Source: an uncultured Candidatus Saccharibacteria bacterium
Lineage (GTDB): Bacteria; Patescibacteriota; Minisyncoccia; Phycocordibacterales; CSBR16-119
Direction of reading: 5' to 3'
DNA length: 64,000 nucleotides
Assembly (NCBI GenBank): GCA_964589975.1
Contig: CAZPVH010000002.1
Coordinates: forward strand, 4,217-68,216
In this document: positions 1-64,000 of the stretch, piece by piece
Layout: each line of letters starts with the position of its first letter
Numbering within the stretch: position 1 is the first letter of the stretch
Notes under the pieces: model-generated
Databases searched by the model: none
What the model was told of the DNA's origin: nothing
Seen by the model: the letters and a program-made list of their open reading frames with translations, nothing else
Position numbers and translations under genes: made by a program

Positions 1-615
1 CTGGAGACTATTCCTTTTAAAACAGTTTACCTTCATGGAACTGTTCGCGATGGTCAGGGCCGCAAGATGTCAAAGTCTCTTGGGAATGGCCTTGATCCGG
101 TAGAAGTTGCGGAGAAATTCGGCACAGACGCGGCCCGCATGGCGCTCATTGTCGGCACAGCTCCGGGAACTGATATGCGGATCGATGAAAACAAAATTAA
201 AGCTTATTCTAAATTCGCCAATAAGCTTTGGAACATAACTCGCTTTATCCTCCAGAGCGCAGACAGTCCAGACATGAATGCCACCCTATCTGAGGTAGAT
301 GAGAAACTATTAGCTGAGCAATCCGTTTTTCTAAAAGACTTGTCAGATGATATCGAGAATATGCGTCTGCACATTGCCAGCGAAAAAGCATACCACTATG
401 TGTGGCATGAGTTGGCTGACAAAATTCTGGAAGACAGCAAAACTATTCTGTCTGGCGAAGGAGCGGCCTCGAGAAAAAGAACACTTCATACCATCCTCCA
501 CAAGTCCCTAAAGATGCTTCATCCATTCATGCCGTTCGTAACCGAAGAGATCTGGCATCTCATCCACAATGAAAAACCTGACCGACCTCTTATAATAGAG
601 GCATGGCCGATATAA
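1..615 (+). CDS. valS: valyl-tRNA synthetase, C-terminal part (5' end lies outside the window)
   Basis: Reading frame is open from position 1. It contains HGTVRDGQGRKMSKSLGN (the class I KMSKS motif) and GTDAARMAL...NKLWNITRFIL, which matches the ValRS anticodon-binding region (E. coli GTDALRFTL...NKLWNASRFVL). Confidence 0.85.
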   Translation: METIPFKTVYLHGTVRDGQGRKMSKSLGNGLDPVEVAEKFGTDAARMALIVGTAPGTDMRIDENKIKAYSKFANKLWNITRFILQSADSPDMNATLSEVDEKLLAEQSVFLKDLSDDIENMRLHIASEKAYHYVWHELADKILEDSKTILSGEGAASRKRTLHTILHKSLKMLHPFMPFVTEEIWHLIHNEKPDRPLIIEAWPI

Positions 616-1283
616 GCTTTAAGGTAGCAGTTATTTCACTTGCGGGCGGACTTGTCCCTGCTTTTTTATGGCTATCATTTTGGTTAAAAGAGGACGAAAG
701 AAAGCCTGAGCCATGGGGGCTTCTTGTGCTCACATTCATTCTAGGCATGGTTTCTGTTTTTGCCGTGCTCCCCGTTGAAAATTTCATAGACAGCATGATA
801 GCCAACGAGCGCGTACTCACGATTCTTTGGGCCGCCGCAGAAGAGCTTATAAAATACGTTGCGGTTCTATTTATTGCTATCAAAAGTCGATATGCCGACG
901 AGCCAATCGACTTCGCAATATACATGATGACTGGCGCACTAGGATTTGCAGCTCTTGAAAATGCACTTTTCTTGATCGACCCTGTAACTTTTGGCGGCGC
1001 AACGGTCTCTCTCCTCACTGGAAACTTCAGATTCCTGGGCGCCATGCTTCTCCACACTGTTTGTTCAGGCCTTATCGGTATCGCACTGGGACTTTCCTTC
1101 TACAGAAACTGGAAAATGAAAAAATTATTCCTTTTTTTGGGGATTCTCGGCGCCGTTTCCTTGCACTCTATCTTTAATTTTCTTATAATTAACAGCGATA
1201 AAGGACTGTTCGGCGTTTTCAGCCTTTTGTGGGGAGTAACTATCATTGTCTTGCTTCTCTTTGAACAGCTAAGAAGAATGTAA
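603..1283 (+). CDS. PrsW-family intramembrane protease-like membrane protein
   Basis: 226 aa with multiple predicted TM segments and an EExxK-like motif (AAAEELIKYVAV) typical of the PrsW family. Overlaps the valS stop by 13 nt. Confidence 0.55.
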   Translation: MADISFKVAVISLAGGLVPAFLWLSFWLKEDERKPEPWGLLVLTFILGMVSVFAVLPVENFIDSMIANERVLTILWAAAEELIKYVAVLFIAIKSRYADEPIDFAIYMMTGALGFAALENALFLIDPVTFGGATVSLLTGNFRFLGAMLLHTVCSGLIGIALGLSFYRNWKMKKLFLFLGILGAVSLHSIFNFLIINSDKGLFGVFSLLWGVTIIVLLLFEQLRRM

Positions 1284-1284
1284 T

Positions 1285-1773
1285 ATGTTTAAAAAAAGAT
1301 CATTTTTTCAAAAATTAACCGGCGGCCTATCGCTACGAGACAGCGATTCAGAAGTTTGGGATGAAGAATCCGAATTACCCAAATTAAAAGCCGAAGCCGA
1401 ACCTATGGAAACAACAGAATGGAGCGAGACTGCCGAAGAAGAACTCTCCGAGCTCGCCGTCGACGTCTACCAGACAAATGATGAGATCATAGTGAAAGCG
1501 ATGGCCGCTGGCGTCAGGCCAGAAGACCTGGATATCGATATCTCTCGCGACATGGTGGTCATCACAGGCACCCGCAAAGAAGGCTCCCTCGCTGAGACTG
1601 GAGATTATATCCACCAGGAGCTCTTCTGGGGATCATTCACCCGAACCATCGTCCTCCCCGAAGAAATCGATCCAGAAACAGCTATCGCTACAGAAAAAAA
1701 TGGTCTTGTAATCGTGAGACTTCCAAAAATTGATAAAAAACGAAGAACGAAGATACGAGTGAAGTCGAGATAA
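1285..1773 (+). CDS. Hsp20/alpha-crystallin family small heat-shock protein
   Basis: 162 aa. An alpha-crystallin-domain-like core (DVYQTNDEIIVKAMAAGVRPEDLDIDISRDMVVITG...FTRTIVLPEEIDPETAIATEKNGLVIVRLPK) follows an acidic N-terminal region. ATG lies 1 nt after the prsW-like stop. Confidence 0.75.
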   Translation: MFKKRSFFQKLTGGLSLRDSDSEVWDEESELPKLKAEAEPMETTEWSETAEEELSELAVDVYQTNDEIIVKAMAAGVRPEDLDIDISRDMVVITGTRKEGSLAETGDYIHQELFWGSFTRTIVLPEEIDPETAIATEKNGLVIVRLPKIDKKRRTKIRVKSR

Positions 1774-1792
1774 AATCTAAATTTGATACAAA

Positions 1793-1817
1793 GAAGCCCC
1801 GACATCGTCGGGGCTTC
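1793..1817. terminator. GC hairpin GAAGCCCCGAC-ATCG-GTCGGGGCTTC between convergent genes (bidirectional terminator candidate)
   Basis: Perfect 11-bp inverted repeat. A T-rich tail follows on the minus strand, downstream of the minus-strand gene 1839..2333. Confidence 0.5.
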
Positions 1818-1838
1818 GAAGTTCTGGTGCGATGATGA

Positions 1839-2333
1839 TCAGGCATGAACATTTCGCGTGAGCTCTTGGAGCCAATCCTTCATTGGCGTGCGTCGATCTT
1901 CTTCGTGCAGGACATAGGCTTTGCAAACCTTCTCCAGATCTGCCTCGGTTACAGGCAGGCAATCGTTTTGGAAGAAGAACTCCATACCTCCGAGATATGC
2001 GAGCGCCATTTTCACTTTGTGCTCACCTTTGAATTCATGAAGGCGAATCCATCGCGCAGCTCCTTGATCTCCCATGAAGATAATGGGCATCTGGACATTG
2101 TCCATCCCGAATCCGCGGACTGTGTGCACGATTTGCAGAAGACGAAGCATCGGCTTCGTATTGTAGCAGCCGTAGGAATCGGTTCTTGCGTTTCCGGGCG
2201 CATTCGTCGCAATTTCCAACGAGTACTCGTTGTACTCTCGCACTTCGAACTTGTACTGTAGGTTGCAACAGAGGTGCAATAAGGCATTGAAGAATGGTAC
2301 CTCACGGCCATTCACCTGAATTTTCATCATCAT
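1839..2333 (-). CDS. hypothetical protein
   Basis: 164-aa ORF in a locally GC-richer segment. No family recognised by eye. The overlapping plus-strand ORFs are considered spurious. Confidence 0.4.
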   Translation of the reverse strand: MMMKIQVNGREVPFFNALLHLCCNLQYKFEVREYNEYSLEIATNAPGNARTDSYGCYNTKPMLRLLQIVHTVRGFGMDNVQMPIIFMGDQGAARWIRLHEFKGEHKVKMALAYLGGMEFFFQNDCLPVTEADLEKVCKAYVLHEEDRRTPMKDWLQELTRNVHA

Positions 2334-2437
2334 TTTTAATGTTCAGTTTGGTTGACTTGCATAGTAGCACAATATATAGATAAAGTCAATAAGCGGAAAT
2401 CCCCTGTTTTTAAAAGGTTTTGTGTTAAAATTTTGCC

Positions 2438-2707
2438 ATGGAAGAACGGGAGCTTCGAGAGATGAAAGCAAAGATTGATGAGACCCACAAAATGGTCTCA
2501 AAACTCTATAGATTCGAGAAGAATCGCCGCTTTTGGCGAGCCTTGAAATTGATCCTCATTGCTGTTATTATCGTGGGGGCATATTTTGCCATTTTGCCGA
2601 TATTTAAGAGAACGCTCGACACCTATAACAGCTTCTCTTCCGGTATAAGTAACATCCAAAATTTCAAACTTTTTGGCGATAATAGCGGAGAACAAGCCCC
2701 GGAATAA
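2438..2707 (+). CDS. small membrane protein, hypothetical
   Basis: 89 aa with one clear TM segment (LKLILIAVIIVGAYFAILPIF). A promoter-like TTGACT...TATATA lies upstream near 2358-2390. Confidence 0.45.
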   Translation: MEERELREMKAKIDETHKMVSKLYRFEKNRRFWRALKLILIAVIIVGAYFAILPIFKRTLDTYNSFSSGISNIQNFKLFGDNSGEQAPE

Positions 2708-2709
2708 TT

Positions 2710-2785
2710 GCTCAGGTAGCTCAGTTGGTAGAGCGCCCGCCTGAAGAGCGGTAGGTCACCAGTTCGAACCTGGTCCTGAGCACCA
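2710..2785 (+). tRNA. tRNA-Phe (anticodon GAA)
   Basis: GCTCAGGTAGCTCAGTTGGTAGAGC...CCTGAAGAG...GGTTCGAACCTGGTCCTGAGCACCA gives a cloverleaf with a CTGAAGA anticodon loop and an encoded CCA. Confidence 0.9.
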
Positions 2786-4188
2786 TGAAATATCTCATCA
2801 CAACACTGGCTGGAACAGTTCTCCTGGCCTTTTTCAGTTTTTTACTCCCCTCTTCGATTACAATATCTGCCCACGAATCCCAAAATGGATTCACTATCCA
2901 CATGAACGAAGACGGCTTTTCGCCGAAGCGACTCATCATAAAGCCCGGTAGCCGAGTAATTTTTGAAAACACTGGAAGCGCGGCAATCTGGCCGGCTTCG
3001 AATGATCATCCGAGCCACACCCTATACGACGGAACTTCCGCCGAAGAACATTGCGCCACCCCGGACTCTGATGCTTTTGACGCCTGCGGCGGTGTCTCGC
3101 CCGGTAAGTCCTGGAGCTTTATATTCGAGAAAACAGGAATTTATGGATTCCATGATCACTTCGACTCATATATGGGAGGTAAAATTATCGTGCGTACGTT
3201 TCCGTTAGAAAACTTTTTCCGAAATATATTTCACAAATCCACCCTTACATCCAAGGAGTCTGCAGAAATAAATAGCCAGAAAATAGAAAAGTATGAATAC
3301 GTAAAGACCAGGTACTCACGACTTGTACGAAAGGATGGGGCGGGAGTTGCTATTGATAAACTTACGACGGAGTCTGCTGCCGACCCAGAAATCGGTGCAA
3401 TATGCCACGACCTCCTGCATACAATCGGCAGGACTGCCTATGAAAAATACGGCGGCTTTGAGAAAAGTATCATTTATCACAAAGACTTTTGTAACTCTGG
3501 ATACATTCATGGTCTATTTGAGGTTTATTTCCTCGAGGAATCAGATCCCCTAGCAAACATTGGCACGCTTTGCCGAGACCGAAGCGTCCTACCCCGCGGT
3601 TTTGATGTTTGGCAATGCGAGCACGGCATTGGACACGGAATTATGTACTTCACCCAGGGAGACCTAGATGAATCCATCCGACTATGCCAAGACTCTCTTT
3701 CCGAGAGTGCCGCAGTAAACTGTATAAATGGAGCCTATATGGAGGTTTTCAATACCGAAGTACTGGCAAAAGAGCCGGAATTCGTCGACAAAGAGAATCC
3801 CCTAAAGACCTGTGAATTAAGAGACATTGGGAAAGCCGACTGCTTCATCTATGCGCCGGTATATTTTTATGGAACGCTCGGAATGGATTTTAATCAGATT
3901 ATAGAAAGGTGCACAGAACCAGGTGGAATATGGCGAGACAGTTGCATGCTTGGCGTCGGAAGCGAGATGATGAAACGGAATATGCATGACGAACAGAGTG
4001 TTTTTGAGACGTGCAGCTTTGCAAAGAAAGAAAAAGACGAATTGTCTTGCATAGCCGGTGCTGCAGCCATGAATATGAACCAGAAAGGATCTTTTGAGGC
4101 TGGAGCAGAGTTTTGTATAAGCGCGCCAGAGAAATTTAGAGAAGCCTGCTATAAATTGATTGAGGGCAAGAGGGGGATGTTTGAGTAA
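2785..4188 (+). CDS. secreted protein with an N-terminal cupredoxin-like domain and a Cys-rich C-terminal region
   Basis: Has a signal peptide. The N-terminal ~130 aa show a plastocyanin-like pattern (RLIIKPGSRVIFENTGSAAIWPASNDHP...C..GFHDHF..MGGKIIV). The remainder carries many Cys in repeated C..HG.GHG / C.NG motifs. Confidence 0.5.
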   Translation: MKYLITTLAGTVLLAFFSFLLPSSITISAHESQNGFTIHMNEDGFSPKRLIIKPGSRVIFENTGSAAIWPASNDHPSHTLYDGTSAEEHCATPDSDAFDACGGVSPGKSWSFIFEKTGIYGFHDHFDSYMGGKIIVRTFPLENFFRNIFHKSTLTSKESAEINSQKIEKYEYVKTRYSRLVRKDGAGVAIDKLTTESAADPEIGAICHDLLHTIGRTAYEKYGGFEKSIIYHKDFCNSGYIHGLFEVYFLEESDPLANIGTLCRDRSVLPRGFDVWQCEHGIGHGIMYFTQGDLDESIRLCQDSLSESAAVNCINGAYMEVFNTEVLAKEPEFVDKENPLKTCELRDIGKADCFIYAPVYFYGTLGMDFNQIIERCTEPGGIWRDSCMLGVGSEMMKRNMHDEQSVFETCSFAKKEKDELSCIAGAAAMNMNQKGSFEAGAEFCISAPEKFREACYKLIEGKRGMFE

Positions 4189-4245
4189 GGGTTTTGATGG
4201 TCTTTGTGATCACGAATATTTTTCCTGACGGAAAAATTTCTCAAT

Positions 4246-4314
4246 CCCGCCTCGCGGTTTTTGCCTTTCGTCCGCCAAGCGGACTCAAACAAAAACATCG
4301 CTGCGGCCGGCACC
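4246..4314 (-). repeat. tRNA-trailing repeat element, copy B (minus orientation)
   Basis: The reverse complement reads GTGCCGGCCGCAGCGATGTTTTTGTTTGAG...CGAAAGGCAAAAACCGCGAGGCGGG. This is near-identical to the element at 29591-29657. Confidence 0.7.
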
Positions 4315-4384
4315 AAGGCAGAAAGCCCCGAACTAACGGGGCCTATTCTACTGTGGTCACAGATAATTTTGCTACGTAAAATTT

Positions 4385-4434
4385 CCGCGACCCCGCCTCG
4401 CCGTCGCTGCGTGACATGGCTCCGGCCGGCACAG
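4385..4434 (-). repeat. tRNA-trailing repeat element, copy A (minus orientation, shorter middle)
   Basis: The reverse complement reads GTGCCGGCCGGAGCCATGTCACGCAGCGACGGCGAGGCGGGGTCGCGG. It shares both conserved blocks with the other copies. Confidence 0.7.
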
Positions 4435-4478
4435 AAGCACAAAAACATGGCGCAGGCCATGTTTTTTTGTGTCTACTG

Positions 4479-4550
4479 TGCCCTCACTCCGAATCGAACG
4501 GGGATCTATTCCTTAGGACGGAACTGTTCTATCCATTGAACTATGAGGGC
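4479..4550 (-). tRNA. tRNA-Arg (anticodon CCT), no encoded CCA
   Basis: The reverse complement GCCCTCATAGTTCAATGGATAGAAC A GTTCC GTCCTAA GGAAT...CCCCGTTCGATTCGGAGTGAGGGCA folds as a cloverleaf. The T-stem has one mismatch. Confidence 0.75.
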
Positions 4551-4596
4551 GTCCATAAAAAATACACGAAAATAACAGAAATTGCCATAGCCCGGG

Positions 4597-6117
4597 CTAT
4601 TTGTCCGCATGAGCGACGCTGAAGATAAAGAATTGTTTCTCGTGATAAACCTCCTGGAAACAAGCGCTTGAAATCAAGGCCGGAACAAGTTTTGGATAAA
4701 AAACCGCATCTATTAACAAATACTCAGTATCAAAGTACTGTAAACTCTGGCAAAGATCTTTTACTGAATCGGGCGTATAAGTTATTTTTCTATCGTTCTC
4801 CTGCCAAATATAATTTTTAAGTTTGTCATTTGAGCCTGGATCATACACATGCATAAATATAGGGTCTGAAAAATTCAGGAAATGCATTTTCTGGTTCCAG
4901 TAATAAACTTTATGCGCATCCCACTGGCCCGATGCTACCAAGAGATTCCCTTGCGCAGCATTCGCAAATAACCACGAGCTCGGCGCTTCCCAATCTTTGA
5001 TATTTGATAGACTAATTCCGTTTAGTCTAAATATAACGAACGTAATCCCTGTCCCTAAAAGCATTGGGACAAACAATCCCGCAAAAATTTTTGTAATCGG
5101 GAAAGAAATTGACTGATACCTAGATAAAACTAAGCCAATGAAGAAGGTAGCAAACAAAAACGCGAGATCAATTGATCGCTCAGCCATGCCAAAAGTAAGC
5201 GCAATAAATATAAGAGCAATAACCATCGCGCTCACCGCCATAACATTTTTATCTTTTTCGATAGCACTTCGATTATTTCGAAGGAAAATAACAACGCCTA
5301 TAATAAACATTATAAGCATCGGCAGAAGGTAAATTATATAAATGGAATCTATATCGAATGGCATAACCTCCCCGCCAAACGGCAGTACGACTCCATGCCA
5401 TTTAGCCAAAGTAACTTCCCCTATCTGTATCCATAGAAGCTTTAAACCATGGAGAGGCTGCGGACGCAGAAACACTCCTGCGAAAGCGCCAAATGTAATC
5501 GCAGCCCATCCGGCAAAGTACGGCCTCTGTTTGTAAATCAGATCAGCAATAAATACCGATCCGACGATCAATGGAACAACCCAAATAAGCGACAAGTGTA
5601 TCCAGGCTAGTAAAAACGAAACGAGCGCCAGCTTCCAGTGTTTAACGCGTTTACTTAGTAATACGAATAAAAGTAAGATAAGAAGCGTACTCAAGACAAA
5701 CGGTCGACCAGTCGTCATACGGCCAATTATGCCGACCCAAGAGAATACATATAAAAATATGTAAAAAATCGGGTTACGCAAACCGGAATGACGAAAGATA
5801 AGATAAATCCCAACCAGGAAAATTGAAAAGAAGGTTGCAGCAATAAGCGGAATACTAAATGAAGGATTTTCTATGAAGGAAAAAGGCAGGAGGAGCATCC
5901 TATGCCCATACCAAAGATCGGATGGATGATCGCGAAATGCGGACCACTCCAAGAAAGCATACGAGCTATCAAAAATCCCATGGGCGCGGTATTGTTCCGC
6001 TTCTCGAAAATGCAGATATGGATCCTGATCCATAGCCGTCGGAAGCACAAATGAAACAGCAAAAGAAAAAACCACTAGCGCGAGGATGTGCAACCAGGGT
6101 TTTTTCAATTTTTCCAT
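4597..6117 (-). CDS. polytopic membrane protein, possible GT-C-type (ArnT/PMT-like) glycosyltransferase
   Basis: 506 aa with more than 10 predicted TM helices in the N-terminal two-thirds and a soluble C-terminal domain. Family assignment is tentative. Confidence 0.4.
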   Translation of the reverse strand: MEKLKKPWLHILALVVFSFAVSFVLPTAMDQDPYLHFREAEQYRAHGIFDSSYAFLEWSAFRDHPSDLWYGHRMLLLPFSFIENPSFSIPLIAATFFSIFLVGIYLIFRHSGLRNPIFYIFLYVFSWVGIIGRMTTGRPFVLSTLLILLLFVLLSKRVKHWKLALVSFLLAWIHLSLIWVVPLIVGSVFIADLIYKQRPYFAGWAAITFGAFAGVFLRPQPLHGLKLLWIQIGEVTLAKWHGVVLPFGGEVMPFDIDSIYIIYLLPMLIMFIIGVVIFLRNNRSAIEKDKNVMAVSAMVIALIFIALTFGMAERSIDLAFLFATFFIGLVLSRYQSISFPITKIFAGLFVPMLLGTGITFVIFRLNGISLSNIKDWEAPSSWLFANAAQGNLLVASGQWDAHKVYYWNQKMHFLNFSDPIFMHVYDPGSNDKLKNYIWQENDRKITYTPDSVKDLCQSLQYFDTEYLLIDAVFYPKLVPALISSACFQEVYHEKQFFIFSVAHADK

Positions 6118-6130
6118 ATGTATCCTGGTT

Positions 6131-6364
6131 TTAGAGTCCGAGGAACTGTTTGATCTTGCCCTCGTTGAAGCCGATGACCATATCGTCGCCGATAAAGATG
6201 ACCGGCACGCCCATCTGACCGGACTTTTCTATCATCTCGGCGCGCATGGCTTCATCTGCCGCAACATTATGCTCGGTATAAGAAACATTGTTTGCTTTAA
6301 AAAACTCTTTGGCCATTTGGCAGAAGTGGCAGGTCGGCGTTGTATAGATTGAAACTGGTTTCAT
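6131..6364 (-). CDS. glutaredoxin-like protein (NrdH/Grx family)
   Basis: 77 aa with a CHFC redox motif near the N-terminus and a thioredoxin-fold length and pattern (VPVIFIGDDMVIGFN). Confidence 0.7.
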   Translation of the reverse strand: MKPVSIYTTPTCHFCQMAKEFFKANNVSYTEHNVAADEAMRAEMIEKSGQMGVPVIFIGDDMVIGFNEGKIKQFLGL

Positions 6365-6406
6365 TTGATTAAAATAAACTTATAAGTTATGTAAGTATAC
6401 CACTCT

Positions 6407-6799
6407 CTACCGCTTTTTAAAAAACCGAAGGAAGAAATCAAATATGCTTTCATTTTTGTCCATACTCTCAGTAGAATTTACCCCTTGGCCCTCTGGGACA
6501 ATGACAATTATATTCTCCCCTTCGCGAATAACATTGAATTTTTCACGAAGAGCCTTCTCCTCTCCAAATGGAGTATTGGCATACTCCAAATCTTTTGAAA
6601 GCTGCTCTTTCTGTTCCGATAGTTTTTGATATTCGGCCTGTGTCGCCGCAAGTCTTTTGTCTGCGGTGCGAGACTTACCATATGCGTCTATAGCGCCAAA
6701 TGAGAACAGGCCTCCGAGCAACAGGAGCACGATATACGTCAAAGGAGAATGAGCCAGTCTGGTGATGAATCTTTTTCTCTCAAGTTTTGGCATTTTCAA
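6407..6799 (-). CDS. FtsB/DivIC-like septum-formation-initiator family protein (tentative)
   Basis: 130 aa with an N-terminal TM segment followed by a coiled-coil (QAEYQKLSEQKEQLSKDLE). The architecture is typical of FtsB/DivIC. Confidence 0.4.
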   Translation of the reverse strand: MKMPKLERKRFITRLAHSPLTYIVLLLLGGLFSFGAIDAYGKSRTADKRLAATQAEYQKLSEQKEQLSKDLEYANTPFGEEKALREKFNVIREGENIIVIVPEGQGVNSTESMDKNESIFDFFLRFFKKR

Positions 6800-6990
6800 A
6801 TTATACCAAATGGTGTAAAATATCAGCCATGTTATTCAATCCAAAAAATAAGAAGATTTTCAAGCGTATTTGGGCCGTTTTAGCCTTCTTTGTCATCGTC
6901 TCGATGATTCTCCTCTACGCGCCAATATTCAGGTAATTATAAATAACAAAGCCCGTGCGCATAACGCACGGGCTTTTTGTTCTGGCGGGC

Positions 6991-8847
6991 TTACTGCTGC
7001 CTGCCTAGTTTCGTCGCAATGGAGTCGAGCACTTCATCGGGAACGTCTCCGTTCCGAATTGCGTTCCTTGTCGAGGCCCGCGAAGCGTCTTTCTGCCGAT
7101 CATCGAGTCTTGCTTCCGCCCTCTCGGTCACATCTTTCTGATTGTCCGAAACCGATAGGTCGATCGAAAGGTTGTCGAAGTGATTAACCGAGACCATTGA
7201 CGCCTTCGTATCAAGAAAACTGATCTTGAGGCTATCGCCTGGCAGACTGACCAGAACCTCACTGAACGTCTGTGGCACCACATAGATGTGTGGACGATCC
7301 TTGAAGTACAGATAATAGGTACTGCCAGAAGCTGTCATGCTTTGACTTATCCTATCAAGCCTTCCTGAGTAAACAGACTGAATCGTCGCTATGTCGGTAC
7401 CAAGAGAGCCAAGTGAGCCTGCCATGGTCTGGTATTGCATAAGCGCAACTGATGGCTCAGCATTCCATGTCATGTTTTTCGTCTGCACATCAACCAGGGC
7501 TAGCCCTCTGATAGAATGGTCAGCGGCAAGAATCGGCACGAGCGCCGTCATTCTGTTGCCAACATTTTCGTAGACAACAGCTGCCGCATGCAGGTTTTGG
7601 AAATTCACTGTTGCATCAACAGTAGCGATGACCTTTTCTTCTGTGGCACCTGAGACGCTAAACCTGCGCTGTTCGCCAGTACGTGAATTGGTGTAGACCA
7701 AATCCGTCATACTGTGATCGTTTGTCGATGTCGAGGTCATAGGCGTCACATACCAACACTGGCCGTCGCTTCCATAATTAAGAACAGTGGCCTCGGCTTC
7801 TCGAAGATTATTCCGTCCTCCGATTGCATTACTGCTGTTCCAATAGCCAGAGGAAAGTTGGCCCCAGTAATTCAAATTGTCCTGGATAACACCCTCGGGT
7901 ATGATTCGGTCAATCCAATCTGGGGCTTTGCCCTTTTCGTAGTAACTAATTGAGCCGGTTTCCGGTTCAACCACAGCTACTCCGTCGACAACAATACCGC
8001 TGTACATGCCAATCGTGTGATGGCATACGCTCACGACCCAATAGGGCTTCAGATCATCATCCACCTCGAAACAGTAATCCATGAGGATCTTGTTTGCATA
8101 CCCATGGGTATACAGATGCCGTTCAAGGTCGTTCGAAAAGCATGCACCAGGGGTATACAGCATGGAATATCCATCGATGTACTTTGGAGCCGAGTGCTGA
8201 TCTTCTGCGTTCATCAGAACATAGCCAGGGACGCCTTTGGAAGAGTTGCTCCAAACGCCCCAACTGGCATAGTCAAGCGGCATTACGTAGTACAACTCGT
8301 CGTTTACTTTCTGAAGAGTTGTATGTTCTCCATCCAATGGGAACTGACTTCCAACGATATTCCCCGCATCATCAGAGTGCTGATTCAGTGCGGTTTTACC
8401 GATAGAAATTGCATGCTCCTCAGGAACAATCCTGATGTGGGTTGGAGAAAGTTCTTCGTGATGCTGAGTCCAGTGATCGTGGCTTTTTCCACCAGCCAGA
8501 TCACCCGCAAGTGATGCATAGTCACCTGATCGACACGCCGCACAGCCTGACATCAGAGTAATGACGAGGACCAGGAAGCCTCCACCGAACGATAAACTGG
8601 GGAGTTTCGCAAATTCGTCTTCCACCACGGAAACAACAATAGTAGTCACCAAGAGGAAGAACAATGCGGTTCCAAATACCCAGCCATACAATGTGTAGTC
8701 AAGGCATGGCGGTTCGAAATAGAAGGCGAACCAGGACACGATCGTGTAGATCACGCCAAGGACACCAAATAATCCGAACCTGCCTTTGAACAATGCTGGA
8801 ACTGCCCCAATAACTGAGGCTATCAAAGCCATGAGAAGAAAAGTCAT
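6991..8847 (-). CDS. large membrane protein with a C-terminal extracytoplasmic domain, hypothetical
   Basis: 618 aa. The N-terminal ~120 aa hold several TM helices. The remainder is W/Y/N/G-rich and soluble. GC is locally elevated. Confidence 0.5.
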   Translation of the reverse strand: MTFLLMALIASVIGAVPALFKGRFGLFGVLGVIYTIVSWFAFYFEPPCLDYTLYGWVFGTALFFLLVTTIVVSVVEDEFAKLPSLSFGGGFLVLVITLMSGCAACRSGDYASLAGDLAGGKSHDHWTQHHEELSPTHIRIVPEEHAISIGKTALNQHSDDAGNIVGSQFPLDGEHTTLQKVNDELYYVMPLDYASWGVWSNSSKGVPGYVLMNAEDQHSAPKYIDGYSMLYTPGACFSNDLERHLYTHGYANKILMDYCFEVDDDLKPYWVVSVCHHTIGMYSGIVVDGVAVVEPETGSISYYEKGKAPDWIDRIIPEGVIQDNLNYWGQLSSGYWNSSNAIGGRNNLREAEATVLNYGSDGQCWYVTPMTSTSTNDHSMTDLVYTNSRTGEQRRFSVSGATEEKVIATVDATVNFQNLHAAAVVYENVGNRMTALVPILAADHSIRGLALVDVQTKNMTWNAEPSVALMQYQTMAGSLGSLGTDIATIQSVYSGRLDRISQSMTASGSTYYLYFKDRPHIYVVPQTFSEVLVSLPGDSLKISFLDTKASMVSVNHFDNLSIDLSVSDNQKDVTERAEARLDDRQKDASRASTRNAIRNGDVPDEVLDSIATKLGRQQ

Positions 8848-8949
8848 GTTTTCTTTTTAAGGTACAACCAGCTTTTTCCCGTAGCCGGCAACACGGACCA
8901 AACCTAGGTTTAGCGACAATATATTAGCATATTTATTAGGTTTTGTCAA

Positions 8950-10752
8950 TTACTCCCCGCCTCGCATCATTTTAAGAAATACCTCATGTGGAATATTAAC
9001 CTTGCCGCGTTCGGCCATCTTTTTCTTTCCTTTCTTCTGCTTCTCACGAAGCTTCATTTTTCGAGTAATATCGCCACCGTACATATGCTGAGTAACGTCT
9101 TTTCTAAAAGCTTTGAGTGTCTCTGAAGCCAGGATACGGCCAAGGGCTTTGCCTTGGATTTTAGCCACGAACATCTGACGCGGGAGACTAGCGTGAAGCT
9201 TCTGGACCGCCTTCTCGGCCTCTTCCTGAACCCGGCGACGGGAGACAACGCGGGAAAATGCCATAAGGGGCTCGTCAGCAACCAGGATATCCAGCCGAAC
9301 AACATCAGCTTGGCGATAAGCGCCAATTTCGTATGAGATGGAAGCATAACCGGAAGAAACGGATTTTAGATTATCGAAAAAGTTCCGCATCATTTCTCGG
9401 AGCGGCATTTCGACAGTAAGCGAAGCACGGTTGTCGCCGAAATTCTCTACGTCTTTTGCTTCGGCCTCGTGTTCGAAGAGGAGTGTCATGATTGGCCCCA
9501 GATAATCCGTCGGCGTAATGATTTTTACTTCCACCCATGGCTCCATGATTTCAGACACTTCCCCGTCATTTGGGAATGCGTGCGGCGAGTAGATCATTTC
9601 TTCTTTACCGCTTCCCTTGTACTTAACTTTGTACGTAATAGACGGCATGGTTACCACAAGCTGAAGATTAAATTCGCGCTTCAAGCGCTCAGAAATAATC
9701 TCAAGGTGAAGCATCCCCAGGAATCCGCAGCGAAAACCGCGGCCAAGCGCGCCGCTCGACTCTTCTTCATACGTAAACGAAGAGTCTGAGAGTTTTAATT
9801 TCCCAAGAGACGCGCGAAGCTCGTCAAAGTCATCCTGGCTTTCAGGATAAATAGACGCCCAAACGACCGGCTTCGGATTCATATATCCCGGAAGCGCAGG
9901 CAGCGGTTTCTTTTCGAGTGTTACAGTGTCGCCGACTGAAGCGATTCCCGGCTTCTTGATACCCGTGACAATGTAGCCAATCTCTCCGGCACCGATGGAA
10001 TCTTTCGGCTGCGGGTCAGGGCTAAATGTTCCAACTTCAAGCGCGATGAATTTTTCATTTGCTGTCGCGAATTTCAAAACATCGCCTTTTCTGACAGTGC
10101 CATCCATGACACGCACATAAACAATCACGCCTTTGTGGTTCGAATATTGAAAATCGAAGACGAGCGAACCAAAACTGCCAGAGTTTGGCGTCATTTCAGT
10201 CGGCGGCGGAACCTTTCGGACAATTTCTTCCAGAAGCTCAAGGACGCCTTCGCCCGTGCGACCAGATACCGTGAGAATATCTTCTTCAGAACACTCGAGC
10301 ACTTTTGCGACTTCAGCCTTTACCTCGGGAACGCGCGCGAGCGGCGAATCGATCTTTGAGAGAACCGGGATGAGCTTGAGTCCAAGCTTCTGGGCCATGT
10401 GAAGCGTTGTAAACGTCTGAGCCTGAACTCCCTGCGTCGAGTCAACGAGAATGATTGAACCCTCGACGGCCTTAAGCGCGCGAGAAACTTCGTAAGAGAA
10501 ATCGATATGACCCGGAGTATCGATGAGATTAAAAACATAGTCTACTCCCCCAACCTTGTGTGTCATTCTAACAGGCTGCATTTTTATAGTAATGCCGCGC
10601 TCGCGCTCAAGTTCCATATTGTCGAGCACCTGGTCTTGCATCTTTCGTTTTTCGATAGTATGGGTCAATTCCAAAAAACGGTCGGCCAAAGTCGACTTTC
10701 CATGGTCTATATGAGCGATAATGCTGAAATTCCGTATCCGGCTTAAATCCAT
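8950..10752 (-). CDS. lepA: elongation factor 4 (LepA)
   Basis: N-terminus reads IIAHIDHGKSTLADR...NLIDTPGHIDFSYEV, i.e. G1-G3 motifs with LepA-type order and the LepA C-terminal domain. The true start was chosen at MDLSRIRNF, since the ORF track extends 33 aa further upstream. Confidence 0.9.
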   Translation of the reverse strand: MDLSRIRNFSIIAHIDHGKSTLADRFLELTHTIEKRKMQDQVLDNMELERERGITIKMQPVRMTHKVGGVDYVFNLIDTPGHIDFSYEVSRALKAVEGSIILVDSTQGVQAQTFTTLHMAQKLGLKLIPVLSKIDSPLARVPEVKAEVAKVLECSEEDILTVSGRTGEGVLELLEEIVRKVPPPTEMTPNSGSFGSLVFDFQYSNHKGVIVYVRVMDGTVRKGDVLKFATANEKFIALEVGTFSPDPQPKDSIGAGEIGYIVTGIKKPGIASVGDTVTLEKKPLPALPGYMNPKPVVWASIYPESQDDFDELRASLGKLKLSDSSFTYEEESSGALGRGFRCGFLGMLHLEIISERLKREFNLQLVVTMPSITYKVKYKGSGKEEMIYSPHAFPNDGEVSEIMEPWVEVKIITPTDYLGPIMTLLFEHEAEAKDVENFGDNRASLTVEMPLREMMRNFFDNLKSVSSGYASISYEIGAYRQADVVRLDILVADEPLMAFSRVVSRRRVQEEAEKAVQKLHASLPRQMFVAKIQGKALGRILASETLKAFRKDVTQHMYGGDITRKMKLREKQKKGKKKMAERGKVNIPHEVFLKMMRGGE

Positions 10753-10792
10753 AATGGATATCTTAGCAGAAAAACTCGAAAAATAAAGCGAT

Positions 10793-11278
10793 TTGACAAA
10801 TTTGTCAATAGTAGATAAGATGCTGAAAAACAAACACGTGAAAAAGAACATCGTAGAAGTCCTCGCAACTTCACCATCTCGCCACTACTTATTCCGCTTC
10901 TGGATCCACCACTCGGAAAATACCGATGATCAGATGATGGAAAGGGCTTTTTATGAAAAGTGGTCGAAGGTCCACGAAGGAGACCATCACGAGATCCAAA
11001 TCCTGGAACCAGACTTAGGCGCGCACGAAGCTGGCAAAGTACACTACCACGTTTCGAAAAAAGAGAATGGCGGAAAATACATCTGCTGGACTGGGCCTTT
11101 GCCGAAACTCTCTCATGCCATGATCATCATCGAGAATTGGACCGGCGGCGCCGTCCATGCCATGGAAACCGGCATTGATTTCAAGGAGACTTTCAAGAGG
11201 TACGGCAGCGAAATCATGAAGATGAAGGAGGTGATGGAAAAGGAGCACGGGATCAAAGTTGAAGTGCTGAAGAGCTGA
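10793..11278 (+). CDS. hypothetical His-rich protein
   Basis: 161-aa ORF followed by a clean terminator. Several His pairs (HH, HYH) hint at metal binding. No family recognised. Confidence 0.45.
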   Translation: MTNLSIVDKMLKNKHVKKNIVEVLATSPSRHYLFRFWIHHSENTDDQMMERAFYEKWSKVHEGDHHEIQILEPDLGAHEAGKVHYHVSKKENGGKYICWTGPLPKLSHAMIIIENWTGGAVHAMETGIDFKETFKRYGSEIMKMKEVMEKEHGIKVEVLKS

Positions 11279-11282
11279 ACCA

Positions 11283-11315
11283 GGCCGGCGCGTATTCTTG
11301 CGCCGGCCTTTTCAT
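11283..11315 (+). terminator. rho-independent terminator
   Basis: GGCCGGCGC-GTATTCTTG-CGCCGGCC followed by TTTTCATTT. Confidence 0.7.
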
Positions 11316-11365
11316 TTCAAAAAATTTTCATTGCATGTAGCGTCACTAAGAAATATAATAAGAAC

Positions 11366-12820
11366 ATGGAACGGATCGAAGATATCTACGCGAACATGGG
11401 TCCGGATATCAAACCGGAGGACAAAGCTTGGATAAAAAAAGCTTACGAGTTTGCCATGAAGGCTCATGCCGGCCAAAAGCGAGCATCGGGCGAACCATAC
11501 TTCAATCACGTGCTGGAAGTTTCTAAAATCCTAGCCGACTTCGGCATGGATACTAGAACCATCATCGCCGGACTCCTCCATGACACTATAGAAGACACTT
11601 CCGTCACTGAAGAGGAAATTGAACGCGAGTTCGGCGAAGATGTTCTCTTTTTGGTTAATGGCGTTACCAAACTTGGTAAGGTCAAATACCGCGGCGAACA
11701 GCGTCATGTCGAATCTCTCCGGAAATTCTTTGTGGCCATGGCCGAGGATGCTCGCGTAATCATCATCAAGCTCGCTGACCGCCTACACAATGTCCGCACG
11801 CTAAAACATATCCCGCCAGAAAAATCGAAACGCATCGCGCTCGAGACCATAGAGATTCACGCGCCGATGGCAAACAGGCTCGGCATGTGGAGACTGAAAG
11901 GCGAGCTCGAGGATCTGGCCTTCCCCTACGCATTCCCGAAGGAATATTCGGAAGTTGTGGAAATGATCCAGAAGAAAACAACCACAGACCAGAACTCTCT
12001 CGACAACATATATAAAACTCTCTTGAATAGCATTAGCAATCAGGGCATAAAAGTTATCGAAGCGAGCTACCGCACAAAAGGGCTTTATAGTCTCTACAAA
12101 AAACTAAAGAAAAAAGACATGGACATAGATAAAATCTATGACATTGTCGCGCTCCGCGTCATTGTGCCAACCGTAGAAGAATGCTACAAAGTACTTGGTA
12201 TAATTCACGGACAATGGAAGCCAATTCCTGGCCGAATCAAAGATTTCATTGCTCTGCCAAAATCTAATGGCTACAAAAGCCTGCATACAACAATCCTGAC
12301 CGGCGAGGGCGGTGTCGCCGAGATCCAAATCAGAACGCCGGAAATGCATGAACAGGCCGAATACGGTATTGCCTCCTTCTTCGCCTACAAAGAGGGCTTC
12401 GACAAAAACCACAGACATGTGAGCTGGATTGAACAATTCAAAGAGCTTCAAAAGAATGTGGCCAACCCATCAGCCTTTCTTCAAAACTTGCGGATGGATT
12501 TCTTTTCTAAACGTATTTTCGTCTTCACTCCAAAGGGAGCAGTTATAGATTTGCCAGAAAATTCAAGCATTATAGACTTTGCCTACGCAGTTCACTCAGA
12601 CATCGGTAACCATGCAAGTGGCGCCAAGATAAATGGCAAATACTCAAAACTAGATACTGTTCTTCATAATGGAGACATCGTTTCGGTAGAAACTTCTGAA
12701 AAGGCTGTACCGAACAGTAAGTGGCTCGATGCGGCCAAAACAACTTTGGCACGCCGACACATCAAAAAATACTTGGATGAGAATAGTCTATTGAATAAAT
12801 TCATCCAGCGCTTTAGGTAA
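11366..12820 (+). CDS. rel: bifunctional (p)ppGpp synthetase/hydrolase, short form without C-terminal ACT/RRM domain
   Basis: HD hydrolase motifs (HD..ED), a RelA/SpoT synthetase core (ALRVIV..., YKSLHTT) and a TGS domain (RIFVFTPKGAVIDLP...GDIVSV). The 484-aa ORF ends right after TGS. Confidence 0.85.
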   Translation: MERIEDIYANMGPDIKPEDKAWIKKAYEFAMKAHAGQKRASGEPYFNHVLEVSKILADFGMDTRTIIAGLLHDTIEDTSVTEEEIEREFGEDVLFLVNGVTKLGKVKYRGEQRHVESLRKFFVAMAEDARVIIIKLADRLHNVRTLKHIPPEKSKRIALETIEIHAPMANRLGMWRLKGELEDLAFPYAFPKEYSEVVEMIQKKTTTDQNSLDNIYKTLLNSISNQGIKVIEASYRTKGLYSLYKKLKKKDMDIDKIYDIVALRVIVPTVEECYKVLGIIHGQWKPIPGRIKDFIALPKSNGYKSLHTTILTGEGGVAEIQIRTPEMHEQAEYGIASFFAYKEGFDKNHRHVSWIEQFKELQKNVANPSAFLQNLRMDFFSKRIFVFTPKGAVIDLPENSSIIDFAYAVHSDIGNHASGAKINGKYSKLDTVLHNGDIVSVETSEKAVPNSKWLDAAKTTLARRHIKKYLDENSLLNKFIQRFR

Positions 12821-12822
12821 TA

Positions 12823-13839
12823 TTACAGAGAGAAATTTGAGATGTTATATAGATCCGCTTCTTCTTCGGATTTTTTCTTTTCCTCGGCGGTTCGATCATC
12901 AAGCATTTCCGCATCATCTGGCATAGGGACAGTCTCAACGTCTTCAGATGGCAGTTCGGAAACAGGAGGCGCCGTTTCTAGGTGTCTTTGCATCAAATCC
13001 TTCCCTGGCTCATTTGACTGTAGGATTTTCAATAGGTCCTCCAAATCTTGCCTAGAGAAAAAGTCTATTGTGATTTTTCCACCGGACTCCTTGGTATCAA
13101 TATGTACTCGAGTGCCGAGAGATTCAGCAAGTTTCGTCTCCATTTCTTCTATCTCAGGATCGGGGAGTAAATCATGTTTTCTAACTTTCTCCTTTGCGAT
13201 ACCACGAGCAATTTTCTCTGCTTCACGAACAGTCATTTTCTTGTAAACAATCTCCTTGAATAGAACTGACTGCTCATCAGGTCTGTCGTTTAGCATAAGA
13301 AGGGGTCGAGTATGACCTTCTGTAATTTTTCCAGCGGAAAGTCCGTCGATTATTTCCTGTGGCATCTGAAGCATACGCAGACTGTTGGAAACATACTCTC
13401 TCGACTTTCCAACCTTGCGACCAATCTCCGCGTGAGAAAAACCGAATTCAGAAGCGAGACGAAGAAATGCTCTGGCTCGGTCTATAGGAGACAAATCTTC
13501 ACGCTGAAGATTTTCGATGATTGCGAGCTCGAGCTTCATCATCGGATTTTCTTCTTTTCTTATGACAGCCGGTACCTGAGTTAGTCCTGCCAATCGTGAT
13601 GCTCGAAGGCGTCGTTCTCCCGCGATAAGCTCGTACTTCACAGAGAATCCTCCGTCAGAATTTGGTTCTTCAATTCGGGAAACAACCAGAGGCTGAAGGA
13701 CGCCATATTGACGTATAGAGTCAGCCAAATCTTTCAGGCGAGCTTCATCAAAGTCGCGCCTAGGCTGATAGGGGTTTGGGACGATCTTACTTGTATCTAT
13801 AAAAAATATTGAATCTCCGGGTGTTTCGTTATATGGCAT
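12823..13839 (-). CDS. parB: ParB/Spo0J-family partition protein
   Basis: ParB N-terminal box (GERRLRASRLAGL...VPAVIR) and an HTH region (FSHAEIGRKVGKSREYVSNSLRML). Confidence 0.8.
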   Translation of the reverse strand: MPYNETPGDSIFFIDTSKIVPNPYQPRRDFDEARLKDLADSIRQYGVLQPLVVSRIEEPNSDGGFSVKYELIAGERRLRASRLAGLTQVPAVIRKEENPMMKLELAIIENLQREDLSPIDRARAFLRLASEFGFSHAEIGRKVGKSREYVSNSLRMLQMPQEIIDGLSAGKITEGHTRPLLMLNDRPDEQSVLFKEIVYKKMTVREAEKIARGIAKEKVRKHDLLPDPEIEEMETKLAESLGTRVHIDTKESGGKITIDFFSRQDLEDLLKILQSNEPGKDLMQRHLETAPPVSELPSEDVETVPMPDDAEMLDDRTAEEKKKSEEEADLYNISNFSL

Positions 13840-13933
13840 GAATGTATTTTAGCATACCCTCCTAGGCCTCAAGTTGTTTAAAAAATGTTGATAGTTGTAA
13901 TTAAATCTAGGTTAAAGTAAAATCTTGCTAATT

Positions 13934-13985
13934 GCCGAAGTGGCGCAAATTGACTACAGTGGTAGACATACGCGACTCATGGGAA
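13934..13985 (+). pseudogene. degenerate partial copy of the 5' half of tRNA-Leu(CAA)
   Basis: GCCGAAGTGGCGCAAATTGACTACAGTGGTAGACATACGCGACTCATGG aligns to the 5' half of the intact tRNA-Leu 30 nt downstream, with substitutions and a short insertion. Confidence 0.5.
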
Positions 13986-14015
13986 TTATTGGATAAAGGA
14001 TAGAATTAAAATATT

Positions 14016-14097
14016 GCCGGAGTGGCGGAATTGGTAGACGCGCACGACTCAAAATCGTGTCTCGCAAGGGGTGGAGGTTCGATTCCTCTCTCCGGCA
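14016..14097 (+). tRNA. tRNA-Leu (anticodon CAA), long variable arm, no encoded CCA
   Basis: GCCGGAGTGGCGGAATTGGTAGACGC G CACGA CTCAAAA TCGTG TCTCGCAAGGGGTG GAGGTTCGATTCCTCT CTCCGGC A. Confidence 0.85.
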
Positions 14098-14185
14098 CAA
14101 GTATAAAAATTCCCAGCTTTTTGCTGGGTTATTTTTATTGGTGCTGGATAAGAAATGCGCCTGCGCGCATTTCGTGAGGAATCGA

Positions 14186-14236
14186 AGGCCGGAGCCATAT
14201 TCGGAGCCTGCGAGGAATGGCGAGGCGGGGTCGCGG
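14186..14236 (+). repeat. tRNA-trailing repeat element, copy D (partial)
   Basis: AAGGCCGGAGC...GGCGAGGCGGGGTCGCGG shares the CCGGAGC and GCGAGGCGGGGTCGCGG blocks with the copies at 4246-4434 and 29591-29657. Confidence 0.6.
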
Positions 14237-14816
14237 CCTTGCGTAGCAAGAGCTGTGACCGAACTCTCTCCGGCACAATAACAAAGGGCGCATCCAGAGG
14301 ATGCGCCCTTGACTTGTTGGAGATGAACTCCTGTAACCTGTTGACCTGAGCGCGCGCTCAGGAGCTTTACGAGACCGAGGTCTCGAGTCGTGCCTGGACC
14401 ACAATCGTCACATGTTTGAGCCTCGCCCACAATCTGCAGAGAGTGGAGAGATCCCATTTCTGAAGTTAGGGTCCGAGACCTAACACTGGCTAGGTTACGC
14501 GAAGAACGATTCCGGTAAAGATATTACTCCTCCTTAAATCATTGTCAAGCAAAAGAAAGGGCCGTCCTTGCGGACGGCCCTCTAACCTCAGTAGCCAACC
14601 TCTACAGCCCTTCGTCCCTTTTTCAGGAATCGACAAACTGTCAGTTGGTGTCAGCTACAGAGCCTGTTCTGTGTTCCCGAACCAATCAGGATTCCTCGCC
14701 ATATATCACGTGAATTCAGACTTTGGATTCCGTCATGTATGTCCAGTACTTAACCGGAACAGCTTGGGTTAGATATTATTCATTGAGCCTAGACATGTCA
14801 AGACAAAAGAAATAGT

Positions 14817-15680
14817 ATGGTCAATATGCAAAAACCCCTTATTTATGTCGTCTGCGGCCCAACGGCAACAGGCAAGTCAGACTACGCGGTAAACCTAGCT
14901 CTCAAAGTTAATGGCGAGGTCATTTCAGCTGATTCCCGGCAAATTTACCGAGGAATGGATCTTGGGACCGGCAAAATTACCGAGGCGGAAATGAAAGGCG
15001 TTCCTCATCATCTTTTGGATATCAGAGACCCGGATGAGGATTTTTCCGTGGAGGAATTTCAGAAACTCGCGTTTGAAAAAATTGAAGAAATTTTATCACG
15101 TGGCCGGACGCCGATTATTTGTGGAGGAACAGGGTTCTTCATCCAGGCAATTGTCGATAACCCCGCCTTCCCTGTCGCGCCGGCGAATCCTGTGCTCCGA
15201 GCAGAACTTGAAACGAAAGACCTGTCAGAGCTCCAAGAAATTTTAAAAAGCATCCCCGCAGAAGACGGCGCAAAAGTCGACATAGAGAACAAACGCCGAG
15301 TCATCCGCGCCATCGAACTCGGCCGCGCGCTCGGGAAAATTCCAGCCATAAAATACGGTGAACAGAAATATGAGTTTGAAATGATAGGACTAGATTTCCC
15401 CGATGATGTTTTGAAACAAAGAATTGAAAAACGATTACTCGCGCGGCTAGAAGCTGGCATGATCAATGAGGTTAAAAAACTTCACGATGACGGCCTGTCT
15501 TGGCAGCGTCTGGAAAACTTCGGACTTGAATACCGCTACATCGCCGAATTCTTACAAAATATAATCACCGAGAAGGACCTGCCTGCCGATGAGGCATGGA
15601 TGATCGAAACTCTAAAACTCAAAATCTGGCAATACGCCAAGCGTCAGAGGACGTGGTTTAAACGAGATAAAAAGGATTAA
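14817..15680 (+). CDS. miaA: tRNA dimethylallyltransferase
   Basis: P-loop VCGPTATGKSD and DSRQIYRGMDLGTGK at the N-terminus. Length of 287 aa is typical of MiaA. Confidence 0.85.
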   Translation: MVNMQKPLIYVVCGPTATGKSDYAVNLALKVNGEVISADSRQIYRGMDLGTGKITEAEMKGVPHHLLDIRDPDEDFSVEEFQKLAFEKIEEILSRGRTPIICGGTGFFIQAIVDNPAFPVAPANPVLRAELETKDLSELQEILKSIPAEDGAKVDIENKRRVIRAIELGRALGKIPAIKYGEQKYEFEMIGLDFPDDVLKQRIEKRLLARLEAGMINEVKKLHDDGLSWQRLENFGLEYRYIAEFLQNIITEKDLPADEAWMIETLKLKIWQYAKRQRTWFKRDKKD

Positions 15681-15731
15681 ATGGAATCCATAATAAAAGG
15701 CGCCCGCTCGGAGCGCCTTTTATCCAAAATT

Positions 15732-16001
15732 TCAGTGGCAGCCGAGAAAATCTACTCGGTTATAGAAAACGACTTTCGAGATCTCATGATCGAGGAGTTT
15801 CGCCACGATCTCATAGGGATAGACTTCATGTCTCACACCATCGAATTCCACGTAGAGCCTGTCATTCTCTGACACAAGATCAAAGAAAGCGCCGGCCTTT
15901 ATCCGGAATCTCTCGTATTCGTGCCAATTCCAGCCAGCGCAACTATAGCCGATGAAAATCGCTACTTTCTCGGTCGCAAGACTTGTCTTCTTACTTGCCA
16001 T
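15732..16001 (-). CDS. hypothetical protein
   Basis: 89-aa ORF with a terminator-like hairpin downstream at 16040-16060. No family recognised. Confidence 0.35.
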   Translation of the reverse strand: MASKKTSLATEKVAIFIGYSCAGWNWHEYERFRIKAGAFFDLVSENDRLYVEFDGVRHEVYPYEIVAKLLDHEISKVVFYNRVDFLGCH

Positions 16002-16361
16002 GTTTTTTGGTTTTGTTTGTTTAAAGAACGAAAAATCCAGCCTTCTGGGCTGGTGATTTTCCTTATTCTTTATTAGTTAAAAAATTAACGAGAAGAAGCA
16101 CCAACCCACAAGTTGTTGGTGTCATGCCAGGCAAAATTATTGCTTCTTTGCTTCATGGCCCTAATATTTCATATTTAATAAAGTATGTCAAACACTCTTC
16201 TGCGGGACACCTCGGTCTTGTAAAACCTGGGCCTTACCCCATAAGGGTTTTTAGACTACTTTTAGTTTACCATTTTGAGGCATCTCGGAATAGCTACAAG
16301 CTTGACTTACTACATCTTTTATTTTATTATCCACAGGAACAGTTCACTAAAACCAGAAGAA

Positions 16362-16967
16362 ATGGACCTCCTCACACAGCAGGTACTGCAGGGGCTTGCA
16401 GGGGGATTATTCCTCCTGAACAAGATCTTCTTTTCCTTTTCTGAGCGTGCACTAAACCGAGGTAATAGCCCGAGAGCAAGGAGTTTTCGAATAGCTGCTT
16501 GGGTGGTTTATCTAGGTGGTTTACCGGCTTGGGTGATCATCTTTGTAAGCTTGCACGATTGGATAGCGGCGTCCGTTGAAGGAAGTGGATTGCCAGCCAT
16601 GATTCTTGGTCTAATCATGACATTAAAAGGGCGTGATCATAAGTCACCGCGCTGGCTCGACATCCTTGCCCTTGTTTGTGTCGTACTAGGCATCAGTTGT
16701 AGCCTGTACGATTTCGGTAGCTTCAGGCAGTTAAGCCAGTGGCTAGAAGCTGGGCTTGCTCTTGGATTCCTTATCGGTACGTATATGTTGGCGAAGCAAC
16801 GACGGGAAGGATATCTCTGGTATGTGTTCATGCACATATGCTGCGGATGGCTGATGTGGATCCAGGGTTACCCCTTACTTCTGGCACAACAACTACTTTC
16901 GCTTGTCTTCATTGCTGATGCCTATTACACAACGCGAAGAAGAATCCCCGTGACTGAAACGGCTTGA
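16362..16967 (+). CDS. integral membrane protein, hypothetical
   Basis: The ORF track begins at 16275. The first ATG with a plausible context is at 16362 (MDLLTQQ). There are about 6 TM helices. Confidence 0.4.
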   Translation: MDLLTQQVLQGLAGGLFLLNKIFFSFSERALNRGNSPRARSFRIAAWVVYLGGLPAWVIIFVSLHDWIAASVEGSGLPAMILGLIMTLKGRDHKSPRWLDILALVCVVLGISCSLYDFGSFRQLSQWLEAGLALGFLIGTYMLAKQRREGYLWYVFMHICCGWLMWIQGYPLLLAQQLLSLVFIADAYYTTRRRIPVTETA

Positions 16968-16980
16968 ACCTTTGGGAAGC

Positions 16981-17012
16981 TCCGACGAAAGTCGGGGCTT
17001 CTTTTTATTTAG
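16981..17012 (+). terminator. rho-independent terminator (variant of the recurrent GCCCCGAC hairpin)
   Basis: GAAGCTCCGAC-GAAA-GTCGGGGCTTC followed by TTTTTATTT. Confidence 0.65.
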
Positions 17013-17020
17013 AAAAACAA

Positions 17021-17485
17021 CTACGGCAAAACCAAAGTCTCTCCTTCTTTGCAGTATTTATTTACTTGATGACCATCAAACTCATAAAGAACGGTAGCCA
17101 TTTTTTGATATCCTATTAAAGGATCACCAGCGATATTGTTTGAAATGACTATTATGAGCTTGTCATCTTGAATGGCATTATTCAATTCGTTGGTTATATC
17201 AATAAGATGTAGGTCTCTACCATATGTCGCCTTCAAAATTTTTAGACGTCTTTTGTCTATTTTTATTTTATTAATAAATTTATATGTAAAGTACGAAATC
17301 AGAATGCTAAGTAACGCAGAAAAAATAGGAACCTTGACGTTTAATATATAGCTAGCTCCTCGCGCTAAATTATTAATATCTGAAATATCCATAGATCCGA
17401 CTAATCTTTCTACTACGGGAACGAGAAATAAGGCTAATATCCAAAACCACCACCGATCTTTAATTTTTAGGAAAAACTTCTGCAT
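17021..17485 (-). CDS. small membrane protein, hypothetical
   Basis: 154 aa with two N-terminal TM segments. AT-rich coding. Confidence 0.4.
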   Translation of the reverse strand: MQKFFLKIKDRWWFWILALFLVPVVERLVGSMDISDINNLARGASYILNVKVPIFSALLSILISYFTYKFINKIKIDKRRLKILKATYGRDLHLIDITNELNNAIQDDKLIIVISNNIAGDPLIGYQKMATVLYEFDGHQVNKYCKEGETLVLP

Positions 17486-17526
17486 ATATTTAAAAACCCT
17501 CTCGGAACCCAGAACCTGTCTCTAAG

Positions 17527-17600
17527 TGGCGGGCGATGGAGGAATCGAACCCCCACCAAAGGTTTTGGAGACCTTCGTTCTACCACTAAACTAATCGCCC
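17527..17600 (-). tRNA. tRNA-Trp (anticodon CCA), CCA encoded
   Basis: The reverse complement reads GGGCGATTAGTTTAGTGGTAGAAC G AAGGT CTCCAAA ACCTT TGGTG GGGGTTCGATTCCTCC ATCGCCC G CCA. Confidence 0.85.
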
Positions 17601-17807
17601 AACTGGCCCCGCCCATTACAGGCGAGGCCGCTAGCGAGAGACGGATTGCCTCTCGCCCAATTAAAATACAAAGAACCGATTAAGGATAGTATATTTACTA
17701 GCGAGAAGCAATGCAATGTTTACATTATATTGTTCGAGCGAAGTAAATATATAAGACGAGCGAAGCGAGTGCTTTTATAACATTCCCGAGAATAAGAAAA
17801 GCCTAGA

Positions 17808-18416
17808 TTAATCCTGCCTTTTAACTGTTCTGTTTTTCCGGAAAAGTATCATCCCCGTCATGAATGTATTTGAGATGATCATTACTATCGAGTGAAGCAT
17901 TGTCGCCACATTGTAAGCCTGAAGAGAAAATAGTATCAGAATATGACGTAGGACATTCATGCTGTATAGAAGTGGTGTTTCGGTATTTGGATGCGACCAG
18001 GTCTTTCTGAGGGTTGGAGTAAATGCGATGAGATCAATACTAACCGCAATGATGACTGAAATCGTCGGGTCTTTGGTCAGCACCCACGGGATAAGCCCGA
18101 GGAGCGCGATGATGAGAAATACTGTATCGATTTTTCGGATATTTTTAAAGCCATACCGAAGCGAGAAGAAAAATATAATTATGGTAAAAATCTCTGCCGC
18201 GGCTGTCGGTAGCGCACCAATTCCCGCCCCTTTTGCCACTTGGCCGAAGAATACGATACAAGAAACTATAGACCAAACGAGCCATGTGTATGGATGAGGT
18301 TTTACTCTTTTACGGATAATGTCTCGGAGGTAAGGAATATTGCCAATAATGGCGAGTACAGATGCGACGATAGCAATGGTCAATTTCATAAAGATAATTC
18401 TATCATCTAATCCCAT
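17808..18416 (-). CDS. integral membrane protein, hypothetical
   Basis: 202 aa with ~6 TM helices. No conserved catalytic motif recognised. Confidence 0.45.
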   Translation of the reverse strand: MGLDDRIIFMKLTIAIVASVLAIIGNIPYLRDIIRKRVKPHPYTWLVWSIVSCIVFFGQVAKGAGIGALPTAAAEIFTIIIFFFSLRYGFKNIRKIDTVFLIIALLGLIPWVLTKDPTISVIIAVSIDLIAFTPTLRKTWSHPNTETPLLYSMNVLRHILILFSLQAYNVATMLHSIVMIISNTFMTGMILFRKNRTVKRQD

Positions 18417-18442
18417 TTAATCATTTTTGATATAATTGGAAC

Positions 18443-18958
18443 ATGACATATAACATACATCCCATATTGGTTCATTTTCCAGTAGCACTATTATTTCTCT
18501 ACTCCATTGTAAAATTATTACCTTTTAAAAGATGGTTTCCGAACGTGTCGTGGAAGCATGTCGAATTGGCACTCTTGATCCCCGGATTACTTGGGGCTTT
18601 TGCAGCAAATATAACCGGCGAGGTTGCAGAGCATATCGCAAGGCCAAATCATAAACTGGTCGAAACACATGCCTTCATGGCTCTAACTGCTACATGGATG
18701 TATGGACTCCTTTTGGCGGGCGAACTATTGTATTGGATAAATACTAATTTGGTATCAAAGCTCCGATCTGCGCCTATACTTTCATTTTTTGTATTTATCA
18801 GAAATATTCTGGTGCATCCTTTCGTATCAGGGCTTTTAGCACTACTTGGACTCATTGCTATCTCACTCACCGGACTCCTTGGCGGAGTAATGGTTTACGG
18901 AGTTTCGGCTGATCCTCTCGCCGGAATAGTTCTCCAAATTCTGGGCATTTCTATCTAA
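18443..18958 (+). CDS. DUF2231-like membrane protein (tentative)
   Basis: 171 aa. An N-terminal HPILVHFPVALL-type motif and 4 TM helices resemble the DUF2231 family. Confidence 0.4.
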   Translation: MTYNIHPILVHFPVALLFLYSIVKLLPFKRWFPNVSWKHVELALLIPGLLGAFAANITGEVAEHIARPNHKLVETHAFMALTATWMYGLLLAGELLYWINTNLVSKLRSAPILSFFVFIRNILVHPFVSGLLALLGLIAISLTGLLGGVMVYGVSADPLAGIVLQILGISI

Positions 18959-19020
18959 AATCTATCTTGAAACCCCATCATAATAAAACAAAACCCGCTA
19001 GATGCGGATTTTGTTTTTAA

Positions 19021-19152
19021 TTATTTCTTCGTCTCTTTGTAGGTTACATGCTTCCTGACTTTCTTGTCGAATTTGCGGAGAACCAAAGGGTCAGGATTCT
19101 GCTTCTTATTCTTAAAAGTCCGGATAACCGTCTTGGACTTGTCGCTTTTCAT
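19021..19152 (-). CDS. rpmG: 50S ribosomal protein L33
   Basis: 43-aa ORF, below the ORF-track length cutoff. It reads [43 protein letters not shown], and the ...RLELKKFC..HT.HKETK tail is L33-like. Confidence 0.65.
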
Positions 19153-19178
19153 TTTTATAAGTCTATCTTGTGACATAA

Positions 19179-19206
19179 ATTAGGCGCTAGGCATTAGGCG
19201 CTAGGC
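19179..19206. repeat. perfect tandem duplication TTAGGCGCTAGGCA x2 upstream of rpmG
   Basis: Read directly from the sequence. It sits between the rlmB stop and the rpmG start in the likely promoter region. Confidence 0.6.
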
Positions 19207-19249
19207 AATGGCATGATATTAGCACGGGTAAAAGTATATGGCAAATCCC

Positions 19250-19993
19250 CTAGTAATTTCGTCTTTTCCACTCATAGGCTACGACCCCAGCGGATACGGA
19301 TGCGTTTAGTGATTCTATCCCGTCCTCCATGGGGATAGCAAGGAGGTAGTCGCAAGCTTCTTTTGTCCCACTACGGATACCCCGGCCTTCGTTTCCTATG
19401 ACGACGGCCATCGGGCTGTCCCACTTCTCCTCCCAAATATTCTTTCCGGCTTCCCCATCGAGCCCGACAACCCAGAATTTATGATCCTTGAGCTTTTGAA
19501 TGGTGTCATTCGTATTCGAGACGACGATTATGGGCAATCGCGCAGCAGTACCGGCAGACGTCTTGTAGACTGCGGACGTGATCGGCACTTGGCGATGCTT
19601 TGACATAATAACCCCCGCGGCACCAGCAGCGGCAGCCACGCGAATAATGGCGCCGACATTGTGCGGGTCTTCAAGTTCATCCAGGACGAAGACCAGAGGA
19701 TTGCTGTCTTTGTCAAAAGTATCTATCCAGTCATTAAAATCAAGAGACTTAAATTCCCTAAGCTCGGCAACAAAGCCCTGAGTGTTTACATCACCCACAA
19801 GAGAAATGAGCTTATTTTCAGGCACACGCGTAAGCGGAATTTTGTGCTTCGAGAGATATGGGCGGATTAATGTGAGGTCGTTATCTTTTACTGACTCCTT
19901 TACATAAATAGTTTTCACGTTTTTGGGATCAGTCAAAAGCGCCTCTTCGATAGGCTTCCTGCCGTATATATGGAGGCCGGTTTTTTCTTTCAT
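19250..19993 (-). CDS. rlmB: SpoU/TrmH-family rRNA 2'-O-methyltransferase (RlmB-like)
   Basis: N-terminal L30e-like substrate-binding domain plus SPOUT motifs (LDELEDPHNVGAIIRVAAAAGA, VIGNEGRGI, LNASVSAGV). Confidence 0.75.
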   Translation of the reverse strand: MKEKTGLHIYGRKPIEEALLTDPKNVKTIYVKESVKDNDLTLIRPYLSKHKIPLTRVPENKLISLVGDVNTQGFVAELREFKSLDFNDWIDTFDKDSNPLVFVLDELEDPHNVGAIIRVAAAAGAAGVIMSKHRQVPITSAVYKTSAGTAARLPIIVVSNTNDTIQKLKDHKFWVVGLDGEAGKNIWEEKWDSPMAVVIGNEGRGIRSGTKEACDYLLAIPMEDGIESLNASVSAGVVAYEWKRRNY

Positions 19994-20064
19994 GCGTACA
20001 CACTACAATAAAATTTTCTTTTTATCAAGAGCGAGCTCCGGCCGCTCTTAGCGGGGAAATTCGG

Positions 20065-20517
20065 CTAATTATAGATCACGCAAACGTCGTGATGACTTTC
20101 GGTAACACCAGTTACAAGATTCATGTAACCAACAATACAATCATTTGAGCTAGAATTCACTGTTCCCCTTCCTATGAAGTACGGATCTCCGTCCTCCCGT
20201 GGGAATTTTCCTGGAACATAGAAATCTATCCTCGTAACTTCCATATGCGAATCAGTGGCATTTTTGAACGCATCGATGGCCATTGAGTATGTTCCATACT
20301 TTAGGGAGTATTGGCACTTAAAATTATTATACTGACTCTTTAGACTTCCTTCAGCGTCGGTATCGCAAGGCTCTGGAGCGGACGATGGATTTGGTGTTTG
20401 AGGAGAAGGCTGCTGCGGATTATAGACAAGACCAGATTTTTTCCCTCTCGATAAAAATACCAAAACAACAATAAGTAAAATTATTGCGACAACTACCAAA
20501 ACTTTATTATTTTTCAT
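20065..20517 (-). CDS. secreted/anchored hypothetical protein
   Basis: 150 aa with an N-terminal TM or signal segment and a Pro/Gln-rich linker. No family recognised. Confidence 0.4.
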   Translation of the reverse strand: MKNNKVLVVVAIILLIVVLVFLSRGKKSGLVYNPQQPSPQTPNPSSAPEPCDTDAEGSLKSQYNNFKCQYSLKYGTYSMAIDAFKNATDSHMEVTRIDFYVPGKFPREDGDPYFIGRGTVNSSSNDCIVGYMNLVTGVTESHHDVCVIYN

Positions 20518-20521
20518 ATTG

Positions 20522-20605
20522 TGCGCCGGGCAGGATTCGAACCTGCGTAGGCCATAGGCCGACAGATTTACAGTCTGTTGTAATTGACCGCTCTACCACC
20601 GACGC
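20522..20605 (-). tRNA. tRNA-Tyr (anticodon GTA), long variable arm
   Basis: The reverse complement reads GCGTCGGTGGTAGAGCGGTCAATTAC A ACAGA CTGTAAA TCTGT CGGCCTATGGCCTACG CAGGTTCGAATCCTG CCGGCGC A. Confidence 0.8.
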
Positions 20606-20650
20606 GATAGGAAGAGATTAGCACATATCCTGATTTAGTTCAATTATACT

Positions 20651-20679
20651 CTTGCCAGAAATTCAGAGTGGGTGTACTA
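20651..20679 (+). promoter_or_regulatory. sigma70-type promoter TTGCCA-N17-TACTAT
   Basis: Read from the sequence. Lies 40 nt upstream of the 20719 ORF. Confidence 0.45.
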
Positions 20680-20718
20680 TCGTCCGGTACAGTTCCAAAA
20701 AACAAAAACCAGTAACGC

Positions 20719-21249
20719 ATGAGTGGCAGAATCAGTTTTGCAGTCAGGTTGCTTACGAGCAAGGATGTGATGAAAGAACGTTTCCGAGAGGCGGACCGGC
20801 ATCTCGTTTCCGACACGCTCGGAATATCCGAGCAGAAGATCACGTTGAGGCACGATCCGAACACGAAAGAGGGCGATGTCTGGGATTTCTCCTTCAAGAT
20901 GAAGGGACTCAACACCAAGATCGAAGGGGTGATCCGGTACAAAGGTGAGAAAGGAGCACGTATGCTTATCTCCAATGGCGAGGCGTCCATTCGGACACAC
21001 CTACGGAGAGTGAACCCACAAGTTCAAGCCGAAGTAATGCTCGAACCTGTGTTTGAAAAACTCTTCAAGGAAGAAAAGAAGCCCGTGGTGATACCGGAGG
21101 TAGAACATGGGTTCGGTGGTGGACTTCTAGGACTCGGAGCTGCCCAAAGGGCTCACGTACACATGCCTGAGCCGGTAAACAGCCGAACCGAAATGAACGG
21201 TATGGAGATTACGGCTGAGGAGGAAGAGAATCGGACAGTTGTTGGCTGA
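20719..21249 (+). CDS. hypothetical protein
   Basis: 176-aa ORF in a GC-richer segment with a strong terminator downstream. Several mutually overlapping ORFs on both strands exist here; this one has the best context (promoter, terminator, coding-like composition). Confidence 0.45.
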   Translation: MSGRISFAVRLLTSKDVMKERFREADRHLVSDTLGISEQKITLRHDPNTKEGDVWDFSFKMKGLNTKIEGVIRYKGEKGARMLISNGEASIRTHLRRVNPQVQAEVMLEPVFEKLFKEEKKPVVIPEVEHGFGGGLLGLGAAQRAHVHMPEPVNSRTEMNGMEITAEEEENRTVVG

Positions 21250-21269
21250 TCTCAACTGGTAAAGAAACG

Positions 21270-21305
21270 ACAGAGGCCCCACTTGCTAGTGGGGCCTCTT
21301 TTTAT
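21270..21305. terminator. bidirectional rho-independent terminator
   Basis: GAGGCCCCAC-TTGCTAG-TGGGGCCTC with T-runs on both sides, between convergent genes. Confidence 0.7.
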
Positions 21306-21309
21306 TTAC

Positions 21310-24003
21310 TTACGCCGTAACTTTATCTTTTGCGGCAATCCGAGATTTCTTTTCTTCCGATTTGATGACAAGCTCGCCGTCTTTCTCGTCAACAGTTACT
21401 TTCGCTCCGGCTTTTAGTTCCCCGCCAATAATCTTTGACGCTACGGGGTTCAGGATCTTCGTTTGTATGAGTCTGTTGAGAGGACGCGCGCCGAATTCTG
21501 GTTTATAACCTTCTTTACCAAGATATTTGAGGGCCTTGGCCGTTACTGACAGGTTAATCTCTTTTTCTTTGAGTCTCTCTATCACCTTTTCGATGCGTAG
21601 ACCCACAATGGACGAGATAGCTTCCGGCGAGAGGACATCGAAGACTATTATCTCGTCGAGGCGGTTTATGAATTCTGGACGGAAATTGTCTTTGAGCGCC
21701 GACAAAACCCTTTCCTTTGTATCTTCATAAGCTTCTTTATCGGTATTGTCAGAGAAACCGATTCGTTCCATCTTTTGGATAAATTCTGAACCAATGTTCG
21801 AGGTGAGAATTATGACCGAATTTCTGAAATTGACCACGCGACCCTTGGCGTCGGTCAGGCGTCCTTCATCCAGAACCTGGAGAAGAATGTTAAAGACTTC
21901 CGGATGCGCCTTTTCAATCTCATCGAATAGGATTACCGAATATGGTCTATGTCTTACTGCCTCTGTAAGCTGGCCGGACTCATCATAACCGACATACCCC
22001 GGAGGAGATCCGATGAGCTTCGAAACGCTATGCCGTTCCATGTACTCGGACATGTCGACGCGAATAAGAGCCTTGTCGTCGTTAAACATAAATTCAGCCA
22101 GAGTCTTTGTTAGCTCTGTCTTGCCCACGCCTGTAGGCCCAAGGAATATGAATGAGCCAATTGGTTTCAGCGGATCAGAAATACCCGCGCGATTGCGGCG
22201 AACTGTGTCCGCAATCTTTGTAATCGCCTCGTCCTGGCCCACAACACGCTTACGCAGCTCTTCTTCCATCCTGGAAAGTTTCGAACGCTCAGCTTCAAGC
22301 ATTCGTGAAAGAGGGATACCGGTCCAACGAGCTACGACTTCGGCAATATCCTCGGCGTTGATTTCTTCTTTTAGAATTCGGCGATCTTTCTGAAGTTTTC
22401 GGAGGCGAGAAGTTTTCTGCTCCAAATCTTTTTGCAGAAGCGGAATTTTTCCATAGCGAATTTCAGCTGCACGCCCGAGGTCTGCTTGAATTTCAGCGTT
22501 CTCCGCTTCAAACCGCAGACTATCGAGCTTCGCTTTCAGCGCCCGAATTTCACCAAGCGTTTCTTTCTCATTCTTCCACTTGAGCTCAAGCTCCTTCGTC
22601 ACTTCCCTAAGATTTGCAATCTCAGTTTTAATTTCTTTTATACGGGCGCTAGTCTTCTTGTTCAAGACGTCGTCTGTGGAATTTTCAAGATCTTTTGTGA
22701 GTGCGGTATTTTCGATCTCCAGGCGCATAATTCTTCGGTGCGCATCCTCAAGCTCGGCCGGCTTGTTTTCAAGCTGCATTTTAAGAGACGACGAAGCCTC
22801 GTCGATAAGGTCAACTGCTTTGTCCGGAAGATATCGACTAGTCAGATACCGAGTTGACAGATCAACAGCAGAAATGATGGCGTCATCCGTAATACGCACC
22901 CCGTGGTACAGCTCATATTTTTCCTTTAGGCCACGAAGGATCGCGACTGTGTCTTCCTTGGTCGGCTCTTCTATGTACACAGGCTGAAAGCGTCGCGCGA
23001 GAGCGGCGTCTTTTTCAATATGTTTCTGATACTCCTTCAGCGTAGTTGCGCCAATAGCCCGGAGTTCGCCGCGCGCGAGAGCGGGCTTTAACATGTTTGC
23101 TGCATCCATCGTGCCTTCCGCGCCACCGGCGCCAACGATCATGTGGATTTCGTCGACAAAGAGGATGACCTTCCCGTCAGCTTTGTCTATTTCTTTCATG
23201 ATTCCTTTAAGCCGCTCTTCAAACTCACCGCGATACTTTGTACCAGCAAGAAGCGATCCCAAGTCCAGAGAAACGATTTCTTTATCCTTCAGAGAGTCAG
23301 GGACGTCGCCCTTGGCAACGCGTTGCGCGAGGCCTTCTACGACAGCGGTTTTACCGACACCCGGCTCGCCAATGAGGATCGGATTATTTTTTGTTCTACG
23401 GGAAAGTATCTGCATGATGCGCATGACTTCAGAGTCGCGACCAATTACCGGATCAAGCTTGTCCTCCTGAGCGAGCTTCGTGAGACTTCGTGTGTATTTC
23501 GAAAGCATGCGGAATTTTACCTTCGCCGTGGCGCCAGTCGTGTTTTGATTTCGGAGCTCATCGAGCGCTTTCAAAACTCGCTCTTTGCCAATTTTAAATT
23601 GATTGATGACTTCCTGGAGTTCGCCTTGAGAATCAAGGAGCGCAATGAAGAGATGTTCTGTTGAAACGAATTCGTCTTTCAAAAATTTAGCGACTTTGTT
23701 TGAGTTGTCTATAGTCTGGGCCAAGTCCGGCGTGAGATAAATTTGAAATGACGGCGCCATGGTCGTGCGCTGCTCCGGAGCATCAATCATTTCCATGAGA
23801 ATTGAGGAAAGTAGGACCGTATCAACCTCAAGCTTCTCGAGGATTGAGATGACCATAGACTCTTCCTGAAGCATCAAAGCTCCGAAAAGGTGGATAGAAT
23901 TTACGTGATTCTGCCCGCGCTCAATAGCAAGCTCGTGAGCTCGCCTGATGGCTTCTTTGGCCTTTGTAGTGAAGTTATGGAATGGTTGAGGCTGATTGTT
24001 CAT
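21310..24003 (-). CDS. clpB: ClpB-type AAA+ disaggregase chaperone
   Basis: 897 aa with two AAA+ modules (Walker A GEPGVGKT and GPTGVGKT), the Clp_N domain and a long middle coiled-coil. Confidence 0.9.
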   Translation of the reverse strand: MNNQPQPFHNFTTKAKEAIRRAHELAIERGQNHVNSIHLFGALMLQEESMVISILEKLEVDTVLLSSILMEMIDAPEQRTTMAPSFQIYLTPDLAQTIDNSNKVAKFLKDEFVSTEHLFIALLDSQGELQEVINQFKIGKERVLKALDELRNQNTTGATAKVKFRMLSKYTRSLTKLAQEDKLDPVIGRDSEVMRIMQILSRRTKNNPILIGEPGVGKTAVVEGLAQRVAKGDVPDSLKDKEIVSLDLGSLLAGTKYRGEFEERLKGIMKEIDKADGKVILFVDEIHMIVGAGGAEGTMDAANMLKPALARGELRAIGATTLKEYQKHIEKDAALARRFQPVYIEEPTKEDTVAILRGLKEKYELYHGVRITDDAIISAVDLSTRYLTSRYLPDKAVDLIDEASSSLKMQLENKPAELEDAHRRIMRLEIENTALTKDLENSTDDVLNKKTSARIKEIKTEIANLREVTKELELKWKNEKETLGEIRALKAKLDSLRFEAENAEIQADLGRAAEIRYGKIPLLQKDLEQKTSRLRKLQKDRRILKEEINAEDIAEVVARWTGIPLSRMLEAERSKLSRMEEELRKRVVGQDEAITKIADTVRRNRAGISDPLKPIGSFIFLGPTGVGKTELTKTLAEFMFNDDKALIRVDMSEYMERHSVSKLIGSPPGYVGYDESGQLTEAVRHRPYSVILFDEIEKAHPEVFNILLQVLDEGRLTDAKGRVVNFRNSVIILTSNIGSEFIQKMERIGFSDNTDKEAYEDTKERVLSALKDNFRPEFINRLDEIIVFDVLSPEAISSIVGLRIEKVIERLKEKEINLSVTAKALKYLGKEGYKPEFGARPLNRLIQTKILNPVASKIIGGELKAGAKVTVDEKDGELVIKSEEKKSRIAAKDKVTA

Positions 24004-24089
24004 ATTTTGCTTAGGTTATACAAATAAGGACGTACCAGACATGCCAATAATACAATATTTGGCCATTTCGGTCAAAGCTGACATAGTGT

Positions 24090-24118
24090 TTGACAGTGGT
24101 GTATTTTTGTGATAATAA
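24090..24118 (+). promoter_or_regulatory. sigma70-type promoter TTGACA-N17-TAATAA
   Basis: Read from the sequence, upstream of the 24137 ORF. It sits in the shared divergent region with clpB. Confidence 0.45.
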
Positions 24119-24136
24119 GAAGAAAAAGCCACGCAC

Positions 24137-24754
24137 ATGACAACCATCAGTCTCTTTAGAGGGGATGCGGATCGTGAACTATTCAAAGGTATCCAACTCC
24201 GCGTTGACCGTTTCCGAAACTTCCGCTACCTGGAATCTTTCCTAACCTCACTCGCCTTGATTGCTGCGATCTACTTCGTGTCATTCTTCTTGTTGGGTCT
24301 TGTTTGCGAGATCAGCAAAGGGACACGATTCGCGGAAATACTCAATGCGGCTATTACCCCATTTGAACCGAGGCCTTGGGGTTCTCCTTTGTCGATCAGT
24401 TACATTGCAACCTTGGTCCTCATTTTCCTTAGCGCAGTGATTCGGAGCGCATTCGCGTTCGGTCGCGCACAGCAACGTGACACGAGAGACATCGCCTTCC
24501 TGCGCAAGGTCTATAACGACAACACCCTGCAAGATTTACATGCACGAGTGACAGCGCGGGCAAAGAGCCTGAGCGAACTGCAGGTTGCAGCACCGGGTAT
24601 CGACGAAGTCGAGCTCGAGTTGCTACGAACCGCGGTAAAGGAAAGTCATTATCTGCAAGAACTCCAGGCCGAGAAGACAGAGACCGAACGAGTATTTGGC
24701 AAAGTGACTGAGATCTTGGGGGTCCAACATCTCAGCGAACCAGTCCTCGCATGA
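24137..24754 (+). CDS. membrane protein, hypothetical
   Basis: 205 aa with two TM helices in the first half and a charged helical C-terminus. Confidence 0.4.
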   Translation: MTTISLFRGDADRELFKGIQLRVDRFRNFRYLESFLTSLALIAAIYFVSFFLLGLVCEISKGTRFAEILNAAITPFEPRPWGSPLSISYIATLVLIFLSAVIRSAFAFGRAQQRDTRDIAFLRKVYNDNTLQDLHARVTARAKSLSELQVAAPGIDEVELELLRTAVKESHYLQELQAEKTETERVFGKVTEILGVQHLSEPVLA

Positions 24755-24797
24755 TAGCACAGCAAAGGCCCCCGACTCTGCCGGGGGCCTTTCACTA

Positions 24798-26006
24798 TCA
24801 ATGATTTAGTTTTTCGTATTTCTTGAAAATCTCCTTTAAGGATTTTATTAGGTGGTCTATATCAGATTTACTGGTTGCGTGACCAAAGGAGATGCGTATA
24901 CTGCCAGTGTTTTCATTTCGGAGACTTTCGATTACATATGATTCCGTGTCCTCGGTATTACATGCAGACTTTTCTGAGATCATTATTCCCTTTGCATCGA
25001 GTTCGATGACTAGGAGCTCCGAATCAAAGTCCGGAAAAGTAATATTTACATTATTTGGCAATCTGTGCTCACGTGATCCATTTACAATAAATTTTCCAGA
25101 AAAATTCTTCTCAAGTTCGGCGAAGCAATAATTCTGAATTTCGCGAAGCCTCGCAGAATCCGCTTCCCTATCTGTTACGGCGAGTTCGAGCGCTTTCGCA
25201 AAACCGACTATTCCTGGAATATTTTCCGTTCCGGGACGAAGATCAAATTCTTGCGAGCCACCCATCAGAATCTTTTCGAGTTTCGTGCCTGATCGGACAA
25301 AAAGCATGCCGATGCCGTGCGGGCCGTAGATTTTCTCAGAACTGAGGGTCATCAGATCTACATGAAGTGTCTGCAGATTTATATCTTCATAAAGCGGCGC
25401 CTGAGAAGCGTCGGTATGAAGAAGCGGATATTTAGATTCGTGGTTGCCGAGAACATGTTTCTTGTAATGCCTGATCTCTTTTGCAATTTCGCGAACCGGC
25501 TGAAGGACACCGATCTCGTTTGAGGCGTAGATGATTGAAATAATAATGGTTTCTGGTCGCAAAGCTTCGCGGAGTTTTTTCGCATCGACAATTCCCTCGT
25601 CAGACACTTCCAGATAGGTTACTTCGGCGATTCCTTTATGTTTCAGATGCTTACAAACTTCCAAGACCGATGGGTGTTCAATCCGGCTTACAATAACATG
25701 CGGCTTCCCGCCTCTTCCGGCGGGTGAACTTGAAAGCCAAGCAAAAACACTTCCAAATATTGAAATATTGTTTGACTCAGTCGCGCCCGATGTAAAAATT
25801 ATTTCTTTTGATCGGGCGCCAAGTGTTTCCGCAATCTTTTCCCGAGAGGACTCCAAAAGCTTCTTTGCCTCCACCCCGCCGGAATGAATGGTTCCGGGAT
25901 TGGCAAAAACTTCCATTGCGCCTAGCATGGCTTTCTTTGCCTCGGCCCGAACGGGAGCCGCGGCGGCATAGTCCAGATATATTCTCTTTTTCTTACTAAA
26001 AAGCAT
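24798..26006 (-). CDS. cysteine desulfurase (class V aminotransferase, NifS/IscS family)
   Basis: IYLDYAAAAPV at the N-terminus, TSGATESNN, and a PLP-lysine-region pattern. 402 aa. Confidence 0.8.
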   Translation of the reverse strand: MLFSKKKRIYLDYAAAAPVRAEAKKAMLGAMEVFANPGTIHSGGVEAKKLLESSREKIAETLGARSKEIIFTSGATESNNISIFGSVFAWLSSSPAGRGGKPHVIVSRIEHPSVLEVCKHLKHKGIAEVTYLEVSDEGIVDAKKLREALRPETIIISIIYASNEIGVLQPVREIAKEIRHYKKHVLGNHESKYPLLHTDASQAPLYEDINLQTLHVDLMTLSSEKIYGPHGIGMLFVRSGTKLEKILMGGSQEFDLRPGTENIPGIVGFAKALELAVTDREADSARLREIQNYCFAELEKNFSGKFIVNGSREHRLPNNVNITFPDFDSELLVIELDAKGIMISEKSACNTEDTESYVIESLRNENTGSIRISFGHATSKSDIDHLIKSLKEIFKKYEKLNH

Positions 26007-26230
26007 GTTCTTGCCCCCACACCAAATTTAGCTAGGTTAAAATCAATATTTTAGAGGAGAATTTGAGAACTTGGTGTGGGGGTGTAGTAAAACTACCACA
26101 AGCATTATATAATTTCCATACGTGTCCCGTTAGTGACTGATAGTGTAGTGGAAGAACTTATAATGAAAAACCTAGCAATAAAAATTAATTTGGACAGGCC
26201 ACGACAAGACCGAGGTCGGTCACTATTGGG

Positions 26231-26680
26231 ATGACTATGGACATGATGATAATCTTCGGCCTTCTGATCCTGGCGATCATCGTACTCGCTTTTTTCGTCT
26301 TCAAGGCAAACTCTCGCATCAATATGCTGCTCCAAGGCAAAGATGCCAAAAGCCTCGAGGACTCCTTTACCTATCTGGCCGAAGATATAAAACGGATGAA
26401 CGCGAACGAGCTTCTAACAGAAAAGGCTCTGAACAATTTAAACATCAGGCTGAAGAAATCTCTCACGGGTTTCAAAACCGTCCGTTTCAATCCATTCCCC
26501 GAACAAGGCGGCAACCAGAGCTTTGCGATAGCAGTCGTGAACGAAGAAGGCGACGGCTTTATTCTTTCAAGTCTATACTCTCGCGAGAAAACCAGTCTCT
26601 TCGCCAAACCGATCAAAGGCGGCAAATCTGATATCGCTCTGACCGAAGAAGAAACTAAAGCACTTGCTGAAGCAAAATAA
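26231..26680 (+). CDS. DUF4446-like protein, hypothetical
   Basis: 149 aa with an N-terminal TM segment and a conserved-looking FNPFPEQGGNQSFAIAVV core. Confidence 0.4.
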   Translation: MTMDMMIIFGLLILAIIVLAFFVFKANSRINMLLQGKDAKSLEDSFTYLAEDIKRMNANELLTEKALNNLNIRLKKSLTGFKTVRFNPFPEQGGNQSFAIAVVNEEGDGFILSSLYSREKTSLFAKPIKGGKSDIALTEEETKALAEAK

Positions 26681-26687
26681 ATATACA

Positions 26688-26716
26688 AATGAAGAAGCCC
26701 CGACAAGTCGGGGCTT
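26688..26716 (+). terminator. rho-independent terminator (recurrent GAAGCCCCGAC hairpin)
   Basis: GAAGCCCCGAC-AA-GTCGGGGCTTC. Confidence 0.6.
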
Positions 26717-26737
26717 CACACTTTGTGGACATTGAAC

Positions 26738-26983
26738 TCATCTTAGAGGCACATACTTCCTTATGGCCCACCGACGAAGCGCCAAGAACGGCATGACGAG
26801 TACGAGAAACGGGAAAAGCAACGACCACCAAGTTGGAGTTTCTGTCTGCCACAGTGCGTATCCGACGAAATGTCCGATAAACACGAGAAGTGCAAACAAT
26901 ACTTGTCCAAAACCCGTACCCAAAAGCACGACGAACGCGGCAGCCAGAACTCCCAGCGTGATCAGATGATTTGACCTCTTCAT
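26738..26983 (-). CDS. small membrane protein, hypothetical
   Basis: Start chosen at MKRSNHLI, giving 81 aa and three TM helices. Confidence 0.35.
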   Translation of the reverse strand: MKRSNHLITLGVLAAAFVVLLGTGFGQVLFALLVFIGHFVGYALWQTETPTWWSLLFPFLVLVMPFLALRRWAIRKYVPLR

Positions 26984-27083
26984 GTGTGAAGTACTTTGTT
27001 GTCTTAAACATACCTGCCCCTTATTAATTGTCAATCATTATCTAAACTAGTAATTTTCATCTTTTTGCTGTATAAATAAGCCC

Positions 27084-28616
27084 ATGTCAAAAGACATCTC
27101 CAAAAACTCCATAGAACGCCCCCCTGTCGTCGCCGTCATGGGCCATGTCGATCACGGAAAATCGACGCTTTTGGACTATATTCGAAAGACTAACGTCGTG
27201 GAAAAAGAGCACGGCGGAATCACCCAACACATCTCGGCATACGAAGTGAGCCACAAGAACGAGGCGGGAGTAATGAAGAAAATCACCTTCCTCGACACTC
27301 CGGGCCATGAAGCCTTCTCAAACATGCGCGCCCGCGGCGCTCGCGCGGCCGATATTGCCGTTCTGGTAGTTGCAGCCGACGACGGCGTAAAGGCTCAGAC
27401 CAAAGAAGTCTACGAAACTATAATTGAGTCCAAGACTCCATTTATTGTCGCTATAAACAAGATCGACAAGCCCGGAGCAAATCTTGAAAAGACGAAGAAT
27501 TCCCTCTTGGAAGCCGGCATATATATTGAAGGCTACGGCGGCAGTATTTCTGCTGTCGAAGTTTCTTCAAAGACCGGCGCAGGGATAGATGAGCTTTTGG
27601 AAACAATTCTTCTCACAGCTGAGCTTGAAGGACTTAAGGGCGACCCTTACGAGAACGCTTCCGGCATTGTCATCGAATCAAATCTCGACGAAAAGCGAGG
27701 CATCTCATCAACGCTCGTCATAAAAAACGGCACCCTGAGAAAAGGAATGTACGTCGTGGCTGGCGACACAATAGCCGCGACCAGAATTTTTGAGGACTTC
27801 AAAGGAGATACTTTGAATTCCGCGACTTTCTCTTCCCCTATTTCCATCACCGGATTCAGTTCCGACGTTCGAATCTTCGGCCTGGTAAAAGTTCCGAAGG
27901 CCGGCGAAGAGTGGTTTTCTTTTGATACCAAAAAAGAAGCTGAGGAATACGCCGCGACATGCCGCACGAAGAAGAACGCGAACGAAATCCTCTCTTACAA
28001 TGATCATCTAAACTTTACTGTCCCAATAATCGTAAAGACCGATGTGGCAGGAACCGGCGAAGCGATCCAGGAAGAAATAGTAAAAATTATGTCCGAAGGC
28101 TCTGGTTTTAAAATTATTCGCGCTGGCGTCGGCGATATTTCCGAGTCGGATCTTACATACGCGCAAGCTGATAAAAATGTCCTAATCGTGGGCTTTAACG
28201 TAAAAGTTGAGCGCACTGCTCTCGACGCTAACGAGCAGATCGGCGCAACCATAAAGACTTTCAATATTATTTACGAGCTAACTGACTGGCTTCGTAAAAT
28301 GCTCGAAGAACGGCGTCCGCGAGTTGAGGAGCGCAGCGTCCTCGGCTCCGTAAAAGTCCTGAAGATTTTTAACGCGACAAAGAATCGCTTAGTCTTTGGC
28401 GGGCGCGTGAACAATGGCCTCATTAAGACGGGTAATTCTGTCGACATTCTCAGGCGAGAAGCAAAGATAGGAACCGGCAAGATTGTCGGCCTTCAGCAGT
28501 CCAAAGTTGAGACGAAAGAAGTGTCAGAGGGTCTCGAATTCGGCGGCATGATCGAATCAGATATTGAAGTGGCACCGGGGGACATCTTGGAAACATTTAC
28601 AATGATTCAAAAATAA
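27084..28616 (+). CDS. infB: translation initiation factor IF-2 (short form lacking the N-terminal domains)
   Basis: [20 protein letters not shown] and [17 protein letters not shown]-domain motifs, followed by IF-2 domain II and the C-terminal beta-barrel. 510 aa. Confidence 0.9.
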
Positions 28617-28619
28617 TTT

Positions 28620-28943
28620 ATGTCAGACCGAACTCTAAAACTTGAAGAAATGATCAAGCAGCTGGCGGCAAAATTTATTGAGATCGAAGCTGACCGAACT
28701 TCCCTCATTACCGTCATGCGCGCGGACATCTCACCAGATCTAAAAAATTCAACCATATACATCAGTGTCCTACCCGACAGTCAGGCCGAAGCGGCGCTAA
28801 ACTTCTGCAAGCGTAAAATGACCGAGTTCAAACAGTACGCTAAACAGAATATGAATCTAAAGATCATCCCCTTCTTCCATGTCGAGCTTGATCATGGAGA
28901 GAAAAACCGCCAGAGAATAGAAGAGATTTCCCACAATATCTAA
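28620..28943 (+). CDS. rbfA: ribosome-binding factor A
   Basis: 107 aa, immediately downstream of infB (the conserved infB-rbfA order). KH-like pattern. Confidence 0.75.
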   Translation: MSDRTLKLEEMIKQLAAKFIEIEADRTSLITVMRADISPDLKNSTIYISVLPDSQAEAALNFCKRKMTEFKQYAKQNMNLKIIPFFHVELDHGEKNRQRIEEISHNI

Positions 28944-28986
28944 GCCCTGTAAAATTTGGATAAAATAGTATAGAATCTACTTCATT

Positions 28987-29002
28987 GGCTAGGTGGCGAA
29001 GT
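28987..29002 (+). pseudogene. 16-nt exact duplicate of the tRNA-Cys 5' end (GGCTAGGTGGCGAAGT) 65 nt upstream of the intact gene
   Basis: Exact match to 29068-29083. It is followed by an unrelated GC-rich hairpin (TCCGCC...GGCGGA). Confidence 0.55.
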
Positions 29003-29067
29003 TCCGCCTACGCACGGCTTCGGCGGACAGGGTCCACGCAGCGGCCGGATTTTCTGGACTCGGTATT

Positions 29068-29139
29068 GGCTAGGTGGCGAAGTGGTAACGCAGCGGTCTG
29101 CAAAACCGCCATGCACGGGTTCAATTCCCGTCCTAGCCT
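29068..29139 (+). tRNA. tRNA-Cys (anticodon GCA)
   Basis: GGCTAGGTGGCGAAGTGGTAACGC A GCGGT CTGCAAA ACCGC CATGC ACGGGTTCAATTCCCGT CCTAGCC T. The U73 discriminator is typical of Cys. Confidence 0.85.
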
Positions 29140-29243
29140 CAAGTCGAACTTTTTACACATGCCCGGATGGCGCATAATTTGACTATAGAGGTATACGCGC
29201 GCGACATTTTGGCTAGTAATAGTACATTGGAAATGATTTATTT

Positions 29244-29328
29244 GCCCGGATGGCGGAATTGGTATACGCGCACGACTTAAAATCGTGTCTCGAAAGGGAT
29301 GTGGGTTCGACCCCCACTCCGGGCACCA
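29244..29328 (+). tRNA. tRNA-Leu (anticodon TAA), CCA encoded
   Basis: GCCCGGATGGCGGAATTGGTATACGC G CACGA CTTAAAA TCGTG TCTCGAAAGGGATG TGGGTTCGACCCCCA CTCCGGGC A CCA. Confidence 0.85.
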
Positions 29329-29369
29329 GTCTTTTATTTTATTTTTTTTCTGGTAGAATTTCCCGGTAC

Positions 29370-29442
29370 CCCCTTGTAGCTCAGCTGGTAGAGCAGCTCC
29401 CTCTTAAGGAGAAGGTCCTAGGTTCGATCCCTAGCGAGGGGA
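29370..29442 (+). tRNA. tRNA-Lys (anticodon CTT)
   Basis: CCCCTTGTAGCTCAGCTGGTAGAGC A GCTCC CTCTTAA GGAGA AGGTC CTAGGTTCGATCCCTAG CGAGGGG A. Unusual C1-G72 and one anticodon-stem mismatch. Confidence 0.7.
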
Positions 29443-29466
29443 CAATGCAGTCATAGATAAATGTAT

Positions 29467-29548
29467 GCCCGGGTGGCGAAATTGGTAGACGCGCTAGTCT
29501 TAGGAACTAGTGGAGCAATCCATGGAGGTTCGATTCCTCTCCCGGGCA
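29467..29548 (+). tRNA. tRNA-Leu (anticodon TAG), long variable arm
   Basis: GCCCGGGTGGCGAAATTGGTAGACGC G CTAGT CTTAGGA ACTAG TGGAGCAATCCATG GAGGTTCGATTCCTC TCCCGGGC A. Confidence 0.85.
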
Positions 29549-29590
29549 CAAAAGACACAAAATCCCGACTGCTCGGGGTTTTGTGCTTTT

Positions 29591-29657
29591 GTGCCGGCCG
29601 GAGCGATGTTTTTGTTTTAGCGAAGCGAAAGGCAAAAACCGCGAGGCGGGGTCGCGG
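29591..29657 (+). repeat. tRNA-trailing repeat element, copy C (reference copy)
   Basis: GTGCCGGCCGGAGCGATGTTTTTGTTTTAGCGAAGCGAAAGGCAAAAACCGCGAGGCGGGGTCGCGG. Lies immediately 3' of tRNA-Leu(TAG), after a short hairpin. Confidence 0.7.
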
Positions 29658-29717
29658 AATTTCCCCGTCATGGGAAATATCTGTAACCACAAAATACGTG
29701 ATATTATAATATCCATC

Positions 29718-31328
29718 ATGCAAAAACATCTTACTTTTGCGAAAATCGCCCCTTTTCTAATATTTCTTTTCTTTTTCGGTTATACTCTAATCATCCGACT
29801 AAGCATCGGTACTTTTCTCACTTCTGATGATCCATTCTTTCACGCGCGAATGTCTCACAGCTTGTGGCACGGAGAAGAAGTCACCATGCCCCGCCTTTCC
29901 ACCCAGCACGATCACACATCCAATTTATATTTCTTATATCACGCCGCCATGTCGCCCTTTGTCGGTCATTGCGAGACATCTGACTTCAAGTGCATCATCA
30001 CAGGCTCGCAGATCTTTCATTCCCTGATCGTCGGCCTGTTTGCTGTATTTTCATATTTGGTCTTTCAAAGGGTCTTAAGAAGGGGCAAAGTAAAAAATTC
30101 TGAGATACTGGCGCTTCTTCTCGTGGTACTAATGGTTTTAGTCTCGAGACAATACTTGCATAGATTCCTCATGGAGCGTCCGATCATCTGGAGCCTTGGT
30201 TTTACCGCCGTCTATATTTACGCGCTTGTCCGGAAAAAAGACTATTGGATATTTTTTATTCCGCTCGCTTATGTCTTTTCATATTCAGTTACATTCATGA
30301 TTCTAATTCCGGCTTTTGTATACGCTTTTTCGGGAATCTTTGCCGGCAAACAAGAATTCCGCTACGGTCTTCGAACCCTCGGACTCACTCTTGGTGGGCT
30401 TGCGGCTGGCATAATCCTCCGGCCCGACAGCTATAACTATCTACTTAACGCGTATGGATCGCATTTTCTTTCAATCTATCAAAGCCTCACTAGCCACAAC
30501 AGCGTGTCAGTTCCCGGGGAATTCAAGCCTGTCATCGGCGAACTCATATATTCATACAACATTTGGTATTGGATTTTTCTCTTTTTATTTGTCTACCTTT
30601 TGGTCAAAGCATTTCGAACAGAGAGGGCGCATGCCGAGCGGCGAAACCTCATCTTCCTAAATGGCGCTACGCTATTCTTCACGCTCCTTTTCCCTATTTT
30701 CTTCCGAGCCATAGACTATTTGCTATTCATTGGATTTTTCTCCTTGGCTTACAATATCGCTCACTATTCGTCCCTTCGGGACGACAGAAGCTTACTGAAT
30801 ATGTTCCTCGGCAAGGGTAAATATCTTATTGCTATATCCATCCTGGCAGTCCTGTCTTTATCATTCGTCCTAGTAAGACCTATAAAAAATGTCACGAGCG
30901 ACGAATACCTCCATAAGTATTTCAATATGGAATACACGGACATAACAGAAGCTATACGAAAAGACTACACGCCGGGAGAGCTGGTCTTTACGCCAGGCTT
31001 CGGCGTCTACGCCAAACTCATTTTTTACGATCCTGGTATAACTTATCCGATGGGAATGGATTCGTCTTTTACTCGCTTGTATGACGAACAGGTTTTCTGG
31101 AAAATCCAGCACATGATCCGCGGAGAAAATATCTGCGGCACTCACATGTGCGCGGAAGACGAAGGAACCTATGAATTTCTGCGCGAAATAGAAACTAAAT
31201 ATGTGCTTGTAGATGACGAAGTTACGACAACGCTTCCATTCGCGCAAACCTTGGCAAGCGACAAGCGTTTCGAGCTAGTCTATACGCACTCGGTAAATAC
31301 GAATCTCCACCTTTACAAGGTTAATTAA
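29718..31328 (+). CDS. polytopic membrane protein, putative GT-C-type glycosyltransferase
   Basis: The ORF track starts at 29583 inside the repeat. The first in-frame ATG after it is at 29718 (MQKHLTFAKIAPFLIF...). There are more than 12 TM helices, and the gene is adjacent to a GT2 polyprenol-phosphate sugar transferase gene. Confidence 0.5.
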   Translation: MQKHLTFAKIAPFLIFLFFFGYTLIIRLSIGTFLTSDDPFFHARMSHSLWHGEEVTMPRLSTQHDHTSNLYFLYHAAMSPFVGHCETSDFKCIITGSQIFHSLIVGLFAVFSYLVFQRVLRRGKVKNSEILALLLVVLMVLVSRQYLHRFLMERPIIWSLGFTAVYIYALVRKKDYWIFFIPLAYVFSYSVTFMILIPAFVYAFSGIFAGKQEFRYGLRTLGLTLGGLAAGIILRPDSYNYLLNAYGSHFLSIYQSLTSHNSVSVPGEFKPVIGELIYSYNIWYWIFLFLFVYLLVKAFRTERAHAERRNLIFLNGATLFFTLLFPIFFRAIDYLLFIGFFSLAYNIAHYSSLRDDRSLLNMFLGKGKYLIAISILAVLSLSFVLVRPIKNVTSDEYLHKYFNMEYTDITEAIRKDYTPGELVFTPGFGVYAKLIFYDPGITYPMGMDSSFTRLYDEQVFWKIQHMIRGENICGTHMCAEDEGTYEFLREIETKYVLVDDEVTTTLPFAQTLASDKRFELVYTHSVNTNLHLYKVN

Positions 31329-32016
31329 AAAATCTGTACCTGATGGCAGCCGTCGCGGCACGCCAGCCCTCGCGCAGGTATGACATTTTTTTCCCCTGAG
31401 AAACACTGCGCGGATAATAACTGATTGGAACCTCAACTATTTTTATCATGCGACGAACCAGCTTGGCCGTTATTTCGACTTCAATATCGAATCCTGAACT
31501 TCTGAGGGCCAGAGATTTCAGTAAGTCTGCGCGAATGGCTTTTTGTCCGGTTTCAAGGTCAGTCAAATTTGTAGGGTACAAAATATTAAAAAAAATATTT
31601 AGAACTTTGTTAACAAAGGCTGTGATAAATGGAATTTTATTTTTATCTGCGCCAATAAAGCGCGAACCGTAAACCGCCGAAACACAATCTCCGCTAAATG
31701 CCGACAGGAGTTTCGGGTATTGATTGGGATGATACTCTAGATCCGCGTCTTGGAAAATTATAATCTCTCCGCTCGCGGCTTTTATCCCTTCGCGAAGCGA
31801 CGCGCCTTTTCCTGAGTTTGATTCTTTGAGAATTACTTTGACGAAATCATCCGTCAATTTTCTAAGCCAATCTCTGGTTCCATCTGTCGATCCGTCGTCG
31901 ACAATAATTATTTCTTTTTGATTATTCTGTCCCGTTTCAGCTTGTTTTACCTTCGAAATTACTTCGGAAATGGTATCTATTTCGTTAAAACACGGAATGA
32001 TGACAGAAATTTTCAT
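31321..32016 (-). CDS. family-2 glycosyltransferase (polyprenol-phosphate sugar synthase, Dpm1/ArnC-like)
   Basis: ISVIIPCFNE...IIVDDGSTDGT...QDADLEYHP are GT2 DXD-containing motifs. 231 aa. Confidence 0.75.
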   Translation of the reverse strand: MKISVIIPCFNEIDTISEVISKVKQAETGQNNQKEIIIVDDGSTDGTRDWLRKLTDDFVKVILKESNSGKGASLREGIKAASGEIIIFQDADLEYHPNQYPKLLSAFSGDCVSAVYGSRFIGADKNKIPFITAFVNKVLNIFFNILYPTNLTDLETGQKAIRADLLKSLALRSSGFDIEVEITAKLVRRMIKIVEVPISYYPRSVSQGKKMSYLREGWRAATAAIRYRFFN

Positions 32017-32167
32017 ACCTAAATTTTAGCAATTTTGATGTCTTATTCCTAATTTAGCCTTGATTTTCAACGTTTTTTGCCTTGACAATAAGGCATTTTA
32101 TATGCTATAATACACGGGAAGGAACTGAAACAAAAACGTCGTTCATCGACAACAAAAAACCAACATA

Positions 32168-34072
32168 ATGAACTGGAAACTCATCAGAAATTGGGCCGGC
32201 ATATTTGCCGTCTCCATGCTGCTGATTCTCTGGATCGGCACACCAATCGCATGGGCGGTTGGAATCGGTCTCGGGATAACAGCCGCAGCTTTCTTCCTGA
32301 CAGGAAAAAAGCTGAGTGACTTCAACGCCACGGGAACTACGCCTGCCGGAGCACCCGCTCCGGTAACCCCTCCCCCGTCCAGAAACAAAAATCAAAGCAA
32401 TCTGATGGCATATCTGGCGTGGCCGCTTCTTGGACTGCTTCTGATTCCCGTGATCGATATGTACGTCCTGAAAGGCAAATCCCCGATTGGCGTACCACTT
32501 GTAATGGCTGCCGCGATCACCCTCGCATTGTTCTTCTTGAACAGGAGGTTTGGGGTAGCCGGACGCGCAAAGAGCGCCGCGCAGACGGGATCAAACTCGC
32601 TAGTATCGGCTTTCAATGCCATGCTTTCGAGCGGGATATCGATTACGATATTCGTTCTGTCTCTGATCGCAATTGGGCTCGTGTACTTGGTCTTCCCCAT
32701 CTATTGGGCGACCCTTGTTATGCTCATCATCGTCGGGCTTGCTAGCCTGCTCGGTCATGCGCTGATCAGCGATGAATGGCTGAAAAGCCGGGACCTCCTG
32801 ATCTTCTCACACTTCTTCGGCGAAGGAACGTATGGAGAACCCGATGCTTCCTCACACAGGAGGAATTGGAAACATCTCCCGACGGGCCTCAATTGGAAGT
32901 ACTTCGTGTGTCTGTCTGTCGCTCTAATCATTATCGGTTATTTGATTCCCGCCAGCTTCCCGCTGTTCGGATTCTCTACCGACACAATGATCGGCGACTT
33001 GTCAGTAGGACGGATATACTTCTATGTCGTACTGCTTTATCTGATAGCCTCTGGTTTACCCTTCGGCTCTCTCAAGGAGCTCGCTATCGACAAAGAAGAA
33101 GAGGGCGAAGGCACAGGTAATGATATCGGCGGGATCGGCTGGAGACCATTTGTCCGCATCAATGAACGCGGCCTGGTGTTCTTCTTCGGGTTCGCCGTGT
33201 GCGAAGTTTCTGGTTCGCTCTGGATACCTCTTCCTATGGGTATTTCTTGGGTGCATTTGTATCCAAAGAACCACATTCAACGGGAGAGGCTAAAGAAGGG
33301 TCAGAGATTGAACGCAACAAGGGAGTTTGATGGCAAACCCATCAGCAATGCCCTTAAAGCCACAGATCCGAAGAGCCGCGCCATGACCGCTGACGTGATA
33401 ACCGCGCGTTCATATGTCATACCCCGTGGATACTTGGCTATCTTTGAGAAGCGATGCAGCAGCATCCGCCAAGCAAACAAGCTGATCGAAGACACGGTCA
33501 GCGCGGAAAATGAAGTAGTCCTGAGCCCTCTCTCATACCGCGAGGTATCTGAGCACATGAAAGCCGTGGGCAATAGACTCCACAATGTCTGCCAGTTGAG
33601 GGTGCGCGAACCGTATCTCAACACACTGACAGGCACAAAAAAGGAAAAGGACGCCGAGATTGCCCGTCGCGGCTACACAGACATCGATACTTACGGTATC
33701 GATATGATCTATGTAGAGCTCAAAAGCGTGGACCCTGACAGCAGAATCACGACTGCGGACAACGAAGACGCCGCGTCGATTGCACAACTATCAAAGACCA
33801 AGCGGGTTGCTGAAGGCATTCGCGTAACGAAGAAAGCTGAAGCGATTGGCCCTTACGAAGCGCTGATCGAGGCAGTCACCAAGAACGCTCAAACGCTTGG
33901 AATCGTTGACGAAGATGGCCGCGTAAAACCCGGCCAGGAAGACTCTCTGCGGAAACTGTTTGACACGTACATCGCTACTGGAGCGATGAAGGACATGCAG
34001 ATTCAGAACATCAATGTTGGAGACAGCATTTACGGGCTCCTCAAGAACTTCATCAAACAAAAAGCTGCGTAA
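32168..34072 (+). CDS. membrane protein with a C-terminal SPFH/band-7-like domain (tentative)
   Basis: 634 aa. The N-terminal ~250 aa are multi-TM. The C-terminal soluble part has an SPFH-like stretch (IDMIYVELKSVDP...KRVAEGIRVTKKAEAIGPYEALIEA). GC is elevated. Confidence 0.35.
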   Translation: MNWKLIRNWAGIFAVSMLLILWIGTPIAWAVGIGLGITAAAFFLTGKKLSDFNATGTTPAGAPAPVTPPPSRNKNQSNLMAYLAWPLLGLLLIPVIDMYVLKGKSPIGVPLVMAAAITLALFFLNRRFGVAGRAKSAAQTGSNSLVSAFNAMLSSGISITIFVLSLIAIGLVYLVFPIYWATLVMLIIVGLASLLGHALISDEWLKSRDLLIFSHFFGEGTYGEPDASSHRRNWKHLPTGLNWKYFVCLSVALIIIGYLIPASFPLFGFSTDTMIGDLSVGRIYFYVVLLYLIASGLPFGSLKELAIDKEEEGEGTGNDIGGIGWRPFVRINERGLVFFFGFAVCEVSGSLWIPLPMGISWVHLYPKNHIQRERLKKGQRLNATREFDGKPISNALKATDPKSRAMTADVITARSYVIPRGYLAIFEKRCSSIRQANKLIEDTVSAENEVVLSPLSYREVSEHMKAVGNRLHNVCQLRVREPYLNTLTGTKKEKDAEIARRGYTDIDTYGIDMIYVELKSVDPDSRITTADNEDAASIAQLSKTKRVAEGIRVTKKAEAIGPYEALIEAVTKNAQTLGIVDEDGRVKPGQEDSLRKLFDTYIATGAMKDMQIQNINVGDSIYGLLKNFIKQKAA

Positions 34073-34075
34073 ACG

Positions 34076-34765
34076 ATGGAAGAAGTAACTGGACTGAAAA
34101 CTGTGGCCACCATTGCCTTCTTCGCAATTGTGGTTGCCATGATCTGGTTCTCCCTCATACAGCCATATATCTTCGGGAAGAGAACCTCTTCCAGTAAAGA
34201 TGGCAGTACTTCAGAGAAACCAAGTATCAAGTTGTCGTTCCTGAAGAATCGTTGGGTCATCGCAATCGGCCTGGTACTTCTACTCATCTTCGTGTGGAAT
34301 GCCGGAGGAACACAAGCTCATGTGAGGATGTCGGAGGTTAGGAATGAACAATTGCACAAGGTGTTCATTCCCGTCGGGGAAACGAGAGATGCGTTTGCCT
34401 ATGCGATCTACGCTAGCGGACAAATCGATCTCGATTACCTCGAAAGCTCTCCTGACATTACCGAGATCACGTGTGGTGATGTTCACCATTCGTGGGCACC
34501 GGGTTACACCGAGATAGACGCCTGCGACAGCCTGTTCTACTACATCTGCTACGACGCTCGTAAGAACCGCTGGGGTGCAATCAATACCAACGTCCCAGGG
34601 CAGGTCCTCCGGGTCAACGTAGATGCAGCCAAAATTCGCGTTTGGTGTCAGACAATGAACCCGCGCTACGAAGGCTACAACTTGCGCGTTTACCAACGCC
34701 AAGGCCAACCACACAAGGACCCGAGGAAGCAGCAAAAACTCGCTTCTCGGAAAAAGAAGAACTAA
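34076..34765 (+). CDS. membrane-anchored hypothetical protein
   Basis: 229 aa with two N-terminal TM segments, a Cys-containing ectodomain and a basic C-terminal tail. Starts 4 nt after the previous gene. Confidence 0.45.
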   Translation: MEEVTGLKTVATIAFFAIVVAMIWFSLIQPYIFGKRTSSSKDGSTSEKPSIKLSFLKNRWVIAIGLVLLLIFVWNAGGTQAHVRMSEVRNEQLHKVFIPVGETRDAFAYAIYASGQIDLDYLESSPDITEITCGDVHHSWAPGYTEIDACDSLFYYICYDARKNRWGAINTNVPGQVLRVNVDAAKIRVWCQTMNPRYEGYNLRVYQRQGQPHKDPRKQQKLASRKKKN

Positions 34766-34778
34766 GCTCTTTCAAATG

Positions 34779-34808
34779 AAAAAGCCCCGACTTGTCGGGG
34801 CTTTTCCA
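34779..34808. terminator. bidirectional terminator hairpin AAAAGCCCCGAC-TT-GTCGGGGCTTTT
   Basis: Read from the sequence, between convergent genes. Confidence 0.65.
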
Positions 34809-34814
34809 TTTGCC

Positions 34815-35150
34815 TTATTCCGGATTTCCAATGTTTACTTCTCCCGTCTCAACGTTTATTTCGTCTTGAGTAATTCCGAGCGTCCCAAGGATGATCTTCA
34901 TGATCAGGAAGACTCCGACCATGATAGAGAGGCCAATAATGCCCCACATCATGTGCCGTCTTCCCTTCTCCCGCCCATCATCGCTGTCTGAGTCCCGCAT
35001 GTATTCGTATATTCCATAGATGAAATATGCAACAGCGAGCACGACCAGAAAGTAGATGAGCGGATTGAAGAGGTGCTTGTTCAGCTTTTGGATGAACGTA
35101 TCGACGTCTGCGTGAGCGAGCGGAGTGACAAGATGGATAAGCCAGAACAT
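34815..35150 (-). CDS. small secreted protein with the C-terminal two-helix 'pilin-like' module (VirB2/TrbC-like, tentative), paralog 6
   Basis: Start chosen at MFWLIHLV, giving 111 aa. The module reads PLIYFLVVLAVAYFIYGIYEYMRDSDSDDGREKGRRHMMWGIIGLSIMVGVFLI. It is a paralog of the five genes upstream. Confidence 0.4.
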   Translation of the reverse strand: MFWLIHLVTPLAHADVDTFIQKLNKHLFNPLIYFLVVLAVAYFIYGIYEYMRDSDSDDGREKGRRHMMWGIIGLSIMVGVFLIMKIILGTLGITQDEINVETGEVNIGNPE

Positions 35151-35154
35151 AAGA

Positions 35155-35598
35155 CTAGACGCAGTTTGGAGGAAGTTCGAAGTCCTGGTTATCAGGATTC
35201 CAGTAAGGCTGGCAGTTTCCTGTGTTTCCGCCACCCTGACCGACATCGAATGTCTGGTTGAGGATCGCTACGAGTCCCCAAATCGAAACAATAACGAAGA
35301 CGGCAATGATTCCGTGAAGGATCGTTTTTCGCGCCTTTGCCTGTGTCTCATCGTCATCAGCAGTGATGTATTTAATCACGCCGACAATCACCCAGATGAC
35401 TGCGAGAGTCACGAGGATCGGAATGACGACCGCAAGGATTCCGGAAACGATTCCGAGAATATTGAAAGCGTCGCCACCGCCTGGCAAGACTGTACCAGCA
35501 GACTGTCCGCCTGGCTGGAAATCAAACTGCGCGAGTGCAAGCGCCGGAGCCAAGAATGACGCCGCACCTACTGACAACTTTAATAAAGTGTTCTTCAT
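35155..35598 (-). CDS. small secreted pilin-like protein (VirB2/TrbC-like, tentative), paralog 5
   Basis: 147 aa. A signal peptide ending ALALAQ, then hydrophobic helix 1 (ILGIVSGILAVVIPILVTLAVIWVIVGVI), a charged loop (KYITADDDETQAKARK) and helix 2 (GIIAVFVIVSIWGLVAIL). Confidence 0.45.
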   Translation of the reverse strand: MKNTLLKLSVGAASFLAPALALAQFDFQPGGQSAGTVLPGGGDAFNILGIVSGILAVVIPILVTLAVIWVIVGVIKYITADDDETQAKARKTILHGIIAVFVIVSIWGLVAILNQTFDVGQGGGNTGNCQPYWNPDNQDFELPPNCV

Positions 35599-35682
35599 AA
35601 TATAAAATTAATAATAAATAATAAACGACCTGTTATTCACTAATACCCCCTTATTATATCACACGCCTCCCTACGAAATGCA

Positions 35683-36084
35683 CTACACTCCGTCCTGAAG
35701 CTGTGGAATAAGCGTATCAGTTCCAAGTCCAAATGTTCCCTGAATAATTCCGACAAGCCCCCAGATGGATACCATGACGAATAGGGCGACAATCCCGTAG
35801 ATCATAAATCGGCGTCCCTCTTCCCTCTGCGCCGCTTCATCAGCTTTTGCAATGTACTTGATCACACCAACAATGAATAGAACGATGGAGAGCGTAATGA
35901 GAAGTGGAACCAAAGCCTTTCTCATGATACAGATCCCGAGCAAGAGCACATCTGCGACGTTGTCAACGCTGTCGTCACAAATACTGCCACCATTGCCGCC
36001 AGACTGCTGCGCCAGAGCTGGAATCGGAACCGCGGGCATAAGAGAGAGGACAAACATAAAAGATAGAAGGAATTTTTTCATCAT
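35683..36084 (-). CDS. small secreted pilin-like protein (VirB2/TrbC-like, tentative), paralog 4
   Basis: 133 aa with the same architecture: a signal peptide ending PALAQQ, then ...LLITLSIVLFIVGVIKYIAKADEAAQREEGRRFMIYGIVALFVMVSIWGLVGII. Confidence 0.45.
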   Translation of the reverse strand: MMKKFLLSFMFVLSLMPAVPIPALAQQSGGNGGSICDDSVDNVADVLLLGICIMRKALVPLLITLSIVLFIVGVIKYIAKADEAAQREEGRRFMIYGIVALFVMVSIWGLVGIIQGTFGLGTDTLIPQLQDGV

Positions 36085-36086
36085 GA

Positions 36087-37280
36087 TTAAGTTAATTTAA
36101 TAATTTCTTTGATAATGGTGTTCATGGCAGATATGTCATCTATAGTGCCTTTCAAAACTGTCGCAATCATCCAGGCGCCAAAGATAATGAATGCACCTAT
36201 TATAACGTATAAGAAGTTCTTTTTCGCAACCTCAAGCTTGTCGGTATTTCCCCGAGCTTCGACAAAGAGGAATCCAGAGTATATGGCAAAGAGTATAAGA
36301 AACGGAAGCGCGATTTTCACCATAACCTTAAAAAGCTTCTGAAGGAATGCAACTATATCAATATCGCCGTTCTCACCTAGAGGATTTTGTAAGCTAGAGG
36401 TGAAACTCAAATTCGAGTTATAGTCCCCGCCCGAAGCAAAGAAATCTATACACGGCTGAGTATCGGCAAAAGCCTCCTCATAACAATCTTGCGCTGGATT
36501 GAAATCGTCCGGCGGATTATCGTTTCCACCCTGACCGCCCGGGAAATTTATAGGCTGATTGGTCAAAAATACCTGATCTGTGTTGTCAGAGTTTACAATG
36601 GTAAACGTATATTGTTGTCCTGGAACAATTCCGGAACTTGAAAGCCCGCCGAATGTATGCGAGAAAACTCCGGATCCATTCGTCGACACGTCAGCTGCTG
36701 CAAGCTCTTCACCATCCAGACTATTTATAGTAATGAGTGCGTATCCGTTGTTTAAGGTTAGATCGCCAGAAATTACCAAAAGGGCATTTCCAGATTGAAA
36801 CTGATACTCTGCGGTATTGCCCTCTCCATTATTCCCCCCTTGGCCATTCGACAGATACCAAGATAGTCCGCTACAAATTTGATAATCGCTGTTATTAGGG
36901 TTATTCGGATTGTAAAGATTCATGCCCCCTTGGCTAGCCAAATATGTATTATTAACTAAACAGTATTGAAAGGCGTAACCAGTCGGGTCATCGGGAAGCA
37001 TCATCGTTGTATTTATATAGCCACCGTTAACATTGATCGGCAAATTGTTCACCTGGGCGATCGGAGGATCCATGTCATCTGGATCAGCGAACCCGAGTAG
37101 CGTGTACCCACTAAAGCTATTTATCTCCACCGGCTGCAACTGCACGGTTACAATAAAATCCCCGGTCATCGGAGTAACGTTGATTAGGCCCATGAGCAAA
37201 TCCGCAGCAAATACCGAGCGGGGCACAAGCACCAATATGACTGTGAAAAAAAGTATTGTTTTAAAAATTATTTTTTTCAT
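36087..37280 (-). CDS. secreted protein with an N/G/Q-rich ectodomain fused to the C-terminal pilin-like module, paralog 3
   Basis: Start at MKKIIFKT, giving 398 aa. A signal peptide is followed by a ~300-aa Asn/Gly/Thr-rich domain. The C-terminus IALPFLILFAIYSGFLFVEARGNTDKLEVAKKNFLYVIIGAFIIFGAWMIATVL matches the module of the small paralogs. Confidence 0.45.
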   Translation of the reverse strand: MKKIIFKTILFFTVILVLVPRSVFAADLLMGLINVTPMTGDFIVTVQLQPVEINSFSGYTLLGFADPDDMDPPIAQVNNLPINVNGGYINTTMMLPDDPTGYAFQYCLVNNTYLASQGGMNLYNPNNPNNSDYQICSGLSWYLSNGQGGNNGEGNTAEYQFQSGNALLVISGDLTLNNGYALITINSLDGEELAAADVSTNGSGVFSHTFGGLSSSGIVPGQQYTFTIVNSDNTDQVFLTNQPINFPGGQGGNDNPPDDFNPAQDCYEEAFADTQPCIDFFASGGDYNSNLSFTSSLQNPLGENGDIDIVAFLQKLFKVMVKIALPFLILFAIYSGFLFVEARGNTDKLEVAKKNFLYVIIGAFIIFGAWMIATVLKGTIDDISAMNTIIKEIIKLT

Positions 37281-37281
37281 A

Positions 37282-38196
37282 TTAAATACTGAGCAATGCA
37301 TCCTGAATAGCGCCGGCTACAAGCCAAGCGGCCAATAAAACCATTCCTCCGATAATCGCATAAGTAAATGCTTCTTTCGCCTTCTCGAGCTGACCATCAG
37401 AACCGCGCGCGGTGACAAAGAGAAAACCGGAGTAAACGATAGCCATGGCGATAAGCGGAATGCCGATGGTTAGAATAAAGTCTACGACCTTTTGGAAAAA
37501 TTCCGGAATAGTGTCTATCGTTCCGGCGATCGGATTCGGAAGATTAAGGTCTATGACCGATGGACCATCAACTTGATCGACAATCTGCGGCGGCTCATTT
37601 TCAAAAGTATTACCTACGGTGTTGCCTGGTGCATATACGTCAAGCCCGTTAGTCCCGCCCATATCGTTTCCTAGGGGTATTATGTCTATGAATTCCCAAT
37701 CTGACGGTGCGCCAATAGGCGTGTCATAGGCCACAGAAGTATCAGAGAGATGCAGGTCTGTGTCGTCTTCATTCTCAACTTGCAAGAAGTATTCGCAATC
37801 TGTTCCAGGTACATCTTCACAATTCTCATTACCCGCCCTCATAACAATTGTAAAAGCGCCAGCGCCATCAGTTTCTAGACCACCAATTATAATGAGTTCG
37901 TCATTAAGAGCGTCAATATTAGTCGAGCCAGCCAGAGTGAGGTCCATCTCGACAAGACTGAATTCTAGCCCTATTCCAGAACAATCGGATGTTTGTACGT
38001 CTATATATACAATAGGTCGATCGCTCTCCTGATAAAAGTTCTCAGCGCCCATGCCTCCCTCCTTGTAAGTGCGGAAACCGACGTTGTTGACCGCGCAGGT
38101 CTGCTGCGCCTGGGCGGGCGTCGCCAGAAAATACGCTCCCATGAGGATGGCTGGAAAAATCAGAACCGCGAGATATGATAAAATATTTTTTTTCAT
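37282..38196 (-). CDS. secreted protein with an acidic ectodomain fused to the C-terminal pilin-like module, paralog 2
   Basis: Start at MKKNILSY, giving 305 aa. The C-terminus reads IGIPLIAMAIVYSGFLFVTARGSDGQLEKAKEAFTYAIIGGMVLLAAWLVAGAI. Confidence 0.45.
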   Translation of the reverse strand: MKKNILSYLAVLIFPAILMGAYFLATPAQAQQTCAVNNVGFRTYKEGGMGAENFYQESDRPIVYIDVQTSDCSGIGLEFSLVEMDLTLAGSTNIDALNDELIIIGGLETDGAGAFTIVMRAGNENCEDVPGTDCEYFLQVENEDDTDLHLSDTSVAYDTPIGAPSDWEFIDIIPLGNDMGGTNGLDVYAPGNTVGNTFENEPPQIVDQVDGPSVIDLNLPNPIAGTIDTIPEFFQKVVDFILTIGIPLIAMAIVYSGFLFVTARGSDGQLEKAKEAFTYAIIGGMVLLAAWLVAGAIQDALLSI

Positions 38197-38213
38197 TGTT
38201 TCTACTTTAAATA

Positions 38214-39713
38214 TTACTGCGGCGGCTCGGTGCCAAGGATTCCCCAAAGAGGTCCTTCCGGCGTATAGCCAAAGACGACTAGCACAAGCTTAATTATAAC
38301 CCATGCGAGCAGCGCGACGATGAGACCGATGATAACTTTGCCGATCATTTCTTTGGCCTTGTCTCGAGCGCCGGAAGATCCGCCGGAAGTTAGGAGAAGT
38401 ATTCCGGCCCAAGCGATCACTATGGCCACGAACGGAAAAGCGATGAAGACTATAAGGAAGTTTACAACGCGGTTCACCGTCTCAAGGAACGCGTCAAAGT
38501 CGCAATCGTAATTAGCAGGATCTTCACCGCAAGCAACCAAGCCGTTGTATTCCGGACCTTGCGTTTGAGTATTCCCTCCGCCGCCTCCACCTCCCTGGCT
38601 TGGGGCCGGCATAGTGAATGTATGCGGCGGCGTCAGATCTACTCCGGTAGACTGATTAACTATGGTGTAAGTATACTGCTGCCCGGCCACAAGTCCGGCG
38701 TTAGTCAGGCCGAAAAACAGATGCTCAAAGTAACCGTTTGCTATTTGAGACTGCGGCCCAGTAACTGTCTCTGCAGCCATCATTTCCGTACCGCTCATAT
38801 CTTTTATGATAATTTCGATTGGCAGGTTCGTTATAACGTACCCATTTTGTGTCTCCAAATGTCCCGAAATCAACACACTATTCTCCTGAGGAAAGCTATG
38901 AGTTACGTCGTTTCCTCCTAGCAGGTCCGTCGGAGCAAAACCATAAGTAAACAAGTTTGTACAACCATCGGAAATGTTAGACGATGCGCATTCAAAAATA
39001 GTGAAGTAATAGTCAGTATTCGGCGTCAGGTTCGGGATAGTCGCATTGAAGTTGTAATTCGGACCATTGGCAGACTGGATTGGTAAATAGCCGACCACAT
39101 TGCTATAACTCGCTTGGCCAGCAATTCCGTATCCGTATTCAATTTGAAAATATTTTGTTACGTTAGTTGGAGCAATTGGAATCAAATGGGCTCCACTGAA
39201 AGAAATACTATTATCACTCGAAATGATAGTACCCCAGTTCACTCCGTTAATATATTCCGGGTTGGCATACGTTGTCATGATGTCCCCCTGACCCTCTACT
39301 TGAATGCAAGGAATTTGATACTGGAACCCAACACCGCTCTGACCTTGCGAAATATAGGTTATCCCAGCCTCTGGTGGAGTTTGGTAGAGCCGAAATTCAT
39401 AAGTCTGGCCGCAAGAGAGTCCCGAGATTGGAGCTTGAAAGTTTCCATTTGATTGAATACTTAAGTTTGGATGCTGTGTCTGAGCAGGCTGACCGGCGAT
39501 ATTTGTCTTGAAATAAGCCTGAGCGTTCTGAGGCTGCTGCCCGGGAAGCGGTGTAACTGTGCCCGACACGGTTACCTGGGTAAGAGAGTTTTCAACCACA
39601 TTCGTCAGTGTATATGGAGATGACAGAACAAAAGCTTCGGCTGCATTAGCGCCCACAAAGAGCGCAAATACTACTACAAAGATTGAAAATAATTTTTTAA
39701 ATGATTTCATCAT
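38214..39713 (-). CDS. secreted protein with a large T/Q/N/G-rich ectodomain fused to the C-terminal pilin-like module, paralog 1
   Basis: 499 aa. A signal peptide is followed by a ~400-aa beta-rich ectodomain, a GGGGGGGN linker, and then FLIVFIAFPFVAIVIAWAGILLLTSGGSSGARDKAKEMIGKVIIGLIVALLAWVIIKLV. Confidence 0.45.
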   Translation of the reverse strand: MMKSFKKLFSIFVVVFALFVGANAAEAFVLSSPYTLTNVVENSLTQVTVSGTVTPLPGQQPQNAQAYFKTNIAGQPAQTQHPNLSIQSNGNFQAPISGLSCGQTYEFRLYQTPPEAGITYISQGQSGVGFQYQIPCIQVEGQGDIMTTYANPEYINGVNWGTIISSDNSISFSGAHLIPIAPTNVTKYFQIEYGYGIAGQASYSNVVGYLPIQSANGPNYNFNATIPNLTPNTDYYFTIFECASSNISDGCTNLFTYGFAPTDLLGGNDVTHSFPQENSVLISGHLETQNGYVITNLPIEIIIKDMSGTEMMAAETVTGPQSQIANGYFEHLFFGLTNAGLVAGQQYTYTIVNQSTGVDLTPPHTFTMPAPSQGGGGGGGNTQTQGPEYNGLVACGEDPANYDCDFDAFLETVNRVVNFLIVFIAFPFVAIVIAWAGILLLTSGGSSGARDKAKEMIGKVIIGLIVALLAWVIIKLVLVVFGYTPEGPLWGILGTEPPQ

Positions 39714-41017
39714 TTTTGGAGCAAGAGCTTAAGTTCGGTGCTGGCACTCATAATAGCGTCCTCGGTAGAAGAAAGCCCAGACAAAACATCTTCGAACATC
39801 TGAGAAAATATTTCTGTGGTTTTCTTGTCATCTGGATCTACCCAAGAGCGCGAGCTCAATGCAGCTGCGTAGTAAATCTTTCCGTATTTATTCTGGTTTG
39901 GCGCGGATATTAGATCGCGACGGACCGGAGCAAAGCCTGACGCACCAGCAATTCCAGCAGCCGCTGGACCATTGGCCAGACTGGAGGCAATAGCAAGCGC
40001 CATTTGCGCTTTTGGCGAATTCGACGGGATGGAGAGGGCGTAAACATCCGCGTAAGTGATGACTGTCGGAAGCTCTTTGACCTGCGGCAACTGATGGATG
40101 TCGAAATTAAGATTCGGATTACGCAAGCGAATATTTTCAAACTCGCTAGTAAGGCCAAAATAGATCGCCAGGTCCCCAGAAATAAACTCTTTATCGGAAC
40201 TTTCCATAGACTTGTTCCAGCTATAAACGGATTTCGTTGGGTCGGAGAATTCACCGTAAAAATCCATCGACTGAATCGCCGGCTTTGAAGAAACCGCTGA
40301 CGAAGCGCCAAGGACCGGAGCAAATTTGCCATTTGCCGGATTTCTAGCCACTATTGGATTATCAAGCTGAAGCATAAGAGCAACGAAAATTTCCTTGGCA
40401 TTCTTCACATTCTCAAACTCACCGAGCGCGACACCGGCCTTATCAATCTTCAGAGCCTCGTTAATACTCGTAAGTTTCGGCACATATTCAAACAAGTCGC
40501 TCCAGTACGTCGGGGGTTCGGTGTAGCCTTTTGACTCCAAGATATCCTGGTTGTAATACATAATGAGCGGATCGACGAATATCGGGAAACCCAGGAAGCC
40601 TTGGCCTTTTTTGAAAATTTCCGCAGCTCGGACGAATGAATCGTCATAAGTCCTTTCTGGAAAATATGTAAAAGGAATGTTTATGAGCTTGTCTTCGTAT
40701 TTAAATATTAAATCCTGAGACATAAGGAATGCGTCCGGAAGCCCGCCGAAAGCAAAAGCATTCAATATATCTTCTTCGTACGTTCTGGGATCCTTGGCCA
40801 CATATTTTACCTGCATGCCCGAGCCTTGGGTCGAGAGCGCGATAGCCGGAGCGAGCTTTTTTGAAGGTAGAGTACCCCAAATAGTCAGCGTTGGCGCGGC
40901 CGCGACTTCTTCGGCGCTTTTATTTCCCCCAAGCTTGATCGCGCCGGAAAAAATTAGGACACCAAGAAATACAAAAAAACCAAAAAAGATAAGGATGCCG
41001 ATTTGGAAGCCTTTCAT
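39710..41017 (-). CDS. extracellular solute-binding protein (ABC-transporter SBP family 1-like), first gene of the pilin-like operon
   Basis: ~435 aa with an N-terminal signal anchor and a bilobed SBP-like length and composition. No permease or ATPase is adjacent. Its stop overlaps the start of the next gene (ATGA). Start chosen at MKGFQ, downstream of the leader helix. Confidence 0.5.
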   Translation of the reverse strand: MKGFQIGILIFFGFFVFLGVLIFSGAIKLGGNKSAEEVAAAPTLTIWGTLPSKKLAPAIALSTQGSGMQVKYVAKDPRTYEEDILNAFAFGGLPDAFLMSQDLIFKYEDKLINIPFTYFPERTYDDSFVRAAEIFKKGQGFLGFPIFVDPLIMYYNQDILESKGYTEPPTYWSDLFEYVPKLTSINEALKIDKAGVALGEFENVKNAKEIFVALMLQLDNPIVARNPANGKFAPVLGASSAVSSKPAIQSMDFYGEFSDPTKSVYSWNKSMESSDKEFISGDLAIYFGLTSEFENIRLRNPNLNFDIHQLPQVKELPTVITYADVYALSIPSNSPKAQMALAIASSLANGPAAAGIAGASGFAPVRRDLISAPNQNKYGKIYYAAALSSRSWVDPDDKKTTEIFSQMFEDVLSGLSSTEDAIMSASTELKLLLQK

Positions 41018-41150
41018 CCTGTTAGAAGCAGGTCGCGGTCGCAAAACCACAACATGCTTTATTATTTTTTATAAAAAAACCTTCCTTGATCATTATCATA
41101 GAAATTACAAACCCGTGACCGTGGCTTCTAACGGGATTCATACCACCAAT
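41018..41150 (-). promoter_or_regulatory. conserved leader RNA element (copy 1), with a long-range helix that sequesters the start-codon region
   Basis: mRNA sense reads AUGAAUCCCGUUAGAAGCCACGGUCACG...(~85 nt)...GCGACCGCGACCUGCUUCUAACAGGAUGAAAGG. The paralogous copy upstream of proS shows compensatory changes. Confidence 0.55.
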
Positions 41151-41193
41151 TGTAGAACAAATATGGTGTTTTGGCTAAAAAATATGTGAATTG

Positions 41194-41727
41194 CTACGAA
41201 GCTTTACGTTCAAAAACCATGGCATAGTGGTGCTCGCCGGCTGGCAGAGACTTTTTGTATTCAAAAGGACCTGTCTCAAATATCCTGCGCGCAGTTTCTT
41301 CATCCACGACAGCCTCAGGCTGAGGGCCAATACCACCAAACGATTCATACCAGTCTATTAGCAGAACTCTCCCTCCGATCTTCGTAATCCGAGCACACTC
41401 ATGTACAAGACCCGCCTTTGAATCTATCTGAAAAAGTACGTTAGAAATAACTACAGTGTCGACAAAGTTTTGTCGAAGCTTCGTTCCTCCAATTATTTCA
41501 ATATCGCCCCAGATTATTTCTATATTTTTGATTCCCTTTTGCGCGGCGTCCTTAGCCAAGCGTTCCAAAAGGTTTTTTTGAATATCAATCGCAAAGACCT
41601 TGCCTGTCTCGCCGACTTTTTCTGACAACGCAAAAGCCGTGTGACCATAACCGACGCCAAGGTCAGCGACAACGGTGCCTTCTTGGATGCCAAATTGATT
41701 CAATATCTCACGAGGGTCGTTTAACAT
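41194..41727 (-). CDS. class I SAM-dependent methyltransferase
   Basis: 177 aa with a VADLGVGYGHTAFALSE (motif I, G-x-G-x-G-like) Rossmann-fold pattern. Confidence 0.65.
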   Translation of the reverse strand: MLNDPREILNQFGIQEGTVVADLGVGYGHTAFALSEKVGETGKVFAIDIQKNLLERLAKDAAQKGIKNIEIIWGDIEIIGGTKLRQNFVDTVVISNVLFQIDSKAGLVHECARITKIGGRVLLIDWYESFGGIGPQPEAVVDEETARRIFETGPFEYKKSLPAGEHHYAMVFERKAS

Positions 41728-41793
41728 GTATATATTGTATCAGCTTTTAATCCAGTAGTATGTGAATTAGGCCTATTTTAAAGGGTTTTTAGC

Positions 41794-41822
41794 TTGACAA
41801 AATATATGTATTATGCTACTAT
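41794..41822 (+). promoter_or_regulatory. sigma70-type promoter TTGACA-N17-TACTAT
   Basis: Read from the sequence, 25 nt upstream of the 41847 ORF. Confidence 0.5.
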
Positions 41823-41846
41823 ATAACGAAAGAAAACTTCACTGAC

Positions 41847-42041
41847 ATGTCCAACACCGTTGCTTACTTGCTCGTCATTCTCATATGCTTGATGGCCGCC
41901 CCTGTCTTTGATGCGAACAATGCACCCCACTTCGGAACTGTGTTGAAAGGAACGGCTTTTTTCTTCGGAGTACTCGCAGTAATGGAAGACAATAAGTACC
42001 GCATGGAGAAACTGAAGAAAGATCTCCAGAACAAGGCTTAG
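41847..42041 (+). CDS. small membrane protein, hypothetical
   Basis: 64 aa with one TM helix, a good promoter upstream and a terminator downstream. Confidence 0.4.
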   Translation: MSNTVAYLLVILICLMAAPVFDANNAPHFGTVLKGTAFFFGVLAVMEDNKYRMEKLKKDLQNKA

Positions 42042-42078
42042 CCCTCACGACCCATCGGAAGACCCATTCCGGTGGGTC
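42040..42078. terminator. bidirectional rho-independent terminator
   Basis: GAAGACCCAT-TCCGG-TGGGTCTTTTC between the convergent 41847 gene and uvrA. Confidence 0.65.
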
Positions 42079-42085
42079 TTTTCGT

Positions 42086-44758
42086 TTATTGAGAATTTTT
42101 CTGCGCCTTACGAGTCTTAGCTAAAACTTTTTTGAGATATTTTCCGGTATGAGACTTTTCATTATTCGCCACTTCTTCTGGCGTACCTTTTGCCACGAGC
42201 TTACCGCCGTTTTCCCCACCTTCGGGACCGAGGTCAATGATGTAATCTGCGACTTTGATCAGGTCGAGGTTGTGTTCGATGATGATTACCGAATTTCCGC
42301 GCACAACGAGCTTTTGGAGGACTTCAATGAGCTTCGCCACATCGTCGTAGTGAAGTCCAACAGTCGGCTCGTCGAGAAGGTAAATTGTCCGCTCTGTCAT
42401 AGGCCTATAGAGCTCTGATGAAATTTTCACACGTTGCGCTTCCCCGCCGGAAAGAGTTGTCGCTGGTTGTCCGATCTCGATATAACCGAGTCCGACGTCG
42501 TCGAGAGTCTTCAATCTGTCGTAAATAGATGGGATATCTTCGAAGAACGCGAGTCCGTCTTCGACAGTCATTTTCAAAACTTCGTAAATATTTTTCCCTT
42601 TATATTTTACTTTTAGAGTTTCTTTGTCGAAACGCTTACCGTCACAAATGTCGCATTTTACATAAACGGTCGGGAGGAAGTGCATCTCGACAGAAATTAG
42701 TCCTCTTCCTTCACAGGCTTCACAACGACCGCCTTTGACGTTAAAAGAAAATCGGTTTGCTTTCCAGCCTCGGAGCCGCGCTTCTTCACTTTCGGCGAAC
42801 ATGTCGCGGATTGGTCCCCACGCACCAGTGTAAGTTGCAACGTTAGAACGAGGCGTTCTACCAATTGGTGACTGATCAATAAGAACTGAGCGCGAAACAT
42901 ACTCGGCGCCAGTAAATGACGCGCAGTTATAAGTCTTGGCGCTACGGTATTTTCTATCGAATTTTGCTTTGAGATTCTGATCGAGAATCTCATACATAAA
43001 AGAAGATTTTCCAGAACCAGATACACCAGTAATCACGGTCATACGTCCAAGTGGTACGTCGACGTTCAGATTATCAATATTGAAAACTTTTCCACCCACG
43101 ACTTTGAGCCAGCCTTTATCAGCCTCACGCCTTTTCTCTGGAAGAGCAATAAATTCCTCATCACGTAGATACGCGAGAGTTCTTGATTTACTTTTATTGG
43201 TCTTCGCCGTGAGCAAATCCTCTAGGTAATCTGCAACAATTATTTCTCCACCATGCACGCCGGCCTTGGGTCCAATGTCGACAATATAGTCTGATGCGTA
43301 GATGGTATCTTCGTCATGCTCGACGACAATTATGGTATTTCCTAGATCGCGAAGTTCTTCGAGCGTTTTGATGAGCCTGTCATTGTCACGCTGGTGAAGT
43401 CCGATGGTTGGTTCATCTAGGACATATAGCGCTCCTACTAGGCGTGAGCCAAGCTGGCTGGCAAGACGAATACGCTGCGACTCTCCTCCAGAGAGCGTAT
43501 TCGCACGGCGTTCAAGCGACAGGTAATCGAGTCCGACGTTTAGCATGAACTGAAGACGGTCTTCGATTTCTTTCAGAATCGCGCTCGCGATTTCCCGCTC
43601 TTTGGCTGTGAGGGGAACAGTCGTGATGAACTGGAAGGCGTCGCGGATTGTCATGCTGGTGAAAGTAACAATATTGACCCCCTTCTGCTTCCCACCCAAG
43701 AAAACATTCAGGGCTTCTTCACGTAGTCGCGCGCCATGACAAGTCTCACATGGATCTGTACCGAAAACGTGCTTCGTGCCAAGCCCATTACAAGAAGGAC
43801 ACGCACCATATGGAGAGTTGAATGAGAAAAGCCTTGGCTCGATTTCCGGAAAGACATATCCATCTTCGGGACAAACGAGTTTCGCCGAAAGCAGCGTGTC
43901 TTCGACAGTAGTCTTCGCTTTCTCAGCTTTAACCACATCCGGCTCGCCGATCACGATTCTGACAAATCCTTCTGATTCTTCGATGGCCCGCTCAATGGCT
44001 TCCCCGAGACGCATCTCAAAATCTTCCGGCTTGTCTTTGAATTCATGCACGGCAAAAGAGTCGACGAGAAGGTCAATTTCATGCTTTTTGTTTTTTGAAA
44101 GCTCGATAGATTCTCGCAGACTCTTCATTACGCCATCAATTCTGATTTTCAAATATCCTTTACCAAGAAGGTCATATAGGTACTGATAGTATTCGCCCTT
44201 TCTTCCACGCACAACTGGCGAGAAAATATGAATCATCGTGTCGTTCCATTCGACGCCAACGAGTTTTTTTGTATTACCTTTCTTGGCAAGATCGCGAATT
44301 TTATTTTTTACAACCTCGCTGATTTCTTGATTTGAAAGTTTCTTGATTTCGTTTCCAGAAATTGGACTATATGGACGCCCAACTCGTGCGTAGAGAACGC
44401 GGAGGTAATCATAAATTTCTGTAATGGTCGCGACAGTAGAGCGCGGATTGTTCGAGCGAGATTTCTGGTCGATAGAAATTGCCGGCGAAAGTCCCGTGAT
44501 CTCATCGACATCAGGCTTCGGCATTTGGGCGAGGAATTGGCGAGCGTATGAAGACAGTGACTCGACATACCTGCGCTGTCCTTCGGCGAAGATGGTGTCG
44601 AATGCAAGTGATGATTTTCCTGAACCAGAAAGACCAGTGAAAACCACCATCTTGTTTCGAGGCATGGAGACAGTCACATTTTTCAGGTTATGTGTGCGTG
44701 CTCCTTTGACTGTTATTTCGCCGTAATCCGGCTTGTTGCCTGGTTTTTTAGTAGACAT
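42086..44758 (-). CDS. uvrA: excinuclease ABC subunit A
   Basis: 890 aa with two ABC ATPase modules ([19 protein letters not shown]), Zn-finger Cys clusters and LSGGE signature motifs. Confidence 0.95.
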
Positions 44759-44864
44759 AAGTGTCGCCCCAAATCCCCCTCAATTATTTGTAGGGGGTAT
44801 GTATAGACAATATAGCATAAAGCAGCTAAGAAAAGCGAAAGCCCCGCAATTGCAGGGCTTTTAC

Positions 44865-45104
44865 TTAACCAAGAGTTGTTACTTTACTTCTACGAATGGC
44901 GTCAGCCAATTCCTGTCTTCTATCAGAAAGCTCATTGATCAAACGAACGGCATCAGCGATCGCCGCCGAAATCCCGGTCTCGGTAGGCATTTTCTGGTCT
45001 CGTATCATGACTGCCTTCAGGGAAAGCAGCACTTCCTTTTCAGTCCTCTGGACTGGAACAAGGGCAATCAAGCCCCGAAACATTTCTTCAATGTATTCCA
45101 TCAC
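44865..45104 (-). CDS. small hypothetical protein between uvrB and uvrA
   Basis: 79-aa ORF on the same strand as the flanking genes, 40 nt after the uvrB stop. Helical composition. Weak support. Confidence 0.3.
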   Translation of the reverse strand: MMEYIEEMFRGLIALVPVQRTEKEVLLSLKAVMIRDQKMPTETGISAAIADAVRLINELSDRRQELADAIRRSKVTTLG

Positions 45105-45143
45105 GGGGGTTTTCAGTATTTATACTTGTATTGGATCAACGAG

Positions 45144-47177
45144 TCAAATGTTCTCCAGAGCCTTGATTTCATCTCTGAGTATCGCCGCAGTTTCGAAATC
45201 GAGCTCTTTCACTGCCGCGTTCATTTGGCGTTCTTTGAGCTTTATCAACTTCCCTATTTGGGTTCGGCGCTTTTTCGGATCGGCGACGTTGAAGATAGCT
45301 TTATCAAGCGCGAGTTCCCTGTTCACAGTCTTTTCATGCTCACTCTCCATACCTTCGGTGATGTCGCGAATAGTCTTCATGATCGTCTTCGGAGTTATGC
45401 CGTGCTTTTTGTTGTACTCGAGCTGTTTCTCTCGGCGACGTTCAGTCTCGCCAATGGCGCGCTCCATCGAGCCAGTGATTTTGTCAGCATAAAGTATGAC
45501 GCGTCCGTTTTCGTTTCTCGCGGCGCGGCCAATGGTCTGGATGAGCGACGTTTCGGAACGAAGAAAGCCTTCTTTGTCAGCGTCGAGGATGCCGATAAGC
45601 GTTACTTCGGGAAGGTCGAGTCCTTCGCGCAAGAGGTTTACGCCTACTAGAATGTCGAACTCACCTTTTCTGAATTTGGTCAGAATCTGAATACGCTCAA
45701 TCGTCTTGATGTCACTGTGCAGATATTCTGATTTGATCTTTCGGTCTTTGAGATACGCCGCCAAATCTTCGGCCATGCGTTTCGTGAGCGTTGTCGCGAG
45801 CACGCGTCCCCCTTTTTCGATTTCGGCTTCGGCGACGTTGATGAAGTCCTGGACCTGGCCGATAGAATCAGTATCCAAGTTTTCAATGATCGGTTTGATT
45901 TCAATTTTCGGATCGACAAGTCCAGTCGGACGGACGATCTGCTCGGCTACATTTTGACTCTCTTTGAGTTCGATGTCAGTCGGTGTTGCCGATGTATAAA
46001 TCACCTGATCGATTCGTTCTTCGAATTCAGGATATTTGAGCGGACGATTGTCTTTTGCCGATGGAAGCCTGAAACCATATTTCACCAGCGTATCTTTTCT
46101 GGAAGCATCACCCGCGTACATAGCGCGCAGCTGCGGGAGTGTCACGTGTGACTCATCAATAATGGTCAAGAATTCCGGCTTACCACTTTTGTCATGAGGA
46201 AAATACGATAGGAGAGTTTCAGGCGGTTCGCCGGCCATTTTACCGGAGAGATGCCTCGAATAATTCTCAATACCAGAACAATAACCAACTTCTCTGATGA
46301 GCGCCAAATCATAATTTGTTCGTCGCTTCAGGCGTTCGGCCTCTAGGATGAGTCCCTCGGCTTCTAAAACTTTAAGCTGTTCCGCCAACTCGTGCTTTAT
46401 AGATTTGATTGCCGCTTCTTTTTTCGTACCATCGGTCAAAAAGTGTTTGGCTGGGAAAATAAAAATACTTTGCGGATGCTCAAGGATTTTCGAACTCACC
46501 GGATCGATGAGAATTATGTCTGCGATGGTGTCGCCATCGAGAACAATTCGATAAAGGAAATTCTCTGAGATCGGCATGACTTCCACCATACTGCCAATGC
46601 TTCGAAACATTCCTGAGTTTAGGTCCGCATTCGTGCGCTCATAGTGAATGGAGACCAGCTTCTGCATGAGCTCGGTTCTGGAAATTTTATCCCCTGGCTT
46701 TAGAAACAGATTACTCGCTTTATACTCTTCCGGACTACCAAGACCATAAATGCACGAAACTGAAGCTACGATGATAACGTCGTTTCGCGTAAGGAGCGAC
46801 TGCGTCGAGGCATGGCGCAAACGGTCAATTTCCTCGTTGATGCTGGCATCCTTCTCTATATATGTATCGGAGTGCGGAATATACGCTTCTGGCTGGTAGT
46901 AGTCGTAGTATGAGACAAAGTAGTGGACAGCATTGTCCGGGAAGAATTCTTTGAACTCCTGCGCGAGCTGCGCAGCCAGGGTTTTGTTGTGGGCAATAAC
47001 GAGCGTCGGCTTCTGTACTTTCTCAATCACGTTCGCCATAGTGAACGTCTTTCCTGATCCGGTAACACCAAGCAAGGTTTGCTTTTGGAAACCTTTCTTC
47101 AGCCCATCTACCAGAGATTTGATGGCTGTCGGCTGATCGCCGGCCGGCTCGTATTCGGATTTTATCTTAAACTTCAT
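45144..47177 (-). CDS. uvrB: excinuclease ABC subunit B
   Basis: 677 aa with helicase motifs ([10 protein letters not shown]), a beta-hairpin region and a C-terminal UvrB/UvrC interaction coiled-coil. Confidence 0.95.
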
Positions 47178-47261
47178 ATAGATACTTTACTTATAAAACA
47201 GCGTATTTACAAGAATTTGCTTTATTCCTTGAGGTGCGTAAACTATGTGAAAACAAGAGTC

Positions 47262-47546
47262 ATGGAACGAGACCAAATACTATCGCTCCTCAACACATAC
47301 GAAGGAGGACTGAAGGTCTTGGGCGCTACGCCCATACGTTTTGACAAGGAGGCAAAAATGAATACCAACAAGAAAGGCCGGCGTAAGGATGTACTGAATC
47401 ACATCTGCTACATGGTAGGTGAGATACGGATATTCATAGAGAACAACAAAATGGAAAAGGCAAATCGCTGGCTAGGTTTCGTCCAGGCGTGCATATGGAA
47501 TCTGGGATACGCCACCCTGGGAGAACTTCGAACCGACAACAGATGA
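47262..47546 (+). CDS. hypothetical protein
   Basis: Start chosen at MERDQIL, giving 94 aa. A GGGCCC-TTCGC-GGGCCC terminator follows at 47550-47573. Confidence 0.35.
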   Translation: MERDQILSLLNTYEGGLKVLGATPIRFDKEAKMNTNKKGRRKDVLNHICYMVGEIRIFIENNKMEKANRWLGFVQACIWNLGYATLGELRTDNR

Positions 47547-47573
47547 AAAGGGCCCTTCGCGGGCCCTTTCTGC

Positions 47574-47894
47574 TTAGTCGTACATCTCAGCGGCTTTGGC
47601 TTTCATCCGCTCGATGAGTTCCGGATCTTCGATCTTCGTGAACCGCGGGAAAGTTTTACCTTCCTTCGTTACGTCTTCCGCGAACATTGAAAACGGCCGG
47701 ATATCCCAAAGCTTTCCAGCTTGATAGACCTTGGCGCTTTCATAAAGCGGCCGATAGACAACGAACGATGCGTCGTCAAAATCTTCTATCTCCGTATGTT
47801 TGCCAATATTCAGAACCTCGTAGGCGTAATTGAATTCGCCGTTCGCCGGATCGTGCTTGTAGTGGTAAAAGAACCCCTTCTCTATTTTTTTCAT
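47574..47894 (-). CDS. DUF1653-like protein
   Basis: 106 aa. The pattern YHYKHDPANGEFNYAYEVL...VVYRPLY resembles the DUF1653 family. Confidence 0.4.
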   Translation of the reverse strand: MKKIEKGFFYHYKHDPANGEFNYAYEVLNIGKHTEIEDFDDASFVVYRPLYESAKVYQAGKLWDIRPFSMFAEDVTKEGKTFPRFTKIEDPELIERMKAKAAEMYD

Positions 47895-48036
47895 ATTGGG
47901 ATTATATTTCCTGGCGAGGACAAGCGCAAGGCAGAACCTTGAATGGCATTCGAGCGAAGGAAATAATGAGTGAGAATAACGAGACCCTTATACCAAATGA
48001 AACTGCCCCGGCGCGATGCGCCGGGGCAGTAGGTTC

Positions 48037-48711
48037 TTAGAGGTCTTTGAAGTCCCAACCCCACCAGACTCCGAAGTAACGCTCTTCTTGGCTCCAAAGA
48101 TCCCAAGCATAAGCTCGGACAAAGAAGCTTTTTCCGATCTCCGCGCCGAGCGCAGGACCGATATCCAGATCATCGAGCTTCCCGGAAATTCGTATCTGTT
48201 CCGCAAGACCTACCCGAAGCCACTTGTTCACTTTGTAAGCTGCGTCAGTGAAGTTGTAAGTGATGTTCGTTGTATTGTGGGTCAACGCGAAACTGTGTTG
48301 GTTGATCGAATAGATCTTCCAGCGCTCCCTGTCGAGCGTAGTGTGCGACGTGAAGCCGATAAGAGTCCGAGCCCTGTAACCATATTCCCACATTGTGTTA
48401 TAGGTGGTTACACCAAATGCCGGAGCGAACGAGAGACCGAGTTTCTTGCCGATATTCCACCGGTGGCCCCAGTAGAAGGAATTTGCTCGAGTTTGTTCGA
48501 AGTTGTAGCGAAATTCGAACAGATCATCGTTTCGATACACCAGACCTCGGAAGGCCACGACAGGATTCTCGAGCTCAGCTCGGTCCCACATCCACATGGA
48601 TGCATTGGCGGACCAATCGCTTGGGTTGCCTACGATCTTCGCCTGGTCATTCTGCTGAGCAGAGACATTGGCGCACAGGAGGACCACTGAAAAGGACAGT
48701 TGTAAGCGCAT
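48037..48711 (-). CDS. secreted W/Y/R/N-rich beta-strand-rich protein, hypothetical
   Basis: 224 aa with a signal peptide (MRLQLSFSVVLLCANVSAQQ) and an alternating aromatic/polar pattern reminiscent of a beta-barrel or beta-sandwich. GC is elevated. Confidence 0.45.
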   Translation of the reverse strand: MRLQLSFSVVLLCANVSAQQNDQAKIVGNPSDWSANASMWMWDRAELENPVVAFRGLVYRNDDLFEFRYNFEQTRANSFYWGHRWNIGKKLGLSFAPAFGVTTYNTMWEYGYRARTLIGFTSHTTLDRERWKIYSINQHSFALTHNTTNITYNFTDAAYKVNKWLRVGLAEQIRISGKLDDLDIGPALGAEIGKSFFVRAYAWDLWSQEERYFGVWWGWDFKDL

Positions 48712-48794
48712 GTTTGTTCTTTTGTTTTAAACTAACATACTTATCTATAATTGTCAACCAAAGAAAAACGCCCCCGATTTACGGGGGCGCTTTT

Positions 48795-50459
48795 TCAATC
48801 CTTGAAAGGAACTGTATCCTCCTCTTTTCTGACATGCTCTTTGGAACTCTCTTGTTCCATATAAGCTTGCCAACTAGAAGGATGTGCTTCGTTGCCTTCG
48901 AGATGTATACAGACCTGACGGTCAGCAGCATCAATGAGAGCAATTTCGGCTTTGCCGAACGTGATGATCTGCAGGCTATCGCCCGACTTGGCCTGGATAT
49001 TCGTCTTCCAGTACAAGTGGCGGTCACCGTTCACATCACGAACTACAGGGGTCATCTCTGTAGGCTCTTGGCGGTGCCAATCATATTCAGGCATGTAATC
49101 CCGAACTTTGCTTGGTATCGCTGTCGGACCCATCAGTTTCTCTGGCGACGTCTTGTGGTCAAAGTAGTAGACGTGTGAGTCGTCGCCTTTGACAAAGAGA
49201 CTGAGCGAAAGAAGGCTCTTGTCTTTGCCGTACGGTTCGAGCGGGATGTAGTGACATAAGCCATCTTGGGCCTTGCCACCTGACACTTCGCTCAGTACGA
49301 AGTACTCCTCGAAAGGAAGTATCGTATACGAGTTCGGCGAGTTAGGGACTCTGACATCTCCTGCGTGGTTACCCCACGAGGGAGCCCAGAAGCCTTTGTA
49401 GAACCGGAACGTTTGTGCCGCGTAGAGCGCCACTTGGTCCGGAACCAGAAGTTGTCCCGTGAGGAAGTCGTGATCTGTAACCTTATCGGCCGTGATCACT
49501 TCTCCTCCGCCAAAAAGAACTTTTTCAAAGTAGGGCGCCTTGCCCTGCTTGAACACAACTACTCCTCCATACTCAGGCATCGGGAACAGAATTCCCGTCC
49601 ACTTGATGAGCGGCACGACTTGGACGAAATCGCCATTGTCGTCCGGTATATAGATAGAGTAGTTTACCGGTTCATACCGGAAGTACTGCCAGAAGCCGAG
49701 CTTCTTGATGGCAGCGGTCTTCACGTTGCTCGACAGGATCAGATTCTCCCCGAAGGAGAACTCGACCTTTGCCACCTCCTTGTTCTTTTCATCGAACTTC
49801 GGAGACAGCGTATTGCCGGGCGTCAGGAAAACCTGTTCGACGTGACCGAACAAGTATTGCCAGATCTTGGTGCTCGACGGCTCTACGGCCATCGTAAACC
49901 AGTACTCGGCGTCTTGTCCCAAGCCGTACCGCCTGCGGGCCGCTTCGTTGAAGCGGACCATGTGCGGCAGACTCACGTCTTTGGTATCATCCACGCTCTC
50001 CTTGTCGGCGATGCTGTGGATGCTGTACACCGCTTGTACTTTCTCGTGCGCTGTAAGCGGCATATCCGTGAGCTCAACTGAGCGAATGCGCAGATGATTC
50101 CGGTAAAGCGAGACGTACTCGTAAGACATCGCGCCGGCCGTGTAAACGACAACAGCTGCGAACGTCCATATGATCCCTGTCCATGTCTTCTTCCACCATG
50201 CGCCTTCCCGTTTCTTCACCCGCTTCACGACGAAGTAGATGGTTGAGACGAGGAGGATTGCAAGGGGAGTTTTGAGGACAATGAACAGTACGAGCGGATG
50301 GTACAGACCTCGGAGGGTGAAGAGCGCGAAGAGGAGGAGGAAGGCAAGCAAGACCCAGATGGTCTTGCCCACCACTCCGTAATTTCGCCACTTGAACCAC
50401 CCCTGGATATTCCTTCCCCATCGTGTGAGGAAGAAACCTTTCCTTGCTGTGCTTTCCAA
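48795..50459 (-). CDS. large membrane protein, hypothetical
   Basis: 554 aa with ~4 N-terminal TM helices and a large soluble domain. GC-rich block. Confidence 0.5.
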   Translation of the reverse strand: MESTARKGFFLTRWGRNIQGWFKWRNYGVVGKTIWVLLAFLLLFALFTLRGLYHPLVLFIVLKTPLAILLVSTIYFVVKRVKKREGAWWKKTWTGIIWTFAAVVVYTAGAMSYEYVSLYRNHLRIRSVELTDMPLTAHEKVQAVYSIHSIADKESVDDTKDVSLPHMVRFNEAARRRYGLGQDAEYWFTMAVEPSSTKIWQYLFGHVEQVFLTPGNTLSPKFDEKNKEVAKVEFSFGENLILSSNVKTAAIKKLGFWQYFRYEPVNYSIYIPDDNGDFVQVVPLIKWTGILFPMPEYGGVVVFKQGKAPYFEKVLFGGGEVITADKVTDHDFLTGQLLVPDQVALYAAQTFRFYKGFWAPSWGNHAGDVRVPNSPNSYTILPFEEYFVLSEVSGGKAQDGLCHYIPLEPYGKDKSLLSLSLFVKGDDSHVYYFDHKTSPEKLMGPTAIPSKVRDYMPEYDWHRQEPTEMTPVVRDVNGDRHLYWKTNIQAKSGDSLQIITFGKAEIALIDAADRQVCIHLEGNEAHPSSWQAYMEQESSKEHVRKEEDTVPFKD

Positions 50460-50479
50460 TGTGCTGCTTTGGTTTTTTG

Positions 50480-51061
50480 TTACCGTTGGGTGTACTTACT
50501 GATGTCGTCGCGAGGATCGGTGTCCGGCTTCACGGGGCCGCTTGGCGGCGGCGTGATGATCGGCTCCTTCTTTTCCTCGCGAGCTCCATTTCCGCGGACA
50601 CCTCCACCAACATTGTCGGTTTCAGCGAAGTGCCTTTCTGCTTCTTCTTTCAGCTTGGTTCCCACTTCCTCCGCCTTCTTCTGAACCTTGGGCCAGATAT
50701 AGTGCGTATAGGTAGCAAGTACCACGATACCGACATTGAACATGAACGGCCAGAACCCTTCAAAGGGACTGACATATTCGGGGTTCTTTGGATCGGACGA
50801 AACCGTGAGCAGTTCCCACACCAGCGTAAAGATGATGGTGGCACCCAAAGACACGATGAACCTGATGAGCAAGTTCTGGCGGAATACGATTCCGCGCGGC
50901 CCTTTTTCATCCTCTTTCTTCCAGCCGAGACGGCCGAAGATGCTCATTACCGAAAGTGTCAGGCCATTCGGCGCAACGCGTCGGCGCGAGTCAAGGAAGG
51001 CCAGGAACATGCAGCCCAGGAAAAGGGCTGCGATCTTGAAGAGAAAACCGATGAACTCCAT
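50480..51061 (-). CDS. membrane protein, hypothetical
   Basis: Start chosen at MEFIGFLF, giving 193 aa. It has 3-4 TM helices and a charged Pro-rich C-terminus. Confidence 0.4.
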   Translation of the reverse strand: MEFIGFLFKIAALFLGCMFLAFLDSRRRVAPNGLTLSVMSIFGRLGWKKEDEKGPRGIVFRQNLLIRFIVSLGATIIFTLVWELLTVSSDPKNPEYVSPFEGFWPFMFNVGIVVLATYTHYIWPKVQKKAEEVGTKLKEEAERHFAETDNVGGGVRGNGAREEKKEPIITPPPSGPVKPDTDPRDDISKYTQR

Positions 51062-51084
51062 GTGTTGTGGTTTTTGGTTTTGGT

Positions 51085-52386
51085 TTACTGCGAACTTGCA
51101 TCTTTCCTGTCGATGTATGTCGGCAGGTAATGTTTTTTGAGGTGTGCAACAGCCCACTCCTGCTTGATCTTCGCCCACTTCTGATAGTGAGCGAAGAATT
51201 CAGAACGATCATGAGCGTACATGCGCAGGATGTCGAATGACGTCCGGCGCATCATCATCTGCCACAGGAGCTTCCGCAAGTTTTGCGGAAATTCCGGATT
51301 GGGGCGGATCAGCAGTTCCCTTTCCTTCTTGAGGATTCGGGTTGTGCTGGTATCTTCAAGGCGTTTGATCTTCCGAAGAAGCCTATCTGCCGTGAAGTAT
51401 GTCTTCTTTAGAAGCCCCAGGTCGGAAAGGCGTTTTACCACCATCTTCCTTTTTGGACCTTCGAAGTAAGACAGGTCTGCGGTTTCATCAGCGCTATCGA
51501 CGATGGCTTCGAGGAGCAGCAGATCCTTGATCCGCTGCAACCTGGAAACTCCTTCTTCGGTCGCTAACTCATCCATGTAGATATCGTAGACACCGTGCTC
51601 TTCCAGATAGCTCCACAGATGTGGATCACTGATCGCATAGGAGCGATATCCGCTCGGCGTCACCTTTTGCTCGTTGTGCGCAGTCTCGCTCGCATGGACG
51701 ATTAGAGGGTCCATGTCACTGACATTCCTGAGGACAAAAACGCCTCCGAATGCCTGCGTAAAGAAAGACTGCACTTCAAGAAAGGGAATGGCTGGTACAT
51801 CGAACTGCCGGAATCTGAGATCACCGTGCTCTTTCGAGGTCCGGATAATCTCGCTCCGCAGCGCTGTGTCAGACCACGCCCTGTCTTCTTCGTAATACTG
51901 CCTGATCAGCGCTGCCTGCTCCCGCTTCGCTTCTGGGAGATTAACGGTGCTTCTGATCCGCAGCTCGTACGCGTCGATCATCATGAGGTCTTCTGGACTC
52001 TCATAATGTTCGATATTCTCGTCCATCTCAACCCATATTCCTCCCTCTGTTAGAAGATCGGAGATCTGGGCTTCGGCGTCCGTGAATATCTTTTCCATCA
52101 TGCGCCGGTCAAATGAGTGCACCGGAAAATAGACCGGCAAACCCTTTTGATCCAAGCTCACGAGTATCGCGTACGTATTGGCAAGCCCGTGCGAAAGATA
52201 GAAGTTATCCTTCTTCTCATCCGCAATTTCGGGACTCCATCCCATCGCATCGATTGAGAATCGCTCAAGCGATGTTGGCGCAAGACCGATGGCTTTCAGA
52301 CAGTCGTTGTAACGACCGACAAGAAGACCACCGCGTATCGGCAAAAGTCCTTTGCCGAACAATCCTGCTTCCTGTAGTCTATTCAT
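51085..52386 (-). CDS. hypothetical protein
   Basis: Start chosen at MNRLQEAG, giving 433 aa of soluble helical protein. Abuts the AAA ATPase gene. Confidence 0.45.
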   Translation of the reverse strand: MNRLQEAGLFGKGLLPIRGGLLVGRYNDCLKAIGLAPTSLERFSIDAMGWSPEIADEKKDNFYLSHGLANTYAILVSLDQKGLPVYFPVHSFDRRMMEKIFTDAEAQISDLLTEGGIWVEMDENIEHYESPEDLMMIDAYELRIRSTVNLPEAKREQAALIRQYYEEDRAWSDTALRSEIIRTSKEHGDLRFRQFDVPAIPFLEVQSFFTQAFGGVFVLRNVSDMDPLIVHASETAHNEQKVTPSGYRSYAISDPHLWSYLEEHGVYDIYMDELATEEGVSRLQRIKDLLLLEAIVDSADETADLSYFEGPKRKMVVKRLSDLGLLKKTYFTADRLLRKIKRLEDTSTTRILKKERELLIRPNPEFPQNLRKLLWQMMMRRTSFDILRMYAHDRSEFFAHYQKWAKIKQEWAVAHLKKHYLPTYIDRKDASSQ

Positions 52387-52446
52387 GTGTGTTGTGCGTT
52401 TTTTGCCCGGGCAGCCGAATTGCCGCCCGGGACCAAGTGAAAGCAA

Positions 52447-54438
52447 TTAGCCCTTCATGACCGCCTCACGCCTTTCCGAAAGCTGCTTGTCGGCTTCTTG
52501 TCGGATAAGGTGTTCTTCGATCACTTGGTCGACGCGCCGCTGGCGCGCCGTGTTCTTGATCTGGATCAGGGTGTTGAGATGCCGAAGCATCTCTTCTGTA
52601 AGCACCTGCGCAAAATTGCTCTTGCCCAAGGCTCCTTTCCTGACTTCCAGAATCATCTCCACCTTCTTGTCATAGCTGCCACAGAGGAAGAACTCTTCGG
52701 GCTTCTCGAACCACTCCTTCGGCATATCGTAGTCGTTCAGACGGAAATCAACCGCCTTTTGCACGTTTCGCTTCTCGCGCGACGTTACGAATGGATATGC
52801 TTTTTGAGCGTGGTAGAAGAGCTCTGCATGGAAGGCGAAGTCTTTCTCCGGATTGAGATTCCTCCCGACAATCGCATCGTACATATCCCGGAGACCGGTA
52901 TCTGTGATGTCTTTGTAGGAGAATTTCTCTTGGCTGAAGCTCACGAAGCTGTCTTGCGTCGACATGAACTTGTAGCCTTCTGGAGCATCGAGATTGATGA
53001 TGCCTCCTGTCTCTCGGTTGCCGTAGTTCGACCACCAGAGATAGTTCTGATCGAGCCAGTCTTCCTTCGTCGTTGCTCCTGCGATCAGTTCTCGGCTTTG
53101 GATGCGCGAGAGAATCGCCGGATCAACTTGCTCCAGAAGATTGGTCATCAGATATATTAGCGAGTTGCCTCGCCTCATCGCGCTCGCGCCCTCGGTCGCT
53201 CTCAAGAACTCTCCAATGAATTCCCTCACTCCGGAGGAAACTCCTTGCATCGTCCTGTCCTGCATGACGTTTTCAGCGTCATCGATGGGCGCGTATGTAA
53301 TCACGTTCGGATTGTTCACTGCTTTGAACCACTCGATCGCCCGTTCAGCCGATCCGCCCTGGAACGTCGAAATGATATTCCCAGGCAGCGGAGAGAACTG
53401 GAACGGGATCTTGATGATCTCGCAGTATTCCTTGATCAATCCGGCTTTTGCAGCGACGAGCATCGATTTGCCAGTTCCCGGAGGGCCGTAGCCCGCCGAA
53501 ATGTCCGGAAAACCGCCAAGCCTTTTGTCCATGAACGGATTCAGCTTGCGGTCGAAATCGTATGCGACCAGCCGTTGCGCCAGCCTCTTACACTGGAGTT
53601 TGACCCTGTGGTTACCGACGATCTCGCCGAATGATACCGGTTTGATCTCAAGCGTTTGGATGGCTCGATACAAATTCGTCTCGAAGCCATCGATCACAAA
53701 GTCTTCATGCTCCAGCTTGTGCATGTACTTGCCGAAGGATTCCAATTGCTGGTCTCCTTCTGACCTGAACTTCAGGTCGTCCATAAGGGCTTGGAAGTAA
53801 AGCAAGGTGAACTTCTGAAGCGTCTGCTCGTCGCTTACGGTGCCTGACTTTTCAAGGTACAAGGCGTAGTAATAAAGCGAGCAGCGTATAGCTTCATCGA
53901 GGCTCATCAAGCCGACTTCCGGCACTCCCGAGTACTGCATATTGATCTTGGCCAAGTCCTCTTCGCCGCCTTGTGCTATCTCCCATGCGATGTAATACGC
54001 TGATGAGAATAGGAACACGATGGCTTGCGACGATTTCTTGGCATGCATTTCTGCCTTCTGCTGCGGAGAGATGTTCCCCGTCGCATTGCGGCCGATCAGC
54101 GTGTCGAGACCGGACGTCTTGGCGAATTGCTCCGCCATGTGATATCCGATCTGGTAACCGCGCTTCAAGATATTCGCTATCCTGTTATGAGGCTGACCGA
54201 GGATCACGGGATTGCCCGAGAGTTCGACAAGCTTCCTAACCACGGATCTCGTATCATTGTTCGCTCCAGCAATTGCCGGATTGGCCATGATCGAGGCGAA
54301 ATCACCGTACGCGTCCTTATCCTTCGCGGACATCTCTTTCGGCTTCCATGTCACGTTCTTCAGGAACCCTATGACAAGGGTTTCATGCTTCTTGATGTCG
54401 GACTCCTTGATCGGGAGTACGTTCTTGGCTTTTTGCAT
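52447..54438 (-). CDS. divergent AAA-family ATPase with a ~300-aa N-terminal domain
   Basis: Walker A GYGPPGTGKSML. The Walker B and SRH regions are degenerate (ITYAPIDDAE, DPAILSRIQSRELI). Its 5' end overlaps the upstream ORF by 56 nt, so the true start may be internal. Confidence 0.6.
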   Translation of the reverse strand: MQKAKNVLPIKESDIKKHETLVIGFLKNVTWKPKEMSAKDKDAYGDFASIMANPAIAGANNDTRSVVRKLVELSGNPVILGQPHNRIANILKRGYQIGYHMAEQFAKTSGLDTLIGRNATGNISPQQKAEMHAKKSSQAIVFLFSSAYYIAWEIAQGGEEDLAKINMQYSGVPEVGLMSLDEAIRCSLYYYALYLEKSGTVSDEQTLQKFTLLYFQALMDDLKFRSEGDQQLESFGKYMHKLEHEDFVIDGFETNLYRAIQTLEIKPVSFGEIVGNHRVKLQCKRLAQRLVAYDFDRKLNPFMDKRLGGFPDISAGYGPPGTGKSMLVAAKAGLIKEYCEIIKIPFQFSPLPGNIISTFQGGSAERAIEWFKAVNNPNVITYAPIDDAENVMQDRTMQGVSSGVREFIGEFLRATEGASAMRRGNSLIYLMTNLLEQVDPAILSRIQSRELIAGATTKEDWLDQNYLWWSNYGNRETGGIINLDAPEGYKFMSTQDSFVSFSQEKFSYKDITDTGLRDMYDAIVGRNLNPEKDFAFHAELFYHAQKAYPFVTSREKRNVQKAVDFRLNDYDMPKEWFEKPEEFFLCGSYDKKVEMILEVRKGALGKSNFAQVLTEEMLRHLNTLIQIKNTARQRRVDQVIEEHLIRQEADKQLSERREAVMKG

Positions 54439-55555
54439 TGGTTCCGATGCTTATGGGTTTTACTGAGTGAATCGGGAATGACAGCCGGCGCGCAAAATCC
54501 TTGTGCTCGGCTGTAACTTTCTGAGCGAGGTGATGACTGCAGATCAGAAAATTCTTCACTGCGCTCACTCCCCGCTCGCTGCATTCGAAATCCGATGTCT
54601 CAACGTGGAATTGTTGCACGATCTTATCGGTCTTCAGGAAGCTTCCTGTTAGGTCAGCTTCTCCTGCCGAGACCAGCATCTCCACGGTAAGCGGCACACC
54701 GAACTCTCCTTTATCCATTGCTGGATCGCGGATGAGGTTGGTGAGCACATGGTCGTCATTCGAATATTCACCGAGGATCGGTCCGATCTCGATGCGCTTC
54801 AACAGCTTGGGACTAACGGCTTTGATCTTGCGGTCGATCCCTCGACCGATCAAAACCAGCTCCCGAGCCAAGAACGACTCATCTTTTACCGCCTGTTCGA
54901 ACAGTCGCCGCGCGGCCTCGTCTTCACGAAGGTCGGGAGCTGACTTCTGTTGGTCGAACATCATCAGATAGATAAATGGGCGGCTGTCTTCGGAATCGAA
55001 GATCGCCCAGTGGTAAAGGAATTGCCGGATATCGGCGTTCTCGCCGATTAAGGCAAGGTCGCCACGGTTGTAGCTTCTGAAGAAAGGCTGTTCCGAGAGT
55101 GCCTTGAAATAAAGGCGCTCTCCCATCACCTGCAAAAGATCTTTTGGATCCTCGTGCTTGGTCATGAGGCGGTTCAAGATCTCACCCTTGAGATCCTGCT
55201 CGCTCGGAAAGCTCTTCAGTCGCTCTTTTGCCTGCATCAGGTCTGCGTCCAGCTTCGTGAATTCGAGGCTATTCGGATAACCCGAGAAGGTCGTATCAAT
55301 ACGCATCGCCGAATCGGCGTCGTAGAGATACTTGTAACGCAGAATGACAATGGTGTTCAGAAAGAGCCTGAGATAATGCTCGATGAGCTTCACCTCATTC
55401 GCCTCCCCGCCATGCGTAGTGCTTTGGTAGAAAGACATGACTCTCTTGAAGACAGAGTTCAAGTACTGGAAGTAGTGGGCGTTCTGATCGGACTTAAGAT
55501 CCACCATATTGAGATGATCATTTTCCGTGTCAGTAAGAAGCTTGAGTTTTCTCAT
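54383..55555 (-). CDS. hypothetical protein
   Basis: 390-aa ORF in the GC-rich block, in the same operon-like array. Confidence 0.45.
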   Translation of the reverse strand: MRKLKLLTDTENDHLNMVDLKSDQNAHYFQYLNSVFKRVMSFYQSTTHGGEANEVKLIEHYLRLFLNTIVILRYKYLYDADSAMRIDTTFSGYPNSLEFTKLDADLMQAKERLKSFPSEQDLKGEILNRLMTKHEDPKDLLQVMGERLYFKALSEQPFFRSYNRGDLALIGENADIRQFLYHWAIFDSEDSRPFIYLMMFDQQKSAPDLREDEAARRLFEQAVKDESFLARELVLIGRGIDRKIKAVSPKLLKRIEIGPILGEYSNDDHVLTNLIRDPAMDKGEFGVPLTVEMLVSAGEADLTGSFLKTDKIVQQFHVETSDFECSERGVSAVKNFLICSHHLAQKVTAEHKDFARRLSFPIHSVKPISIGTNAKSQERTPDQGVRHQEA

Positions 55556-55612
55556 TGTTGAGGTTTACTGTTTGTGAAAACCCCCCGGCACATGTCCGGG
55601 GGGTCTCGCTTG

Positions 55613-57046
55613 TCAGCTGAGTACGCTGAAGCCTTCAGTGGCGGGTTTCCCGCCGCTTGGAGCTCCATCGGAACCCTCGGGCTTCTCTTCACCATTGTGC
55701 TTGTAGAACGAGGCGACGGCTTCTTCAGGATTGATGCCGTATTGCTTCATGTAGTCCTGGAAAAGTTCTTCCTCGGTTCTTATAACACCGGCCATGGCTT
55801 CGGCATAGACCTTACCTACTTGGTGTAGGTGTCTCATCCGCTCAGGATGCTTGGCAATCTGAGCGAGTCGGTCATCCTCGGAAGCTTTGGCGGCTGATGC
55901 CGTGTATTCGATGTTGAACTCATCGACTTTCCCGCCAATGTTCCTGTACATCGATGTCACCTCCTGATCCTTTTGAGCCTGCATGATGCTGACCAGCGTC
56001 TTCCACGTGACGGAGCGCTTGTCAGATGCGGCTTTCAGGGCCTGGAGGTTGGCTGCCAAGTTTGTCTTCAAGCGGGTTACCGCGTCGTACTGAAGGCTCA
56101 GTTCATTGACCGCAGCCTCATACTCCTGGTTCACTGCTCGAGCCTCTTCAAGCTTGGCTTTCGTGTCGCCGTACTGCTTCTTCAGATCTTCGACGAGCTG
56201 GTCCTGCTTCGCATAGGCTTCTGTGCCCTTCTCTGCGATCATGGCAGCAAGCTTATGACTTTCTTCTGTGACCTTGGTCATCAGATCTCCGGTCTGTTCG
56301 TTCCATTCGCGGAACTTCTTGCCCGCTTCGTCACGAAGCCTGATCGAGGATTTCTTCTTGTCGTCGATCTGCGTCAGCTGCCTCACCAGTCCCTGGACAC
56401 GCTGTCGGACGAGACCATCGATCTTGGATACCAGACCCATGTAGTGGGTCAATGATTCCTCCATCGATGCCGTCTGCAAACGCTTCCGGTAAAGTTCATC
56501 AGCCTTGGCTTCAGCATCCGCGAGTCCTTGCTCACGATCTGCCTTGGTGCGGTTCAGCTCCTGGATCAATGCTTCGGCCCTGCGAACTTTACCGCCACGA
56601 CCATTGAAGATCGAGAGGAACCAGTTATCCGAAAGCGCTTGCGCGTCGGTCAGTTGGTTATTCGCCGAAGGGATCCTTGCTTTGACCTCATCCAGGAATT
56701 GCTGGGCTTTGTCGATCAATGCCTGTTCGTCAGGATTGAGCGAAGTGAGTTTTTCAAACCCAAGCTGCACCGTATCCATGAATTGCCGAACTGCCAAGAA
56801 GACGTTGGCGAGGTCTTTTTCCTCCGACTTGAGCATCGCTTCCACCGACTTGAAGTCGGCGGTCATGATCCTCTCTCGGAGACCAGCTTTGGCATCTCCG
56901 GTCTTCGCATCCATGACCTGATCGATCACATCAGCGTAGTCTGTACCTGCCACTTGCTTGACCTTGTCCTCCATCTTCGTTTGCACATCTCCCTTCTGGA
57001 GTTCCTCCAGAAGATCGAACTGGAACGCGGGATCCTTGTCTGTCAT
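55613..57046 (-). CDS. large coiled-coil protein, TelA/KlaA-like (tentative)
   Basis: 477 aa, almost entirely heptad-rich helical with an acidic N-terminus. Length and composition resemble toxic-anion-resistance TelA family proteins. Tentative. Confidence 0.35.
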   Translation of the reverse strand: MTDKDPAFQFDLLEELQKGDVQTKMEDKVKQVAGTDYADVIDQVMDAKTGDAKAGLRERIMTADFKSVEAMLKSEEKDLANVFLAVRQFMDTVQLGFEKLTSLNPDEQALIDKAQQFLDEVKARIPSANNQLTDAQALSDNWFLSIFNGRGGKVRRAEALIQELNRTKADREQGLADAEAKADELYRKRLQTASMEESLTHYMGLVSKIDGLVRQRVQGLVRQLTQIDDKKKSSIRLRDEAGKKFREWNEQTGDLMTKVTEESHKLAAMIAEKGTEAYAKQDQLVEDLKKQYGDTKAKLEEARAVNQEYEAAVNELSLQYDAVTRLKTNLAANLQALKAASDKRSVTWKTLVSIMQAQKDQEVTSMYRNIGGKVDEFNIEYTASAAKASEDDRLAQIAKHPERMRHLHQVGKVYAEAMAGVIRTEEELFQDYMKQYGINPEEAVASFYKHNGEEKPEGSDGAPSGGKPATEGFSVLS

Positions 57047-57114
57047 TTCTGCGGTTTTTGGTTTGTTTTTCGTTTCTGCTTTAAGTTGTCAACGACCTGC
57101 GTTAACTTGAGGGT

Positions 57115-57142
57115 AATACTACACATTTCGGGTTATTTGTCA
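57115..57142 (-). promoter_or_regulatory. sigma70-type promoter (minus strand) TTGACA-N16-TAGTAT for the 57046->48037 gene array
   Basis: The reverse complement of 57115-57142 reads TTGACAAATAACCCGAAATGTGTAGTAT. A CCCCGCAC...GTGCGGGG terminator for the upstream gene lies at 57200-57232. Confidence 0.45.
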
Positions 57143-57237
57143 AGTGTTTTCAAGGCTTTTTTGCTTTTTCCTGGGAAGCCTGTAAATAAGGGCCCAAATA
57201 GCAAAAACCCCGCACTTTCGTGCGGGGTTCTTTCGGG

Positions 57238-57960
57238 TTACAGCTCACGACCCAAATTGCCATTTCTGTAGTCATCGTCGAGCTTGGTGTCATTTACCGG
57301 CTCCCCCTCGAGAAGCGTGGCTTGTTCGAGAGACGTACGATGCTTGACCTCTTCTTTCTTTTCGAGGTTATCCCAGTGCGGAACATCACCAAACCTGATG
57401 CTGTAGACCGTCATCGACATCCACTTTTCCGGGATACGATCTTCTGGCACTTTCCAACGCCCGTTGAACGGATCATCGAGCTCGGTTGCGATCATAAAAC
57501 CCATCACCGCCAGAAACACGAAGGTTCCAATGAAAAAGCATCCCACGCGAATGGAACTGAAATCGAAGAGGAAGAACATGATGGTGGTCGTAAGCGAGAT
57601 AAAGAGAAGCAATCCATGCATCAAAGGATGCGTTCTTCTGTCGCGCTCTTCGAGGAACATCAAAGCGTTCATCGTGTCGATGGCCGCGTTAATCCTCTGG
57701 TTCTGCGTCATGCATCGGTTCAGCACAAATCCCAGGATAGTGCTATAGATGATGCTTGGCATCAGTACAATCAGGTCAGACCCGAGCTCTCTTGAGCTGA
57801 TGCCTTCCGATTGCAAGTGGAATGCCTGATAGATATGGTGCTTGAAGAAGAACCAGATGGCTACAAACACGACCGAGAATATCGATGCGATTGCAAACAT
57901 CGGGAAGGACTTGCGAAGCGTGTTCGCTAGTGTATGTTTTTCCAGCTTATCTTTTTCCAT
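57238..57960 (-). CDS. membrane protein, hypothetical
   Basis: 240 aa with 4 TM helices and an acidic C-terminal tail. Confidence 0.45.
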   Translation of the reverse strand: MEKDKLEKHTLANTLRKSFPMFAIASIFSVVFVAIWFFFKHHIYQAFHLQSEGISSRELGSDLIVLMPSIIYSTILGFVLNRCMTQNQRINAAIDTMNALMFLEERDRRTHPLMHGLLLFISLTTTIMFFLFDFSSIRVGCFFIGTFVFLAVMGFMIATELDDPFNGRWKVPEDRIPEKWMSMTVYSIRFGDVPHWDNLEKKEEVKHRTSLEQATLLEGEPVNDTKLDDDYRNGNLGREL

Positions 57961-58010
57961 GAGAGGAACTTTTTCTGCATATTACCTAAAAATTCCTCTT
58001 TGTCAAACTT

Positions 58011-59225
58011 TTATGCCTGGTAGCTTTTCTTGAATTCTTCTTTAAATTCTTGGAATCGATCTTCGAGTATCGCCTGCCTGATGCCTTTTACAAAATTCAC
58101 CATGAAGTAGAGATTATGAATTGAACCCAAAGTGTTGGCCAAAATTTCTTTTCCATGAAAAAGATGTGCGACATAGCTCCGAGAGAAATTCTTACATGTA
58201 TAGCATCCGCATCCTTCCTCGATCGGCAAGAAATCTTCTCGGTATTTCGCGTTCATTATATTTATTTTTCCGGCTTTCGTATAAAAAGATCCGTTACGGG
58301 CGATCCGTGTTGCGGTAACACAATCAAAAAGATCACAACCATTTTCTACCGCTCCGAGGATGTCGAGTGGTTCACCGATTCCGAGTAGGTGCCTCGGCTT
58401 CCCTTCCGGAAGACTTTCATTTACCCACGCGACAGCTGTCCCAATGTCGTCTTTATCAAACGAGCCGCCAATTCCAAAGCCGTCGAACTCATTTCCATTT
58501 TGAGTTTTCATGCCCGCCAGAGTTTCAGCAGACTCTTTGCGTAAATCTTCATGACGTCCGCCCTGCACAACGGCAAAAAGTGCCTGAACATTTTCTGGAT
58601 CCAGTTTCTCGTGCGCTTCGAGTGACCGGAGCGCCCATCGGTGAGTTCGTTCCATGGCCTCACGCTGATATTCATATGTCGCTTGCGGACTAGTGCATTC
58701 GTCGAATGCAAATATCATGTCCGCGCCCAGATCCCACTGGATAGCCATGGAAGATTCTGGTGTGAACCTATGTTCTGAACCGTCGAGATGAGATTTGAAA
58801 GTCACCCCGTCTTCGTCTATCGAGGCCAGCTTGCCGTGATTCCCTGTTCCGCCATCTTCAACAGGCCTCGTTTCGACATCGCCCTTCGCAACTTTTGACA
58901 CACGCTCGCCGAACGCGGCGCCCAAAGAAAAAACTTGAAAGCCTCCCGAGTCTGTCATCGTCGGCCCCTTCCAATTCATAAACCTCGCAAACCCTCCAGC
59001 TTTCTTTATGAGTTCCGAACCAGGTTGCAGATAAAGGTGGTACGTATTCGCAAGCACGACCTGAGCGCCAACGGTATCGAGCATCTCGGGTGTCAGAGAT
59101 TTTACCGTCGCCTTTGTTCCGACAGTCACATACGCTGGTGTTTCGATCTGCCCATGCGGAGTTGTGATAAGTCCCGCGCGCCCCAGCGCTCCAAATTTTT
59201 TATTTATTTCGAAATTAAATTTCAT
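58011..59225 (-). CDS. tgt: queuine tRNA-ribosyltransferase (tRNA-guanine transglycosylase)
   Basis: N-terminal GALGRAGLITTPHGQIETPAYVTVGT, the Tgt catalytic (beta/alpha)8 region, and a C-terminal Zn site (CGCYTCKNFSRSYVAHL). Confidence 0.85.
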   Translation of the reverse strand: MKFNFEINKKFGALGRAGLITTPHGQIETPAYVTVGTKATVKSLTPEMLDTVGAQVVLANTYHLYLQPGSELIKKAGGFARFMNWKGPTMTDSGGFQVFSLGAAFGERVSKVAKGDVETRPVEDGGTGNHGKLASIDEDGVTFKSHLDGSEHRFTPESSMAIQWDLGADMIFAFDECTSPQATYEYQREAMERTHRWALRSLEAHEKLDPENVQALFAVVQGGRHEDLRKESAETLAGMKTQNGNEFDGFGIGGSFDKDDIGTAVAWVNESLPEGKPRHLLGIGEPLDILGAVENGCDLFDCVTATRIARNGSFYTKAGKINIMNAKYREDFLPIEEGCGCYTCKNFSRSYVAHLFHGKEILANTLGSIHNLYFMVNFVKGIRQAILEDRFQEFKEEFKKSYQA

Positions 59226-59228
59226 GCT

Positions 59229-60008
59229 TTAAATTTGTACTTGCACCCACCTCTCTTCCTGGATATTCACTGGACTCTTCATCAAGACTTTTTTGAACGA
59301 GTCGCGCGCATCAAAGTCTATTTTTCTGGCGACCCCAAGCGGCATATTCGTAAGTCCTGGATAAAAGAACATGTCACCGACCGCGACTGTGACATCACGC
59401 GCCACATCTACCTCGAATGTTCCATTCCCTGTTCCACGGGCATTAAAAAATCTCCCTGTATTTCCATAGACGACCTGAGAAATATTTCCCGGAGCGGAAT
59501 AAAGGAGCACACGGGAGGAGTTTGATTCGACAGACTCTATCTCGCCAACTAATACATTCCCGTCTACGAATACTCGCATGTCCGGCTTTACACCATCATC
59601 TGATCCGGCATCGATTATAAGAGTATCGTAAGGAGTTATGTTAGGTTTGGCCAAAATGTTTCCAAGCACGAACTGCGAGCCTGTCGGCATGCGGCCCATG
59701 ATCTCTTTGAGTTCGGCATTTTCCGCAGCAATATTTCCGGATGACGTGATTTGAAGATTGAGGCGATCAACCTCTTCACGAAGACGTTTATTTTGTTTCC
59801 ATAAATCTTTTTTTGATGAAACATTGATAGAAAGAAAATCAGCCGCATAATTCTCCGCTGTCCAGATTGGTCGAAAGATACTCGTAAAAAAAGAATTCAT
59901 TCCTTTTAGAAGCCCCTGTTGCAAGGCAATGAAAAAAAGCGCCAAAAGCACAAAAAAGACAAGCGTAAGCCAGCGCCGCCGATATGTTTTAGCGAGGTGG
60001 TGATTCAT
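59229..60008 (-). CDS. mreC: rod shape-determining protein MreC
   Basis: N-terminal TM segment, a coiled-coil (LRLNLQITS...ENAELKE) and beta-rich periplasmic domains. Immediately downstream of mreB. Confidence 0.7.
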   Translation of the reverse strand: MNHHLAKTYRRRWLTLVFFVLLALFFIALQQGLLKGMNSFFTSIFRPIWTAENYAADFLSINVSSKKDLWKQNKRLREEVDRLNLQITSSGNIAAENAELKEIMGRMPTGSQFVLGNILAKPNITPYDTLIIDAGSDDGVKPDMRVFVDGNVLVGEIESVESNSSRVLLYSAPGNISQVVYGNTGRFFNARGTGNGTFEVDVARDVTVAVGDMFFYPGLTNMPLGVARKIDFDARDSFKKVLMKSPVNIQEERWVQVQI

Positions 60009-61038
60009 ATTGCGTGTCTATAATTATATCCTTGTACTTTGAAAGATTCTCCAGAACCACACCCGTGCCGCGCGCAACCGCGGTGATCGGATCTTCTGCA
60101 ATATGAATCGGCATCTTTACCTTGCGTTCAAGCATCTTGTCGAGACCCTTAATAAGCGCACCACCTCCCACTAGGACAATTCCCCTGTGCATAATGTCGG
60201 CCAGGATTTCTGGCGGTGTGTTCTCCAGAACTTCCCGAATACCTTCGACAAGAGTAGCAATCGACGGCGCCATGGCTTCACGGATATCTTCATCAGTTAC
60301 CATAACAGCGCGCGGAAGTCCGGTGATGAGATCGCGACCACGAACCTCGATCTCTACCGATTCACCAACAGGCAACGCGGAGCCAATTGCAATTTTTATG
60401 TTCTCAGCAGTTTTTTCGCCAATGAGAAGCTTGAACTGATCTTTAAAAAAGGCGCTGATGTCATTGTTTAATTTGTCCCCAGCGATGGTGAGGTTTTTTG
60501 ATTGAACAATACCGCCGAGCGAAATGACAGCAATGTCGGTTGTACCGCCGCCAATGTCGACAATCATCGAACCGACCGGATCGTGAATTGGAAGACGAAT
60601 TCCTACGGCCGCAGCTGTTGGCTCTTCGACAATATAAACCTCGCGCGCTCCGGCATTTTTTGCCGCGTCATAAACAGCTCGCGTTTCGACGCTGGTGATA
60701 CCGGATGGAACGCCAACAACGACGCGCGGACGGAAAAACTTCGGCGACATCTTCTCGATTTTGTTGATGAGGTACGACAGCATTTCTTCGGTCACCTCGA
60801 AGTCAGAAATCACGCCATCGACAAGAGGCCGGACGGCTTTGATATGCGGCGGAGTACGGCCGAGCATCTGCTTTGCCTCAGCGCCAACAGCGACGATGGT
60901 TCCCGTTTTTTTATTTACGGCCACAACCGAAGGCTCAGAAATGACAATTCCTTTCCCCTTCAAATAAACAAGGGTATTCGCAGTACCCAAGTCTATGCCG
61001 ATGTCGTTAGAAAATAATTTATAAAGTCTTTCAAACAT
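59989..61038 (-). CDS. mreB: rod shape-determining protein MreB (actin homolog)
   Basis: IGIDLGTANTLVY phosphate-1 motif, VVDIGGGTTDIAV phosphate-2 motif. 349 aa. Confidence 0.9.
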   Translation of the reverse strand: MFERLYKLFSNDIGIDLGTANTLVYLKGKGIVISEPSVVAVNKKTGTIVAVGAEAKQMLGRTPPHIKAVRPLVDGVISDFEVTEEMLSYLINKIEKMSPKFFRPRVVVGVPSGITSVETRAVYDAAKNAGAREVYIVEEPTAAAVGIRLPIHDPVGSMIVDIGGGTTDIAVISLGGIVQSKNLTIAGDKLNNDISAFFKDQFKLLIGEKTAENIKIAIGSALPVGESVEIEVRGRDLITGLPRAVMVTDEDIREAMAPSIATLVEGIREVLENTPPEILADIMHRGIVLVGGGALIKGLDKMLERKVKMPIHIAEDPITAVARGTGVVLENLSKYKDIIIDTQYESPPR

Positions 61039-62290
61039 AATTTTTAATCTCCCCCATCAAATCCTCCGGCTTGATCATTCGGCCCTTTTCCTCACGCCTT
61101 TCCTTTATCTCAATCATACCTTCGGCGAGCGTTCGCTTACCAACAACAACACGGAGTGGAATGCCGATAAGGTCTGAGTCGGCAAATTTTGTACCGGCGG
61201 AAATATCTCGGTCATCATAAAGTGTTTCAATTCCAGCTGCGGTTAAAGTTTCATAAATTTCTTCTGATTTCGCCTTGACCTCTTCGTCATCAGCGCCGGC
61301 AGAAATAAGGTGCACAGAAAACGGCGAAACTTCTTTCGGCCAGATAAGACCTTTCTCGTCAGACAAAACCTCAGCGATAGTTCCCATAATTCGAGATGGG
61401 CCAATTCCATACGAACCCATGAAAACAAATTCTGATTCTCCTTTCTCATTTTTATAAGAGAGCTCTAGCGGTTCGGAATATTTATAACCAAGGGTAAAAA
61501 TATTTCCGACTTCGACAGCCTTATGCTCAACAAGCTTGTCGCGAGTAAGTCCGAGGTTCGTTAAAACTTCATCATTCAGAACCTCCTGATTAACCGCGAG
61601 CCCAGATCCTTCGTCGACATAGATTACATCTTCGCCGGCGCTCGTGACAGTCTGGAATTCATGTGAGTACTTTGAAAAAGTACCACCTGAAGCGAACGTC
61701 ATGTACGTCAGGTGGCCGATACCAAGCCGGTCATACGCGCGCTTGTACGCCTTCTGAACTTCTTTGTAAAATGCTTGGTGCTCTTCTTCGTTCTTCGCGA
61801 ACGAATACATATCCTTCATCAGGAATTCACGTCCGCGCATGACGCCAGACTTGGCGCGTAGTTCATTTCGAAATTTTACTTGGATCTGATAAGCGGCAAC
61901 CGGAAGATCTTTGTACGATGAAATGTGGTTCTTCAAAATATCCGTAAGAGGTTCCTCGTGCGTGAAGCCAAGTCCAAGCTCTGAATCATTTTTGAGTTTC
62001 GTCTTGAACCAATTGTCGACGACAGCGTCATCCCAGCGACCAGACTTTTGCCAAACTTCCGGGTCCTGGAGAGCTGTGAGTTTCATTTCAAGTGCTCCGA
62101 GCTTATTCATCTCGTCTCGAATGATGCCACAAATCTTGTTCATCACTCGAAGTCCCAGCGGGAGATACGCATACACGCCAGCCATTTCTTTATGCACAAA
62201 TCCGGCCCGGATCAGAAGTTCGGCGTTCTTTGACGCCTCATCCGCAGGAGCTTCTTTCCTAGTTTTAGTGAAGAGTTTTGTTTGTCTCAT
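61031..62290 (-). CDS. proS: prolyl-tRNA synthetase (short bacterial form without editing insertion)
   Basis: Class II motifs and the ProRS N-terminal pattern (RAGFVHKEMAGVYAYLPLGLRVMNKI...FRNELRAKSGVMRGREFLMKD). Start chosen at MRQTKLF. The ORF track adds 13 codons that fall in the leader helix. Confidence 0.85.
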   Translation of the reverse strand: MRQTKLFTKTRKEAPADEASKNAELLIRAGFVHKEMAGVYAYLPLGLRVMNKICGIIRDEMNKLGALEMKLTALQDPEVWQKSGRWDDAVVDNWFKTKLKNDSELGLGFTHEEPLTDILKNHISSYKDLPVAAYQIQVKFRNELRAKSGVMRGREFLMKDMYSFAKNEEEHQAFYKEVQKAYKRAYDRLGIGHLTYMTFASGGTFSKYSHEFQTVTSAGEDVIYVDEGSGLAVNQEVLNDEVLTNLGLTRDKLVEHKAVEVGNIFTLGYKYSEPLELSYKNEKGESEFVFMGSYGIGPSRIMGTIAEVLSDEKGLIWPKEVSPFSVHLISAGADDEEVKAKSEEIYETLTAAGIETLYDDRDISAGTKFADSDLIGIPLRVVVGKRTLAEGMIEIKERREEKGRMIKPEDLMGEIKNYV

Positions 62291-62420
62291 CCCGTTAGAA
62301 ACAGGTCGCGGTATTTCCGCCATCTGCAAGTTTAATGTTGATAATCTTAGGTTAATCGAGTGCCTTGCCTATCCCGTCTTCGTGACCGCGGTTTCTAACG
62401 GGACTCATGGGCTATATATT
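62291..62420 (-). promoter_or_regulatory. conserved leader RNA element (copy 2) upstream of proS
   Basis: mRNA sense reads AUGAGUCCCGUUAGAAACCGCGGUCACG...(~75 nt)...AUACCGCGACCUGUUUCUAACGGGAUGAGAC. Both arms match the copy at 41018-41150. Confidence 0.55.
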
Positions 62421-62447
62421 ACTCGGATTTAAGGTTTTTTCCTATGC

Positions 62448-62476
62448 TTGACATTATAGCCTAAATATGGTATTAT
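62448..62476 (+). promoter_or_regulatory. sigma70-type promoter TTGACA-N17-TATTAT
   Basis: Read from the sequence, 20 nt upstream of the 62496 ORF. Confidence 0.5.
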
Positions 62477-62495
62477 AGTAGTAAACCCCAGAACA

Positions 62496-62843
62496 ATGAG
62501 AACCATATTCACCTTGCTCGTACTGAGCATTTCCCTCTTCCTGAGCGCTCAGACGCGTGAATTCACGCGAGACAGTTCGCACTTTGCCATCCTTCAAATA
62601 GGGTACAAAGAAATACTGACCTACAGCAATCCGTCCGGAGAATTCGAAGTACTCACCGGACCAGCACTTCTCATCCATGAGGAGCTGCTCGTGATCAACA
62701 ACAAGATCATGGAGGTGTACTACACAAACGGTCAAGGCTTGGAGAAGGACCTGTTCGTGCTGGAGAACGGCAGGTGGAACAAGCTCCAAGAGGAGCGAAA
62801 GCTTGCCAAATTGAAAGTCCGCCGCGGTTACGACCCACAGTAA
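62496..62843 (+). CDS. secreted hypothetical protein
   Basis: 115 aa with a signal peptide (MRTIFTLLVLSISLFLSAQT) and a terminator downstream (CCCCGCGA-TCATG-TCGCGGGG + TTTGCTTTT at 62862-62895). Confidence 0.45.
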   Translation: MRTIFTLLVLSISLFLSAQTREFTRDSSHFAILQIGYKEILTYSNPSGEFEVLTGPALLIHEELLVINNKIMEVYYTNGQGLEKDLFVLENGRWNKLQEERKLAKLKVRRGYDPQ

Positions 62844-62896
62844 GCCCACAAAACGAAGCAACACGCCCCGCGATCATGTCGCGGGGTTTGCTTTTG

Positions 62897-62924
62897 TTGA
62901 CAAAACCTCTGTGAATCGTAATAT
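62897..62924 (+). promoter_or_regulatory. sigma70-type promoter TTGACA-N16-TAATAT upstream of the rpsB leader
   Basis: Read from the sequence. Lies ~400 nt upstream of the rpsB start codon. Confidence 0.5.
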
Positions 62925-63328
62925 TCGCAAAAACCCCTATTCATGGAAACTCTAGATAATCTCTTCCTCGAGCCTTGGCTTTCAAAGACCCTTTACTTAT
63001 CAGGACTACCCATGTTCTGTGTTGGAGAATATCCAGCTGGTTACAGCTTCACGCTCATGGCCATCTGCCTCGCCCTACACCGCCTTATTTGGAGACCATA
63101 AGGCACCACATCTCGAGCCCCGCGCATGCGGGGCTTTCGGTTTTCTTCATCTTGCCGAAGCCAAAACTGGAGTGGGTAGCCGTTGACTACCCCCCTTTTT
63201 CATGTAATATACGGAGGTCTGTAACAAATCCGTCTCGCCTAAGGGCGGACGAGATGCCCACACGGTTAGTCGCCGGCGGGTCAAACGGGAACCATTTAAT
63301 AAGACCGGTTCCTGTGCAGATAGAATAT

Positions 63329-63994
63329 ATGGATTTATCAAAAGATCTTATGGCCGTCGGGGCCCACTTCGGATATTCGAAGACCCGCCGCCACCCGTCA
63401 GCGAAGCATTATGTCTTCACGACAAAGAACAACGTCGATATCATCGACATTACATACACAGAGAAGATGCTTGCGGATGCCCTGGCATACGTAAAAACTC
63501 TTGGCGAAGAGAAGAAAAACATCCTTTTTGTTTCCGGCAAGCCGGAATCAAAGAAAATAATTGAGACGGCTGCAAAGTCACTCAATATGCCTTACGTTGA
63601 GAACCGCTGGATCGGCGGAACTCTTACCAATTTCACACAGATCAAGAAGCGAATCGATGTCCTCATCGATCTCAAAGCTAAGCGAGAGAAGGGTGAGCTC
63701 GAGAAATACACAAAGAAAGAGCAGTCTGACTTCTCTAGGCAGATTGAGAAGATGGAAAAGAATTTCGGCGGACTCGTAGGTATGGTCAAGCGCCCTGACG
63801 CCGTTTTCATTGTCGATACACGAAAAGAGCACATCGCTCAGACTGAAGCTAACATGGTAAAGATCCCGGTAATTGGTCTATCTAACACTGACTGTGATTT
63901 CAGTGACATCGACTATCCAATTGTTGCAAACGACGCCTCAAAGACAAGCGTTCAGTTTTTCGTCGATAAGATAGTAGAAGCGTACAAGGGATAA
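63329..63994 (+). CDS. rpsB: 30S ribosomal protein S2
   Basis: MDLSKDLMAVGAHFGYSKTRRHPSAKHYVF...NRWIGGTLTNF are S2 signature regions. Start chosen at MDLSK. The ORF track's 118-codon N-terminal extension is not S2-like. Confidence 0.9.
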   Translation: MDLSKDLMAVGAHFGYSKTRRHPSAKHYVFTTKNNVDIIDITYTEKMLADALAYVKTLGEEKKNILFVSGKPESKKIIETAAKSLNMPYVENRWIGGTLTNFTQIKKRIDVLIDLKAKREKGELEKYTKKEQSDFSRQIEKMEKNFGGLVGMVKRPDAVFIVDTRKEHIAQTEANMVKIPVIGLSNTDCDFSDIDYPIVANDASKTSVQFFVDKIVEAYKG

Positions 63995-64000
63995 TTCCAT

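Follow-up and report, generated by a model that had tools for sequence, protein, structure and literature searches.

A horizontally acquired island between tgt and uvrB of a Patescibacteria bacterium carries a six-gene operon with a classical-clade AAA ATPase and a DUF6638 protein

Between tgt and uvrB the window (the whole stretch of 64,000 nucleotides that was analysed) has a block of minus-strand genes, and the question is where this block came from, which of its genes belong together and what they might do. A sequence-only reading had described it as GC-rich and as a possible acquired island or uncharacterised stress or defence module. All eight open reading frames are found on the minus strand at the coordinates given there, and the composition is indeed different. 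The GC content is 0.50-0.54 from 48 to 57 kb and about 0.46 in the rest of the window, the GC3 of the block genes is 0.61-0.69 versus 0.48 +/- 0.066 in 38 host genes (host maximum 0.609), and the tetranucleotide distance is about 26 versus 11-18 elsewhere. The answer that we prefer, and to which as a whole we give a probability of about one half, is that an acquired accessory island carries a six-gene operon of a widespread cassette which works by AAA-driven remodelling. The features are the following:

48712..58010, no strand: inserted DNA, approximate extent, between the resident g8, orf106 and uvrB on one side and tgt on the other, placed by relatives without g1-g7
57238..57960, minus strand: g1, 240-aa protein with 4 TM helices, with a promoter-like site and a terminator of its own
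57116..57143, minus strand: promoter-like site of the cassette, TTGACA-N16-TAGTAT, 10/12 matches
51088..57046, minus strand: exchangeable core g2-g5, replaced as a block relative to L173/L174
55613..57046, minus strand: g2, 477-aa coiled-coil protein, upstream of g3 and the AAA gene in 71/83 loci
54383..55555, minus strand: g3, 390-aa cytoplasmic protein of an undescribed family, in 76/83 loci
52447..54438, minus strand: g4, 663-aa classical-clade AAA ATPase (PF00004, E=1.3e-9, above threshold)
51085..52386, minus strand: g5, 433-aa DUF6638 protein (PF20343, E=1.6e-30; 106.8 bits against a gathering score of 27)
50480..51061, minus strand: g6, 193 aa, 3 TM helices, N-out, start conserved in L173
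48795..50459, minus strand: g7, 554 aa, N-in, 3 TM helices, in 67/83 loci
48764..48794, minus strand: intrinsic terminator ending the operon 3' of g7, 13-bp stem and T-run
48037..48711, minus strand: g8, 224-aa W/Y-rich protein with a signal peptide and its own terminator

The host belongs to the Patescibacteria (CPR). In 40 relatives, three of the closest among them, tgt is followed by uvrB, directly or within about 6 kb, and the cassette is absent, from which it follows that the block has been inserted. None of g1-g8 is present in 80 related tgt loci, and of the four closest relatives that were looked at, three lack the block (L170, L171 and L172; UvrB identity 94, 91 and 87%). The sequence-only reading had named conserved synteny across relatives as the observation that would speak against an island; an island at the same site is found in one close relative only (L173/L174), so for the host lineage this idea survives. 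The composition and the distribution together support the view that the block, inserted between tgt and uvrB, is an accessory island gained by horizontal transfer. Flanking repeats, an integrase or a tRNA were not found at its edges.

The earlier proposal that all eight genes form one unit has to be given up. The functional unit is an operon of six genes, 48764-57143 on the minus strand, with its own promoter and terminator; the order is g2 (coiled-coil), g3 (390 aa), g4 (AAA ATPase), g5 (DUF6638), g6 (3 TM helices) and g7 (3 TM helices and an outward-facing domain). The promoter had been placed at 57115-57142; the site is at 57143-57116, with an A-rich 5'UTR of about 70 nt between it and g2, and both hexamers and the UTR are kept base for base in the close relative L173 as far as the ATG of g2. 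The terminator after g7 folds with a dG of -23.7 kcal/mol (z -5.5), and 0/200 shuffles fold as well. The gene g1 lies inside the inserted block and is a separate transcription unit outside the conserved cassette. It has a promoter-like site at 58006-57979 and a strong terminator at about 57229-57196 (dG -28 kcal/mol, z -5.6), it is found in 0/83 cassette loci, and the L173 island carries it too, with 74% identity. Its score against PF14023 (Bestrophin-like) is 30.3 bits, under the gathering score of 32. At the other end g8, which has a separate terminator at 48030-48002, is a resident host gene because a homologue (36% identity, E=2e-36) occupies the same tgt-uvrB position in the cassette-free relative L170. 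The secreted beta-rich protein is thus not a member of the module as had been thought; it has no match in Pfam or PDB, and no outer-membrane beta-barrel family was matched.

The cassette is widespread in bacteria, and no description of it was found in the literature. The AAA family is present in at least 525 species representatives, mostly Bacteroidota with some Verrucomicrobiota, Desulfobacterota, Deinococcota and Patescibacteria, and the five detectable cassette genes are colinear across 83 loci. The order g2-g3-AAA-DUF6638-g6-g7 is kept across phyla, with the g3 and DUF6638 genes overlapping or abutting the AAA gene in most loci. A cytoplasmic core of four genes (g2, g3, AAA and DUF6638) also occurs by itself or beside different membrane partners: it was found in Vibrio and Sinorhizobium with profile E-values from 1e-22 to 1e-106, rhizobia and Vibrio carrying this four-gene version, and Trueperaceae and Desulfonema have the core without g6 and g7. 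The membrane partner is g6/g7, DUF2333 or none. For five of the six products no characterised relative was found in Pfam, NCBIfam, PADLOC, PHROGs or PDB sequence and profile searches, which agrees with the description as an uncharacterised module. Every cassette ORF in the window is full length by the standard of its family, and together with the dN/dS of 0.10 for g7 against L173 this is a sign of functional constraint.

A comparison with L173 gave a further view of the core. By tblastn the identities are 30% for g2, 30% for g3, 32% for AAA and 37% for g5, whereas outside the core they are 86% for g7 and 90% for uvrB. With the core this divergent and the promoter and g7 conserved, the explanation is a block replacement: the four core ORFs, and no others, were exchanged together between two close relatives, with breakpoints precisely at the start codon of g2 and the stop codon of g5. 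The AAA protein of the window is nearer to L085-087 (47% identity) than to L173. A replacement of a whole block with such exact breakpoints points to a co-adapted core.

Within the CPR lineage the island is present in some genomes and absent from others; this polymorphism and the block replacement look like what is seen at loci under diversifying selection, and they fit conflict systems. One could thus imagine a novel anti-phage or inter-microbial conflict system in which AAA with g2, g3 and g5 senses an invader, and g6/g7 or another lineage-specific partner mounts a response, abortive or protective. An accessory island that is present or absent among close relatives, a xenologous core replacement of a kind common at loci under diversifying selection, the patchy occurrence across phyla and the variable membrane partner all agree with this, as do the selfish elements and the NUDIX gene that interrupt some cassettes and a weak match of 2/23 g7 homologues to the SUa-2TM effector domain (E=0.013). 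However, no PADLOC model matches any component, and nuclease, toxin, protease and NADase motifs were not detected. The flanks of 27 non-redundant loci hold 128 different Pfam families, mostly housekeeping, with no enrichment of the defence-island type; the PADLOC matches in these flanks are four ABC-F ATPases that cross-match several models. Phage records, IMG/VR contigs and PHROGs hold zero copies, and the synteny is stable in the Flavobacteriaceae Winogradskyella, Subsaxibacter and Tenacibaculum. The suggestion of a known phage-defence module finds nothing in PADLOC or in the flanks to lean on, and a novel conflict system we regard as unlikely, though it is the alternative to be taken most seriously. 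A physiological role is favoured over defence because of the Flavobacteriaceae synteny, the heterogeneous housekeeping flanks and the absence from phage collections, and envelope maintenance or remodelling seems the most likely output.

What the operon could do depends to a large extent on g4. Sequence and an AF2 model (pLDDT 82.6) show that its fold is that of the classical AAA clade and that the residues for nucleotide binding, the arginines and the pore loop are conserved. The best PDB sequence matches are VAT and Cdc48, and the Foldseek matches in PDB (Cdc48/p97, spastin, Msp1, FtsH, FIGNL1, katanin and Rpt; E about 1e-7) are all substrate-translocating classical AAA proteins. The AAA module is flanked by family-specific helical domains, the N-domain with about 300 aa and the C-domain with about 190 aa, whose profiles have zero PDB matches; in the model the former is a small alpha/beta unit with a long helical bundle, and a helix of about 50 residues closes the latter. 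The protein g4 has neither an MIT nor a double-psi barrel, protease or TM domain. An alignment of 27 family sequences has an invariant Walker A, which in the window is the GPPGTGKS noted earlier, and invariant D386-D387-A-E389-N, T432-N433, R445 and R449; the pore loop S-T-[YF]-Q-G-G is family-wide and varies at the Y/F position only. The Walker B and second region of homology had been called degenerate. They are atypical, the catalytic Walker B glutamate being an aspartate in all 27 sequences, but as they are invariant across the alignment they are not decayed. With this aspartate g4 could be a slow or switch-like ATPase rather than a processive unfoldase.

The AAA gene shares 56 nt with the 3' end of g3, as had been reported. 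A check for a programmed frameshift had been proposed here; the overlap needs no such frameshift, as the last 20 or so residues of the window's g3 are a C-terminal tail that is not conserved and the AAA protein aligns with its family from residue 1. The g3 profile recovers the Vibrio and Sinorhizobium neighbours with E=1e-53 to 1e-57, has no PDB match and has no consistent Pfam match.

The coiled-coil protein g2 is a long helical protein with a high content of A, E, K and Q, and it has no TM segment and no signal peptide. Its C-terminal region and an N-terminal [FY]DLL motif are conserved, the motif being present in 56/69 homologues and in 0/69 control segments. Against PDB and Pfam it gave only compositional coiled-coil matches (keratin, IFT20 and SipB in the PDB profile search). 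Matches to Pfam PspA_IM30 or Snf7 were seen in 0/29 family members, the profile found no PspA/Vipp1/ESCRT-III chain in PDB at E <= 1, and hhalign against E. coli PspA gave a probability of 1%. The sequence-only reading had called g2 TelA-like, and of this the coiled-coil character stands. Only this composition would suggest a stress-resistance module of the Ter/Tel type (TelA/KlaA-like), with an AAA ATPase as the partner of a TelA-like coiled-coil protein; as 0/29 members match the TelA Pfam model at E <= 0.05, TerD and its relatives match none of the eight window proteins, NCBIfam is empty and the PDB profile matches are coiled-coil noise, it is largely refuted at the sequence level, and we consider it very improbable.

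The g5 family gene is in 78/83 loci, and its linkage to the AAA, g3 and g2 genes appears here as obligatory. Among 1.84 billion representatives DUF6638 makes up 400 clusters at 50% identity; its full-length members have about 400-475 aa and shorter matches are fragment-like. The family has no assigned function, a literature search turned up no paper on it, and g5 has no match in PDB. The ORF of g5 runs to 52446 and the database gene call begins 8 codons further in; the start is most likely the ATG at 52386, giving 433 aa.

The topology of g6 and g7 is predicted from positive-inside statistics. The start of g6 is the ATG at 51061 (MEFIG...), and its highly charged C-tail of about 77 aa should be cytoplasmic; relatives have a 3-TM ORF of 170-190 aa between g5 and g7, so that g6 is kept by position and topology. 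In g7 about 430 aa after the TM helices form a strongly conserved domain, and its predicted location is outside the membrane. Exactly three N-terminal TM helices are found in 61/63 homologues, with K+R distributed 5.8 / 0.8 / 4.6 / 2.5, and the alignment has 34 invariant columns. Neither Pfam nor PDB gave a match, and the AF2 model of g7, the sole one of a partner protein, is unusable (pLDDT 38.7).

Two polytopic membrane proteins tightly linked to the core, one with a large conserved outward-facing domain, might also belong to a trans-envelope export or surface-assembly machine, where the AAA protein unfolds a substrate, possibly g2, and feeds it into a g6/g7 conduit; the likeness of the AAA core to substrate-threading unfoldases, its conserved pore loop and the Patescibacteria host go with this, and in this episymbiotic CPR bacterium host attachment might be served. 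Yet g6 and g7 have only three TM helices each and match no recognised channel-forming family, g2 lacks an export signal, the core occurs without g6/g7 in several phyla and most carriers are free-living Bacteroidota. We find such a machine improbable, more so than a conflict system.

Our best guess is therefore still the AAA-driven remodelling of a coiled-coil partner at the membrane. The AAA protein would be a hexameric, substrate-threading motor, with g3 and DUF6638 as dedicated, co-evolving cytoplasmic partners. Together they would engage g2, possibly through its conserved N-terminal DLL motif, and remodel or disassemble it. In the six-gene version g6 with its charged tail and g7 with its outward-facing domain would position or couple this activity at the cytoplasmic membrane, and ATP-driven remodelling inside would be linked to an envelope-facing function. 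As four-gene versions lack g6/g7, the core does not depend on membrane coupling. That g2 is the substrate is something we infer; neither a fold nor a motif could be recognised in g2, g3, g5 or g7.

The closest known systems are the classical AAA unfoldases and segregases (Cdc48/p97/VAT, spastin/katanin, Vps4/CdvC, Msp1, FtsH and Rpt/PAN). With these g4 shares a single classical AAA module, Walker A, the sensor-1 Asn (N433), the two arginines of the second region of homology and the aromatic residue of pore loop 1. They have DE in Walker B where the g4 family has D-D-A-E-N (27/27); the N- and C-domains of g4 have zero PDB sequence relatives, and its operon partners are unrelated to known AAA cofactors. 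With Vps4-ESCRT-III and PspA-Vipp1 the cassette shares the logic of a classical AAA protein beside a helical, potentially polymer-forming protein and membrane-associated partners. Several distinct AAA-PspA/Snf7 gene neighbourhoods have been described in bacteria (PMC11237479), with a two-AAA-domain protein, with AAA and a beta-propeller, or with a Vps4 that has TPR and a 6TM domain; these architectures differ from the present one, and g2, compared by sequence only, has no similarity to PspA, Vipp1 or ESCRT-III and is twice as long. In NSF-SNAP-SNARE a classical AAA motor with dedicated adaptors disassembles a membrane coiled-coil assembly. This is a functional analogy only: NSF, with its two AAA rings and a differently folded N-domain, has no sequence or domain relation to the cassette. 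TelA/KlaA (PF05816) is, like g2, a long helical protein in an operon with membrane proteins, but no match to TelA or the TerD family is seen here and ter genes are not nearby. As for Pfam DUF6638 (PF20343), g5 is a bona fide member.

A sequence-only reading of this DNA had proposed eight consecutive minus-strand genes (g1 to g8) forming one unit with its own TTGACA-N16-TAGTAT promoter. All eight open reading frames were found where it had placed them and so was the promoter, but the transcription unit is a six-gene operon, g2-g7, which we call the cassette. The gene g1 has its own promoter-like site and terminator, a terminator ends the operon after g7, and g8 again has its own terminator. Promoter-like matches in the region number 11 against 8.1 +/- 2.6 expected in shuffled sequences, a total which is not above chance. 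The features are, in the direction of transcription:

58006-57979, minus strand: promoter-like site of g1
57238-57960, minus strand: g1, protein with four transmembrane (TM) helices, own transcription unit
3' of g1, minus strand: g1 terminator, hairpin and T-run, dG -28 kcal/mol, z -5.6
57143-57116, minus strand: promoter-like TTGACA-N16-TAGTAT of the cassette, conserved base for base in L173, a locus of a close relative
55613-57046, minus strand: g2, coiled-coil-type protein
54383-55555, minus strand: g3, no PDB or consistent Pfam relative
52447-54438, minus strand: g4, AAA ATPase, Pfam AAA core
51085-52386, minus strand: g5, DUF6638
50480-51061, minus strand: g6, three TM helices
48795-50459, minus strand: g7, three TM helices and a conserved C-terminal domain
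48794-48764, minus strand: operon terminator directly 3' of g7, 13-bp stem, dG -23.7 kcal/mol, z -5.5
g8 and orf106 (a DUF1653 gene near uvrB): one own terminator each

The genes for g3 and the AAA protein are joined by a 56-nt overlap, and a programmed frameshift or an internal start in the AAA gene had been considered. Both were rejected: the AAA N-terminus aligns from residue 1 with 26 homologues and g3 of the window ends in a non-conserved tail of ~20 residues, so that the overlap requires no frameshift. The g6 gene starts at an internal ATG (MEFIG...) which is kept in the relative together with its upstream spacer; the g6 homologues are 3-TM proteins of 170-190 aa. The start of g5 is most likely the ATG at 52386. 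Two Rfam candidates, Leu_leader (30 bits) and ctRNA_p42d (25.7 bits), at 57151-57233 and 48757-48794, both need 50 bits, lie on the terminator hairpins and are most likely chance matches.

The block had been suggested to be an acquired island because its composition seemed to differ from that of its flanks. This was borne out. The GC content is 0.50-0.54 at 48-57 kb against ~0.46 in the rest of the window (1-kb windows), and GC3 of g1-g8 is 0.61-0.69 (z-scores +1.9 to +3.1) against 0.48 +/- 0.066, with a maximum of 0.609, in the 38 other genes of the window. The tetranucleotide distance to the remaining sequence is ~26 for the 48-56 kb windows and 11-18 elsewhere, that is, about doubled. The UvrB of the window places the host in the Patescibacteria, its named relatives being 'Patescibacteria group', 'Candidatus Paceibacterota' and 'Pacebacteria'. 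Among 80 metagenomic loci carrying a tgt relative (59-78% identity) none has g1-g8, and in 40 of the 80 tgt is followed by uvrB after 0 to ~6 kb. The order mreB-mreC-tgt, one small gene, uvrB-uvrA is found in three of the closest relatives, whose UvrB is 94, 91 and 87% identical. This small gene is a homologue of g8 in L170 (36% identity, E=2e-36) and a homologue of orf106 in L171. Since both genes have homologues at sites without the cassette, g8 and orf106 are resident, which leaves g1 and the cassette, ~48.7-58.0 kb, as the inserted DNA; the secreted beta-rich protein g8 had thus been wrongly counted as part of the module. The block is an acquired island in a Patescibacteria host: its composition is atypical, close relatives have the orthologous site between tgt and uvrB without the cassette, and only one close relative (L173/L174) carries the island. 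An integrase, a tRNA target and flanking direct or inverted repeats were sought at the island as signatures of insertion and none was found.

Some observations on the site should be added. The tgt-uvrB junction (window 47178-58010; loci L090-L172) is a variable spot in the host's clade, its content differing across 40 relatives from 0 to ~6 kb, and each of the closest relatives has a different small gene there: a g8-like gene of 221 aa, a DUF1653 gene or a 91-aa ORF. The g8 product (48037-48711) is W/Y-rich with a signal peptide and has no Pfam or PDB relative; its GC3 of 0.61 is elevated for a resident gene. In L170, the closest relative, a T4SS-pilin-like gene cluster follows uvrA (14649-20571).

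The comparison with L173/L174 (UvrB 90% identical), in which the island has the same site and the same order, points to a swap of its core as a block. Amino acid identities (tblastn) are 85% for tgt, 74% for g1, 86% for g7 and 70% for orf106, against 30% for g2, 30% for g3, 32% for the AAA protein and 37% for g5 (38% in a global alignment); g6 is intermediate with 47%, or 53% with the corrected model of 193 aa. At the nucleotide level the two are similar across the g1 terminator, promoter and 5'UTR as far as the ATG of g2, where the similarity ends; it resumes at the stop codon of g5 and extends over g6 and g7 (76.9% over 2,359 nt). The AAA protein of the window is closer to that of an unrelated groundwater lineage (47%) than to that of L173, which in turn is closest to one from another Pacebacteria MAG (55%); as both have nearer relatives elsewhere, divergence in situ is excluded. 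Exactly the four core ORFs (g2, g3, AAA and g5) have been replaced together, presumably through recombination between homologous stretches of the conserved flanks. The exchange implies that g2-g5 form a co-adapted module and that g6 and g7 tolerate very different cores. It also suggests that homologous recombination between matching flanks was probably the way in which the island itself entered. The raised GC content of the island is seen in both lineages. The gene g1 accompanies it in the window and in L173 and no other copy of the cassette, and, at 0.64, its GC3 resembles that of the island. In the comparison of these two genomes g7 has a dS of 0.88 (window 48795-50459 against L173 8214-9884) and uvrB, compared with L174, is saturated; it may therefore be that the membrane module was shared after the host backbones had diverged.

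The AAA protein matches PF00004 over residues 317-450 (39 bits, gathering score 21.2, E=1.3e-9), and sequence searches put this domain closest to VAT and Cdc48. The Walker A is GPPGTGKS, with P320-S325 invariant in 27 sequences. The Walker B and the second region of homology had been described as degenerate. The Walker B is indeed atypical: in place of the expected hhhhDE with its catalytic glutamate it reads D386-D387-A-E389-N, with an Asp at the usual catalytic Glu position in an alignment to VAT. This motif is nevertheless invariant throughout the family, as are T432-N433 (N433 being sensor-1), R445 and R449 of the second region of homology. Such family-wide conservation argues that the active site is specialised rather than degenerate. 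The pore loop S-T-[YF]-Q-G-G is conserved family-wide and varies at the Y/F position only. An AF2 model (pLDDT 82.6) gave Foldseek matches to classical AAA proteins which thread their substrates, namely Cdc48/p97, spastin, Msp1, FtsH, FIGNL1, katanin and Rpt, with E ~1e-7, the best ones being substrate-bound Cdc48, spastin, Msp1 and katanin. In the model a small alpha/beta unit and a helical bundle form the N-domain of ~300 aa, and the C-domain of ~190 aa is helical; profile searches of the PDB with these two domains found no relatives. Motifs and model together identify the protein as a predicted AAA motor of the classical type in which active site and pore loop are conserved.

Among the proteins of the block Pfam recognises only the AAA core, DUF6638 in g5 and, below threshold, a Bestrophin-like domain in g1 (PF14023, 30.3 bits with the gathering score at 32, aligned to the C-terminal third of the profile alone); searches of NCBIfam, PADLOC and PHROGs identified nothing further. 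For g2 a profile search of the PDB matched only IFT20, keratin and SipB. Its homologues carry an N-terminal [FY]DLL motif (56 of 69, against 0 of 69 control segments), and its C-terminal third is conserved. The proposal that g2 is TelA/KlaA-like failed, TelA (PF05816) being unmatched at E <= 0.05 in the window protein and in 29 family members, and a Ter/Tel reading of the cassette is not supported. The ESCRT-III fold consists of an alpha1-alpha2 hairpin plus alpha3-5. Neither PspA_IM30 nor Snf7 was matched by Pfam in 29 members of the g2 family or by the PDB profile search, and hhalign of g2 with E. coli PspA gave a probability of 1%.

Profile searches with g3, g5 and g7 found no PDB relative and no consistent Pfam relative, and Pfam scans of 29 g2, 29 g3 and 23 g7 family members gave scattered noise only. 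An identification of g3 as RE_ApaLI was dropped (a match in one of 29 members), and so was paralogy of g3 and g5 (hhalign negative). The match of g5 to DUF6638 (PF20343) is above the gathering score with 106.8 bits, E=1.6e-30, over profile positions 5-398 of 439. Among 1.84 billion representatives DUF6638 accounts for only 400 clusters at 50% identity; a full-length member has ~400-475 aa, the shorter matches are fragment-like and none has an added domain.

The topologies of the membrane proteins were predicted from the positive-inside rule across homologues. By this rule g6 has its N-terminus outside, three TM helices and a charged cytoplasmic tail of ~77 aa, while g7 has its N-terminus inside and three TM helices, which would put its conserved C-terminal domain of ~430 aa outside the membrane. 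This domain has 34 invariant columns across phyla, and a dN/dS of 0.10 indicates purifying selection on g7. A structure model of g7 made from 6 homologous proteins was unusable (pLDDT 38.7).

The cassette is widespread. More than 1,500 relatives of the AAA family are in the protein database, and the family was confirmed in at least 525 species-representative genomes of at least six phyla by a genome search with the family alignment; a query with the single protein matched nothing. The carriers are mostly Bacteroidota (Winogradskyella, Tenacibaculum, Maribacter, Saprospiraceae, Chitinophagales), and others are Verrucomicrobiota, Desulfobacterota (Desulfonema magnum), Trueperaceae and Patescibacteria, including a complete chromosome of 1.49 Mb. 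In 83 fetched loci g2, g3, AAA, g5 and g7 keep this order on one strand wherever the contig extends far enough, and none of the 83 has g1, g8, tgt or uvrB beside the cassette. A four-gene version (g2-like, g3, AAA, DUF6638) is found on Vibrio replicons of ~0.9 Mb and in Sinorhizobium and Rhizobium, with profile E-values from 1e-22 to 1e-106, and, again lacking g6 and g7, in Trueperaceae and Desulfonema. The cassette is thus an exchangeable four-gene cytoplasmic core with an optional membrane pair. In S. meliloti a DUF2333 membrane protein comes after DUF6638 instead; a relationship between g7 and the rhizobial DUF2333 was tried with hhalign and was negative.

In ten Flavobacteriaceae loci (L057, L060, L064, L069, L070, L076, L078, L079, L081, L082) AAA and DUF6638 are separated by a NUDIX hydrolase gene of ~200 aa on the same strand, perhaps an accessory component of that lineage. 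A DUF2333 gene adjoins a NUDIX gene in P. fluorescens (PMC5256989).

Other genes are found within or near the cassette in various loci. Bacteroidota cassettes (L005, L008, L010, L013, L035 and others) have small selfish or hitchhiker genes between the cassette genes, namely 23S-rRNA-IVP/bAvd-like four-helix proteins, an IS200 transposase, GIY-YIG and T5orf172. In S. meliloti Ak57 (L089, CP090106.1 2662749-2682260) the space from AAA to DUF6638 holds an endonuclease-domain gene and an ISRm16 transposase; this record is labelled plasmid pSymB, but with 3.7 Mb it is probably the chromosome. On the ~0.9 Mb Vibrio replicons, as in Vibrio vulnificus FORC_036 (L088, NZ_CP015514.1), the four-gene version is directly upstream of mfd with many hypothetical genes nearby. 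In a Flavobacteriales MAG (L002, 1-21962) the neighbours of the cassette are an integrase, a WYL protein and an NAD-salvage-like cluster (PRPP synthase, NAMPT, NUDIX/NrtR, Macro).

No description of the cassette was found in the literature searched (DUF6638, PF20343, DUF2333, PSP partners, ESCRT evolution, conflict systems), nor any mention of DUF6638 or PF20343. The AAA neighbourhoods described for PspA partners (PMC11237479), ESCRT evolution (PMC10936438) and NTP-dependent conflict systems (PMC7159879) differ from this one. The suggestion of an uncharacterised module stood, five of the six proteins belonging to no characterised family.

The same suggestion had included phage defence, and the cassette could alternatively be a new conflict system. 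Against this, the only match in PADLOC-DB v2 is a 13.5-bit AbiEi match on the coiled coil, and no component matched a known system. There is no recurrent defence-island location either: the 105 proteins flanking 27 non-redundant loci carry domains of 128 Pfam families, mostly housekeeping and each seen in 6 proteins at most, their PADLOC matches are four ABC-F ATPases which match several ATPase models, and across Flavobacteriaceae genera the cassette is in conserved synteny. It was not found in phage records, IMG/VR contigs or PHROGs. Heterogeneous flanks, synteny and absence from the phage collections speak for a cellular function rather than a typical defence island, which leaves a conflict role as the less likely option.

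As such a function we propose that the predicted AAA hexamer would act together with g3 and DUF6638, the genes of which overlap or adjoin that of the AAA protein at most loci; the three would remodel the coiled-coil g2, and in the six-gene form remodelling would be tied to the membrane and to the domain of g7 that faces outwards. A further-reaching reading, to which we give a probability of roughly 15%, is a previously unrecognised, phylum-spanning machine in which a Vps4/NSF-like AAA protein would recycle a polymer-forming g2 at the cytoplasmic membrane. In it g3 and DUF6638 would be new families of adaptors, g7 would supply an output domain facing the envelope, and the core would be a co-adapted module exchanged wholesale. 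Such a machine would be a functional analogue of ESCRT-III/Vps4 or SNARE/NSF made from unrelated parts. An alternative is that the cassette is an export or surface machine. If membrane or envelope remodelling is true, a new class is added to the few AAA-driven bacterial remodelling systems known.

Cultivable marine Flavobacteriaceae, Vibrio and rhizobia are among the carriers, and DUF6638 is now tied to a fixed context with a specialised classical AAA ATPase, a coiled-coil protein and a second unknown protein, which offers an experimental entry point in tractable hosts. For CPR biology it means that a genome-reduced episymbiont spends ~9 kb on an acquired AAA machine. The swap of the four-gene core between close relatives is a clean natural case of modular, homology-guided operon replacement and marks genes that must co-evolve.

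In its logic the cassette resembles Vps4/ESCRT-III and NSF/SNARE, but the searches detected no homologue of the partners in either system. Vps4 and CdvC have an N-terminal MIT domain binding ESCRT-III tails, whereas the AAA protein has no MIT match in Pfam and scores 13 bits against the CdvC cutoff of 650 (NCBIfam).

Follow-up and report, generated by a model that had tools for sequence, protein, structure and literature searches.

Mycobacterial interspersed repetitive units (MIRUs) are repeats described as apparently mobile and as inserting at start codons; an ORF within them is coupled to the gene through a −4 nt overlap, so that expression is affected as little as possible (review PMC12548453). 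The Correia/NEMIS elements of Neisseria and the ERIC elements of enterobacteria, of ~100–200 bp, have terminal inverted repeats and a short target duplication, are co-transcribed and form mRNA hairpins that affect processing or expression (PMC10969869); REPINs are hairpin-forming inverted doublets with a variable spacer and no internal transposase, present in many copies and persisting over the long term (PMC3116915, PMC3337134). The Rickettsia palindromic elements (RPEs), mobile elements of reduced genomes, are tolerated in expressed genes because translation stays intact (PMC10969869). In translational coupling, as in MS2 coat/lysis, rpmI-rplT and ATGA overlaps, a structure-masked start is opened by an upstream ribosome and stop and start lie a few nt apart (PMC12548453, PMC6728339); unfolding and termination-reinitiation are its two accepted modes (PMC12548453). 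A 2024 review of prokaryotic MITEs does not use the phrase 'start codon', nor does its passage on MITE-bearing taxa name Patescibacteria, and our literature search for the terminal sequences described here and for such elements in Patescibacteria/CPR returned nothing relevant.

The window, that is, the whole 64-kb stretch of DNA analysed, contains three copies of an element that inserts at start codons (Table 1). Two of them had been noticed in a first-pass annotation as a two-armed leader RNA shared by proS and a pilin-like operon, and the arms are indeed at both leaders. On the minus strand, the 5′ arm of the proS leader, ATGAGTCCCGTTAGAAACCGCGGTCACG, starts at 62408 and its 3′ arm, ACCGCGACCTGTTTCTAACGGGATGA, runs into the proS ATG (62290-62288); in the operon leader, also on the minus strand, these arms lie at 41141 and 41039-41014. 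The window has exactly two occurrences of each arm pattern, where shuffles lead to an expectation of 0.00–0.02, and the ~70–75 nt between the arms are unrelated in sequence in the two copies. The compensatory difference on which the annotation had relied is present (GAAAC/GUUUC in the proS copy, GAAGC/GCUUC in the operon copy), and the third copy, found by a loose search, adds two compensatory pairs that it had missed, GUGAC/GUCAC. A covariance model (CM) made from 49 family members detects, when run unfiltered, these three copies in the window and no others, with sense and antisense scores of 94 vs 46 bits and 86 vs 29 bits. The long-range helix abutting the start codon forms in all MFE folds of our folding check (z = −3.1 and −4.5) and ends on the A of the AUG.

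Table 1. Coordinates of the three element copies, their parts and the adjoining genes in the 64-kb window
Feature	Position	Strand	Remarks
Copy 1, whole inserted element, 114 nt, TCCCGTTAG...CTAACGGGA	62290..62403	−	CM 86.5 bits; last base 62290 = A of proS ATG
Copy 1, 5′ target copy ATGAG = original proS start codon	62404..62408	−	sequence and empty-site comparison
Copy 1, 3′ target copy ATGAG = functional proS start	62286..62290	−	ATG 62290-62288
Copy 1, left terminal inverted repeat = 5′ strand of P1 (TCCCGTTAGAAAC)	62391..62403	−	
Copy 1, right terminal inverted repeat = 3′ strand of P1 (GTTTCTAACGGGA)	62290..62302	−	
Copy 1, P2 5′ strand, CGCGGT	62385..62390	−	
Copy 1, P2 3′ strand ACCGCG, then 4-nt bulge ACCT	62303..62312	−	ACCGCG 62312-62307; ACCT 62306-62303
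−10-like hexamer TAATAT	62416..62421	−	putative promoter from sequence; 7 nt 5′ of old proS start
proS, prolyl-tRNA synthetase, 419 aa	61031..62290	−	downstream of copy 1
Copy 2, whole element, 120 nt	41017..41136	−	CM 94.4 bits
Copy 2, P1	41136-41124 with 41029-41017	−	one C.A mismatch
Copy 2, P2	41123-41118 with 41039-41034	−	
Copy 2, bulge ACCT	41033-41030	−	
Copy 2, 5′ target copy ATGAA = old start	41137..41141	−	TACAAT (41154-41149) and 7 nt before
Copy 2, uORF, 39 codons, old ATG through entire element	41022..41141	−	stop TAA 41024-41022
SBP_bac_8 solute-binding-protein gene, 435 aa, first of T4SS-pilin-like operon	39710..41017	−	downstream of copy 2
Copy 3, diverged, 107 nt, TCCCGTTAGTGAC...GTCACTATTGGGA (then TGAC)	26125..26231	+	CM 26.4 bits, E 1.5e-4

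That the element is an insertion is seen at proS, where the order on the minus strand is ATGAG-TCCCGTTAGAAAC-CGCGGTCACG ... ACCGCG-ACCT-GTTTCTAACGGGA-TGAG, the last A of the element being the A of the proS ATG at 62290. Three orthologous lineages, with ProRS at 83–87% identity and with the synteny proS-mreB-mreC-tgt in common with the window, have an empty site that reads uninterrupted '...tatagcccATGAGACAAAC', where the window has ATGAG[114 bp]TGAGACAAAC. Written out, the empty orthologues have ...gagtaatatatagccc-ATGAG-ACAAACAAAAC and the window has ...gagtaatatatagccc-ATGAG-[TCCCG...CGGG-ATGAG]-ACAAACAAAAC. Comparison with the empty sites (loci L121–L124), from which we set the boundaries of copy 1, therefore indicates a gain of ~114 bp together with a second TGAG (or ATGAG). 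At the functional proS start the A is supplied by the element and TGAG by the duplication. The original proS ATG now opens an 18-codon uORF, read off the sequence at 62408-62352.

The site at the SBP gene occurs in three states. It is empty in the relatives L129 and L130 at 74% identity (ttctataatagaagat-ATGAAAGG), is occupied in L128 (81% identity) by an orthologous element whose arms are identical at 31/31 and 22/23 positions while its interior has diverged, and in L127 (79% identity) holds a different subfamily at the very same position. In copy 2 a gap of 4 nt separates the uORF stop TAA from the real ATG (41017-41015). Copy 3 ends in the A that begins the ATG of a DUF4446 gene (26231-26680); its 5′ flank has decayed (ACGTG) with loss of the upstream ATG, and a TATAAT lies at 26108-26113. 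A conserved leader peptide was considered and rejected, the shared part being only the MNPVR encoded by the arm, and copy 3 being without an ATG.

In copies found outside the scan-pattern selection described below, the two flanks also agree (TGAA, TGAG, TGGA), and each forms the start codon of a gene that lies on the corresponding strand; among the matches listed, the base 5′ of the element correlates with the base after ATGA (Fisher P = 1e-7). Repeats that change from target to target and are the same on either side of the element are a true target-site duplication. The element is mobile DNA that has inserted with duplication at start codons, with a rebuilt ATG, hairpin-forming termini and no gene specificity.

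We scanned a collection of species-representative genomes with the pattern TCCCGTTAGNNNC-N70-100-GNNNCTAWYRGGATGA. At least 119 genome stretches match, where a rough estimate of our own gives ~4 by chance, and nearly all of those among the matches listed belong to Patescibacteria, including Saccharibacteria, groups of Paceibacterota, Levy-, Kerfeld- and Moranbacteria and others; a few are assigned to Omnitrophota and Planctomycetota. A further 34 copies lie in roughly 0.9 Mb of flanking DNA, in addition to the 3 in the window. A scan of 2.9 million viral contigs gave 0 matches, and so no phage carriage was found. The termini are TCCCGTTAGA...TCTAACGGGA, with a 13-bp terminal inverted repeat, TCCCGTTAGAnnC...GnnTCTAACGGGA, and a target duplication TGAN of 4–5 bp. 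Element length is 73–167 nt with a median of 118 among the matches listed, and the 5′ flank, which the scan pattern did not impose, is ATGA in 87/127 and GTGA in 7 of these. There is no transposase ORF within the element; its sole ORFs are short, non-conserved uORFs. Tandem arrays share one ATGAA duplication, and remnants of earlier copies are seen in the flanks of elements. Small size, inverted termini, a target duplication, dispersed copies and presence/absence polymorphism, the structural marks of a MITE, were all found.

In the predicted RNA, the termini form P1, of 13 bp (14 counting a possible pair between the flanking N and the U of AUG) with covarying positions 11–13, and P2, of 6 GC-rich bp with three covarying pairs; on the 3′ strand the P1–P2 stem has a 4-nt bulge, ACCU or AUCU. 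Other subfamilies have a local GC hairpin in place of P2, followed by CUG, and a subterminal hairpin occurs at the gene-proximal end only. The loop varies between copies and is rich in A (sense strand: 39% A, 29% U), and in the family alignment no further consensus helices were found in the unconserved interior. Each of terminal repeat positions 1–13 is Watson–Crick paired in 125–137 of 137 copies among the matches listed; in alignment A2, 99.4% of cells are paired and 43 are double-compensated, vs 12 in shuffles. The first-pass annotation had taken covariation as an argument for a conserved RNA helix rather than a peptide. The peptides are indeed unconserved and, with the third copy and the family, the covariation has held up; it is equally expected of the terminal inverted repeats of a hairpin-forming mobile element. 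Counts of wobble pairs vs A.C mismatches, 16 vs 1 in P2 and 4 vs 15 at P1 positions 10–13, point opposite ways, and over the whole element the sense strand has no better MFE than the antisense.

What lies downstream is diverse. Among the matches listed, ORFs from the ATG at the 3′ end have a median of 231 aa vs 22 aa for random ATGA, and 136 genes in over 100 other genomes represent 208 Pfam families with at most 5 members each, among them ribosomal proteins L17/L18/L29, RpoA, DNA ligase, FtsW and aminoacyl-tRNA synthetases. So many unrelated families, ribosomal proteins included, mean that there is no regulon and that the element is tolerated in essential genes. Many genes other than the first two carry it, and they make up no coherent co-controlled set. 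Co-regulation of proS and the pilin-like operon by a shared leader has to be given up in view of the empty orthologous sites, the target duplication and this diversity, and the unconserved interior shows no sign of a core that would sense a ligand or tRNA. Rfam searches, with the whole window at gathering score and with copies 1 and 2 and three related loci at E up to 10, returned only tRNAs and chance matches; neither copy matched a family and, as had been stated, there was no T-box at either threshold. A riboregulator responsive to ligand, tRNA or temperature that co-controls the two transcription units would account for the conserved helix that borders the start codons of both genes, but with orthologous leaders lacking it we regard this as highly improbable. 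A gene-specific cis-regulatory leader or riboswitch was rejected on the same grounds.

A domesticated cis-regulatory module, acting as an RNase III site, 5′ stabiliser or RNA thermometer that tunes the carrier genes, has the anatomy in its favour: P1 and P2 together make about two helical turns of dsRNA beside the AUG, and the arms are conserved in situ. Correia inverted repeats in mRNA are cleaved by RNase III (PMC10969869), an enzyme that CPR have kept (PMC12641178). The functional incoherence of the downstream genes, and the close relatives that do without the element, nevertheless make this reading distinctly improbable.

Among the matches listed, TAnnnT lies 5–9 nt before the old ATG in 44/135 copies with a peak at 6–7 nt, a Shine-Dalgarno-like motif was seen in just 9/135, and 19/137 copies split an ATGA overlap of two genes, for example SecA|MYG1 or molybdopterin oxidoreductase and its Fe-S partner. 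The leaderless arrangement of TAnnnT to ATG also occurs at all three window copies and at the empty orthologous sites. For proS, TAATAT followed by 7 nt abuts the ATG in element-free relatives as well, which implies that the proS mRNA is leaderless.

Although the termini are symmetric, the element is oriented 95:5 with respect to the gene behind it among the matches listed, with five copies reversed. GC skew in the window has one sign and copies lie on both strands. By eye, elements that lie a few kb apart on opposite strands each appear to be oriented with their own gene. From these two observations orientation seems tied to the gene and not to the replication strand, which we consider unlikely to set it.

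An invertible promoter switch (inverton) would also have inverted repeats bracketing a 70–90 bp AT-rich segment upstream of genes, and the reversed copies could be its other state. Orientations in an inverton should be mixed, however, and promoter-like scores are equal on the two strands, with no fixed position and hence no internal outward-facing promoter detected; as target duplication and empty sites point to transposition, this explanation is extremely improbable.

Strong orientation bias is also a property that could be expected of a REPIN- or IS200/IS605-like single-strand DNA hairpin, moved by an HUH/tyrosine (RAYT-like) rather than a DDE transposase. It would accord with conservation of pairing, not sequence, at P1 positions 11–13 and in P2, and with the GC hairpin beside one end only. 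Our search of ~1 Mb of flanking DNA revealed neither a transposase nor an autonomous element bounded by these termini, no IS-sized terminus pairs and virtually no solo ends; the lack of a linked transposase fits a single-copy domesticated enzyme. Matched flanks that vary with the target (TGAA, TGAG, TGGA, TGAT) are a true duplication, though, of a kind not made by HUH elements, and the opposite-strand neighbours suggest that replication strand does not set orientation. On balance a single-strand mechanism is quite unlikely, and palindromes derived from IS200/IS605, which insert 3′ of a fixed tetra- or pentanucleotide, make no duplication and have a hairpin at each end, were rejected given the matching flanks and the restriction of the subterminal hairpin to the gene-proximal end. 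Parents of the IS1380, IS701 or IS5 type are candidates suggested by the 4–5 bp duplication. For MITEs of the DDE type, arms so nearly complementary and termini so well conserved between classes are unusual.

The right terminus, ...UCUAACGGG-AUGA, presents UAA in one frame, UGA in the second and AUG in the third. Among the matches listed, the frame of the old ATG is free of stops across the interior in 43/103 copies, compared with 39/206 when the remaining two frames are taken together (P = 3e-5), and this depends on element length. Again among the matches listed, in elements of length 3n, where reading would end at the UAA 4 nt before the AUG, the old-ATG frame is open in 29/42 vs 12/84 for the others (P = 2e-9); in 3n+1 elements, ending at the UGA that overlaps the AUG, in 14/39 vs 16/78 (P = 0.11); and in 3n+2 elements, where the uORF would fuse to the gene, in 0/22 vs 11/44 (P = 0.012). 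With the interiors of the 3n elements shuffled, 6.2 are open on average and never more than 15. Full-length uORFs, present in only ~40% of copies, end among the 103 at the UGA overlapping the ATG in 13 cases and at the UAA 4 nt upstream in 28, all among the matches listed. With open uORFs being frame-specific and none in the fusion frame, ribosomes appear to use the old AUG. From these sequence patterns there appears to be selection for termination beside the rebuilt AUG and against N-terminal fusions, and the closing helix probably matters for translation.

A purely selfish MITE could look much the same if the hairpin, rebuilt ATG and open uORFs simply followed from the termini and from purifying selection on the places where insertions survive, and if translation simply tolerated the hairpin. 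Mobility, target duplication and absent gene specificity are all established, the two strands fold equally well, and the uORF frame has early stops in 60% of copies among the matches listed. Such a reading has difficulty with open frames that are specific and never make fusions, which are hard to obtain without ribosomes on the old AUG, with the 95:5 orientation bias, and with orthologous arms that stay identical while the interior diverges, and we hold it to be rather unlikely.

We favour the interpretation that the copies belong to a family of short (about 105–125 bp), non-coding, hairpin-forming MITE-like elements, abundant in Patescibacteria/CPR, that preserve the expression of their host genes by translational coupling; we have good, if incomplete, confidence in it. 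In outline, the element integrates at (A)TGAN, overwhelmingly the start codon of a gene, and duplicates TGAN. The terminal A joined to the duplicated TG re-creates an ATG directly before the untouched coding sequence, and the old start codon ends up ~118 nt upstream of it. In mRNA the termini are expected to pair through a P1 of 13–14 bp, the 4-nt bulge and a P2 of 6 bp around a large A-rich loop, such that the foot of the hairpin would hold the old and new start codons and the bases just 5′ of the new AUG would be buried. Ribosomes could reach the old start through a leaderless 5′ end or through coupling to an upstream gene ending in an ATGA overlap, and on translating into the element would melt P1. 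In the ~40% of copies with a ~40-codon uORF, this would be read to the UAA or UGA of the right terminus, 4 nt from or overlapping the new AUG, which may then initiate through unfolding or re-initiation. Initiation in this way would leave the insertion near neutral for expression.

The bias to start codons could stem from purifying selection instead of targeting. A more far-reaching version of our interpretation is possible but doubtful: superphylum-wide, still active 'translation-transparent' transposable hairpins that target start codons by mechanism, whose termini have evolved as a portable coupling device and which are mobilised by a conserved CPR enzyme. Possible cues for targeting would be an ATGA at +1 of leaderless promoters or the ATGA overlaps of genes, and the coupling device would consist of the rebuilt ATG, the stops in the other two frames and a closing helix through which the new start would depend on ribosomes reaching the old one. 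If this were true, the element could invade even the ribosomal-protein and tRNA-synthetase genes of roughly 1-Mb genomes.

Several practical points arise. Our counts suggest that CPR, among the smallest and most streamlined genomes, may carry roughly 40 copies/Mb of a mobile element before essential genes. Its near-harmless design, with the start rebuilt, fusions blocked and translation coupled to the original signals, would be a natural portable coupling cassette. The element also leads to systematic mis-annotation, public gene calls being given 11 aa too many at the N-terminus. The proS ORF is annotated with 430/432 aa (ORF listing; public gene call P0001 = 430 aa) and the SBP ORF with 446 aa (ORF listing; public call P0121), where orthologues have 418–419 aa and 433–436 aa; both N-termini are too long because they read through the 3′ arm, and the first-pass annotation was right to call them artefacts. 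One case suggests that short-read assemblies may be broken by the element. Judging by the flanks, initiation without a leader or a Shine-Dalgarno motif may be common in CPR; the element offers a handle for the study of this, and it may serve as a strain-typing marker and as a search image for the transposase.

Among described systems the MIRUs are the closest in concept, with the start-codon position and a coupled uORF that ends at ATGA (13 copies) or at a UAA 4 nt upstream (28) in common. MIRUs belong to actinobacteria and are direct repeats, often in tandem, that are not known to have long inverted termini or a closing hairpin. Our element is set apart from them by description, having 13-bp inverted termini, a TGAN duplication, a variable interior and hosts among the Patescibacteria. 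Integron attC sites (RYYYAAC ... GTTRRRY) lie 3′ of the cassette ORF and were rejected as a parallel, since the element reads GTTAGAR ... YTCTAAC and lies at the 5′ end of genes.

Correia/NEMIS and ERIC elements resemble ours in size, inverted termini, short duplication and many gene-adjacent copies. Correia elements duplicate TA, carry promoters and IHF sites and are not known to be tied to start codons. Our element instead targets (A)TGAN at a start codon, its terminus restores the ATG and brings stops in the other two frames, and we detected no promoter signal in it. Like REPINs, it occurs in many copies, forms a conserved hairpin around a spacer that varies and contains no transposase. REPINs are extragenic and, to our knowledge, not flanked by target duplications, a lack that, like a RAYT gene flanked by the repeats, serves as a criterion for REPIN/RAYT systems, whereas our element sits at the start codon and duplications are clearly present.

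RPEs insert in-frame within coding regions and add a peptide, whereas here in-frame fusion is avoided (0/22) and the protein is left unchanged. In known operons translational coupling is fixed in place; here a transposable cassette would bring the arrangement to new genes. Judged from sequence, the family is a MITE by structural definition apart from a parent IS, for which ~1 Mb of flanking DNA gave no candidate, and it differs from MIRUs in architecture and host and presumably in sequence.

The public gene calls for this genome place the starts of both proS and the SBP gene within the 3′ arm of the element, a short mobile hairpin inserted at start codons. An 11-residue false N-terminus is added to each call, MAEIPRPVSNG- for proS (P0001) and VVLRPRPASNR- for the SBP gene (P0121). 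The same false-start error is likely at every gene carrying the element.

Genes of this lineage have a TATAAT-like box preceding the ATG at exactly 7 nt, and no Shine-Dalgarno (SD) motif was found in these genes; among the element flanks, an SD-like motif appeared in only 9 of 135. Taken together, these sequence features suggest that these Patescibacteria commonly initiate translation in a leaderless or SD-independent manner. A separate promoter-like site near consensus (TTGACA-17-TATTAT, with TG) lies at window 62448-62476 (+), facing the divergent rpsB-side genes, opposite to proS.

Features discussed in the text, with locations in the window or on related contigs (L-numbers)
Feature	Location	Strand or position	Gene call
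Called proS start region in element 3′ arm	window 62291-62329	-	P0001
Called SBP gene start region in element 3′ arm	window 41018-41050	-	P0121
TATAAT-like box and spacer before ATG (empty sites)	L121-L124, L129/L130	upstream of ATG	
TATAAT-like box and spacer	window 62409-62421; 41142-41154; 26108-26124		
Three T4SS_pilin-ending proteins	window 36087-39713	-	
Contigs with non-CPR MAG labels	L101, L103, L085, L090, L065, L023, L073, L104		
Variant-family or long-form elements	L072 3070-3189, 7853-7973; L030:2264-2344; L079:6141-6414		

The fourth pair (C-G) of P1, the helix of terminal inverted repeats, is disrupted in both orthologous copies of the element that occupy the SBP site (window 41020 and its equivalent in L128), by A in the window and by T in L128. 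Possible explanations are that the AUG-adjacent helix weakened independently in each copy, or that the terminus was inactivated. L126, a short-read Logan contig from the source sample, terminates at the window copy here (at window position ~41017-41150), consistent with a dispersed repeat. Another contig, L120, stops 7 nt short of proS; it comes from a sample other than the window's, and the proS site in that sample is empty (L121).

Downstream of the SBP gene, three large proteins each terminate in a T4SS_pilin domain (PF18895), one of them with a faint fibronectin type III/purple-acid-phosphatase-N stretch. The SBP/T4SS_pilin operon, shared with L127 (occupied SBP site) and L129 (empty), is a conserved CPR surface-structure operon. 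Elsewhere the window holds a four-gene tRNA cluster (29068-29548, +) among nine tRNAs in total.

Some element-bearing contigs have MAG labels of Omnitrophota, Planctomycetia/Pirellulales, Limnocylindrales or Gammaproteobacteria, and one of these (L090) encodes a molybdopterin oxidoreductase. Such labels may reflect mis-binning or mislabelling, or else a family reaching beyond CPR.

In one subfamily of the family alignment (A2; e.g. L011:7279-7404), the sequence of P2 together with the bulge is CGCGATCGC / GATCGCGATCT, in which there is a palindrome (GCGATCGC) as well as a direct repeat, GAYC..GAYC. P2 covaries with the bulge base (GACCGCG-ACCT vs GATCGCG-ATCT), which, with the palindrome and repeat, hints at an alternative register, or at a protein or methylase site. 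The terminal 9-mer, elsewhere invariant, has compensated changes in variant families (TCCCGATAG/CTATCGGGA and TCACGTTAG/CTAACGTGA), and a 274-bp form also occurs; these variants indicate that the family is broader than the matches to our scan pattern.
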